This document shows, piece after piece, positions 1 through 32,000 of a stretch of 32,000 nt of DNA. Origin of the DNA: Opitutales bacterium (GTDB lineage Bacteria; Verrucomicrobiota; Verrucomicrobiia; Opitutales; PNEW01); contig CBDCNV010000002.1 of NCBI GenBank assembly GCA_965219535.1, positions 2,130,001-2,162,000 of the forward strand, written 5' to 3'. The notes beneath the pieces are model-generated. The model was given only the letters and a program-made list of their open reading frames with translations. It was not told where the DNA came from and did no database searches. Numbering within the stretch: the stretch's first letter is position 1; the number at the start of each line of letters is the position of its first letter. A program made the position numbers and the translations under genes.

Positions 1-944
1 AAGCCTGTAAATTATGCCAGAGCGTGCGCCGATCGATGATTTCGGACGAGGCGATGCTAAAAGAAGACAAATCACCCGTTACGATTGCAGATTTTGGATC
101 CCAGGCACTCATCATAGATGAGCTGCATAAACATTTTCCCAAAGATCCGATAATCGCGGAAGAAGACGCTACAGAATTGCTCACATTAGAAAATACACCC
201 GTTCGGGAAAGTGTGTACCAGCAAGTCCAACAAGTATCTCCCAGCTTAACGGAAGATGAAATAATTGACGCCATTCAACGAGGCAATTATTCCGGACAGG
301 AAGTGGGGCGGCAGTGGGTGCTTGATCCCATTGACGGGACGAAAGGTTTTTTGCGCAATGGGCAATATGCAGTAGCGCTTGCGCTGATTGAGGATGGAAA
401 AATAGTGCTGGGAATTCTTGGCTGTCCGAATCTCGCCATTGATTTTAATAATCCAGAAAGTTCGATCGGTTGCTTATACTTCGCGCTACGCGGTGAGGGT
501 GTGATTTCACGGAGTTTAGAGGTCCCCAATGAATTATCAGTTAGTGTCTCTGAGATCAGCAATCCATCCGAGACTAAAGTCTGTGAATCCAGGGATTCGG
601 GGCATTCCTCACACGGTAAAGCCGCACAGATTTCCGATCGTTTAGGTATCACAGCCACGCCAATTCGCATTGATAGTCAGTGTAAATATGCAGTCGTGGC
701 ACGCGGTGATGCTTCAATCTATCTCAGGCTGCCCGCGAGTCGCGGGTATGAGGAAAAGATATGGGATCACGCCGCAGGTGTCATCATTATCGAAGAAGCG
801 GGGGGGAGAGTTTCTGATGTAGAGGGTAGGCCGCTCGATTTTACAAGAGGCAATACTTTAAAGGGAAATAGAGGGGTCATAGCCACAAGTGCACCTATTT
901 ATGATGAAGTGATTGCTGTCGTTCGAGAAATTATGGGCGGATAG
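1..944 (+). CDS. 3'(2'),5'-bisphosphate nucleotidase, HAL2/SAL1-type (inositol monophosphatase family); 5' end runs off the window
   Basis: The frame is open from base 3 to the TAG at 942-944, and the listed GTG at 24 is probably internal. It carries the IMPase-family motifs WVLDPIDGTKGF and WDHAAGVIIIEEAGG. The N-terminal KEDKSPVTIADFGSQA resembles the HAL2/SAL1 KSDKSPVTVADYGSQ segment, recalled from memory. Confidence 0.8.
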   Translation, partial: ACKLCQSVRRSMISDEAMLKEDKSPVTIADFGSQALIIDELHKHFPKDPIIAEEDATELLTLENTPVRESVYQQVQQVSPSLTEDEIIDAIQRGNYSGQEVGRQWVLDPIDGTKGFLRNGQYAVALALIEDGKIVLGILGCPNLAIDFNNPESSIGCLYFALRGEGVISRSLEVPNELSVSVSEISNPSETKVCESRDSGHSSHGKAAQISDRLGITATPIRIDSQCKYAVVARGDASIYLRLPASRGYEEKIWDHAAGVIIIEEAGGRVSDVEGRPLDFTRGNTLKGNRGVIATSAPIYDEVIAVVREIMGG

Positions 945-1022
945 ACGGAAGGCGGGAAGGCCGGAGGACCGGAAAGCCGGAAGGCTGGAGAGCCGGAGGG
1001 CCGGAAGGGTGGAAGGTTGGAA
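945..1022. repeat. Purine-rich degenerate short-period repeat (CCGGARRG-like units, GGAAGG-rich) directly after the stop codon
   Basis: Read directly: acggaaggcgggaaggccggaggaccggaaagccggaaggctggagagccggagggccggaagggtggaaggttgg. The top strand is almost all purine, with CCGG recurring every 8-11 nt. Confidence 0.6.
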
Positions 1023-1572
1023 TTATATGGGATACGGGATGAAAAAACTATTAGCAAATCCCGCATTTCCGCTTATACGCATTTACTCATTACCGCATAA
1101 ACGCATTCGCGTAAAATACTTATTCACAAAACGAGTACACAGGGCTGTGTTTTGTAAAAAAATATGAAAAAGTTCAGTGCCCGTTAAATACAAAAATAAA
1201 ATAACGAATATTCATTATTACTATCTACACGCTAAATGGAATTTAATTTTTGGTTACTCTGTTTTGTTAAGTGCTTAAGCGGCTTCGGTGAAGGTGGCGG
1301 GAGAGGAAAACCTGTCAATCGTGGTAGGAGTTTTTTCTCATTCAGTCTGTTTATCCTTGTCCTCATTTGTGGGGTATTAACGTCAATTTTGAAAAAATTG
1401 TAAAATTCCCATGCAGTGGATTTACCGTCTGGCTTAGCAATAAGAGATTATCAGCGCATCCAATTATTTTTTCATTCAAGATTAGCAAAAGAAACGTAAA
1501 CCATCTCTTCTCTAAAAATCACCCATCGTTAGCCGACACTATCCCTGGTATTATTTCTATTCAAATAATTGG

Positions 1573-3159
1573 ATGCAAAGAGAAGAATCATTGATTGAAC
1601 CCCTGCCAAACCCAATGGATTTAACGATTCCAGACCGAACGCGTGTGGATAATCATCATTGTGTTGATTTATTCGAATTAGCACAAAATGCGATTATTAT
1701 TCACGATCTTGGAAACCGCATATTGTATTGGAACCAAGCAGCTGAACTTCTTTATGGTTATACAGCGAAAGAAGTAACGGGAAAACATGCGCATGAACTT
1801 TTGTCAGAGGATGAATGCACGAAGCTTAACGAGGTAGAGAAAACATTGCTAGAAAATGGGGAGTGGCATGGCGATTTAAAACACCGAACAAAAGATGACC
1901 TGATTGTCGTCGTTGATAGTCAAAAGACCCTGCTTTGTGATGAATGGGGAACACCTCAATCGATATTGTTGATCAATACGGACAAGACGGAAAAGAAGCA
2001 ACTTGAAGCACAATACTTAAGATCCCAGAGAATGGAAGGCATTGGCAGCCTGGCGGGTGGAATAGCCCATGATCTTAATAATCTACTCGCGCCGATTACA
2101 TTATCAGCGGAATTATTATTAAGAAATTGTTTGGATGAGAAAAGCGAGGAATTGCTATCGATGATTAAAAGTAGTTCCAAACGCGCGGGTTCGGTTGTGA
2201 ATCAATTACTTTCTTTTGCGCGGGGTGTTCAGGGCGATGAACATATTTTGTTACAGCCCAAACATGTATTAAATGACATGGTGAAAATCGTCAAAGAGAC
2301 TTTCCCTGCAAATATAAACGTAAAATATCGGCTTCCGAGTGATCTGTGGCTTATCAACGGTGACCCTACTCAAGTACATCAAGTCCTTCTCAATCTCTGT
2401 ATCAATGCCAGAGATGCCATGCCACACGGAGGGGATCTTTTCTTAGAGGCCGCGAATATTTCTTTCGACCAGACCTATGTCATCATGTCGTCTGATGTGA
2501 AACCGGGTGCTTATGTTGGCATAAAGGTGAGAGATACCGGTGATGGAATGGCAAAAGAAACAATGAAGGATATATTTACGCCTTTTTATACGACGAAAAG
2601 TGATGGGGCGGGAACAGGTCTCGGTTTATCTACTTCAAATGGAATCGTACACAGTCATGGAGGGTTTATTACCGTAGAAAGTAAAATAGGCGAGGGTAGT
2701 ACATTTCAGGTTTATTTCCCAGCCGATCGATCAGGATTCAGCCAGGTCAGAAAAACGAATAATAAACCGCCACCCTTCGCGAAGGGAGAACTCATCTTAA
2801 TCGTCGACGATAATCCTAATATCCGAATCGCGACTCAGAAGGCATTGGAGTTTCAAAAGTATAAGGTATTAAACGCAGAAGATGGAACAGAAGCCATAGC
2901 TCAATTTGTGAAGACAGAAAATGAGGTTAAAGCAGTAATTACCGACATTAGCATGCCACAATTAGATGGTGTTGCACTGGTGCGTATTTTGAAAAAATTG
3001 AATCCGGAAATAAAAGTGATTGTTTCAACGGGACAAGGAGAGAAAAATAAAATCATCGAGTTGAAAGCTCTCGGGATTAAAGATTTCCTTTATAAGCCCT
3101 ATTCTTCAGAAACTTTGATTAACACGCTTCAGCAATCTTTAGTCACCACTTTAAACTAG
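1573..3159 (+). CDS. Hybrid sensor histidine kinase (PAS - HisKA - HATPase_c - C-terminal receiver)
   Basis: It has a PAS-like N-terminal region (IIIHDLGNRILYWNQAAELLYGYTAKEVTGK), H-box GGIAHDLNNLLAPI, N-box LLNLCINARDAM, G1 DTGDGM and G2 GTGLGLS. The receiver has LIVDDNP...DISMPQLDG...YKP. An alternative start is the ATG at 1615. Confidence 0.85.
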   Translation: MQREESLIEPLPNPMDLTIPDRTRVDNHHCVDLFELAQNAIIIHDLGNRILYWNQAAELLYGYTAKEVTGKHAHELLSEDECTKLNEVEKTLLENGEWHGDLKHRTKDDLIVVVDSQKTLLCDEWGTPQSILLINTDKTEKKQLEAQYLRSQRMEGIGSLAGGIAHDLNNLLAPITLSAELLLRNCLDEKSEELLSMIKSSSKRAGSVVNQLLSFARGVQGDEHILLQPKHVLNDMVKIVKETFPANINVKYRLPSDLWLINGDPTQVHQVLLNLCINARDAMPHGGDLFLEAANISFDQTYVIMSSDVKPGAYVGIKVRDTGDGMAKETMKDIFTPFYTTKSDGAGTGLGLSTSNGIVHSHGGFITVESKIGEGSTFQVYFPADRSGFSQVRKTNNKPPPFAKGELILIVDDNPNIRIATQKALEFQKYKVLNAEDGTEAIAQFVKTENEVKAVITDISMPQLDGVALVRILKKLNPEIKVIVSTGQGEKNKIIELKALGIKDFLYKPYSSETLINTLQQSLVTTLN

Positions 3160-3247
3160 TAATACGGGGTTGGCTGTTAAGAAGAACAGTTTATATGTGG
3201 GTAGTATGAAGTGTGAAATGTGACGAATCTTCGTCTGCGTCTAAATT

Positions 3248-3510
3248 GTCATTGCGAGGCGTTAAGCAACGAAGCAATCCAGAGGCCGTCTATTGCGTAT
3301 TCACAGTCTGAGATGTAAGGCTTCAATCAGTTGTACGATTGCTGTTTTTGATTCTGAAACCTTATTTATTTATAAATTGAAGATATGAACTCTCATTGGA
3401 AAGATCTAAGTGGAGACTGGTATCCGTAAAAACAATGATTAATCGTCTGAAGTGGAAGATGTCGCTACTCTTGGTAGCCGCGTTCGGCTGATAGCCTCCC
3501 TCGCAATGAC
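3248..3510. repeat. 263-bp non-coding segment bounded by a perfect 12-bp inverted repeat (GTCATTGCGAGG / CCTCGCAATGAC)
   Basis: gtcattgcgagg at 3248-3259 and its exact reverse complement cctcgcaatgac at 3499-3510. I saw no clear target-site duplication and no ORF inside. Confidence 0.35.
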
Positions 3511-3520
3511 AATATTGATA

Positions 3521-3611
3521 GGCTGGTTCTCAGTGCGCTTCTTTTTTAAAACTATTAAAAAACGCGGTAGGGACACGATTCGACCAACCTCATCGCAGGA
3601 CGCGTTCCACC
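3521..3611 (+). repeat. Copy of a dispersed intergenic repeat (GGCTGGTTC.CAG.GCGCTTC-Tn ... AACGCGGTAGGGACAC ... CGTTCCACCA)
   Basis: ggctggttctcagtgcgcttctttttt...aacgcggtagggacac...cgcgttccaccatcatattg aligns by eye with 18396-18463 and 18283-18320. This copy has an extra ~25 nt between GGGACAC and CGTTCCACC. Confidence 0.6.
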
Positions 3612-3734
3612 ATCATATTGTATTTAATATCTGAAGGGACGAAGACGATGAGGCAGACCCGTCTTCTTCCCGTGACAAGCGAAGACGAAGATTTATTTCT
3701 TATCTTATAACCCTTAACCCTTCAAATACTGACC

Positions 3735-6700
3735 TTAAGCTGCCTGGTGAAACTTGCCAATCAGCGTTTGCAAGCGACGGCGTTCGCGCCAGCCGATCAG
3801 GGTCAGGATTAAACCTGCTCCCAGGTAAGTGGAGGGCTCGGGAACGGGAACGATTTCATTGCCTTCCCAGCGGGCACCAATTGTCAGGCCCGATCCCCAT
3901 GGATTGACAAAGCGTATCGCCGCTAACTGTGAGTCGGTCAAACCCTGGGAATTAAAGATAATCTGGTCTTCTCCCCCACCATTGGTGTCTCCATTATAGC
4001 TCAGGATAGAGAGTAATTGACCCGAAGTCGTCCAAGCTAATTCGAGTCCGCTGCTGTCGTCGTAATTAAGAATGCTCCCTCCGCTTCCAACATCAATCGA
4101 CGAGTCAGATGAGAGGGTCAGTGTCCCTAAAACTTCGTCGTGCGCATCACTGTCAAAAGTTCCACCGGCCAGGTCCATGTTCGCGGTGTCGATGATCTGA
4201 TTGTCGGCACTTAACAAAAGACTTCCGCTGTTAATGACGATATTGGCGGTTCCGTCAAGGGCATTGCCCGATCCGTTATTCAATTCTAATATGCCCGCGT
4301 CAATCGTTGTATCTCCGGTAAAGGTGTTAGTTCCAGTCAGGGTGAGGGTGCCGGTGCCCGCTTTGACGATATCTCCGGTCTCGGAGATTACCCCGGCAAA
4401 GGTCGTGCTCGTGGCATCCCCGACGGTCAGTGTTCCGTTACCTAAGAATACTTCTGAAGTGGCGCTGCCGCTGGTCAGTGATCCGATCGTTTCGGTGAAA
4501 CTGTTTACGTCGAGGCGTCCGGTCGAGTTGATCGTTACCGCGGAGGTGTCGGTGATTTGTTCGTTGCTTCCGACAAAGGCGATCGCGCTGTTATTGATGA
4601 TCAAGTCACCTGGGACCGAGGTGCCCCCGGATACATTCATGTTCAAGATGCCAGCGTTTACTGTTGTGCTGCCGGTGTAAGTGCTGCTGCCCCCGGTGCC
4701 CGCTCCCATAAACCAGGTGCTTGTTCCTTCTTTAATAAAATTACCCATCCCGCTGATCGCTCCTCCATTGATAATTCCCGCGAGGGCGGCGGTGTCCACG
4801 GTGAGGGTGGATCCGTTGAGGTCGATATCACCGGAGATACGCATCGTCGATCCTGATGAGTTCGCGATTGTGGCATTCGATCCCAGGGTGATGTCCCCGG
4901 TCCATTCTTCCAAGCCGCTGTTGGTCCAGAAAAGCGATCCCACTCCCCCTGCGCCAGTGCCATTAACCGTCAGTGGCTCAGCAGCCATATCGGCGCTGAT
5001 ACTGGAAATTTCAAGGGTTGCTCCGGACTGCACCACCGTCCCGCTGCCCGTGCCACCCAGTGCGTTGGCATCTGTAACTTCAAGGGAGCCCGCTTGTACC
5101 GTCGTTAAACCCGTGTAGGTGTTGACTCCATCTAATATCAACGTCCCGGTCCCGGTCTTATCGAAGGTACCGCTTCCCGCCATGATCCCTCCATAGGTCA
5201 GCGTCGTTGCGGCGTCGGTTTCGATCGTGCCCCCGCCAGCGTTTAATGCGATCCCCCGGTTGCTGTCTAAAGTAAAGGTAGCGGTTGTATTAAGCGTGCC
5301 GCCGTCAAAGGTGAGATGTCCGGGAGTTGCTGCACCGGGCGCTGTCCCCAAACCACTGTCCGCGCTGATGCTGATCGAACCATCGTTGATCGTCGTTGAC
5401 CCGGAGTAGGTGTTGACTCCTGAGAGGGTGAGAGTGCCGTTGCCATCTTTAATTAAAGTACCGGTGTCGGAGACGATGCCACTGAAAGTGGTGTCGCCAT
5501 TACCGCCGACGGTCAGAGCGAAGGTCTGATTATCAATATTACCGCTGACGTCCAGGGTGCTGGCGTCAGAGTTGATCGTCGCTGCGGATCCGAGATCGAC
5601 CGTGCCCTGCCATTCATTATTCCCGGAAATATTTTGCAATGCACCTTTACTGCTTTCGCCGGTGCCATTCAAAGTGAGTGCTTCGACTCCTACGGTAATT
5701 CCTGTGTCGAGGGCGAGGGTGCCACCACTGTTGACTGTCGTTCCGCTGCCGGTCGTTCCTAACGCGTTGCCGTTTTCAATTTCCAGAACGCCGTCATTAA
5801 CCGTGGTGTTTCCGGAATAAGTGTTAGCTGCAGTCAGAGTAAGTGTGCCATTGCCGTTTTTAATCAGATCACCCGAATCGGAAAGGACTCCACTGAAAGT
5901 TGTATTGGCGGCTCCCCCGACGGTCAAGTCAAAGGTCTGGTTGTCAATGTTACCGCTGATCTCTAAACTTCCCGCATCCGAGTTGATCGTCGCTGAGGAT
6001 CCGAGATCGACGGTTCCCTGCCATTCGTTGGTGCCACCGATATTCTGTAATGCTCCTGCCGTGCCAGCCTCTCCGGTGCCATTTATCGTGAGACCCTCAC
6101 CAACAACTGTGGTGATTCCCGTATCAAGGGCTAAGGTACCACCGCTATTGACCGTTGTGTCATTGGTGGTGTCACCGAGCGCACCGGCGTCTTCGATTTC
6201 CAGGACGCCATTATTGATCGTCGTGGTCCCGTCATAGCTGTTGTTATTGGTTAAAGTCCAGGTGCCGTCACCCTGCTTAACAATGTCGCCCCGCTCCGTG
6301 ATCGTGCCATCATAAGTTGCGTTGGTTGCATCGCCAACGGTAAGGACTCCTGCGGCTCCCGTTCCTAATTCAATTTCAGCCGTAGTGCTCGAACTGGAAA
6401 TTGAACCGACGGTGTCGTTCTCATTGGTGAAGTCGAGCAGTCCGTCCGAGAGAATAGTAATCGCGCTCGTATTTGAAATCTGATTGTTACGGTTGGCGTA
6501 TCTTACAATCGCACTGGCTGCAGCGCCACTTCCGTCACCAATCTGAAGGTCACTGCCAATGCTATTATCCACGCCGGTACGGTTTAAACGCATTTCGCCA
6601 TCTTCAACAATCGTGCCACCCGTGTAAGAATTGGTGCTACCGCCAGTGAAGGTTAAGCGACCGCCTTGCTGAGTAAACCCTCCTGCGCCGGAGACGCTAC

Positions 6701-7145
6701 CTTGAATGCGGAAATTCTGAGTGTTCGCGTTAAAAAAATCGAGATCGTCGTTGAGAACTATCGGTGCCACAATTCTGCTTCTGTCCTGCATGTCAACAGT
6801 GAGCGAGGCATTCCCGCTGCTCACATCAAAGGTAATCGTGTTGGAACCAGTGATATTGTATTCCCTGTTCCCGGTGTTGTGGAAGAAATCCATCTGCCCG
6901 ACCGTTACATTGATGTCGACCGAGATATTGCGGTTGGCAGTAATAATCGTCCCAAAATTCGCGGTGTCATCAATGGCATTAGGTGGACCTCCACCGGGTG
7001 TCCAGTTGCCGGCAGCACTCCAAGTGCCATTGGTGTCCACGTTCCAGTCGAAGACTTGCGCCTGCGCGGAAATACTCATGCTTAATGCGATGAGCAGACC
7101 GAGGCCGCGTAAGATTTTTGTCTCAACTGAATTTTGTTTTTTCAT
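3735..7145 (-). CDS. Giant secreted autotransporter-associated beta-strand-repeat (PATR-type) protein with C-terminal PEP-CTERM sorting signal
   Basis: Signal peptide MKKQNSVETKILRGLGLLIALSMSISAQAQ. Many G/T/N-rich repeats of the form GTLTLTG.NTYTG.TT...G.L follow. The C-terminus VPVPEPSTYLGAGLILTLIGWRERRR has a PEP motif, a TM helix and a basic cluster. The ORF is open to a TTG at 7166; I prefer the ATG at 7143-7145, which has GGTGGA upstream. Confidence 0.85.
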   Translation of the reverse strand: MKKQNSVETKILRGLGLLIALSMSISAQAQVFDWNVDTNGTWSAAGNWTPGGGPPNAIDDTANFGTIITANRNISVDINVTVGQMDFFHNTGNREYNITGSNTITFDVSSGNASLTVDMQDRSRIVAPIVLNDDLDFFNANTQNFRIQGSVSGAGGFTQQGGRLTFTGGSTNSYTGGTIVEDGEMRLNRTGVDNSIGSDLQIGDGSGAAASAIVRYANRNNQISNTSAITILSDGLLDFTNENDTVGSISSSSTTAEIELGTGAAGVLTVGDATNATYDGTITERGDIVKQGDGTWTLTNNNSYDGTTTINNGVLEIEDAGALGDTTNDTTVNSGGTLALDTGITTVVGEGLTINGTGEAGTAGALQNIGGTNEWQGTVDLGSSATINSDAGSLEISGNIDNQTFDLTVGGAANTTFSGVLSDSGDLIKNGNGTLTLTAANTYSGNTTVNDGVLEIENGNALGTTGSGTTVNSGGTLALDTGITVGVEALTLNGTGESSKGALQNISGNNEWQGTVDLGSAATINSDASTLDVSGNIDNQTFALTVGGNGDTTFSGIVSDTGTLIKDGNGTLTLSGVNTYSGSTTINDGSISISADSGLGTAPGAATPGHLTFDGGTLNTTATFTLDSNRGIALNAGGGTIETDAATTLTYGGIMAGSGTFDKTGTGTLILDGVNTYTGLTTVQAGSLEVTDANALGGTGSGTVVQSGATLEISSISADMAAEPLTVNGTGAGGVGSLFWTNSGLEEWTGDITLGSNATIANSSGSTMRISGDIDLNGSTLTVDTAALAGIINGGAISGMGNFIKEGTSTWFMGAGTGGSSTYTGSTTVNAGILNMNVSGGTSVPGDLIINNSAIAFVGSNEQITDTSAVTINSTGRLDVNSFTETIGSLTSGSATSEVFLGNGTLTVGDATSTTFAGVISETGDIVKAGTGTLTLTGTNTFTGDTTIDAGILELNNGSGNALDGTANIVINSGSLLLSADNQIIDTANMDLAGGTFDSDAHDEVLGTLTLSSDSSIDVGSGGSILNYDDSSGLELAWTTSGQLLSILSYNGDTNGGGEDQIIFNSQGLTDSQLAAIRFVNPWGSGLTIGARWEGNEIVPVPEPSTYLGAGLILTLIGWRERRRLQTLIGKFHQAA
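5436..6266 (-). repeat. Tandem duplication of a ~411-417 bp (~137-139 aa) module inside the PATR gene
   Basis: gagttgatcgtcgctgcggatccgagatcgaccgtgccctgccattc at 5569 matches gagttgatcgtcgctgaggatccgagatcgacggttccctgccattc at 5980, an offset of 411 bp. Protein modules aa ~301-439 and ~440-577 are near-identical (…NEWQGTVDLGS.ATINSDA..L..SGNIDNQTF.LTVGG…). Confidence 0.8.
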
Positions 7146-7270
7146 TTTCACTTTTAATTCCACCAACCTTTTATTAGCAAAACTAATTTAATCCTGACAC
7201 AATATTAGATACATACATTATATAGTGCAAGGAAAATGAGGTATTTATCCTATAAAAAAAATGTAAAAAT

Positions 7271-7492
7271 TTACTCATTAATAGGGGGCCAGGCAGCAGA
7301 TAAATCGGTGATAGAGGAATATTTAACTAATTTAGGGGCTTGGATTTTAGCCCACCCGTTGAAACCGAAGTAAATTGACAGAAAAAGTACGCCAATAATT
7401 ACTTCTTCAGAAAATAAAAGAAAGATAGCGGAGAGTAGGAAAGCACTACCCAAGAGTAATTTAACTAAAAGCATCGGACTGAATTCACCCAT
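7271..7492 (-). CDS. Hypothetical small membrane protein (73 aa, two predicted TM helices)
   Basis: The ORF has two hydrophobic stretches (LLVKLLLGSAFLLSAIFLLF and VIIGVLFLSIYFGFNGW). It sits in a gap between two minus-strand genes. No recognisable family. Confidence 0.4.
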   Translation of the reverse strand: MGEFSPMLLVKLLLGSAFLLSAIFLLFSEEVIIGVLFLSIYFGFNGWAKIQAPKLVKYSSITDLSAAWPPINE

Positions 7493-7570
7493 GCTTTAGT
7501 ATCGCTCCTACAATACTAAGGGGTATCGGTAATATACTGTATATTAACGAGAGAAAGCCGGTAGAGATTT

Positions 7571-7598
7571 AAAAAAGCTGAATTATGGGTATTCAGCT
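7571..7598 (-). terminator. Rho-independent terminator candidate downstream of the peptidase-E-like gene
   Basis: On the minus strand: agctgaat-acccata-attcagct, a perfect 8-bp stem (7576-7583 / 7591-7598), followed by TTTTT (7571-7575). It lies ~40 nt after the stop at 7640. The stem is AT-rich. Confidence 0.55.
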
Positions 7599-7639
7599 AA
7601 TTATCCGTAGGTGTAAGAGGTTGATTTTGGAATTGTTGA

Positions 7640-8341
7640 TCACTCCTCTAAAAAATGACAATCGATCTTATTTTCTGAGATCTGGTTTCCCGATTTATTG
7701 ACTGCATAAGCTGCAGCAGAGGGGCGTGAACTTACGACTTTATAAAGTTTTCTTTCGATAAAATGTAAGGCAACGCCGTCTTCCGTCGCCAGTCCATCGG
7801 CTATTTCTTCATTAAGTATCAACTGGTGGTAAGTGGGGCGACGAAGTGCTTCGCTATCATAGTGCGGACAGTTACTCCCCGGGAGAAAACCCAGGCATTT
7901 AAGTGGGGTGAGGCGTTCCGGAATTGAATCAGTTACTCCCTCTTCAAACCAACAGATAGACCCCGCGCTTACCCCGCCCAGGACAACGCCTTTCTCCCAG
8001 GCATTTCTCATAATCTCATCGAGCTTCCATTCACGCTATAAAACGAGCATATTTCGGGTATTTCCCCCTCCAACATAAATTGCATCTTGATTAAGAATTA
8101 TCGATTCCAAGTCCTCGCGGGGCGCATTAAACAGGCTGAGGTGGCTCGGTATACAGTTAAGACGTAGAGCTGCGTCGTAAAAGCGCCGAGTGGTGAAGTC
8201 AGAATCCCCACTTGCCGTCGGGATAAAACAAATTTTGGGGCAGGCTTGACCCGTTAGCTTGAGGAAGTATTTTTCAAGTAATAATTTATCCGGTTGCCAG
8301 GACAATCCGGCTCCACCGATGGCAAATATCTGTTTTTTCAT
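7640..8341 (-). pseudogene. Peptidase S51 (dipeptidase E / cyanophycinase-like) gene interrupted by a single in-frame TAG
   Basis: ORFs 8036..8341 and 7640..8011 are in the same frame. Reading through gives ...YVGGGNTRNMLVL*REWKLDEIMRNAWEKGVVLGGVSAGSICW..., with GGGNT and the GxSAG nucleophile motif of the S51 family. The combined length of ~233 aa is typical. Confidence 0.75.
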
Positions 8342-8446
8342 TCCATTTTAATATCTAATACTTGATCAAATCTCATAAACGTAAAGGATTACATTACCGG
8401 AAGGTTAGGATTTTCTGATCATAGCTAAAGCGCAATAGGAGTATCC

Positions 8447-10576
8447 ATGAGTGGAACATTAGATTTAAAAACCCCCAAAACGATTAATCTCCGCGAGGGG
8501 AAAGTGGAAGAAAAACGAAAGGAGATCCGGCAGTACTTTAACGAGACCTTTGATGTTTATGAAAAATTATTCGAACCATTGCGGAGTGAAGAAGCCTATA
8601 CGGCGCGAGCAGACCCCCTGCGGCACCCCTTGATATTTTATTTGGGCCACACGGCGGTTTTTTTCATCAACAAACTGGTCTTGGCAAGATTACTAGATAA
8701 ACATATCAATCCCACATTTGAATCCATGTTTGCCGTAGGCGTCGATGAGATGTCATGGGATGATCTCGATGATGCCCACTACAACTGGCCGACGTCGGCT
8801 GCGGTCATGGATTACCGGAATAAAGTCAGGCAGAAGATCGATGAAATGATACTTCACATGCCGCTTACGCTACCGATTAGCTGGGACAATCCATTCTGGA
8901 TAATCATGATGGGGATTGAGCATGAACGAATCCATTTGGAAACTTCTTCCGTCCTTATTCGGCAGTTACCCCTGGAACTGCTCTCGCCTCATTCAGAATG
9001 GCAAATCTGTGAGGAGCGTGGAGAAGTGCCGGAAAACTCTCTGCTGCCGGTAAGCGAGGGTAAAGTTGTGATGGGTAAGGATAAAGAACACCCACTCTAC
9101 GGCTGGGACAATGAGTACGGTCATTATGAAGTTGATGTTCGAGCCTTTAAAACGAGTAAATATTTAGTCTCAAATGCTGAGTTTCTGGAATTCGTCAATG
9201 ATGGGGGGTATCAGGAAGAACAATGGTGGACGGAAGAAGGCTGGAAATGGGCACAGTATAAAAAAGCTGAACACCCTTTATTTTGGGTGGAGGGTGAAAA
9301 TGAAACCTATCGCTATCGTGCGATGCTGGAAATTATTGAAATGCCATGGAATTGGCCGGCTGAAGTAAATTATTTAGAAGCTAAAGCCTTTTGTAATTGG
9401 AAAAGCAATAAGACGGCTAAAACAATCCGGCTGCTCACTGAAGAAGAATGGTATCGATTGTTGGATTTTACCGATACTAAAGACCAGTTGGATTGGCAGC
9501 AAGCTCCGGGCAATATTAACTTGGAGTACTATGCGTCCTCATGCCCCGTAGATAGATTTAAATTTAGAGATTTCTATGATCTACTTGGGAATGTCTGGCA
9601 GTGGACAGAGATTCCCATCTCAGGCTTTTCAGGTTTTAAGGTTCATCCACTTTACGATGATTTCTCTACGCCAACTTTTGACACCAAGCATAACCTGATA
9701 AAGGGTGGGTCCTGGATATCGACGGGTAATGAAGCGACGCGTCATTCCCGCTATGCTTTTCGTCGCCATTTTTTCCAGCATGCCGGTTTTCGTTATGTCG
9801 AATCGGAGACTCCTGTTGTTATACGCAACGATGTTTATGAAACAGACCCCATTGTAGCGCAGAATTGTGAGTTTCACTATGGGGAGGATTACTTTGAAGT
9901 AGAAAATTATCCTGAAAAAATTGCTCAGATCAGTCTTGCCGCGATGCAAGGTCGCGAGAAAAAGAAGGCCTTAAATATCGGCTGTAAAGTTGGAAGAAGC
10001 ACCTTTGAGCTCGCCGTTGAATTTGATTTAGTGACAGGGCTGGATGCAACAGCGCGCAATTTCAAAATTGCGGTGGATATGAAGGAAAAAGGTTACACCC
10101 TATATGCTCTTCCTAAAGAAGGAGAAATTCAATCCTTTCATGAACGACGGCTCACCGATCTTGGTCTCGATGGTGTTAGAAATAAAGTAGAATTTTTTCA
10201 GGCTGATGTCTCCAACCTGATTGATCGCTACAAAGGGTACGACCTCATTCTTGTCGATAATATTATCGACCGTATATATAATCCCGTAAAATTTTTAAAC
10301 TCGGTCCATTTACGCGTAAACCTCGGAGGGTTGCTTATTCTGTCATCAACTAATGATTGGCAGGAGGAACAAACTGAACGTAAGAATTGGATTGGCGGTT
10401 TCAAGGAAGCGGGAGAGAATGTCACCACCCTGGATGGATTAAAAAACCACCTGGAACCGAATTTTAAGCTTATAACAAAACCTAAGGAGGTCCCGTACGT
10501 AATCCGAGAAAGAGAACGAAAATTCCAACACTGCATTGCCGAAGTAACCATTTGGGAACGTAGAAATAAAGAATAA
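8447..10576 (+). CDS. ovoA: 5-histidylcysteine sulfoxide synthase / 4-mercaptohistidine N1-methyltransferase (ovothiol biosynthesis)
   Basis: Three-domain layout in 709 aa. The DinB-like N-terminus has HPLIFYLGHTAVF and the iron-binding HxxxHxE motif (HERIHLE). The FGE-sulfatase-like core has GNVWQWTE. The C-terminal SAM methyltransferase has motif I ALNIGCKVGRS. AGGAG lies 7 nt upstream of the ATG. Confidence 0.85.
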   Translation: MSGTLDLKTPKTINLREGKVEEKRKEIRQYFNETFDVYEKLFEPLRSEEAYTARADPLRHPLIFYLGHTAVFFINKLVLARLLDKHINPTFESMFAVGVDEMSWDDLDDAHYNWPTSAAVMDYRNKVRQKIDEMILHMPLTLPISWDNPFWIIMMGIEHERIHLETSSVLIRQLPLELLSPHSEWQICEERGEVPENSLLPVSEGKVVMGKDKEHPLYGWDNEYGHYEVDVRAFKTSKYLVSNAEFLEFVNDGGYQEEQWWTEEGWKWAQYKKAEHPLFWVEGENETYRYRAMLEIIEMPWNWPAEVNYLEAKAFCNWKSNKTAKTIRLLTEEEWYRLLDFTDTKDQLDWQQAPGNINLEYYASSCPVDRFKFRDFYDLLGNVWQWTEIPISGFSGFKVHPLYDDFSTPTFDTKHNLIKGGSWISTGNEATRHSRYAFRRHFFQHAGFRYVESETPVVIRNDVYETDPIVAQNCEFHYGEDYFEVENYPEKIAQISLAAMQGREKKKALNIGCKVGRSTFELAVEFDLVTGLDATARNFKIAVDMKEKGYTLYALPKEGEIQSFHERRLTDLGLDGVRNKVEFFQADVSNLIDRYKGYDLILVDNIIDRIYNPVKFLNSVHLRVNLGGLLILSSTNDWQEEQTERKNWIGGFKEAGENVTTLDGLKNHLEPNFKLITKPKEVPYVIRERERKFQHCIAEVTIWERRNKE

Positions 10577-10596
10577 GCGATAATCGGAATTGCGTG

Positions 10597-10628
10597 AACG
10601 CGGCAGGGTGGGAAAAACATTTTCCACC
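10597..10628 (+). repeat. Degenerate copy of the AACGCGGYAGGG...TTCCACC element, forming an imperfect hairpin just after the ovoA stop
   Basis: aacgcggcagggtgggaaaaacattttccacc. The arms ggtgg(g)aaaa and ttttccacc can pair. It starts 21 nt downstream of the TAA at 10574-10576 and is followed by tctttaaag, with no strong T-run. Confidence 0.4.
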
Positions 10629-10708
10629 TCTTTAAAGTCGTATGCGGTACAGTTAAGACTCAGAAACGATAAATACGTTTTTGGTAATAATTATTTAAGG
10701 AGAACATT

Positions 10709-11239
10709 ATGGCAGATAAACACTTTTTCTGGCTCGATTTGGAGATGTCAGGGTTAAACCCCGAGGTGGATAAGATTCTTGAAGCAGCGGTGGTGATTAC
10801 GGATAAAGAGCTCTCTTCAGTGTTCACTTTTGAAACGACCGTGTTCCAACCGTCGGAAGTCCTGGAAAAGATGAATGATTGGTGTAAAGAGCATCACGCT
10901 AAAAGCGGGCTCACGAATCGGGTACCCTCCGGGATTCCGGAAAATGAACTCGATAAAAAACTTTGTGAGATAGTGGATACCTATTTTAAGGATGAGTCAG
11001 TTATCCTGTGCGGTAATTCCATTGCCCACGATAGAAAGTTTGTGGAAGCGTATCTTCCCGCTTACACTGCGAAGCTACATTACCGCATGCTTGATGTCTC
11101 CAGTTTTAAAATTGTCTTCCAGGAGATATATGGGAAAAGATATGCCAAGAATAACTCCCATCGCGCTTTAGATGACATAAATGAGTCAATTGAAGAACTG
11201 AAATTTTACCTCGATTGCATCAATAATAAGATAAATTGA
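10709..11239 (+). CDS. orn: Oligoribonuclease (DEDDh 3'-5' exonuclease)
   Basis: FWLDLEMSGLNPEVDKILE (DxE), GNSIAHDRKF and HRALDDINESIEELKFY (H-x4-D). The 176-aa length fits. AAGGAG lies 7 nt upstream of the ATG. Confidence 0.85.
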   Translation: MADKHFFWLDLEMSGLNPEVDKILEAAVVITDKELSSVFTFETTVFQPSEVLEKMNDWCKEHHAKSGLTNRVPSGIPENELDKKLCEIVDTYFKDESVILCGNSIAHDRKFVEAYLPAYTAKLHYRMLDVSSFKIVFQEIYGKRYAKNNSHRALDDINESIEELKFYLDCINNKIN

Positions 11240-11329
11240 CTGATAGGAGCGAGGCGCATAAGCATAAGCTGTAGAAACTATTTCCTATCCTTAATGTTTG
11301 TGATAATAAAATTATAGAAAATTAGAGAT

Positions 11330-12568
11330 ATGACTATCAGACTAATACGTTTACTTCCTTTTTTTGCATTTTTGATAACTTTGATATTTTCCAATGCAAA
11401 GTTATCTGCTGAAGACTGGCCCCAATGGAGGGGACTTAATCGAGATGGAATATCATCCGAGACGGGGTTGTTAACCCAATGGACGGAAAAGGAACCGGAA
11501 CGACTATGGACCGCTACCATGGGTGTTGGGGCTTCTTCGATCGCGGTGAGTGATAACTTCGCTTATACGATGGGTAATATAAACGATGAAGACATCATCT
11601 ATTGTCTAAATAGTAATACGGGTGAGAAGGTATGGTCTTATGCCTACGAGTCGCCATTTACCGAACGGCGATTTGAAGGTGGCACTGCCAGCACGCCAAC
11701 CGTCGATGGTAACCGGGTATACACCATGAGTTATACGGGAGAGCTTTACTGCTTAGACGCGAAAACGGGTGAGGTTAAATGGTCCATGAATATTCAGAAG
11801 GAATATAACGGCAAATCGGCGGGTTGGGGATATGCCGGTTCGCCTTTAGTCGTTGATAATATGCTTATCGTTGAAACTGGCTCAAAAGAGGGTTCGCTTG
11901 TTGCGCTTAACAAAGATTCGGGAAGCTTAATATGGAAATCCGGCAACTATAGCGCCGGTTATTCCTCACCTGTTGCTTCTCAAATCAATGGAACACAGGT
12001 GTGTTTTATGTTCAACGGATATGGGCTAGTCGGACACACTTTGAAAGATGGCAAAGAACTTTGGAATTATGAATGGGACACGAGTTACGACATCAATGCC
12101 GCTACACCTTTAGTCTCGGGTAAATATATTTTTATATCCTCTGGTTATGGAAAAGGAGGTGCGGTATTGAATATTGGTAAGGATGAGCCCGTCGCGGTGT
12201 GGAAATCAAAAGCATTTGCCAATCAGTTCAGCAGCAGTGTCTTTTTGAAAGGCCACCTATACGGATTTCATGGAAACATCGGTAAAGTGAATAGGTCTTT
12301 GCGCTGTGTGGAGTTTGCGACGGGAAACATCATTTGGGAAAAAGGTGACCTCGGTGTTGGTACCGTCATACTCGTCAATGAAACACTAGTGATATTAAGC
12401 GAGGGAGGCGAGTTGGTGCTGGCTGAAGCTACCCCCATTGAGTACCGAGAATTAGAGAGAATGCAGATATTAGGCGGACGTTGTTGGGTTTCTCCCGCTT
12501 ATGCGCATGGTTCGCTCTATGCGCGTAATAACGCGGGTAAATTGGTTTGTTATAATTTAGGGAAATAA
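11330..12568 (+). CDS. Secreted PQQ-like (BamB-like) beta-propeller repeat protein, paralog 1
   Basis: Signal peptide MTIRLIRLLPFFAFLITLIFSNAKLSA, then EDWPQWRG. It has repeated blade motifs (G..VW, Y..D..TGE.KW, G.LY..N). Confidence 0.75.
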   Translation: MTIRLIRLLPFFAFLITLIFSNAKLSAEDWPQWRGLNRDGISSETGLLTQWTEKEPERLWTATMGVGASSIAVSDNFAYTMGNINDEDIIYCLNSNTGEKVWSYAYESPFTERRFEGGTASTPTVDGNRVYTMSYTGELYCLDAKTGEVKWSMNIQKEYNGKSAGWGYAGSPLVVDNMLIVETGSKEGSLVALNKDSGSLIWKSGNYSAGYSSPVASQINGTQVCFMFNGYGLVGHTLKDGKELWNYEWDTSYDINAATPLVSGKYIFISSGYGKGGAVLNIGKDEPVAVWKSKAFANQFSSSVFLKGHLYGFHGNIGKVNRSLRCVEFATGNIIWEKGDLGVGTVILVNETLVILSEGGELVLAEATPIEYRELERMQILGGRCWVSPAYAHGSLYARNNAGKLVCYNLGK

Positions 12569-12588
12569 ATATAAGCTTCCTAATTCCA

Positions 12589-14865
12589 TTGAGTGTACCC
12601 CTAAATATTTTAGAATTTACCCGCCACGTCCCTTCATTCACGATCGCTGTAGCGGTGTCAATGATGGGCTTTATGCATACCGCGCATAGCCGAGGATCTG
12701 TCGACGGCTGGTTAAACTGGCGTGGGTCGGAAGAGAATGGAAGTTCTACTGAAATCAATTTACCTGAGCAAATTGAATTAGAAGGCGCCAATCACCTATG
12801 GAGTTATCCCATTTCAGGTGGAGGAACACCGGTGATCGCTGGCAATCGCGTCTTTGTCTTTGCCTACCGAGGTGAAGGTAAAGATTTACAGGAGGCACTG
12901 CTTTGTTTTAAAGCGTCGACCGGTGAGTTAATCTGGGAACGACGCTTCAATGATTTTCTCAGCGATATTATTTATAACCGATATGCGATCGGAGCGCCAG
13001 CGATAGATCCTGACACCGGCAATGTTTATTTACAGACCAGTGCGGGTTTACTCCTGGGCTTTGATCAGAACGGTGAGCATCTATGGGAACATTCAATGCT
13101 CGAAGAGTATGGTCGCTTGACTTTCCCCAATGGCCGCACCGGGGGCCCGGTTATTGACGGCGATCTTGTCATCGTCCACGGCATTACCACCAACTGGGGA
13201 AAAAACGGACCTGCTCGTGATCGTTTCTACGCCTTTGATAAGTATACGGGAGAACTTGCCTGGTATTCACAGCCGGGAGTGCAGCCACAGGACAGCTCTT
13301 TCTCAACTCCAGTTTTCGGCTGGCTTGATGGCCGTCGCGTGTTTTACTGTGGGACCGGTTGTGGTAACATAGTCTGTGTCGATGCCCGTACCGGGCAACC
13401 CTTGTGGCGATTTCAAATGTCTCACGGTGGAGTCAACTCCTCCGTTGTTCTCTATGGTAAAGACAATCTCATAGCAATTCACGGGAAGGAGAATACCGAT
13501 GCCTCAACGATAGGCAGGATGGTTTCACTTAAAATTCCGACGAAACTGCCAGAGGGAGTAAAACTTCCACTGGTGCTCAATCATGATGCCGAAGTCTGGC
13601 GTAACGACTGTGAATCCTTTACGAGTTCATCGGTGCTGGTCGATGACCGAATCTATCAAACCGTCCGCACGGGAGAATTAAAATGTATTGACGCCAATAC
13701 GGGTGAGGAACTCTGGATAAAAAAACTTTCGCCGGACCAGTTGCACGCTTCGCCAGTCTGGGCGGATGATAAACTCTATGTTCCGATGCTCGACGGTAAT
13801 TTTTATATTATTCGGCCCGGTGATACAGACGCAGAGATTCTGGACAGTGTTAAGCTTGAAGGTAATTGTCTCGGGGCGCCCGCGGTTAACGAGGGCCGCA
13901 TTTATGTAATTACGAAAAAGAAACTGTATTGTTTCGGATCAATCGCCCAGCGCACGCATAAGGTAGTGGAGGATAAAACGGCAATAACACGGGGAGCGCC
14001 TGCCGCCCTACAAATTGTTCCCGCGGAGTTTGCCGTGCGATTCGGAGAGAGCGTCGATTTTTCCACGTGGATAGTGGATGCTAACGGTTATCGATTGAAA
14101 AAGGCGAAGGGACTTAGCTGGGATAATTTTTCTCCTTCATTAGTAGAGGTCGATTCATCAGGTACCCTCACCATTCCTTCTTCAGCAACTATCTTTGGGG
14201 GAAATTTAAAAGTAACGAAGAGAAATCTAACTGGAAGCACAAGAGGCCGTATCTTGCCCAATCTCTATTATGAGCAGGATTATGAATCTTTTAAGCTCGA
14301 TAAAATGACACCGAGTGGAGAAGCTTTTGCCTATCCGCCTTCACCCTGGCTGGGGGCGCGACTCCGATGGAGAATTCTCAATAGAGAGGGAAATCAATTG
14401 ATGGAAAATACACTTGAGCGGGTTCTTTTTCAGCGTTCAATGAATTTTATAGGACACTTCGAGATGCGAGAATACACGTTCGAGGCTGATGTCATGAGCG
14501 ATGGAAACCGCCGGGTGATGTCTAACGTAGGGCTGATTAACCAACGCTATTTAATAGCGCTTGTCGGTAACTGGCAAATCCTCGAAGTAGTTTCCAATCA
14601 TGATCGCCTCAAGGAATCCGTGCCGTTTAAATGGAAACCTAAAGTGTGGTATCGATTAAAGACACGTGTCGATGTGGATAAAAACGGCGCGGGCGTGGTG
14701 CGCGTTAAAGCATGGGAGAAAAGTGACCCCGAACCCGATGCATGGACATTGGAAGTCGCGCACGAGCAAGCTCATCAAAAAGGAGCGCCCGGATTATATG
14801 CTTTTTCCCCTCAGAGCCAGAAGCATGTTTATATTGACAATCTTTCAATTAGCCCGAGCGAATAG
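12589..14865 (+). CDS. Secreted PQQ-like beta-propeller protein, paralog 2, with ~300-aa C-terminal extension (Ig-like plus jelly-roll-like region)
   Basis: It has a GWLNWRGS motif and propeller blades (CLDA/CVDARTGQPLW, CIDANTGEELW). The tail includes a LQIVPAEFAVRFGESVDF...LVEVDSSGTLTIP Big_2-like segment and ends GAPGLYAFS....VYIDNLSI, like LamG/DUF1080-type domains. The start is a TTG, chosen because only it supplies a signal-peptide-like N-terminus; the ATG at 12661 is the alternative. Confidence 0.65.
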   Translation: MSVPLNILEFTRHVPSFTIAVAVSMMGFMHTAHSRGSVDGWLNWRGSEENGSSTEINLPEQIELEGANHLWSYPISGGGTPVIAGNRVFVFAYRGEGKDLQEALLCFKASTGELIWERRFNDFLSDIIYNRYAIGAPAIDPDTGNVYLQTSAGLLLGFDQNGEHLWEHSMLEEYGRLTFPNGRTGGPVIDGDLVIVHGITTNWGKNGPARDRFYAFDKYTGELAWYSQPGVQPQDSSFSTPVFGWLDGRRVFYCGTGCGNIVCVDARTGQPLWRFQMSHGGVNSSVVLYGKDNLIAIHGKENTDASTIGRMVSLKIPTKLPEGVKLPLVLNHDAEVWRNDCESFTSSSVLVDDRIYQTVRTGELKCIDANTGEELWIKKLSPDQLHASPVWADDKLYVPMLDGNFYIIRPGDTDAEILDSVKLEGNCLGAPAVNEGRIYVITKKKLYCFGSIAQRTHKVVEDKTAITRGAPAALQIVPAEFAVRFGESVDFSTWIVDANGYRLKKAKGLSWDNFSPSLVEVDSSGTLTIPSSATIFGGNLKVTKRNLTGSTRGRILPNLYYEQDYESFKLDKMTPSGEAFAYPPSPWLGARLRWRILNREGNQLMENTLERVLFQRSMNFIGHFEMREYTFEADVMSDGNRRVMSNVGLINQRYLIALVGNWQILEVVSNHDRLKESVPFKWKPKVWYRLKTRVDVDKNGAGVVRVKAWEKSDPEPDAWTLEVAHEQAHQKGAPGLYAFSPQSQKHVYIDNLSISPSE

Positions 14866-14879
14866 TTAGAATATACATT

Positions 14880-16463
14880 ATGAATAATGTTCTTATAAAT
14901 AAAAGGAGAACTAACGTTTATTTTTCCGGTAAACTTATTCAAGGTTTGCTCCTAATAATGTCCTTGGGACCTGTTACCCATGCAGATGACTGGCCTATGT
15001 GGGGGCGCGACTCGAGTCGCAATATGGTTGCTTCGGTCAAAGGTCTTCCGGATTCATTTGACCTTGGAAAAGCTGAGGAGGGGAGTGAAGAAATAGACCA
15101 GGCAACGACGCGCAATATTCGATGGGTGGCCAAATTAGGTTCGCAAACTTATGGCAACCCAACGGTGACGGGTGGTAAAGTCTATGTCGGAACTAATAAT
15201 GAAGTGCCGCGTGATCCCGACAATGTTGGTGATCGAGGTATCCTCATGTGTTTCGATGAAAAAACGGGTGATTTCCTCTGGCAGCTTAGTGTCCCCAAGC
15301 TCGGGGCGGGTAAAGTAAGCGACTGGGAATATATTGGTATCTGTTCATCACCCGTCGTAATTGATGACTTTGTTTACATCGTCACTAACCGCGGTGAAGT
15401 TCTTTGTCTGGATGTGCACGGAATGAAAAATGGCAACGATGGTCCCTACAATGAAGAAGGCCAATTTATGGCAGGTCCAGGTAAACCGCCGGTGAAGGTT
15501 AAAGACATGCATGCGGACATCATATGGCGTTTTGACATGCGCGATGAACTCGGCGTATTCCCGCACAATATTACGAGTTGTTCCCCTCTCGTTGTTGGAA
15601 ACCATGTTTATGCGACTACTTCTAATGGCGTAGATTGGTCACACACAAACATTCCGGCTCCTTTCTCTCCGAGCTTTATTGTTCTCGATAAAAAAACCGG
15701 AACCCTGCGCGGTGAAGAGGATTCCGGTATTAGCGCCCGCGCATTGCATGCCTGTTGGACATCGCCGACATACGGTGAAGCGAGCGGAAAAGGAATCATA
15801 ATATGGGGCGGATCAGATGGATGGTGCTATGGATATGATCCAGTCCCGGTCAAGGGTGATGACGATTTCAATGTGCTGAATGAACGCTGGCGTTTCGATT
15901 GCAATCCCCCTGAATACCGTACTAAAGACGGTAAACCTATACGATACGCAACATCATTAGGCCCCAGCGAAATTATCGCTACTCCTGTATATTATAATGA
16001 TCGTGCTTATATAGCTATCGGGCAAGATCCCGAACACGGTGATGGTGTCGGTCAATTGAGCTGCATTGATATTTCTAAAGAAGGGGATATTACGAAAGAA
16101 GGTGCAGTTTGGACCTACCAGGGAGTTGGCAGGACGATATCAACCGTTTCAATCGCCGACGGGTTGCTTTACATCGCTGAATACGCGGGCAAGATACATT
16201 GCCTCAATGCGGATACTGGAGAGCCTTATTGGATCTATGACACCCAAAGCCGCATTTGGGGTTCTACACTGGTTAGCGCTGATAGAGTATATGTCGGTAA
16301 TGAAGACGGGGACTTAACGATTTTAAAGGCGGGTAAAGCAATGCAGTTTATTAATAAAATAAATTTCAATGCACCCATCTACAGCAGTCCTATCGCTGCC
16401 AATGGGACCCTCTACGTTGCAAGCCAATCACACCTCTTTGCGATTGGAGGGTCGTCTCCATGA
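14880..16463 (+). CDS. Secreted PQQ-like beta-propeller repeat protein, paralog 3
   Basis: It has a signal-like N-terminus (GKLIQGLLLIMSLGPVTHA), then DDWPMWGRD. Blades include CFDEKTGDFLW, CLNADTGEPYW and GTLYVASQSHLFAIG. Confidence 0.75.
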   Translation: MNNVLINKRRTNVYFSGKLIQGLLLIMSLGPVTHADDWPMWGRDSSRNMVASVKGLPDSFDLGKAEEGSEEIDQATTRNIRWVAKLGSQTYGNPTVTGGKVYVGTNNEVPRDPDNVGDRGILMCFDEKTGDFLWQLSVPKLGAGKVSDWEYIGICSSPVVIDDFVYIVTNRGEVLCLDVHGMKNGNDGPYNEEGQFMAGPGKPPVKVKDMHADIIWRFDMRDELGVFPHNITSCSPLVVGNHVYATTSNGVDWSHTNIPAPFSPSFIVLDKKTGTLRGEEDSGISARALHACWTSPTYGEASGKGIIIWGGSDGWCYGYDPVPVKGDDDFNVLNERWRFDCNPPEYRTKDGKPIRYATSLGPSEIIATPVYYNDRAYIAIGQDPEHGDGVGQLSCIDISKEGDITKEGAVWTYQGVGRTISTVSIADGLLYIAEYAGKIHCLNADTGEPYWIYDTQSRIWGSTLVSADRVYVGNEDGDLTILKAGKAMQFINKINFNAPIYSSPIAANGTLYVASQSHLFAIGGSSP

Positions 16464-16723
16464 ATAAATTAAAATTAGGTGCTAAAGAGGGTGTTTATAT
16501 TTTTCTCATCCTTCTTTTTTTTATCCATCAAGACTACTGGTTCTGGGACAATGGTAGTTTAATAATGGGATTTATTCCCCTTGGCCTCATCTACCATATA
16601 GGTTATTCGATTGTAGCGGCAATCGCCTGGTTCCTGGCGATCAAGTATGCCTGGCCCTCCCATTTGGAAAGTTTCTCGGAGCAAGGGGAAGACTCCACTT
16701 CTACAACAAGCGAGGCACGATGA
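16460..16723 (+). CDS. Small membrane protein, DUF3311-like (symporter-associated)
   Basis: 87 aa with two TM helices and FWDNGSLIMGFIPLGLIYHIGYSIVAAIAWF. ATGA overlaps join it to the preceding propeller gene and to the following SSS transporter, the usual DUF3311-SSS arrangement. Confidence 0.65.
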   Translation: MNKLKLGAKEGVYIFLILLFFIHQDYWFWDNGSLIMGFIPLGLIYHIGYSIVAAIAWFLAIKYAWPSHLESFSEQGEDSTSTTSEAR

Positions 16724-18228
16724 CACCATTGATTATAATTTCTTGTTATCTCATTTTGCTATTTGTTTTGGGGCAGGTTAGCGGTAAGTTTTTTCGTGGA
16801 ACTCCGAATGACTTTTTTGTAGCCAGTAGATCGATAGGGCCATTCCTGCTCTTAATGTCTGTCTTTGGGACCACGATGACGGCTTTCGCCATGGTCGGCA
16901 GTACCGGCGAAGCTTACAGGATTGGAATCGGGACTTATGGTAAAATGGCATCCTGGTCCGCGCTGATTCATTCAGCCTGTTTTTTCTTCATCGGCATTCG
17001 ACTCTGGTCATTTGGAAAGCGTTATGGTTATAAGACCCAGATTCAGTTTTTTCGCGATCGATTCGAAAGCAATGCGATTGGGGTGATTATGTTTCCTATC
17101 CTTGTAGGTCTGGTCATTCCTTACCTCCTAATCGGATTACTGGGGGCTGGTAGTCTTGTTCGAGGAGTAACTACCGGGGCTTTTCCCGAGATCTTCAGCG
17201 AAACACGGGGCGCAGTGCCACCCTGGATTACGGCGGCGATTATTTCATTCGTTGTCCTTACTTATGTATTGCGTGGAGGCGTTCGCAGCGCCGCCTGGGC
17301 AAATACTTTTCAAACCCTGGTTTTTATGGTTATGGGGATTTTCGCTTTCGTAATTATTTCCATTAAGCTGGGGGGCCCGACCGCTGCCAGCCAGATGGCG
17401 GATCCGGTAAAATTGATTCGTGGCGATGCTATTCCCAGCATTCAGTTTTTTACTTACTGTTTTATACCACTCTCTGTGGCGATGTTTCCTCATCTCTTTC
17501 AGCATTGGCTCACCGCTAAGTCCGCGAAGACATTTCGGCTGACTTTGATTGCGCACCCGCTCTTTATTATGATTACCTGGGTTCCCTGCATACTGATTGG
17601 AGTATGGGCAACCGGAGCGGTTATCGATGGGGTACAAATAGTCCCTACGGGTGTTAATCCTAACGCGGTGCTTGGTATAATGGTTGGCAAATTAACGAAT
17701 CCATTAATTGCCGGTCTAGTAGCTTCGGGAGTGCTCGCAGCGATCATGTCGTCGCTCGATTCTCAATTTGTCTGCCTGGGGACGATGTTTACGGAAGACA
17801 TGGTTCTTCATACTTTCAAACTAAACCGACTGACTGAAAATCAGATTTTATGGACCGCTCGCGGGTTTATAACGCTCATTGTTCTCATTACATTTCTTTT
17901 ATCACTCGCCAATCCGGTACAGATATTTTCGCTTGGCGTGTGGTGCTTCAGTGGATTTGGGGCACTCTTTCCGGTAGTTTTTGCCGCTCTATATTGGAAA
18001 CGCGTAACCCGTGCGGGTGCAATTAGCTCGATCATCGTAGCGGCGATCACCTGGTTTTATCTCTTTCGCGAATCAGGTTATGGGATCAACCGTGGTTATC
18101 TGATCGCAGACGCCATGCCAGTGGTCTTTGTATTTATAGCTTGCATGCTGACATTAGTTATCGTTTCTCTTCTGACGAAACCCCCCTCAGAGGAAACGTT
18201 GAATAAATTTTTTCCTAAAGAATTGTAA
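16720..18228 (+). CDS. Sodium:solute symporter (SSS) family transporter
   Basis: 502 aa with ~13 hydrophobic helices and an SSS-like N-terminal region (FFVASRSIGPFLLLMSVFGTTMTAFAMVGSTGEAYRIGIG). The substrate cannot be assigned from sequence alone. Confidence 0.8.
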   Translation: MTPLIIISCYLILLFVLGQVSGKFFRGTPNDFFVASRSIGPFLLLMSVFGTTMTAFAMVGSTGEAYRIGIGTYGKMASWSALIHSACFFFIGIRLWSFGKRYGYKTQIQFFRDRFESNAIGVIMFPILVGLVIPYLLIGLLGAGSLVRGVTTGAFPEIFSETRGAVPPWITAAIISFVVLTYVLRGGVRSAAWANTFQTLVFMVMGIFAFVIISIKLGGPTAASQMADPVKLIRGDAIPSIQFFTYCFIPLSVAMFPHLFQHWLTAKSAKTFRLTLIAHPLFIMITWVPCILIGVWATGAVIDGVQIVPTGVNPNAVLGIMVGKLTNPLIAGLVASGVLAAIMSSLDSQFVCLGTMFTEDMVLHTFKLNRLTENQILWTARGFITLIVLITFLLSLANPVQIFSLGVWCFSGFGALFPVVFAALYWKRVTRAGAISSIIVAAITWFYLFRESGYGINRGYLIADAMPVVFVFIACMLTLVIVSLLTKPPSEETLNKFFPKEL

Positions 18229-18282
18229 ACACCCTTTAACGTAACCGTAATCCTGTACGTTTTAGGTCATCAATAAAAGACG

Positions 18283-18463
18283 AACGCGGTAGGGACACCC
18301 CGTTCCACCAATATTGCATTATTCATTTTTCGTTATTATGTATTTCAGATTTAGAGGGTGGAACGGGCTGCCTGACCGCCATAGCCTTGGCGAAGGCTGG
18401 TTCCCAGCGCGCTTCTTTTTTTTAATACTAAAAATAAACGCGGTGAGACACTACGTTCCACCA
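18283..18463 (+). repeat. Two copies of the AACGCGGTAGGGACAC..CGTTCCACCA dispersed repeat plus an internal 11-bp inverted repeat and a T8 tract
   Basis: Copy 1 is at 18283-18310 and copy 2 (aacgcggtgagacactacgttccacca) at 18437-18463. cccgttccacc (18299-18309) pairs with ggtggaacggg (18357-18367). ggctggttcccagcgcgcttc + T8 (18395-18423) matches 3521-3547. Confidence 0.65.
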
Positions 18464-18516
18464 AAATAGCTTTAATTAATTATATTCTATTATATAGAAA
18501 TCTGATGTAGTGACGA

Positions 18517-18546
18517 TTGATAAAAGTAATTATAATTTGATATAAT
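18517..18546 (+). promoter_or_regulatory. Sigma-70-like promoter candidate (TTGATA - 18 nt - TATAAT) immediately upstream of the 13-gene operon
   Basis: ttgata at 18517-18522 and tataat at 18541-18546; the ATG of the first gene is at 18555. The region is very AT-rich, so chance matches are likely. Confidence 0.3.
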
Positions 18547-18554
18547 AACCAAAG

Positions 18555-19628
18555 ATGAAATTAGAATCAGAAATCGAGAAAGCATCCGCTCAACTTGATG
18601 CTCACGTGCGTGAAATCGTACAATGGCATTTTTCTCCTGAGTCGGGATCAGCCTTCTGGTTGGATTGGGCAGCCAATGCGGGGTGGGATCCCTGCCAGGA
18701 TATTGAATCTTTTGCCGACCTCATGCGATTTCCCCACTTCGATGATCTATGGTTGCGCAATGAGCCCAATGAGCGCTGGATACCCAAGGCCTACAAGGGA
18801 AGACCCTTTATGATTTTTGAAACGGGGGGCACGACCGGTCTACCGAAGCAACGCATTAGTTGGGAAGACCACTTGACCGATTATATTGAATTTTCAACGG
18901 GTCTCGATGATCAGGCTTTTCCTCTCGGTGGGAATTGGCTGATGCTGGGACCGACCGGACCTCGTCGGTTGCGTATCTCCATCGAGCATCTTGCGAATCT
19001 TAGAGGAGGTTCCTGTTATTTTGTCGATCTGGATGCGCGATGGGTCAAAAAACTTATCGCGGCAAAAGATTTCAAACAAGCTAACGCTTACAAAGACCAT
19101 GTCGTTCAACAGGGCGTGGAGCTACTTAAAAATCGAAAGATAACCTGTCTCTTTACTACACCTAAATTGCTCGAAGCTATCGGTGAGGAGATTTCTCTCG
19201 CTGATATTGGAGTTAAAGGTGTTTTTTGTGGTGGCACGACGATGACTCCACAATCGGTTCGATTCTTAGTGGAAGAAGTATTAGAAAATAGCGTCGCCTT
19301 CGCTCCTACATACGGTAACACACTTATGGGCTTAGCGCGGAGTCGACCGCTTCGCCCTGAAGATAATTTTAGTATTACATACTATGCACCTGAACCCCGC
19401 GCTGTCCTGCGAATTGTTCAAAATGACGACACAGAAAAACCGGTTGATTATGATAATTACGGTCGTGTGGAACTGACAACGCTGACACGTGAATTTTTTA
19501 TGCCTCGGTTCCTGGAGAGAGATGAGGCCATTCGCCGCCAACCCTGCGAAGAATTTCCCTGGGATGGAGTCGGTGATGTAAGGCCGTTTGGCGCATTGGA
19601 TGATAAAATCGTAGAGGGCGTTTATTAG
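18555..19628 (+). CDS. LuxE/PaaK-like adenylate-forming enzyme homolog lacking the usual C-terminal subdomain
   Basis: It has P-loop-like FETGGTTGLPKQR (compare (S/T)SG(S/T)TGxPK), YGNTLMGLA (compare YGxTE) and GRVELTTLTREFFMPRFLERDEA (compare PaaK GELV.T.L....PL.RYRTGD). The protein ends ~70-80 aa earlier than PaaK-type ligases. Confidence 0.55.
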   Translation: MKLESEIEKASAQLDAHVREIVQWHFSPESGSAFWLDWAANAGWDPCQDIESFADLMRFPHFDDLWLRNEPNERWIPKAYKGRPFMIFETGGTTGLPKQRISWEDHLTDYIEFSTGLDDQAFPLGGNWLMLGPTGPRRLRISIEHLANLRGGSCYFVDLDARWVKKLIAAKDFKQANAYKDHVVQQGVELLKNRKITCLFTTPKLLEAIGEEISLADIGVKGVFCGGTTMTPQSVRFLVEEVLENSVAFAPTYGNTLMGLARSRPLRPEDNFSITYYAPEPRAVLRIVQNDDTEKPVDYDNYGRVELTTLTREFFMPRFLERDEAIRRQPCEEFPWDGVGDVRPFGALDDKIVEGVY

Positions 19629-19650
19629 TTAAGACTGACATAAAAGAGGA

Positions 19651-21090
19651 ATGGAACAATTAACACATTTATCCGCTTTAAGGCATGGCACTCCCTATCA
19701 GAGTCTGGATACAGATGAGATAGTAGATATCCGCTATGGCAAACCCCTGGCAAACGTCAGCCAGGTGAACGCGGGATTGATCAAACGTGATTCTCGCAAT
19801 AATCGCTCGGCCAGAGAAGCGCTCTCATCGGTAAATTCGGAGCAATTACTACAGATTTGCAGGGAAGCGGGCGATTTGTTTTTAAAGTCTGAACTCCCGA
19901 TAGATTCTACTGAGACACGACAAAGCCCAGGGGCTTTCATTGAATCACTCTCAGCTACGACTGGTCTGCCTCACACGCTTTGCAAATTAAATATGGAAAA
20001 GATTCATTCTGTTCTTACGAATATGGAACAGATATTGAGCGGGTTAAGCCGGGGATTACCACCCGCTATATTTGATACTTTTTTAAGTGAACACGAGGGA
20101 ATGGAAGTTTGCTTTTATCCGGTTGCCGACAGTCTGAGTATTGTCCTGCCAAGTAATTCTCCCGGTGTTAATTCTCTTTGGCTTCCCGCTCTCGCAATGA
20201 AAATTCCCGTCATCATTAAACCGGGGCGAGAAGACCCCTGGACACCGACACGTATCATTCAAGCCTTATATGTGGCAGGTCTTCCAAGAGAAGCGATCAG
20301 TTTTTATCCGACCGACCACGAGGGGGCGAACGTTATACTTGAAAACTGCGACCTGGGTATGGTGTTTGGCGGTGAAAGTACGGTTAATCAATATGCGAAT
20401 GACTCTCGCATTCAAATCCATGGCGCTGGTCGAAGTAAAGTGCTTATCGGTAATGATTGTGTCGATCGCTGGCCGAGTTACATCGATGTTATCACCGATT
20501 CGATTGTCGCAAATGGAGGGCGTAGTTGTATTAACGCTTCAACGATTGTCACGCCGAAATTTGGAAAAGAAATTGCCGAGGAATTGGCGAAGCGTGTCAG
20601 TGGGATTCAAGCGCTTTCATTAGAGGACGATGGCGCGCAACTTGCCGGTTTTGCCAATCCCAAAATGGCCGAGGCCATAGACGCAATAATTGAAAATGGA
20701 TTGGAGTCTGAAGGCGCAGAAGATATCACCGGTCGCATGCGGGATGGCCCACGCAAAGTTCAAAACAATGGGCAGACCTATCTATTACCGACGATAGTGA
20801 ACTGTGAGAGTTTCGAACATCCACTGGCGAACTGTGAGTTGTTGTTTCCTTACGCCAGTGTCGTGGAGATACCGCAGGATGAAATGTTGGAGAGTATTGG
20901 TCCTTCATTGGTTGTCACGGCGATAACAAATAATGAGAGTTGGATAACGGAGCTTTTAAAATCTTCACAGATTGATCGGCTTAATATTGGTGCAACCCCA
21001 ACCAGTGTAGTTTACTGGGATCAACCGCATGAAGGTAATCTCTTCGAATTCCTATACCGACGAAGAGCCATTCATCAAGCGAAGGCATAA
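19651..21090 (+). CDS. Aldehyde-dehydrogenase-superfamily protein, LuxC-like acyl-(CoA/protein) reductase candidate
   Basis: The 479-aa size fits. It has a Cys-loop GGRSCINAS (Cys ~293) and a cofactor-binding region SIVLPSNSPGVNSLWLPALAMKIPVIIKPG. The segment aligned to ALDH ELGGKSP reads IHGAGRSK, so the hydrolytic Glu is absent. It sits directly after the LuxE-like gene. Confidence 0.6.
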   Translation: MEQLTHLSALRHGTPYQSLDTDEIVDIRYGKPLANVSQVNAGLIKRDSRNNRSAREALSSVNSEQLLQICREAGDLFLKSELPIDSTETRQSPGAFIESLSATTGLPHTLCKLNMEKIHSVLTNMEQILSGLSRGLPPAIFDTFLSEHEGMEVCFYPVADSLSIVLPSNSPGVNSLWLPALAMKIPVIIKPGREDPWTPTRIIQALYVAGLPREAISFYPTDHEGANVILENCDLGMVFGGESTVNQYANDSRIQIHGAGRSKVLIGNDCVDRWPSYIDVITDSIVANGGRSCINASTIVTPKFGKEIAEELAKRVSGIQALSLEDDGAQLAGFANPKMAEAIDAIIENGLESEGAEDITGRMRDGPRKVQNNGQTYLLPTIVNCESFEHPLANCELLFPYASVVEIPQDEMLESIGPSLVVTAITNNESWITELLKSSQIDRLNIGATPTSVVYWDQPHEGNLFEFLYRRRAIHQAKA

Positions 21091-21097
21091 CACAATT

Positions 21098-22252
21098 ATG
21101 ATTGGCTTTGAAGCAAAGGCAGCGCCTCGAATTATTTATGGGGTCGACGCCGTTGATGAGATCGGTTCACTGGTCAAGTCAATCGGCGCGAGCAGGGTAT
21201 TACTTGTAACTGATCCAGGCATTGTATCCGCCGGCCACATGGACCGCGTTGCAAAAAGACTGCGCCAATCAAGTATAGACTTTTGTGCGTTCACTGATGT
21301 TGAAGAAAATCCATCGACGAGAGAGGTAGAGCGTTGCGTAGAGACCGCGCGTGCGGCAGAAGTGGATTTGATAATCGGGTTGGGTGGAGGAAGCAGCCTC
21401 GATACCGCCAAGGGCTGTAATTTTATTTTATCTAACGGTGGCAAAATCGAGGATTACAAAGGATACGGCAAGGCTTCAAAGCCCCTGTTACCTTTCATCG
21501 CGATTCCCACAACGACAGGGACGGGAAGCGAATGTCAGTCTTACGCTTTGATTGCAGAAGAAGATTCGCATGAGAAAATGGCGTGCGGTGATCCCAAGGT
21601 GATGGCAAAAATTGCGATATTAGATCCCAGTCTGGCTAAATCCCAACCACGTTTTGTCATCGCATGCACCGGCTACGATGCAATGGCCCATGCAATTGAG
21701 TCAGCCGTATCGCTTAATCACAACGAGTTGTCTTTGCTTTACTCGCGAGAAGCGTTTCGCTTGGTTAATGCTAATCTGGATATCGTTTTGGCTTCTTCAG
21801 AGATAGAAGCTCTGGGTGCCATGCTTCTTGGTGCGGCATACGCGGGTCTCGCAATAGAGAACAGTATGCTCGGGAGCGCCCATTCAGCAGCAAATCCATT
21901 GACTGCAAAATTTAATGTTATCCATGGTAATGCGGTGGGGATGATGCTGCCGCATGTAATGCGCTACAATGCAGTTGAGGCAAGCGCCGCTAAAAATTAT
22001 GCTCTTTTGGCGACCACTGTCGGAATTGCGACAAACACAGACACCCAAGAGGAAGCATGTGAACGACTGATTTCGCGAGTAGAAGATCTACTCGAGCAGT
22101 CGGCGTTATCCACTGCCCTTTCAGATTTCAAAGTGTCTCGCAATGATATACCTGATCTAGCTGCAGATGCATCTAAACAATGGACCGCTCTTTTTAATCC
22201 ACGTCCCGTATCAGCTGAAGATTTCGTCACCCTTTACGAGACCGTGCTTTAA
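21098..22252 (+). CDS. Iron-containing (group III) alcohol dehydrogenase
   Basis: GLGGGSSLDTAKG, IPTTTGTGSE and metal-site His motifs (DAMAHAIES; GSAHSAANPL...HG). The start is set at the ATG at 21098, 7 nt after the preceding TAA. The listed ORF start at 21029 overlaps the upstream gene and adds a non-homologous extension. Confidence 0.85.
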   Translation: MIGFEAKAAPRIIYGVDAVDEIGSLVKSIGASRVLLVTDPGIVSAGHMDRVAKRLRQSSIDFCAFTDVEENPSTREVERCVETARAAEVDLIIGLGGGSSLDTAKGCNFILSNGGKIEDYKGYGKASKPLLPFIAIPTTTGTGSECQSYALIAEEDSHEKMACGDPKVMAKIAILDPSLAKSQPRFVIACTGYDAMAHAIESAVSLNHNELSLLYSREAFRLVNANLDIVLASSEIEALGAMLLGAAYAGLAIENSMLGSAHSAANPLTAKFNVIHGNAVGMMLPHVMRYNAVEASAAKNYALLATTVGIATNTDTQEEACERLISRVEDLLEQSALSTALSDFKVSRNDIPDLAADASKQWTALFNPRPVSAEDFVTLYETVL

Positions 22253-22309
22253 AAGATAAATAAATTTTATAGCAGAACTTTCTGCGATATTTCACGTCTC
22301 AGGTATAAG

Positions 22310-23515
22310 ATGGTACGAATTAAAAGATATGCGTTAGTTTTTATATTGAGCTCCATTATGGAAGTAGGTTCGGGGCCCACATTGAATGGCGATGTCGGAA
22401 TATCAGAACCTGCAATCGCGATTAAGAAAACCGAGATATTAACTAAATACAAAAATCATCCCAATAGTTGGCCTATGCACCGGGGTGGACCCCAATTAAA
22501 CGGGCAGGTAAATGAGTCGGTGGCGGAAAAGTTAAAACTCCACTGGGTATTTGATACCGGTGCTCCCATAAAATCATCTGCCGCGGTTGAAGATGATCTA
22601 ATCTTTATTGGGTCCGACACGGGTAAAGTGCACGCCTTGGAAATTAATTCCGGCCTTGAGATCTGGTCTTTCGAGACTGGTGGGCAGGTAGAAGCGACAC
22701 CTTGTGTAGTAAATGATACCGTATACATAGGATCGTCCGATAACTTTTTTTATGCGCTCGCCACAATGACCGGCGAATTAAAATGGAAATATCGGACTGA
22801 GGGCAGAATACTAGGAGCTGCCAATTGGGTATTAAATCCAGATGGAAACGGGTACTGGATACTTTTCGGCAGTTATGATGGAAGTTTGTACTGTGTGGAT
22901 GCGGAGACAGGTCAAACAGTCTGGAAGCATAAAACAGAATACTATGTCAACGGCACGCCGGCAATCACCCAGGGTGGGGAAGTGGTCTTTGGTGGATGCG
23001 ATTCCTATATTTATATCTTGCGTCTCAGTGATGGCGCCGAGCTGCGTAAGATAGATTCAGGAGCATACATTGCCTCTTCAATTGCTCTCGCTGATGGAAA
23101 TGGTTATGTCGGGCACTATAATAATGAAGTGCTCGCCTTTGATCTTAAGACGGTAGAAATTCTTTGGACTTACAGTACTAGTAGCTTCCCTTTTTTTTCA
23201 TCAGCAGCAATTACTTCGGACAGTGTTGTTATCGGAAGCCGGGATAAACAATTGCATTGTATTAACCGATTTACCGGTGAAGGGCTCTGGCGATTTCAAA
23301 CCCAGGGGACTATCGACAGTTCACCCATTGTATGTGGCAACTTTATAGTATTTGGATCAAGTGATGGCCGACTTTACTCAGTTAACCTTTCGAATGGGAA
23401 AATAGTGTGGTCTTACGACATTGGTGCCCCGGTAACCGCATCTCCGGCGTTCGCACACGGTAAAATCGTAATCGGTGCAGAAGATGGGTCTGTCTATGTG
23501 TTTGACGCTAGCTAG
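22310..23515 (+). CDS. Secreted PQQ-like beta-propeller repeat protein, paralog 4, embedded in the biosynthetic operon
   Basis: It has a signal-like N-terminus MVRIKRYALVFILSSIMEV, then SWPMHRGGPQLNG. Blades include ALEINSGLEIW, CVDAETGQTVW, CINRFTGEGLW and GSVYVFD. Confidence 0.7.
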   Translation: MVRIKRYALVFILSSIMEVGSGPTLNGDVGISEPAIAIKKTEILTKYKNHPNSWPMHRGGPQLNGQVNESVAEKLKLHWVFDTGAPIKSSAAVEDDLIFIGSDTGKVHALEINSGLEIWSFETGGQVEATPCVVNDTVYIGSSDNFFYALATMTGELKWKYRTEGRILGAANWVLNPDGNGYWILFGSYDGSLYCVDAETGQTVWKHKTEYYVNGTPAITQGGEVVFGGCDSYIYILRLSDGAELRKIDSGAYIASSIALADGNGYVGHYNNEVLAFDLKTVEILWTYSTSSFPFFSSAAITSDSVVIGSRDKQLHCINRFTGEGLWRFQTQGTIDSSPIVCGNFIVFGSSDGRLYSVNLSNGKIVWSYDIGAPVTASPAFAHGKIVIGAEDGSVYVFDAS

Positions 23516-23536
23516 CTAATCAAAGATATTTATATT

Positions 23537-24874
23537 ATGGACTTAGAAGCCATCGAAAAACTTCCAACGGCGGGAAAAGAAAAAACTGCCGCGGGGAATT
23601 ACTTTGTCGCTAACTATCCACCGTTTTCTTTTTGGAACACTGACGATATTATTCAAGTTGATCAGATCCTCAACTCAGAAGCAGGTGCAGACATCCCGCT
23701 GGGTATCTATTACCATATCCCTTTTTGTCGAAAGCGTTGTCACTTTTGCTACTTTCGCGTCTACACCGATAAGAACGCAGCTCAAATAGCGCGCTACCTG
23801 GATGCGACTTTAAAAGAGTTAAACGCTTATGCGCAAAAACCATACTTGCGTTCCCGAAAACCAAAATTCATTTACTTCGGGGGTGGAACACCCTCTTATC
23901 TTTCTGCAAAGCAACTCACCTCGTTAACCGATCGCATGAAAGCGATTACCCCGTGGGATGAAGTGGAAGAAGTCACTTTTGAGTGTGAGCCAGGGACCCT
24001 GAGCGAAAAGAAACTCGAGGTTATAAAGAAATTAGGGACAACGCGACTGAGCCTGGGAATCGAAAATTTCAGTGATCACATTCTTGAAATTAATGGTCGG
24101 GCGCATCACTCTAAAGAAGTATTCGAGGCGTATGCTTATGCGAAATCACTCAGTTATCCGCAAATAAATATCGATCTCATTGCCGGTATGGTTGGCGAGA
24201 CGGATGAAAATTGGAAGGAGTGTATTAGCAAGACCCTTGAGTTGCAGCCTGACAGTGTGACGATCTATCAAATGGAGATTCCGTTTAACACGACAATCTT
24301 TAAAGAGATGACGGCCGAAGGTCGAGAGGTGGCGCCAATTGCCGATTGGAAAACAAAACGTGAATGGTTAAACTACGGTTTCGAGCAGCTTGAAGCGGCA
24401 GGTTATAAAGTTACGAGTGGATACACTGCCGTGCGTGACCCAAAAAAAACTCGCTTTGTCTACCGTGATGAACTTTGGACGGGAGCTGATCTCCTTGCAC
24501 TGGGTGTAGCTTCCTTTGGACAAATCGGGGGTGTACATTATCAAAACCTTACCCAGTTCGATCAATACCTGTCGGAAATTGAAAGTGACAAATTACCGGT
24601 GACCCGCGCATTCGTCACTTCGCAAGAAGAAAAAATGATTCGCGAACTCATCCTTCAACTGAAACTGGGAAAAGTGAGTAATGCTTATTTTAAAAGTAAA
24701 TTCGATATTGATATCACGCAGCGATTTAAAGCGCAATTAGAGGCATTGAGCGATCACGGCTGGTTGGAAATAAAAAACGATTATCTATATCTCACGCGTG
24801 ACGCGTTGTTACGTGTCGATTCTCTTCTGCACAGTTTCTTTCTACCTAAACACCAAAACGCACGTTATACCTAA
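23537..24874 (+). CDS. HemN-like radical SAM enzyme (coproporphyrinogen-III-oxidase family; possibly a class C methyltransferase-type enzyme)
   Basis: It has the CX3CX2C cluster motif in YYHIPFCRKRCHFCYF and GGGTPS, and the 445-aa size with a HemN_C-like tail fits. No other heme biosynthesis genes are nearby. Confidence 0.75.
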   Translation: MDLEAIEKLPTAGKEKTAAGNYFVANYPPFSFWNTDDIIQVDQILNSEAGADIPLGIYYHIPFCRKRCHFCYFRVYTDKNAAQIARYLDATLKELNAYAQKPYLRSRKPKFIYFGGGTPSYLSAKQLTSLTDRMKAITPWDEVEEVTFECEPGTLSEKKLEVIKKLGTTRLSLGIENFSDHILEINGRAHHSKEVFEAYAYAKSLSYPQINIDLIAGMVGETDENWKECISKTLELQPDSVTIYQMEIPFNTTIFKEMTAEGREVAPIADWKTKREWLNYGFEQLEAAGYKVTSGYTAVRDPKKTRFVYRDELWTGADLLALGVASFGQIGGVHYQNLTQFDQYLSEIESDKLPVTRAFVTSQEEKMIRELILQLKLGKVSNAYFKSKFDIDITQRFKAQLEALSDHGWLEIKNDYLYLTRDALLRVDSLLHSFFLPKHQNARYT

Positions 24875-24889
24875 TTATTCATCTGTAAT

Positions 24890-25447
24890 ATGGATGGTCC
24901 AACAAAAGAAGTGACTTCTGAAATGCTTTACCCGCTGTCACTGTTTTGTGATAGCGTCAATCAGGAAGCTCTTGGAATTCAAGTTATCGAAGAATCAGAG
25001 CTCGGGGAACCCGATCGCAGTCTACTCGCACATTGCAGCGATATGACGACAAAACTCGAGACCTTTCACCACGGCACTATTGAACTCCTGGTGTTACAGT
25101 GCTCGATGGAAAGTGATTCGCACCGTCGCGAAGTTGTCCTACGAATTAAAGGAAGTGAAAAACCGGTAGAATATGGTGCAATCGATATAAATCTCGCAGC
25201 ATTTAATGAACAGGTTCGTGAGATAATTATTCGGGGTCAGCGCCCGTTGGGAGGAATCTTAACTGACTTTAATATAAATTACAAAAGCGAGCCGATGGCA
25301 TTCATCAAAGTTACCTCTAATGCCAACATTAATAAGGCACTTGGGCTCACTGAATCGCGGGTCCTTTATGGGAGGCGCAATGTGTTGAAAGGAGACTTGG
25401 GAATAGACATAGCGCATATTATTGAGATTTTACCTCCTTCTCAGTGA
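24890..25447 (+). CDS. Chorismate pyruvate-lyase (UbiC) family protein
   Basis: By-eye alignment to E. coli UbiC, recalled from memory: LLAHCSDMTTKLE vs LLLEDSMTKRFE; RREVVLRIKGSEKPVEYG vs LREILLCADGEPWLAG; QRPLGGIL vs KTPLGRYL; LYGRRNVL...IIEILPP vs LWGRRSRL...LTELFLP. Confidence 0.6.
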   Translation: MDGPTKEVTSEMLYPLSLFCDSVNQEALGIQVIEESELGEPDRSLLAHCSDMTTKLETFHHGTIELLVLQCSMESDSHRREVVLRIKGSEKPVEYGAIDINLAAFNEQVREIIIRGQRPLGGILTDFNINYKSEPMAFIKVTSNANINKALGLTESRVLYGRRNVLKGDLGIDIAHIIEILPPSQ

Positions 25448-25466
25448 GGAGTATAAACTAGAGCTG

Positions 25467-26726
25467 ATGGATGGAAAACACCGATATGATGTTCTTATCA
25501 TAGGGGGTGGTCCCGCTGGATCGACCGCGGCGGCAATACTTGCGGAGAAAGGACATAAAGTTCTCATTCTTGAAAAAGAGAAATTTCCGCGCTATCACAT
25601 CGGTGAGTCTCTTATGCCCTTTTGCTATTTCACTCTTGAGCGGCTAGGTGTCGTCAATGAATTGAGAAAATCAGCTTATCCAAAAAAATACAGTGTTCAA
25701 TTTATTCGTGAGACCGGTGAAGTTTCGCAACCGTTTTACTTTTTTCAACATTTCGATCATGAAGCTTCAACCACTTGGCAGGTTCCGCGTTCCGAATTTG
25801 ACTTAATGCTGCTCAATAACGCGCGTGACCGGGGAGCGGAAGTCCGCGAGCAGACAACGGTGAAGCGATTGATTAAAGAAGAGGGGGTTGTGGTTGGGGT
25901 AGAGGCAGTGACCGACAGTGGTGAACAATTGGACTTAAAAGCACCAGTAACTATCGATGCCTCCGGACGTGATTGTGTATGTGCGGCCAAAGAAGGATGG
26001 CGTGTTCGCGATCCGGAGCTGAATAAAATATCGATTTGGACCTATTACAGTGGAGCAAAGCGTGATCCGGGCCTTGATGCCGGTGCAACGACGATTGCAT
26101 ATATCGCAGAGAAGGGTTGGTTCTGGTATATCCCACTGCCAGATGATAGGGTGAGTGTGGGAGTCGTTGCGGATCAAAAATACCTCTATAACGAATCCCG
26201 AGATCGAAAGACGATATTTGAACGTGAGATTAAGTGTAACCCCTGGATAAAAGACCACCTCGATGGCGGTAATCAATTCGGGGCGTACTACGTAACCGGA
26301 GAATACTCTTATCGATCACGCTATTGTGCTGCAGATGGCCTCGTCCTTGTAGGCGATGCCTTTGCTTTTCTAGATCCGGTTTTTTCTTCGGGCGTGTTTC
26401 TCGCTCTCTGGAGCGGCGAGAAAGCGGCAGATGCGGTTGATAACGCTTTGACTGAGGGAGATTGTACGAGCGCACGCTTTGCTGATTATGGTGAAGAACT
26501 CTGTCACGGTATTGAAGCTATGCGAAAACTTGTTTATGCCTTTTATGATTTGAATTTCAGCTTTGGAAAGCTTCTTCATAAAAATCCTCACCTGCGAGGA
26601 AAACTTACCGATGGTTTGATCGGTGATCTCTTCAAAAAAGACTTTGATGAGCTGTTCTCCGCCATCGGTCAATCGGCAACCCTTCCCGAACCGCTCAGTT
26701 ATGGCCGCCCAACACTTAATAAATGA
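25467..26726 (+). CDS. FAD-dependent halogenase-like oxidoreductase (flavin-dependent halogenase / geranylgeranyl-reductase superfamily)
   Basis: YDVLIIGGGPAGS (GxGxxG), KFPRYHIGESL, GWFWYIPL (WxWxIP) and FAFLDPVFSSG (Fx.Px.Sx.G). The start is set at the ATG at 25467, with GAGGAG 15 nt upstream; the longer ORF from 25422 overlaps the upstream gene. Confidence 0.65.
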   Translation: MDGKHRYDVLIIGGGPAGSTAAAILAEKGHKVLILEKEKFPRYHIGESLMPFCYFTLERLGVVNELRKSAYPKKYSVQFIRETGEVSQPFYFFQHFDHEASTTWQVPRSEFDLMLLNNARDRGAEVREQTTVKRLIKEEGVVVGVEAVTDSGEQLDLKAPVTIDASGRDCVCAAKEGWRVRDPELNKISIWTYYSGAKRDPGLDAGATTIAYIAEKGWFWYIPLPDDRVSVGVVADQKYLYNESRDRKTIFEREIKCNPWIKDHLDGGNQFGAYYVTGEYSYRSRYCAADGLVLVGDAFAFLDPVFSSGVFLALWSGEKAADAVDNALTEGDCTSARFADYGEELCHGIEAMRKLVYAFYDLNFSFGKLLHKNPHLRGKLTDGLIGDLFKKDFDELFSAIGQSATLPEPLSYGRPTLNK

Positions 26727-28021
26727 ATATTTTATTTATAACACCGGGGACAGGAAGTTATTATTGTGGTGTTTGCATGCGAGATAACGCGTTGGTCACG
26801 GCACTGCGTCAACTGGGTCACAATGCTAAAATGCTGCCGATTTATTTACCGATTGTGACTGACGAACAATCAGTGAGTGATGAAATGCCTATTTTTTTTG
26901 GGGGTATAAATGTGTATCTACAGCAAAAACTCTCTTTTTTCCGGCATACACCGACCTGGATGGACAATATCTTTAATAACCGGAGTCTACTTCGATTAGC
27001 CAGTCACCGCAGCAGTATGACTGAGGGTGCTGAATTGGGCTCTATGACTGTATCCATGCTGGAAGGTGAAACTGGATTGCAAGCTAAAGAGATAACGAAA
27101 CTTGTAAATTGGCTCTGCAATGAGGAGCCACCGGATATTATTTGTCTCTCAACTGCACTGCAAGTTGGGATGGCGCGTCGCATTAAAGAGGCAATGCATG
27201 TCCCCGTCGTCTGCTTTTTCCAGGGAGAGGATAGTTTTCTCGATGCGCTCGATAATCCCTATAGTGACAAGGCCTGGATGACGCTTCGCGAACGGGTTGT
27301 GGATATTGATGTCTTCATCGCGCCGAGCGCTTATTTCGCAAACCTAATGAAGCAGCGGCTCCAATTGGATGAGAATAAAATGCGGGTTATTCCTAACGGG
27401 ATTAATCTGGAGGGATACTCGCCGTCTTCGAAAATCCCCAATCCGCCGGTGATTGGGTTTTTATCGCGAATGATGGAAAATAAGGGAATGGATTTACTTG
27501 TTAACGCCTTTATTTTATTAAAAAGACGTGAGACTGCCAGGCAATATAAATTAAGTATTGCCGGGGTGGTGACAGCGAAAGATAAACAATTTATCGAAGA
27601 ACAAAAAGCTAAATTAAAAAGCGCTGGATTAAGTTCGGAGGTGGAATTCCTTCCCAATCTCAATCGAGAGGATAAATTAGAATTTCTAAAAAAGCTCTCT
27701 CTCTTTTCTGTTCCAGCCAGGTATGGAGAAGCTTTTGGGCTCTATTTATTAGAAGCAATGGCTGCAGGTGTTCCCGTGGTTCAACCCCGTCATGCGGCTT
27801 TTCCAGAACTAATCGAAGCTACGAGTGGGGGTAGACTTTGCGAACCGAATGATCCTCAATCTTTGGCTGACAGTTGGGAGGACATTTTGGCGAATCCTGA
27901 AGAGGCTCGTTCGATCGGGCTGCGCGGTCGTCAATCGGTGATTGAAAAATTTTCAATTCACGACATGGCTAAAACAATCGAACTGACTTGTCGGAAATTA
28001 GTGCAATCAATTGAGAGTTGA
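26723..28021 (+). CDS. Glycosyltransferase family 4 (GT-B fold)
   Basis: It has the E-x7-E motif region GEAFGLYLLEAMAAGVPVV and an N-terminal MNILFITPGTGSYYCG... The ATGA overlap with the upstream gene suggests translational coupling. Confidence 0.8.
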   Translation: MNILFITPGTGSYYCGVCMRDNALVTALRQLGHNAKMLPIYLPIVTDEQSVSDEMPIFFGGINVYLQQKLSFFRHTPTWMDNIFNNRSLLRLASHRSSMTEGAELGSMTVSMLEGETGLQAKEITKLVNWLCNEEPPDIICLSTALQVGMARRIKEAMHVPVVCFFQGEDSFLDALDNPYSDKAWMTLRERVVDIDVFIAPSAYFANLMKQRLQLDENKMRVIPNGINLEGYSPSSKIPNPPVIGFLSRMMENKGMDLLVNAFILLKRRETARQYKLSIAGVVTAKDKQFIEEQKAKLKSAGLSSEVEFLPNLNREDKLEFLKKLSLFSVPARYGEAFGLYLLEAMAAGVPVVQPRHAAFPELIEATSGGRLCEPNDPQSLADSWEDILANPEEARSIGLRGRQSVIEKFSIHDMAKTIELTCRKLVQSIES

Positions 28022-28039
28022 TGTAATAGATTAATAATA

Positions 28040-28495
28040 ATGGCACACGAATTTAAATTAACAAGAATTGTAGAGTTTGCCGAGACAGACATGGCAGGCA
28101 TTATGCACTTTTCAAACTTCTTTCGTTTGATGGAGGAAACCGAGCACGTGTTCTTTCGTTCACTCGGAATCTCTGTGCACCAGGAAATAGGTAATCAGCT
28201 AATCGGATGGCCGCGTGTGAACGCCACCTGCGAATATTCACATCCGTTAAAGTTCGAAGATAAAGTGGAAATTCATCTCCTGGTTAAGGAAATCCGAGAA
28301 AAATCGATAACTTATCAATACCAGTTCCGAAATATTGACGGTGATGACACGTTTGCTGTTGCGCGGGGAGAGATCACGACGATCTGTGTCCAATTAAATG
28401 TGAAAAATGGTGATATGGAATCGATTGCGATTCCTTCTCAGATACTCGATAAGATTGATTCCGCACCTCCTGAAATGCTAAAGGTGCAAGACTGA
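28040..28495 (+). CDS. Acyl-CoA thioesterase, 4-hydroxybenzoyl-CoA thioesterase / YbgC (hotdog) family
   Basis: RIVEFAETDMAGIMHFSNFFRLMEETEHVFFRSLG carries the catalytic-Asp motif typical of 4HBT class I / YbgC. The 151-aa size fits. Confidence 0.75.
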   Translation: MAHEFKLTRIVEFAETDMAGIMHFSNFFRLMEETEHVFFRSLGISVHQEIGNQLIGWPRVNATCEYSHPLKFEDKVEIHLLVKEIREKSITYQYQFRNIDGDDTFAVARGEITTICVQLNVKNGDMESIAIPSQILDKIDSAPPEMLKVQD

Positions 28496-28551
28496 ACAAT
28501 CAGTATTTTTCAGTTAATAGTATGAAACACAAAAAAGGAGCTAAACCGAAT

Positions 28552-29064
28552 ATGAATTGGTTATTTTTTGCATTAATGACTGTCCTCTTTTGGGGGGTAT
28601 ACGGAGTTTTTTTACACTCCGGTCAAATGGGTATGGCAGATCCTGAAAACGGGCGTTACAAAGCGTTTTTGTTTGTCGGGATAGCGTATTTCTTTACCGC
28701 AATCGTGGCCCCGTTGATATTATTGATGATTCATGGTGCCTCATGGTCTTTTCCCGGTAAGGGAGTATTCTGGTCATTGATAGCAGGGGTAACAGGTGCA
28801 GTTGGCGCTTTTGGCGTCCTTCTCGCTTTTGGAGCAAAAGGTTCACCGAGTGTTGTCATGGCTATTGTTTTTGCGGGGGCGCCCATTGTGAATGCACTCG
28901 TAGCATTGCTCTGGCACCCACCGGCGGGTGGATGGGGAGTCATCCGTTGGCCTTTTTACCTTGGTATTTTACTGGCTGCATTGGGTGGTTGCCTCGTGAC
29001 TTTATATAAACCCGCACCGACCGTGCATGTGAACAGGGGTGTTGTTGAGCAAGGGCATAAGTGA
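28552..29064 (+). CDS. Small integral membrane protein (about 5 TM, single EamA/DMT-like domain?)
   Basis: Hydrophobic throughout (NWLFFALMTVLFWGVYGVFL..., GILLAALGGCLVTLY). AAGGAG at 28535-28540 favours the ATG at 28552 over 28522. The family assignment is tentative. Confidence 0.5.
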   Translation: MNWLFFALMTVLFWGVYGVFLHSGQMGMADPENGRYKAFLFVGIAYFFTAIVAPLILLMIHGASWSFPGKGVFWSLIAGVTGAVGAFGVLLAFGAKGSPSVVMAIVFAGAPIVNALVALLWHPPAGGWGVIRWPFYLGILLAALGGCLVTLYKPAPTVHVNRGVVEQGHK

Positions 29065-30317
29065 TCGTAGAGGATAGTCAACTTAAGCAGCTCCAGACGT
29101 TGCTAAAGGGGTTGGTCCCCACAAACAGTTTTTATTCTCAACGCCTGCGTGAGGCTGGTATTGATGAGTCGATTGGCAGCCTCGAAGTATTTACTAAAAA
29201 TCTACCTTTTACTTTTAAGTCAGAATTAATAGATGACCAGGCGGAGCATTCCCCCTATGGATCCAATCTTACGTTTCCCCTCAATCAATACACCCGGTTT
29301 AACCAAACGAGCGCGACAAAGGGGAGGCCGATGATTTGGCTGGATACTCCGGAGAGTTGGGAATGGATGTTAGATAATTGGGCAGTAGTCTATGAGAATG
29401 CCGGTGTTATACCGGGAGATAAATTATATTTTGCTTTTTCATTTGGGCCTTTTTTAGGATTTTGGACCGCATTTGAATCGGCTACCCGGCTCGGCTGCTT
29501 ATGTATTCCAGGAGGGGGACTGAGCAGTGTCGCAAGGTTAAGGGCGATTATTCAACATAAGGTAAAGTTTCTCTGTTGTACTCCCACCTATGCTTTGTAT
29601 CTGGCGGAAGTAGCGTCAGAGGAGAATATAGATCTCAATACGTCAGCAGTTGAAACGATCATCGTTGCGGGGGAACCGGGCGGCAGTTTGTCTCATGTTC
29701 GCAATCGAATCACTGAATTATGGAATGGCGCACAATTGTTTGATCATTACGGGATGACCGAGGTCGGACCTGTTGCCTATCAGGATCCCAACGAGAAGGA
29801 TATTATGCGCATCATAGAAAGCAGTTATTTTGCCGAAGTTGTAAATTCTCAATCCGGTGAACCTGTACGTTCGGGGGAAGTAGGGGAACTTGTCTTGACT
29901 ACCTTGGGGCGATCGGGATCGCCATTATTGCGTTATCGAACGGGTGATTTAGTTAAACCGATAGAAATTGGTGAAAATACAAATGTTAGAATGGGATTAG
30001 AGAAAGGAATCCTCGGGAGGTCAGATGATATGATAGTGGTGCGAGGGGTAAACCTATACCCCAGTGCCGTGGATGATGTTGTCAGATCTTGTCAAGGAAT
30101 TGCTGAGTACCGCGTGCGCGTCAACAATCTTCAATCTCTGATCGAGGTATCCATCGAAATAGAAGTGAAGAATGAAATTTCTAATGAAGATATAGCGCAC
30201 AAATTAGAGAGTGCGTTGAATTCTGTTTTTTCCCTGCGCATTCCGGTATCAATTATGGAGCGCGGTTCGCTTCCCAGATTTGAGATGAAGGCAAAGCGCT
30301 GGCACACCTCGGATTAG
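29061..30317 (+). CDS. Phenylacetate-CoA ligase (PaaK) / coenzyme F390 synthetase family adenylating enzyme
   Basis: FNQTSATKGRP (degenerate P-loop), DHYGMTEVG, GELVLTTLGRSGSPLLRYRTGDL and GRSDDMIVVRGVNLYP are all PaaK-family hallmarks. It has a GTG start in a GTGA overlap with the upstream stop. Confidence 0.8.
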   Translation: MIVEDSQLKQLQTLLKGLVPTNSFYSQRLREAGIDESIGSLEVFTKNLPFTFKSELIDDQAEHSPYGSNLTFPLNQYTRFNQTSATKGRPMIWLDTPESWEWMLDNWAVVYENAGVIPGDKLYFAFSFGPFLGFWTAFESATRLGCLCIPGGGLSSVARLRAIIQHKVKFLCCTPTYALYLAEVASEENIDLNTSAVETIIVAGEPGGSLSHVRNRITELWNGAQLFDHYGMTEVGPVAYQDPNEKDIMRIIESSYFAEVVNSQSGEPVRSGEVGELVLTTLGRSGSPLLRYRTGDLVKPIEIGENTNVRMGLEKGILGRSDDMIVVRGVNLYPSAVDDVVRSCQGIAEYRVRVNNLQSLIEVSIEIEVKNEISNEDIAHKLESALNSVFSLRIPVSIMERGSLPRFEMKAKRWHTSD

Positions 30318-30338
30318 AATAAAAGAGGATCATAAATA

Positions 30339-31034
30339 ATGCTGCTGGAGTTAAAAAAGGTTGATAAAAGTTATCCTGCACCAGAAGGAGACGACCGCAT
30401 CGAAGTATTGAAAGGTGTTAATCTGACCGTAGAAGCTGGTGAAGGTATCGCCATAGTCGGACCATCAGGATCCGGGAAGAGCACTTTATTAAATATTATA
30501 GGCGGATTAGATCGGCAGACCGCCGGAAAAATACTGATCGATGACCAGGATATTTTAGGTTTCGACGAAAAGGAATTAGCCTCTTTTCGCAATACAACGG
30601 TGGGATTTGTTTTTCAATTACACCACTTATTACCGCAATGCAGTATCCTGGAAAACGTTTTAATTCCTTCGATTGTAAATAAAGATTCCAGCAAACGGGC
30701 GGAAGTGAAACAGCGCGCGGAACATTTGCTTGAAACGGTAAACTTGCAGCATCGTTTGACTCATCGTCCAGGTGAGATTTCGGGCGGTGAGCGCCAGCGC
30801 GCAGCGGTTGCGCGCGCGCTGATTAATAAACCTAAATTAATTCTCGCTGATGAGCCTACCGGTTCTCTTGACCGGGATTCATCAGACGGCATGGCAGAAC
30901 TTCTTGCGGATATAAACCAACGTTTAGGAGTGACCTTAATTGTCGTTACCCATGCATCTGAGGTGGCTGCGCGCATGAAACGCGTTTTTACTTTGCAGGA
31001 TGGTGAATTAAATTTGCAAAAGAAATCCCCATGA
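30339..31034 (+). CDS. ABC transporter ATP-binding protein, LolD/MacB-type
   Basis: Walker A GPSGSGKST, signature ISGGERQR and Walker B LILADEPTGSLD. AAGAGGA lies 9 nt upstream of the ATG. Confidence 0.9.
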   Translation: MLLELKKVDKSYPAPEGDDRIEVLKGVNLTVEAGEGIAIVGPSGSGKSTLLNIIGGLDRQTAGKILIDDQDILGFDEKELASFRNTTVGFVFQLHHLLPQCSILENVLIPSIVNKDSSKRAEVKQRAEHLLETVNLQHRLTHRPGEISGGERQRAAVARALINKPKLILADEPTGSLDRDSSDGMAELLADINQRLGVTLIVVTHASEVAARMKRVFTLQDGELNLQKKSP

Positions 31035-32000
31035 CGGCATGGAAGATTGTTTGGCGTAGTTTGCGCTACTATTGGCGTACACACCTCGGTGTAGTGTTGG
31101 GTACTGCGATTGGCGCGATGGTGCTCATCGGCGCATTGCTGATTGGAGACTCCGTGAAATACACGCTTAAGGAACTTGCTCTGCTACGTATCGGTAAGAT
31201 CGATGTGTCACTCTATTCACCGGAACACTTTTTTCGCGAAGCATTGGCAGAAGACCTCAAGCGGGAAGAGAAGGGTGAGCTTGCGATTGCACCTGTAATT
31301 TTACTGCGGGGAAATGTCGTTACTCCTGACCGATCTCATCGTGCTAACAATGTGCAAGTACTCGGGGTAGATGATCAGTATTGGCCGCTTTCATTTTCTG
31401 GTAGCACAAAAGAAGATCTACAAGCGAATAAAATGTACATTAATGAAAGTCTGGCTAATAAACTGGGTGTAAGCTCTGGAGAGACTTTAGTCCTTCGTAT
31501 CGAAAAACCGGGATTTCTTTCACGCGATGCTCCTTTGTCAGGTAGCCATGATGATGCCGTTGCCATACGCGGTGTGGTGAAATCAGTTCTTACTGATAAT
31601 GATCATGGACGTTTCGGTCTGCAAGCCACCCAGATCCCGTCAAATAATATCTATTTACCGCTTGCATTGATTCAAGAACGCCTGGAATTAAAAGATAAAG
31701 TAAACCTGTTGTTAGTGGGGAGTGAGGGTAGTCATCCTGTCACCGCAGAGCGCGCAAATGCGCTGCTTCAAAAGGAATGGCAGCTGGAGGATTTGGGTTT
31801 AAGTATAAAAACTCTAACTCCAGATAATGTTTGGGAGCTTCGTTCACAAAGCGTTTTTATCAATCCTTATATTGCCGATTATGCAAAATCCATACTTCCC
31901 AGTTCCTCGGGTGTTTTGACTTACTTTGTAAATGGAATACGTGCAGGAGAGAGAGAGACTCCTTATTCTATAGTCTCTGCCATAAATCCATCCGTGCACG
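31031..32000 (+). CDS. ABC transporter permease, FtsX/MacB-like, large form; 3' end runs off the window
   Basis: This gene is not in the supplied ORF track because it has no stop in the window. My manual translation from the ATG at 31031 (ATGA overlap) is open to base 32000: MTAWKIVWRSLRYYWRTHLGVVLGTAIGAMVLIGALLIGDSV..., TM1 followed by a long periplasmic-type domain, as in MacB/LolC-like permeases. Confidence 0.7.
   Translation, partial: MTAWKIVWRSLRYYWRTHLGVVLGTAIGAMVLIGALLIGDSVKYTLKELALLRIGKIDVSLYSPEHFFREALAEDLKREEKGELAIAPVILLRGNVVTPDRSHRANNVQVLGVDDQYWPLSFSGSTKEDLQANKMYINESLANKLGVSSGETLVLRIEKPGFLSRDAPLSGSHDDAVAIRGVVKSVLTDNDHGRFGLQATQIPSNNIYLPLALIQERLELKDKVNLLLVGSEGSHPVTAERANALLQKEWQLEDLGLSIKTLTPDNVWELRSQSVFINPYIADYAKSILPSSSGVLTYFVNGIRAGERETPYSIVSAINPSVH

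Follow-up and report, generated by a model that had tools for sequence, protein, structure and literature searches.

A conserved EhpF/EhpG-like gene pair with an iron-containing alcohol dehydrogenase, a putative carrier-free carboxylate reductase in an Opitutales genome

The window analysed here (the whole stretch of 32,000 nucleotides from an Opitutales bacterium) contains three consecutive open reading frames on the + strand, at the coordinates given in the original prediction. They were annotated as a truncated ANL adenylating enzyme of the EhpF family that lacks the C-terminal subdomain (gene 1, 18555–19628, 357 aa), an EhpG-like protein with aldehyde dehydrogenase (ALDH) fold and a predicted role as acyl-thioester reductase (gene 2, 19651–21090, 479 aa) and a group III iron-containing alcohol dehydrogenase, Fe-ADH (gene 3, 21098–22252, 384 aa). 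Only 22 nt separate genes 1 and 2, with AAGAGGA directly preceding the ATG of gene 2, and 7 nt separate genes 2 and 3. The mechanical ORF of gene 3 opens at 21029; its start was placed at the in-frame ATG at 21098, exactly 7 nt past the gene 2 stop, and homologue alignments begin there too. The spacer 5' of gene 1 (18396–18546, + strand) holds a terminator-like hairpin (18396–18408) with a T run and a TG-extended promoter-like site (18517–18546, 11/12 matches), both being consensus matches only. This spacer is lineage-specific, since in other phyla the stop of the symporter gene overlaps the start of gene 1.

Upstream of the trio we found three secreted PQQ_2-type beta-propellers, the most distant being prop1 (11330–12568), followed by prop2 (758 aa) and prop3 (527 aa; both within 12589–16463, + strand, PF13360 and PF13570), and then a DUF3311 small membrane protein with a sodium:solute symporter, SSF (16460–18228, + strand), nearest to PutP, PanF and MctP, all below the cut-off. 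A fourth propeller, prop4 (22310–23515), follows gene 3, and by inspection the N-termini of the propellers resemble signal peptides. Further downstream come a HemN-like radical SAM enzyme (23537–24874, + strand) and a BaaA/BaaB-like pair (24890–26726, + strand). The first member of this pair (24890–25447, + strand) was recognized as a chorismate-lyase-fold protein by Foldseek on its AF2 model (pLDDT 88; best match the DUF98 protein AF1396, 2NWI, at 1e-7, and UbiC at 2e-4). The second, a flavin-dependent halogenase (25422 or 25467 to 26726, + strand), matched CndH, PltA and CmlS at 1e-49 to 1e-54 and retains the Lys and WxWxIP motifs. The remainder of the window (26723–32000, + strand) encodes a GT4 glycosyltransferase, a 4HBT thioesterase, a 180-aa membrane protein, a PaaK-like CoA ligase and an exporter made up of a LolD-like ABC ATPase and a FtsX/MacB-type permease (31031 onward, running off the window), in an order that is co-linear in Ca. 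Hinthialibacter and other loci. ORF and Pfam annotation revealed no carrier protein encoded in the window.

Gene 1 displays the ANL P-loop (89-ETGGTTGLPKQ), TYGNTL and the hinge ERDEA, with P-loop and hinge invariant in the relatives compared. The protein ends 35 residues past the hinge and aligns end to end with EhpF (366 aa), in keeping with the earlier claim of an ANL core devoid of the mobile C-terminal subdomain; in contrast, the PaaK-like ligase of the same window (29061–30317) has this subdomain (PF14535). The match to the EhpF structures 3L2K/3HGU had an E of 7e-44 (residues 16–357) and reached 5.7e-96 with a family profile, with Pfam AMP-binding scoring 27.2 bits. These comparisons place gene 1 among the ANL adenylating enzymes, as a homologue of EhpF with the C-terminal subdomain missing. 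The LuxE-like label first attached to it had to be abandoned: PF04443 (LuxE) matched 0/15 gene-1 relatives, LuxE did not come up at E<=10 when PDB was searched with a profile, and gene 1 has no conserved counterpart to the acyl-accepting C-terminal Cys of LuxE.

For gene 2 the original prediction of an ALDH fold, a catalytic Cys in GGRSCINAS and a replaced general-base Glu in IHGAGRSK (256–263) was borne out. PF00171 scored 59 bits, the AF2 model (pLDDT 89.5) superposed on ALDHs with a TM of about 0.74, and HMMER aligned IHGAGRS with LELGGKS of classical ALDH. Across 121 sequences (gene 2 plus its 120 homologues among the matches listed), Asn169 and the catalytic Cys293 were invariant (121/121), and the column equivalent to Glu268 was His (His257) in 121/121. 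Every EhpG-like protein examined kept Asn169, Cys293, Glu396 and His460, and none had Glu in the Glu268 column, which held His, Gln, Tyr, Arg or Leu; the alignment of the KPGRED motif to the classical KPSE is ambiguous. This residue pattern identifies gene 2 as an ALDH fold with a nucleophilic Cys and a presumed oxyanion Asn that lacks the hydrolytic Glu. BLASTP to EhpG of a phenazine plasmid gave 3e-38 over nearly the full length, versus only about 1e-10 for classical ALDHs, among which the CoA-acylating MMSDH ranked with the best. PF00171 matched 18/18 gene-2 relatives, whereas PF05893 (LuxC) did not match gene 2 itself and was found, weakly, in only 2/18 (best E 3.8e-4), and LuxC was missing from the top 60 sequence matches and the top 50 fold matches, so that the label LuxC-like does not apply either. 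Genes 1 and 2 are, by homology, related to EhpF/EhpG rather than to LuxE/LuxC.

A LuxCDE-type fatty-acid reductase, making fatty aldehydes and alcohols for lipids or waxes from fatty acid supplied by the hotdog thioesterase, nonetheless deserves mention because the architecture is alike (the ANL C-terminal subdomain is missing from LuxE too, and LuxC carries its catalytic Cys on an ALDH fold), the few weak PF05893 matches point the same way, and the thioesterase, glycosyltransferase and LolD/MacB-like exporter could fit lipid handling. Given the profile results, the absent Cys and the aryl-acid contexts of all identifiable relatives, we regard it as quite improbable. The thioesterase at 28040, formerly proposed as the LuxD analogue, is not supported in that role: it is of the 4HBT/YbgC type and not of the LuxD alpha/beta fold, it lies 6 kb away beside the PaaK-like CoA ligase, and it rarely co-occurs with them (5/66 and 3/25 loci).

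Gene 3 had been described as a group III alcohol dehydrogenase starting 7 nt after gene 2, in agreement with the ATG at 21098 and the matches to PF00465 (6.9e-51) and PF25137 (4.2e-34). Structures of methanol dehydrogenase and FucO align with it over its full length, and it retains the Asp/His/His/His metal ligands and the GGGS motif, as well as (by inspection) a VTD motif like that of FucO, as is typical of NAD-type enzymes. All of this marks the predicted product as an intact iron-type ADH.

Genes 1–3 are conserved in several hundred species of Verrucomicrobia, Planctomycetes and allied groups, and a co-linear cluster of ~20 genes around them, which includes the propellers, the symporter, the BaaA/BaaB-like pair and the exporter, is present in at least 597 species genomes. 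We followed gene order in 80 genome loci centred on gene 1 and, independently, in 80 metagenome loci centred on gene 2. In the genome loci gene 2 came after gene 1 in 38/66 and gene 3 after gene 2 in 29/37, while the metagenome loci had gene 1 directly upstream in 36/58 and gene 3 at most 3 kb downstream in 46/52. The three-gene arrangement is not due to chance. Breaks in the cluster are commonest between genes 1 and 2: gene 1 had no adjacent gene 2 in 28 of the 66 loci centred on it. The pair is often split: gene 1 is the last gene of some operons, and 17 of the 58 loci centred on gene 2 had no gene 1 nearby. The propellers, found upstream of gene 1 in 49/61 loci, are more tightly linked to it than gene 2 (38/66), prop2 and prop3 being its closest companions, and the SSF was upstream in 35/61. 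The HemN-like gene occurred in 12/25 of the gene 2 loci with enough downstream sequence.

Such breaks are what would be expected if the adjacency were meaningless and independent enzymes met at the junction of a propeller–symporter–gene 1 module and a gene 2–gene 3–downstream module. We consider this highly improbable, since the two genes are still neighbours in about 60% of loci from several phyla and since EhpF/EhpG homologues sit side by side, with translational coupling, in unrelated clusters of four phyla or domains. Adjacent EhpF-like/ALDH-like pairs occur in phenazine clusters, in a Streptomyces cluster with DAHP synthase and PabB, in a Burkholderia cluster with PhzD/PhzE-like genes and on a haloarchaeal plasmid with an SSF next door. 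Two fusion partners of EhpF-like domains, a class-III aminotransferase and a Zn-ADH, are enzymes that use aldehydes, and some relatives are named 'arylcarboxylate reductase' by NCBI.

We therefore favour, as moderately probable, a carrier-free carboxylate reductase of the EhpF/EhpG type followed by an aldehyde reductase. Computation established to which families the proteins belong, that the subdomain is missing, which residues are kept, that the Fe-ADH ligands are intact and that gene order is conserved; each chemical step, the reaction direction, the nicotinamide cofactor and the substrate are inferred. Gene 1, a PaaK-like ANL enzyme, would convert a free carboxylate and ATP into an acyl-adenylate, from which gene 2 would take the acyl group directly onto Cys293, Asn169 acting as oxyanion hole. 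NAD(P)H would then reduce the resulting thioester to the aldehyde, hydrolysis being avoided because the invariant His257 replaces the general-base Glu, and the Fe-ADH would turn the aldehyde into a primary alcohol. The stepwise carboxylate to aldehyde to alcohol logic of the original prediction is thus supported by the EhpF/EhpG homology of genes 1 and 2, while its LuxE/LuxC family names are not.

Since gene 1 often lacks an adjacent gene 2, it can evidently act with other partners or by itself, truncated ANL enzymes can release reactive adenylates, and the MMSDH among the best ALDH matches is CoA-acylating; a non-reductive acyl-transfer or ligase pair, passing the acyl group from the acyl-AMP or the Cys293 thioester to an amine, an alcohol or CoA, with gene 3 acting on a separate substrate, could be built on these points. 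It seems unlikely to us, as the Rossmann cofactor domain of gene 2 is complete and its Lys190-Pro-Gly segment and Glu396 are retained, the gene 2–gene 3 link of about 90% argues for aldehyde hand-over to the ADH, and the fusion partners of EhpF-like domains use aldehydes.

The reaction might also run in the oxidative, energy-conserving direction: the Fe-ADH would oxidise an alcohol, gene 2 the aldehyde to the Cys293 thioester, AMP would attack the latter to give acyl-AMP, gene 1 in reverse would yield acid and ATP from acyl-AMP and PPi, and the acid would leave through the symporter. Each of the three enzyme classes can in principle work in both directions, the loss of the Glu would block hydrolysis equally well, the linkage to symporter and periplasmic propellers looks more catabolic than biosynthetic, and the VTD motif of gene 3 would suit it. 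Yet SSF transporters are importers, the aminotransferase and ADH fusions suggest that the family makes aldehyde, and to our knowledge no ALDH-fold enzyme forms acyl-AMP. The characterised relative, EhpF, reportedly works reductively: Bera et al. are said to have proposed in 2010, from structure, knock-outs and bioinformatics, that EhpF/EhpG take an acid through acyl-AMP to the aldehyde, and the EhpF knock-out is said to accumulate the dicarboxylic acid. We judge the oxidative direction improbable.

The substrate of the reductive pathway is probably an aromatic, chorismate-derived acid. It could be 4-hydroxybenzoate or a halogenated derivative made by the downstream BaaA/BaaB-like pair, or an acid imported through the adjacent symporter. 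The pair strengthens 4-hydroxybenzoate and its halogenated analogues as candidates, and a halogenated 4-hydroxybenzoate is plausible, but only about 40% of the gene 2 loci with enough flank have the pair, so it cannot be the universal substrate source. For a planctomycete, BaaA/BaaB have been suggested to produce 3,5-dibromo-4-hydroxybenzoate (bioRxiv 10.1101/723874). The sole metabolite reported from that strain, Planctomycetales 10988, 3,5-dibromo-p-anisic acid, keeps its carboxyl group, a point against the favoured reading; the reductase genes and the wider cluster are not described in that work (bioRxiv 10.1101/723874). The likeness to BaaA/BaaB concerns the neighbour genes only, i.e. a chorismate-lyase-like gene directly upstream of a flavin halogenase on a common strand, the lyases sharing 2NWI and UbiC, and the halogenases CmlS and PltA, as top structural relatives, and was judged from these relatives and gene order. 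The frequent split of the pair and the tighter link of gene 1 to the propellers also count against the favoured reading, as does the identity of gene 1 between phyla (62–72%), which is unusually high for a tailoring enzyme.

Among known systems, LuxC/LuxE set the precedent that a truncated PaaK-like ANL enzyme and a separate ALDH-fold Cys enzyme can reduce acids, holding the acyl group on Cys for reduction by NADPH. However, family membership was undetectable for gene 1 and only marginal for gene 2, LuxE self-acylates on its C-terminal Cys364, LuxC is without the ALDH Asn and Glu residues that gene 2 keeps (Asn169, Glu396), and no luxAB or luxD accompanies genes 1–3. Type I carboxylic acid reductases (CAR; A-T-R, e.g. 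Nocardia Car and fungal Lys2) likewise use ATP and NADPH to bring aryl or alkyl carboxylates to aldehydes, with an adenylate and a thioester as successive intermediates, but do so in a single polypeptide that includes a phosphopantetheinyl carrier domain and a reductase domain of the SDR type, whereas genes 1 and 2 are two proteins with an ALDH-fold reductase, no carrier and no PPTase. ProB/ProA (glutamate 5-kinase and gamma-glutamyl phosphate reductase) pair a separate carboxylate activator with an ALDH-superfamily Cys reductase that yields an aldehyde, the same two-protein division of activation and reduction as proposed here; ProB, however, is a phosphorylating amino-acid kinase and not an ANL adenylating enzyme, and we found no specific sequence relationship of ProB/ProA to genes 1 and 2.

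The closest characterised relatives are EhpF and EhpG of the D-alanylgriseoluteic acid phenazine pathway of Pantoea agglomerans (EhpF structures 3L2K, 3HGU and 3HGV). EhpF is a full-length homologue of gene 1 (about 36% identity to a plasmid-borne copy) with the same C-terminal subdomain missing, and its ALDH-like neighbour EhpG, in identical order, is a near full-length homologue of gene 2 in which the Cys is kept and the general-base Glu is gone. The proposed chemistry, from acid via acyl-AMP to aldehyde, is alike, and there too the aldehyde becomes a hydroxymethyl group (griseoluteic acid). In contrast to EhpF/EhpG, genes 1–3 have no phenazine core genes beside them but lie among secreted propellers, a symporter, a halogenase and an exporter; a dedicated Fe-ADH directly follows gene 2, both the conservation of the gene 1 clade across phyla and its spread are far greater, and EhpG has Gln where the gene 2 clade has an invariant His. 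What is new is the genomic context of these putative reductase genes, the proposed chemistry being that of a known kind of system.

The trio lies in a long run of + strand genes extending from about 11.3 kb to the end of the window, and its members were found as described in the original prediction: gene 1, a truncated ANL enzyme (18555–19628, + strand, 357 aa), gene 2, an ALDH-fold protein (19651–21090, + strand, 479 aa) and gene 3, an Fe-ADH (21098–22252, + strand). The spacers are short (22 nt between genes 1 and 2, 7 nt between genes 2 and 3), and gene 2 is preceded by a good Shine-Dalgarno sequence. Mechanical ORF calling starts gene 3 at 21029, but its homologues begin at the ATG at 21098 instead, in keeping with the predicted start 7 nt past the gene 2 stop. 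The base composition of the trio is that of the adjoining genes. Elsewhere in the window, GC content is 42–48%, rising to 52–54% around 3735–7166 (- strand), which encodes a 1143-aa autotransporter-type beta-strand repeat protein ending in a PEP-CTERM-like sorting motif (VPEPS...). A full-length OvoA (8447–10576, + strand; 5-histidylcysteine sulfoxide synthase plus methyltransferase, TIGR04344 705 bits, TIGR04345 313 bits) indicates that the organism can probably make ovothiol.

Gene 1 is separated from the upstream sodium:solute symporter (SSF) gene by an AT-rich gap of about 327 nt (18229–18554) that was seen in this window only; in other phyla the spacer is absent and the symporter stop overlaps the start of gene 1. 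The gap contains two direct repeats of about 35 nt (at 18294 and 18447) with an inverted partner at 18357–18379, a terminator-like hairpin and a strong promoter-like site, which ends 8 nt before the gene 1 ATG, so that the transcript may be leaderless. An Rfam search of this spacer gave no match at E≤1, and neither Rfam families nor tRNAs were found over the whole window.

Gene 1 was predicted to have the ANL core but to lack the mobile C-terminal subdomain, and this was borne out. The P-loop (TGGTTGxPK), the YGNT motif and the hinge (ERDEA) are all invariant in the alignment and the chain stops 35 residues past the hinge. The PaaK-like ligase of the same window (29061–30317), which carries the C-terminal subdomain (PF14535), served as an internal control for this truncation. 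The assignment of gene 1 to the LuxE family did not survive. PF04443 (LuxE) had no match in gene 1 at E≤0.1 and none in 15 relatives at E≤1, and LuxE was absent at E≤10 when the PDB was searched with the gene 1 family profile. This search recovered EhpF, a phenazine-pathway enzyme of Pantoea agglomerans, at 5.7e-96, followed by phenylacetate-CoA ligases (1e-5) and 4-chlorobenzoate-CoA ligase (5e-4). Gene 1 alone scored 27.2 bits against Pfam AMP-binding, below the 29.9 cut-off; among solved structures it matched EhpF (3L2K/3HGU) with an E of 7e-44 (residues 16–357 against 22–366, an end-to-end alignment with the 366-aa EhpF), the next matches being at E ~1. Full-length similarity to EhpF, the missing C-terminal domain and an EhpG-like ALDH-fold neighbor all place gene 1 with the EhpF family, which comprises 1421 clusters at E≤1e-3 in a library of 50%-identity representatives. 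Only two cysteines, C154 and C225, are invariant in the gene 1 clade. No conserved C-terminal Cys of the LuxE acyl-accepting type was found there, Cys331 of the window protein not being conserved.

Gene 2 had been read as LuxC-like on the basis of a catalytic Cys combined with a residue other than Glu at the general-base position. The residues were read correctly. In 121 clade sequences (gene 2 and 120 homologues among the matches listed) Asn169 and Cys293 are invariant, and the column of the general-base Glu268 (HMMER alignment of LELGGKS with IHGAGRS) is occupied by His (His257) in all 121. Distant EhpG-like proteins have Gln, Tyr, Arg or Leu in this column, never Glu, and retain Asn169, Cys293, Glu396 and His460 as invariant residues. 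In the KPGRED segment, either Arg193 or Glu194 pairs with Glu195, depending on the ALDH template, which makes the segment no guide to a preference for NADPH or NADH. An ordinary hydrolytic NAD(P)+ ALDH, for which the fold, the Cys and the Asn are in place, is unlikely on the sequence evidence, given that His257 replaces Glu268, unless a base elsewhere in the structure takes over its role. The family assignment fared worse: PF05893 (LuxC) has no match in gene 2 and only weak ones in 2 of 18 relatives (best E 3.8e-4), all 18 of which match PF00171, and LuxC is found neither among the 60 best PDB sequence matches nor among the 50 best fold matches. Gene 2 itself scores 59 bits against PF00171 but matches classical ALDH structures only modestly (~1e-10 singly, 4e-24 with a profile); its AlphaFold (AF2) model (pLDDT 89.5) shows a complete ALDH fold (TM ~0.74 to ALDHs). 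It is closer to EhpG, the ALDH-like neighbor of EhpF on a phenazine plasmid (3e-38, residues 92–477), and to the haloarchaeal equivalent (7e-35). Taken together, the residue columns and family scores assign gene 2 to an EhpG-like branch of the ALDH superfamily, apart from both the ordinary hydrolytic ALDHs and the LuxC family.

Gene 3 raised no such difficulties. It matches PF00465 (6.9e-51) and the C-terminal domain PF25137 (4.2e-34), aligns over its full length to the structures of methanol dehydrogenase, 1,3-propanediol dehydrogenase and FucO, and has the Asp/His/His/His metal ligands and the GGGS motif in place. By these features it is a standard group III Fe-ADH, as originally proposed.

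Stepwise conversion of an acid to the aldehyde and then to the alcohol is our best reading of the trio, and one that we consider somewhat more probable than otherwise. This logic is the part of the original interpretation that is upheld, by homology to EhpF/EhpG; the LuxE/LuxC membership was contradicted by Pfam, PDB profile and fold searches alike. The acyl group would pass straight from the acyl-AMP to Cys293, the simpler model given that the gene 1 family has no conserved C-terminal Cys. EhpF has reportedly been classed as an atypical ANL enzyme, its C-terminal domain being absent; deletion of ehpF is said to cause accumulation of phenazine-1,6-dicarboxylate, and EhpF and EhpG have reportedly been proposed to yield 6-formylphenazine-1-carboxylate via the adenylate. 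A system of this type is already known, as a proposal. Our literature search on "arylcarboxylate reductase", a name attached to some EhpF-family relatives, and on EhpF/EhpG biochemistry returned annotations and reference lists only.

Pairs of EhpF-like and ALDH-like genes, adjoining, overlapping or abutting, occur in phenazine clusters. The same pairing is seen in a Streptomyces cluster that also encodes DAHP synthase and aminodeoxychorismate synthase, and in one from Burkholderia that includes PhzD/PhzE-like genes and a PKS. When the phzA-G core was sought in the window, its ORFs yielded no phz-type gene. EhpF-like domains also occur in fusion proteins (P0321 and P0382), joined with a class-III aminotransferase in a chain of 824 aa and with a Zn-ADH in one of 725 aa; both partners use aldehydes, which suggests that these may be natural acid-to-amine and acid-to-alcohol fusion enzymes. 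On plasmid NC_014299 of the haloarchaeon Halalkalicoccus jeotgali (locus L008, 5508–9566), SSF, EhpF-like and ALDH-like genes follow each other in the same order as in the bacterial cluster, so the link to the transporter is either ancient or was moved as a unit.

For genes 1 and 2 alike, relatives in the database number 8000 or more. In the best 120 of these for each gene, identities are 68–96% for gene 1 and 54–95% for gene 2, and the majority come from other phyla. Scanning a single genome for each GTDB species gave at least 597 loci, those listed being mainly from Verrucomicrobiota, Planctomycetota and Armatimonadota, with one from Omnitrophota; gene 1 identity across phyla is 62–72%, in loci that were picked by gene 1 similarity. 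Of the versions of such a system seen here, this one is by far the most widespread and the best conserved, and its breadth offers many natural variants for testing. Within the best 80 loci centered on gene 1, 38 of 66 have gene 2 after gene 1 (immediately after it in 30), and 29 of 37 have gene 3 after gene 2. In an independent set of 80 metagenome loci centered on gene 2, gene 1 was the direct upstream neighbor in 36 of 58, and 46 of 52 had gene 3 within 3 kb on the downstream side. By these counts genes 2 and 3 form a very tight pair, and roughly 60% of loci have genes 1 and 2 side by side. Still tighter is the link of gene 1 to two genes for secreted PQQ_2-type propellers (49 of 61 loci), and it often accompanies a pair made up of DUF3311 and symporter genes (35 of 61). 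A larger cluster has its commonest breakpoint at the trio.

In the window, this cluster spans 11330–32000 as a single co-linear set of about 20 genes: four secreted PQQ_2-type propellers, DUF3311 and SSF, the trio and a series of downstream genes. After the trio come propeller 4, a HemN-like radical SAM enzyme, a 185-aa protein, a flavin halogenase, a GT4 glycosyltransferase, a 4HBT thioesterase, a 180-aa membrane protein, the PaaK-like ligase, a LolD-like ABC ATPase and an FtsX/MacB-type permease that continues beyond the window end. The gene order is identical in Ca. Hinthialibacter antarcticus, Planctomycetes and other Verrucomicrobiota. One of the propellers (758 aa; 12589–14865, + strand) has its Pfam matches in the N-terminal part, the C-terminal ~280 residues having none at E≤0.001. 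The 180-aa multi-pass membrane protein (28522–29064, + strand) has no Pfam or NCBIfam match, and with 55–68% identity across phyla ranks with the best-conserved members of the cluster. The thioesterase, a hotdog protein at 28040 that had been offered as a LuxD counterpart, was rejected in that role on fold, distance and co-occurrence (5 of 66 and 3 of 25 loci), and partners the PaaK-like CoA ligase more naturally than genes 1 and 2.

A clue to the substrate is found downstream at 24890–26726, where a chorismate-lyase-fold protein adjoins a flavin-dependent halogenase. A structure model of the former, the 185-aa protein, made from database homologues (pLDDT 88), best matched the DUF98 protein AF1396 (2NWI; 1e-7), and E. 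coli chorismate lyase at 2e-4. The halogenase matches CndH, PltA, ChlB4 and CmlS (1e-49 to 1e-54), with both the catalytic Lys and the WxWxIP motif retained. In Planctomycetales strain 10988, the neighboring BaaA (chorismate-lyase-like) and BaaB (halogenase) were proposed as the source of 3,5-dibromo-4-hydroxybenzoate, which then becomes 3,5-dibromo-p-anisic acid with its carboxyl group kept (bioRxiv 10.1101/723874), and the window pair shares its top structural relatives with them (2NWI and UbiC for the lyase; CmlS and PltA for the halogenase). This likeness makes 4-hydroxybenzoate or a halogenated form, as originally guessed, a reasonable candidate substrate, and suggests that a halogenated metabolite may be widespread in PVC bacteria. 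Caution is called for, since no more than about 40% of gene 2 loci with enough flank carry the pair, and the planctomycete metabolite retains its carboxyl group. Alternatively the acid might be imported, as the adjacent symporter would indicate; across the loci table no anti-correlation between symporter and chorismate-lyase pair (imported versus home-made substrate) was evident. A far bolder proposal, which we think very unlikely to be correct as a whole, is that the trio forms the reductive core of one ancient pathway of about 20 genes in Verrucomicrobiota, Planctomycetota, Armatimonadota and related candidate phyla. Its product would be a hydroxybenzyl-alcohol-derived molecule, halogenated in some lineages, glycosylated and exported to the periplasm via the MacB-like transporter, serving the secreted PQQ-like propellers, e.g. 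as a redox cofactor of a new kind or by being a substrate of these "empty quinoprotein"-type propellers.

The interest of the clade lies in its breadth and conservation, its tight link to propellers and its membership in a large co-linear, multi-phylum cluster. It marks what is apparently a common trait of PVC bacteria and their allies, one that ties secreted PQQ-like propellers to aromatic-acid chemistry, a real halogenase included, and identifying the substrate would probably show the role of the whole cluster. Carrier-free carboxylate reductases are also rare and barely characterized, and are attractive for biocatalysis since they are small and do not need phosphopantetheinylation. The carrier (PP-binding) and SDR-type reductase domains of type I CARs (A-T-R) set those enzymes apart from the trio: neither PP-binding nor SDR/NAD_binding_4 domains were found in genes 1–3 or in any window ORF scanned. 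The Lux reductase offers a mechanistic comparison. According to the LuxC-LuxE structure paper, the C-terminal subdomain of ANL enzymes is missing from LuxE too, and reduction by NADPH follows transfer of the acyl group from a Cys near the LuxE C-terminus (Cys364 in P. phosphoreum) to Cys296 of LuxC. LuxE has the truncated ANL core in common with gene 1 but differs in this acyl-accepting Cys, which has no conserved counterpart in the gene 1 clade; LuxC shares with gene 2 the ALDH fold, the catalytic Cys and the missing hydrolytic general-base Glu, though not the family. With a truncated ANL enzyme and a Cys-borne acyl group as precedent, the Lux analogy of the original prediction is mechanistically apt.

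Follow-up and report, generated by a model that had tools for sequence, protein, structure and literature searches.

The closest described precedent for the locus analysed here is BaaA/BaaB of Planctomycetales strain 10988, where a UbiC-like gene lies beside a flavin-dependent halogenase gene, likewise in the PVC superphylum, and where the two products were proposed to form 3,5-dibromo-p-anisic acid, a halogenated 4-hydroxybenzoate derivative isolated from the strain (Panter et al., 10.1101/723874). Two genes only were described, without genetic verification, and the paper reports no radical SAM enzyme, thioesterase, ligase or wide conservation (10.1101/723874); their orthology with the pair found here is something that we infer. 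As BaaA/BaaB was published in 2019, the pairing of a lyase with a halogenase is not new as an idea. Literature searches on the combined gene set, 8ZOP, 3NIX and BaaA/BaaB follow-ups returned nothing relevant.

Together with the proposed baa genes, the bmp and ambigol systems make the combination of a chorismate lyase and a flavin-dependent halogenase an already known route to halophenolics. Both in Bmp6/Bmp5 (bromophenols of Pseudoalteromonas) and in Ab5/Ab6/Ab8/Ab10 (3-chloro-4-hydroxybenzoate of ambigol biosynthesis) the lyase feeds 4-hydroxybenzoate (4-HBA) to the halogenase. Bmp5, which is monooxygenase-like, works as a single component with decarboxylation, and the substrate of Ab10 is carrier-protein-bound 4-HBA. 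In contrast, the enzyme encoded here is of the CndH/PltA/Bmp2 type, and the locus encodes no carrier protein but a CoA ligase together with a thioesterase of the hot-dog type.

Two other known systems share parts of the locus. In the flexirubin cluster FlxY is a PaaK-like ligase, FlxH a thioesterase and FlxK a halogenase, the same trio of enzyme types as here, and the aryl ring of the pigment carries a methyl group and/or chlorine in the position ortho to the hydroxyl. The flexirubin ring comes from tyrosine via an ammonia-lyase, the methyltransferase FlxJ is of type 12 and the gene table holds no radical SAM entry. The ligase found here matches the FlxY model far below its cutoff (141 vs 520 bits) and the stretch analysed lacks ketosynthase, ACP and dialkylresorcinol genes; an aryl-polyene or flexirubin cluster was discarded on the lack of a ketosynthase or ACP within the 32 kb. 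In phenazine operons (D-alanylgriseoluteic acid) ehpF and ehpG adjoin, and Bera et al. reportedly proposed in 2010 that their products reduce an aromatic carboxylate to the aldehyde through an acyl-adenylate. The same arrangement, a full-length EhpF homolog followed by an aldehyde-dehydrogenase (ALDH)-family gene, is seen here; however, there are no phenazine genes, the substrate must differ and the ALDH is very divergent.

Organization of the locus

The window, that is the whole stretch of 32,000 nucleotides that was analysed, contains a chorismate-lyase-like gene next to a halogenase-like gene, as had been claimed in an earlier note on this DNA. The pair is real, with both open reading frames at the coordinates claimed (Table 1), and has the layout of BaaA/BaaB: same strand, a gap of 19 bp and a PVC bacterium as host, its placement in Verrucomicrobiota being based on shared synteny with MAGs of Opitutaceae. 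It sits within a row of about 13 genes reaching from 18555 to past 32000, all on the + strand and operon-like, with intergenic distances of 22, 7, 57, 21, 15, 19, −4, 18, 26, −4, 21 and −4 bp along the row. The neighbours named earlier, a 4HBT thioesterase and a PaaK-like ligase, are likewise present. The two-gene picture drawn before leaves out this context, in which an aryl-acid reductase module, a glycosyltransferase and an exporter are encoded along with a radical SAM enzyme. The genes left out include that of the HemN-like radical SAM enzyme, which precedes the UbiC-like gene by 15 bp, the GT4 gene between those of the halogenase and the thioesterase, and the EhpF/EhpG-like pair.

A sodium:solute symporter gene lies just upstream, separated from the row by a gap of 326 bp with a promoter-like site. 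This site, the best-scoring one, matches 11 of 12 positions and falls in the only sizeable intergenic gap, but the count of such sites across the region does not exceed that of shuffled sequence, so this site is weak evidence. No flavin reductase gene was found within the window, and an Rfam scan of it detected no riboswitch or other RNA.

Table 1. Features of the gene row, with window coordinates and the matches or observations that support each assignment
Feature	Coordinates	Strand	Basis or remark
Promoter-like site TTGATA-18-TATAAT with TG	18517..18546	+	Best-scoring, just before first gene of row
EhpF-like truncated adenylating enzyme, ANL superfamily, 357 aa	18555..19628	+	PDB EhpF 3l2k/3hgu
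Divergent aldehyde-dehydrogenase-family protein, EhpG position beside EhpF	19651..21090	+	Pfam Aldedh 59 bits
Iron-containing alcohol dehydrogenase	21029..22252	+	Pfam Fe-ADH 172 bits and ADH_Fe_C
PQQ_2/BamB-like beta-propeller, hydrophobic N-terminus	22310..23515	+	Pfam Beta-prop_ACSF4 222 bits, PQQ_2
HemN-like radical SAM enzyme, 445 aa	23537..24874	+	Pfam, PDB HemN 1olt, motifs
UbiC-like protein, predicted chorismate-lyase fold, 185 aa	24890..25447	+	hhalign, AF2/Foldseek
Variant-B flavin-dependent halogenase homolog, 419 aa	25467..26726	+	Pfam Trp_halogenase, PDB matches, motifs
GT4-family glycosyltransferase	26723..28021	+	Pfam Glycos_transf_1 108 bits, Glyco_transf_4
Hot-dog 4HBT/YbgC-type thioesterase, Asp17	28040..28495	+	Pfam 4HBT_2 and 4HBT
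Small polytopic membrane protein, 180 aa, weakly EamA-like	28522..29064	+	Pfam EamA E 0.006, sub-cutoff
PaaK-like aryl-acid CoA ligase	29061..30317	+	Pfam AMP-binding and AMP-binding_C_2
LolD/MacB-type ABC ATPase	30339..31034	+	Pfam ABC_tran; NCBIfam LolD sub-cutoff
MacB/FtsX-type permease, cut by window end	31031..32000	+	Pfam MacB_PCD

Halogenase homolog

The open reading frame of the flavoprotein can be read as 434 aa from a TTG at 25422, but its orthologs are called at 419 aa and therefore the ATG at 25467, 19 bp past the upstream stop, is the likelier start. The four motifs quoted in the earlier note were all located in the 434-aa version (GGGPAG at 28, KFPRYHIGES at 54, GWFWYIP at 232 and FLDPVFSSG at 316). 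In the 419-aa protein GGGPAG corresponds to residues 13–18, and the glycines of GxGxxG are invariant among 84 relatives (84/84), as are Trp218, Trp220 and Pro223 of WxWxIP and Phe301, Asp303, Pro304, Ser307 and Gly309 of FxDPxFSxG. The lysine of the KFPRY motif quoted there, in contrast, is not the catalytic residue; it varies among the same relatives (of 84, 61 have Lys, 8 Arg, 6 Thr and 4 His). The catalytic lysine is Lys74, the second lysine of YPKKYSVQF, which is invariant in 84/84 and pairs in the phmmer alignment with Lys76 of CndH, the counterpart of the catalytic Lys79 of PrnA.

Pfam Trp_halogenase matches the protein with 103 bits, and the top sequence matches in the PDB are FasV, CndH, ChlB4, PltA, CmlS, Bmp2 and Mpy16 (E 1e-55 to 1e-47); the halogenases together span E 2e-55 to 7e-44, whereas geranylgeranyl reductase (GGR) follows at E 5e-20. 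The same picture was obtained with Foldseek, where CndH, PltA, ChlB4, FasV, Bmp2 and Mpy16 fill ranks 1–11 and GGR appears at rank 44. Judged from these E-values and ranks, and with Lys74 conserved, the flavoprotein groups with the halogenases and not with the GGRs. The 419-aa protein is thus, by sequence and predicted fold, a homolog of the variant-B flavin-dependent halogenases (CndH/PltA/Bmp2 type), with halogenase activity predicted. Sub-cutoff NCBIfam matches were obtained to the monooxygenase QhpG and the maturases LodB and GoxB. A paralog in Chthoniobacter directly follows a PKS-NRPS, a classic tailoring context. The closest structural relatives typically use a carrier-protein-tethered substrate; the cluster, in agreement with the earlier note, holds no carrier open reading frame (no PP-binding match and no GxDS[LIVM] motif), and has a CoA ligase and a thioesterase instead.

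UbiC-like protein

A search of Pfam and NCBIfam with the 185-aa protein gave no match at E<0.01. The protein is below the gathering score of both PF04345 (Chor_lyase, 14.2 bits vs a cutoff of 23.6 bits) and PF01947, and among 48 family members three match Chor_lyase and one matches PF01947 at E<=1. In the profile-profile comparison with hhalign, however, the family aligns with UbiC over residues 45–175 (E 1.6e-4). The resemblance to UbiC noted before is therefore real, but it is remote. The AF2 model (pLDDT 88) retrieved the DUF98 protein AF1396 as the best Foldseek match (2nwi, E 1e-7, TM 0.67/0.76), with UbiC (1fw9, E 2e-4, TM 0.52/0.57) and UTRA domains also among the matches; a chorismate-lyase/UTRA fold is thus predicted, in line with the earlier proposal. 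Since the family HMM gives E. coli UbiC 0.6 bits, the homology with UbiC is based on the profile-profile and fold evidence. Taken together, the 185-aa protein appears as a remote relative of chorismate lyase, for which lyase function is predicted.

A closer look at the alignment revealed that LLxxxDMT pairs with LLEDSMT of UbiC, PLG with PLG and GRRN with GRRS. Arg80 pairs with the catalytic arginine in LREILL of UbiC (R77 of the precursor, equivalent to Arg76). Asp51, Met52, Arg80, Pro119, Gly121, Arg162 and Glu179 are invariant among 42–48 UbiC-like sequences. Glu179 is placed on the last strand (IIEILPP, vs LTELFLP in UbiC) and pairs with the glutamate of ITEFFP in AF1396; as the hhalign alignment ends four residues before it and an ungapped extension is off by one with respect to Glu155 of UbiC, the register here is uncertain by one residue. 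The family shares with UbiC, the Rv2949c-like/DUF98 proteins and UTRA the predicted fold and the motif pattern including the catalytic arginine, but is separate from them, forming a large family of its own that at 50% identity falls into about 1,743 clusters. Some members of the cluster of the 185-aa protein are called at 174 aa.

Radical SAM partner

The protein encoded directly upstream carries the motifs CRKRCHFCYF and GGGTP and a HemN_C domain, and its PDB matches are HemN (1olt, E 7e-31) and NocN (E 2e-20). It shares the radical SAM core, GGGTP and the HemN_C domain with HemN, HemW, ChuW and the class C methyltransferases such as NocN, but scores below every curated cutoff. The NCBIfam matches to ChuW, HemN and HemW are all sub-cutoff (TIGR00538, HemN, 179 bits vs 325), and the fourth cysteine of HemN (CX3CX2CXC) is replaced by phenylalanine. 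Phenylalanine at this position is also the state in HemW and the radical SAM methyltransferases. A housekeeping HemN or HemW was discarded in view of these scores and of the missing cysteine.

Conservation and distribution of the cassette

Related loci were gathered with the halogenase alignment as query. Dozens of genomes, belonging to several phyla, show the same gene order, so the adjacency of lyase-like and halogenase-like genes is not due to chance. It recurs in Opitutaceae, Chthoniobacterales, Verrucomicrobiales and Roseibacillus, and the core (radical SAM enzyme, sometimes the UbiC-like protein, halogenase, thioesterase and ligase) is found also in Bryobacterales, Terriglobia and Planctomycetia, thus spanning Verrucomicrobiota, Acidobacteriota and Planctomycetota; one Planctomycetia locus (L045) carries the same cassette. 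Halogenase relatives are encoded by several hundred species-representative genomes. Natural fusions join the radical SAM enzyme to the UbiC-like protein (P0213) and the UbiC-like protein to the 4HBT domain (P0250).

The radical SAM enzyme, and not the lyase, is in evolution the partner most tightly linked to the halogenase. Its gene lies directly 5' of the halogenase gene in 51 of the 71 loci, including 24 of the 25 from Acidobacteriota, where the UbiC-like gene is present in 4/25. In L031, a Bryobacterales locus checked with Pfam, the pair stands among unrelated genes, without ligase or thioesterase. Given the rarity of the lyase in Acidobacteriota and the content of L031, not every locus need employ 4-HBA and CoA tethering. 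With 60–66% identity between phyla and thousands of homologs, both the flavoprotein and the radical SAM enzyme show a conservation that is unusually high for secondary metabolism.

Proposed pathway and alternatives

The row has about an even chance of being a biosynthesis and export operon for a ring-modified, 4-HBA-derived compound. The product is probably of the halogenated hydroxybenzoate type. This class, put forward in the earlier note, is reasonable because the flavoprotein groups with halogenases and the 185-aa protein has a predicted chorismate-lyase fold, and it has the precedent of BaaA/BaaB in the same superphylum; the pair, however, does not stand alone as it had been presented, and its context is larger.

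In the route that we infer, where substrates, order of the steps, halide and product are all proposals, the UbiC-like protein would convert chorismate into 4-HBA and pyruvate, and the PaaK-like ligase would convert 4-HBA into 4-hydroxybenzoyl-CoA. Variant-B halogenases normally need a carrier protein, which here would be replaced by CoA, with its same phosphopantetheine arm. The halogenase would act with FADH2, O2 and halide, via Lys74, on the ring position ortho to the hydroxyl, and the HemN-like enzyme would introduce a second ring modification, for which C-methylation is the most likely guess, by analogy with the class C methyltransferases of the radical SAM group. The 4HBT thioesterase would then free the acid from the CoA thioester. 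In this lineage the EhpF/EhpG-like pair could reduce the carboxylate to the aldehyde through an acyl-adenylate, the iron-containing dehydrogenase could take the aldehyde to the benzyl alcohol, GT4 could glycosylate the product, and the small membrane protein could export it together with the LolD/MacB-type ABC system. A ligase and a thioesterase together make a futile cycle unless tailoring occurs on the thioester, as is assumed here.

On a broader scale, we suggest tentatively that the radical SAM-halogenase pair may be the core of an unrecognised multi-phylum pathway to halogenated, probably C-methylated metabolites derived from 4-HBA and built on CoA instead of a carrier protein; as part of the same tentative suggestion, the Verrucomicrobiota and Planctomycetota versions might carry a dedicated chorismate lyase, CoA ligase and thioesterase. 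Were this so, the abundant Verrucomicrobiota, Acidobacteriota and Planctomycetota of soils, fresh waters and the sea would amount to a large, overlooked biological origin of haloaromatic acids and of the matching aldehydes and benzyl alcohols. New with respect to the known routes would be the architecture, with a CoA ligase and a 4HBT thioesterase in place of the carrier protein, a HemN-like radical SAM enzyme beside the halogenase and, in this lineage, an added EhpF/EhpG-type aryl-acid reductase, glycosyltransferase and exporter. New also is the breadth, with halogenase relatives in several hundred species representatives and some 1,700 UbiC-like clusters at 50% identity. If the enzymes act as their residues suggest, organohalogen production would be common in some highly abundant uncultured heterotrophs of soil and water, the halogenase would be the first of variant B to work on a CoA thioester, and a HemN-like radical SAM family, as yet unassigned, would gain a substrate. 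With four or five soluble proteins the system is small and hence directly testable.

Several observations could be explained otherwise. The adjacency of radical SAM enzyme and flavoprotein is the most conserved link, above all in Acidobacteriota, the pair occurs among unrelated genes in L031, both proteins are strongly conserved across phyla with thousands of homologs, and the flavoprotein has sub-cutoff matches to QhpG, LodB and GoxB. This would fit a flavoprotein that does not halogenate in vivo and forms with its partner a conserved two-enzyme system on a common aromatic or quinone-like metabolite, catalysing for example hydroxylation or reduction plus methylation, nearer to cofactor or envelope-component biosynthesis than to secondary metabolism, with the UbiC-like protein, ligase and thioesterase as lineage-specific additions. 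We regard this as rather improbable, since the catalytic lysine, WxWxIP and FxDPxFSxG are all invariant, proven halogenases account for all the best matches in sequence and in fold, with GGR far behind, and a paralog lies behind a PKS-NRPS. A menaquinone head-group pathway, suggested by the lyase-like protein, the CoA ligase and a MenI-like thioesterase, was rejected in view of the invariant halogenase residues and of the lack of a prenyltransferase or MenB-like enzyme.

It is quite unlikely that the 185-aa protein has the fold but is no chorismate pyruvate-lyase, so that the halogenase substrate would come from elsewhere; isochorismate, aminodeoxychorismate or a CoA thioester could then be its ligand, or it could serve the radical SAM enzyme, to which it is fused in one natural case, as a UTRA-like subunit for binding or as a chaperone. 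Its position outside Pfam and NCBIfam families, the negligible HMM score of E. coli UbiC, the similar fit of non-catalytic UTRA domains and of UbiC to the model and the dispensability of the gene in most Acidobacteriota cassettes point in that direction. Against it, the family-conserved DMT/SMT, arginine, PLG and GRR coincide with catalytic and product-binding motifs of UbiC, as the C-terminal glutamate, of uncertain register, may do too, and the best structural match belongs to the DUF98/Rv2949c-like family, which contains proven chorismate pyruvate-lyases. Very unlikely is a catabolic role, in which (halo)aromatic acids would be taken up and then, after the manner of the 4-chlorobenzoate pathway, degraded or detoxified by way of their CoA thioesters. 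A PaaK-type ligase with a 4HBT thioesterase is typical of aromatic acid catabolism and the symporter is close, but genes for ring cleavage, dehalogenation and beta-oxidation are missing, the gap with the promoter-like site sets the symporter apart, and the chorismate-lyase-like enzyme, the glycosyltransferase and the MacB/LolD-type exporter indicate synthesis and export.

Other genes of the row

The thioesterase matches 4-hydroxybenzoyl-CoA thioesterases in the PDB (5wh9, E 2e-15; 1bvq, E 3e-7), its Asp17 being read from the translation, and the ligase matches PaaK (4r1l, E 6e-47), with NCBIfam PaaK and FlxY both sub-cutoff. The 357-aa protein aligns with EhpF over the full length (E 7e-44), its Pfam AMP-binding match being weak, and this match replaced an initial idea of a LuxE/LuxC fatty-acid reductase for the 357-aa/ALDH pair, for which Pfam gave no support. 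The EhpF-like gene is kept at the same position in Verrucomicrobiota loci and the ALDH-family gene is syntenic too; the PDB matches of the latter, to ALDHs, are weak. The alcohol dehydrogenase likely starts at an internal methionine at about 21098, with orthologs called at 384 aa and sub-cutoff NCBIfam matches.

A beta-propeller gene adjoins the cassette in 35 loci; a PQQ-like cofactor for empty quinoproteins was considered and set aside, this adjacency being its sole support. The GT4 gene, which shares its first 4 bp with the end of the halogenase gene, is present in 29 loci, and the small membrane protein gene is kept in 22. NCBIfam LolD scores 267 bits on the ABC ATPase (cutoff 308), and the ortholog of the permease in locus L001 is full length, with 1107 aa and FtsX.

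Organization of the gene row

Thirteen genes on the + strand run from position 18555 to the end of the window, with spacings between -4 and 57 bp. Within the 326-bp gap ahead of the first gene lies the region's best promoter-like site. This AT-rich gap, which gave no Rfam match, divides the row from the gene of a sodium:solute symporter, whose counterpart in the close relative L001 has a small DUF3311 gene ahead of it. The radical SAM enzyme carries the motif CRKRCHFCYF, without the fourth cysteine of HemN, and falls under every curated NCBIfam cutoff. Genes for a carrier protein, a ketosynthase or a flavin reductase are absent from the window. Four propeller paralogs, lying within the operon or a short way upstream, match weakly the 'acido-empty-quinoprotein' model; a propeller gene also lies beside the cassette in 35 other loci, and in one of the related loci (L002) it is placed between the halogenase and GT4 genes.

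Genes and other features of the window, with coordinates and strand
Feature	Position	Strand	Remarks
Hybrid sensor histidine kinase	1573-3159	+	PAS, HisKA, HATPase and receiver domains; 15 kb upstream of the operon
1143-aa protein	3735-7166	-	Seven PATR (passenger-associated transport) repeats
OvoA	8447-10576	+	Full-length
PQQ_2/BamB-like propeller paralogs	11330-16463	+	Four together with gene 4
Sodium:solute symporter	16720-18228	+	
AT-rich gap	18229-18554		
Promoter-like site	18517-18546		
Gene 1, EhpF homolog		+	Full-length; E 7e-44
Gene 2, divergent ALDH-family protein		+	Occupies the EhpG position
Gene 3, Fe-ADH		+	
Gene 4, PQQ_2/BamB-like propeller	22310-23515	+	
Gene 5, HemN-like radical SAM enzyme		+	
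Gene 6, UbiC-like protein	24890-25447	+	185 aa
Gene 7, halogenase	25467-26726	+	
Gene 8, GT4 glycosyltransferase		+	
Gene 9, 4HBT/YbgC thioesterase		+	Matches 4-hydroxybenzoyl-CoA thioesterases
Gene 10, small membrane protein		+	
Gene 11, PaaK-like ligase		+	
Gene 12, LolD-like ATPase		+	
Gene 13, MacB-type permease		+	Truncated by the end of the window

The flavin-dependent halogenase homolog

The two adjacent genes from which the earlier note had proposed a halogenated hydroxybenzoate are real, both appearing on the + strand in the ORF scan of the window, the second as an ORF of 434 aa (25422-26726). Since its orthologs are called at 419 aa and an ATG at 25467 lies 19 bp past the upstream stop, translation more likely begins at this ATG than at the TTG of position 25422. 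The four motifs quoted for the flavoprotein are all found in the sequence.

The protein matches the Pfam Trp_halogenase model with 103 bits, and its top NCBIfam match is the CmlS halogenase model, far under the equivalog cutoff. Nine of the ten top matches among PDB sequences are named halogenases (FasV/8zop, CndH, ChlB4, PltA, CmlS, Bmp2, Mpy16 and RadH; E 2e-55 to 3e-30), the remaining one being the uncharacterised 3nix, and a geranylgeranyl reductase follows behind the halogenases at E 5e-20. The Foldseek ranking obtained with the AlphaFold model (pLDDT 80) agrees with that of the sequences and places the geranylgeranyl reductase at rank 44. The lysine of KFPRY, a motif quoted in the earlier note, is not the catalytic one: that position is variable among 84 relatives (Lys in 61, Arg in 8, Thr in 6 and His in 4), whereas the second lysine of YPKKYSVQF (K74), paired with Lys76 of CndH in the phmmer alignment, is kept in all 84, which span four phyla. 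The tryptophans and the proline of WxWxIP, as well as FxDPxFSxG, are equally kept throughout this set. As the protein ranks closer to halogenases than to geranylgeranyl reductases and retains the catalytic lysine, its reading as a halogenase is not refuted. What is mainly in doubt is halogenation in vivo by a flavoprotein of such conservation, with thousands of homologs at 60-66% identity (the radical SAM enzyme likewise has thousands in the same range).

The UbiC-like protein

The 185-aa protein showed no Pfam or NCBIfam match at E<0.01, the Chor_lyase model reaching 14 bits against a cutoff of 23.6 bits. A word-indexed search returned eight homologs, and a profile search over 1.84 billion representatives gave 1,743 clusters at E<1e-3 and 420 at E<1e-30; judged by sequence, the protein belongs to a large, unnamed family. 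The best structural match of its AlphaFold model (pLDDT 88) is the DUF98 protein AF1396 (E 1e-7), followed by UTRA effector domains and then by E. coli UbiC (E 2e-4, TM 0.52/0.57). Alignment of a 48-sequence family profile with UbiC by hhalign (E 1.6e-4) pairs LLxxxDMT with LLEDSMT, R80 with the catalytic arginine, PLG with PLG and GRRN with GRRS. Residues D51, M52, R80, P119, G121, R162 and E179 are invariant in the family; the last of them (IIEILPP) is very probably the counterpart of Glu155 of UbiC (LTELFLP) and of the glutamate of AF1396 (ITEFFP), with a register uncertain by one residue. The similarity to UbiC claimed in the earlier note thus stands for fold and motifs, but the protein remains outside the curated UbiC families, below their cutoff.

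Conservation of the cassette

Species-representative genomes, scanned for the pattern of the halogenase alignment, yielded at least 577 confirmed relatives, and the ORFs of the best 80 of these loci were annotated with the window proteins. These 80 comprise Verrucomicrobiota (Opitutaceae, Chthoniobacterales, Verrucomicrobiales, Roseibacillus, Pedosphaera and others), Acidobacteriota (Bryobacterales and Terriglobia), Planctomycetota, Lentisphaerales and one Bacteroidota MAG. Gene order in L001 is identical to that of the window, and among the best 80 the whole 12-gene order is found again in many Verrucomicrobiota.

In the 71 of these 80 loci with sufficient upstream DNA, the radical SAM gene lies immediately upstream of the halogenase gene in 51 (24 of 25 in Acidobacteriota, 26 of 43 in Verrucomicrobiota), and the UbiC-like gene stands between both in 27 of 43 Verrucomicrobiota and in only 4 of 25 Acidobacteriota. 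The Bryobacterales locus L031 (6575-9251) shows the radical SAM-halogenase pair alone amid DUF885, FAA hydrolase and M19 dipeptidase genes (Pfam), with no lyase, ligase or thioesterase nearby; other Bryobacterales loci, e.g. L035, L037 and L038, resemble it by BLAST. Verrucomicrobiota loci devoid of the radical SAM gene mostly hold halogenase paralogs of lower identity (53-56%). One of 55% identity, in a Chthoniobacter sp. MAG (L075, 80-9290), immediately follows the gene of a hybrid PKS-NRPS that exceeds 2,500 aa and combines aminotransferase, luciferase-like, C, A, PCP and TE domains, and another (L077) comes after genes for a propeller, a GDSL lipase, a 175-aa unknown protein and a ceramidase-like protein. 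Two proteins from the representative search are putative natural fusions, radical SAM::UbiC-like (P0213, 613 aa) and UbiC-like::4HBT (P0250, 324 aa), which would tie parts of the cassette together, gene-calling artefacts being possible in both.

Proposed pathway and comparison with known systems

The enzyme set consistently points to an aromatic carboxylic acid; each substrate, and the sequence in which the steps occur, is inferred. The chorismate-lyase-like enzyme would make 4-hydroxybenzoate, and the PaaK-type ligase and the 4-hydroxybenzoyl-CoA-type thioesterase would bracket tailoring on the CoA thioester, whose phosphopantetheine handle could serve the variant-B halogenase in place of a carrier protein. 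For the radical SAM enzyme the best guess is ring C-methylation, on the model of NocN and other class C methyltransferases. The EhpF/EhpG-like pair and Fe-ADH may convert the acid to aldehyde and alcohol; such a function has reportedly been proposed for EhpF/EhpG (Bera et al. 2010), and the documented part is the pairing of both genes. The product would then be glycosylated by GT4 and exported by the ABC system. A main doubt concerns 4-hydroxybenzoate as the substrate in loci without the lyase. The halogenated hydroxybenzoate of the earlier note rests on a real finding and a reasonable core idea that left out most of the system.

Pairing of a lyase with a halogenase is itself already known; novelty lies in a conserved cassette that has no carrier protein and is coupled to a radical SAM enzyme, and in how widely it occurs. 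BaaA/BaaB comes closest among the precedents: this pair of neighbouring genes, one UbiC-like and one for a halogenase, was proposed, without genetic proof, as the source of 3,5-dibromo-p-anisic acid isolated from a planctomycete (Panter et al., 10.1101/723874). This pair may be part of the same cassette, since a Planctomycetia locus (L045) carries radical SAM, UbiC-like, halogenase, thioesterase, membrane-protein and ligase genes. With Bmp5/6 and the ambigol genes, too, the route leads from a lyase to a halogenase, but the halogenase is of another type or a carrier protein is used. The flexirubin cluster resembles the window in its trio of ligase, thioesterase and halogenase around a methylated or chlorinated aryl ring, but has polyene machinery, which the window lacks.

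Other features of the window

OvoA exceeds the NCBIfam cutoffs with each of its domains, scoring 705 bits for the 5-histidylcysteine sulfoxide synthase and 313 bits for the methyltransferase at the C-terminus; with this full-length enzyme the organism probably makes ovothiol. The gene of the 1143-aa PATR-repeat protein has a GC content of about 54%, compared with about 45% in the remainder of the window. A picture like this is usual for large autotransporter-like proteins in Verrucomicrobiota.
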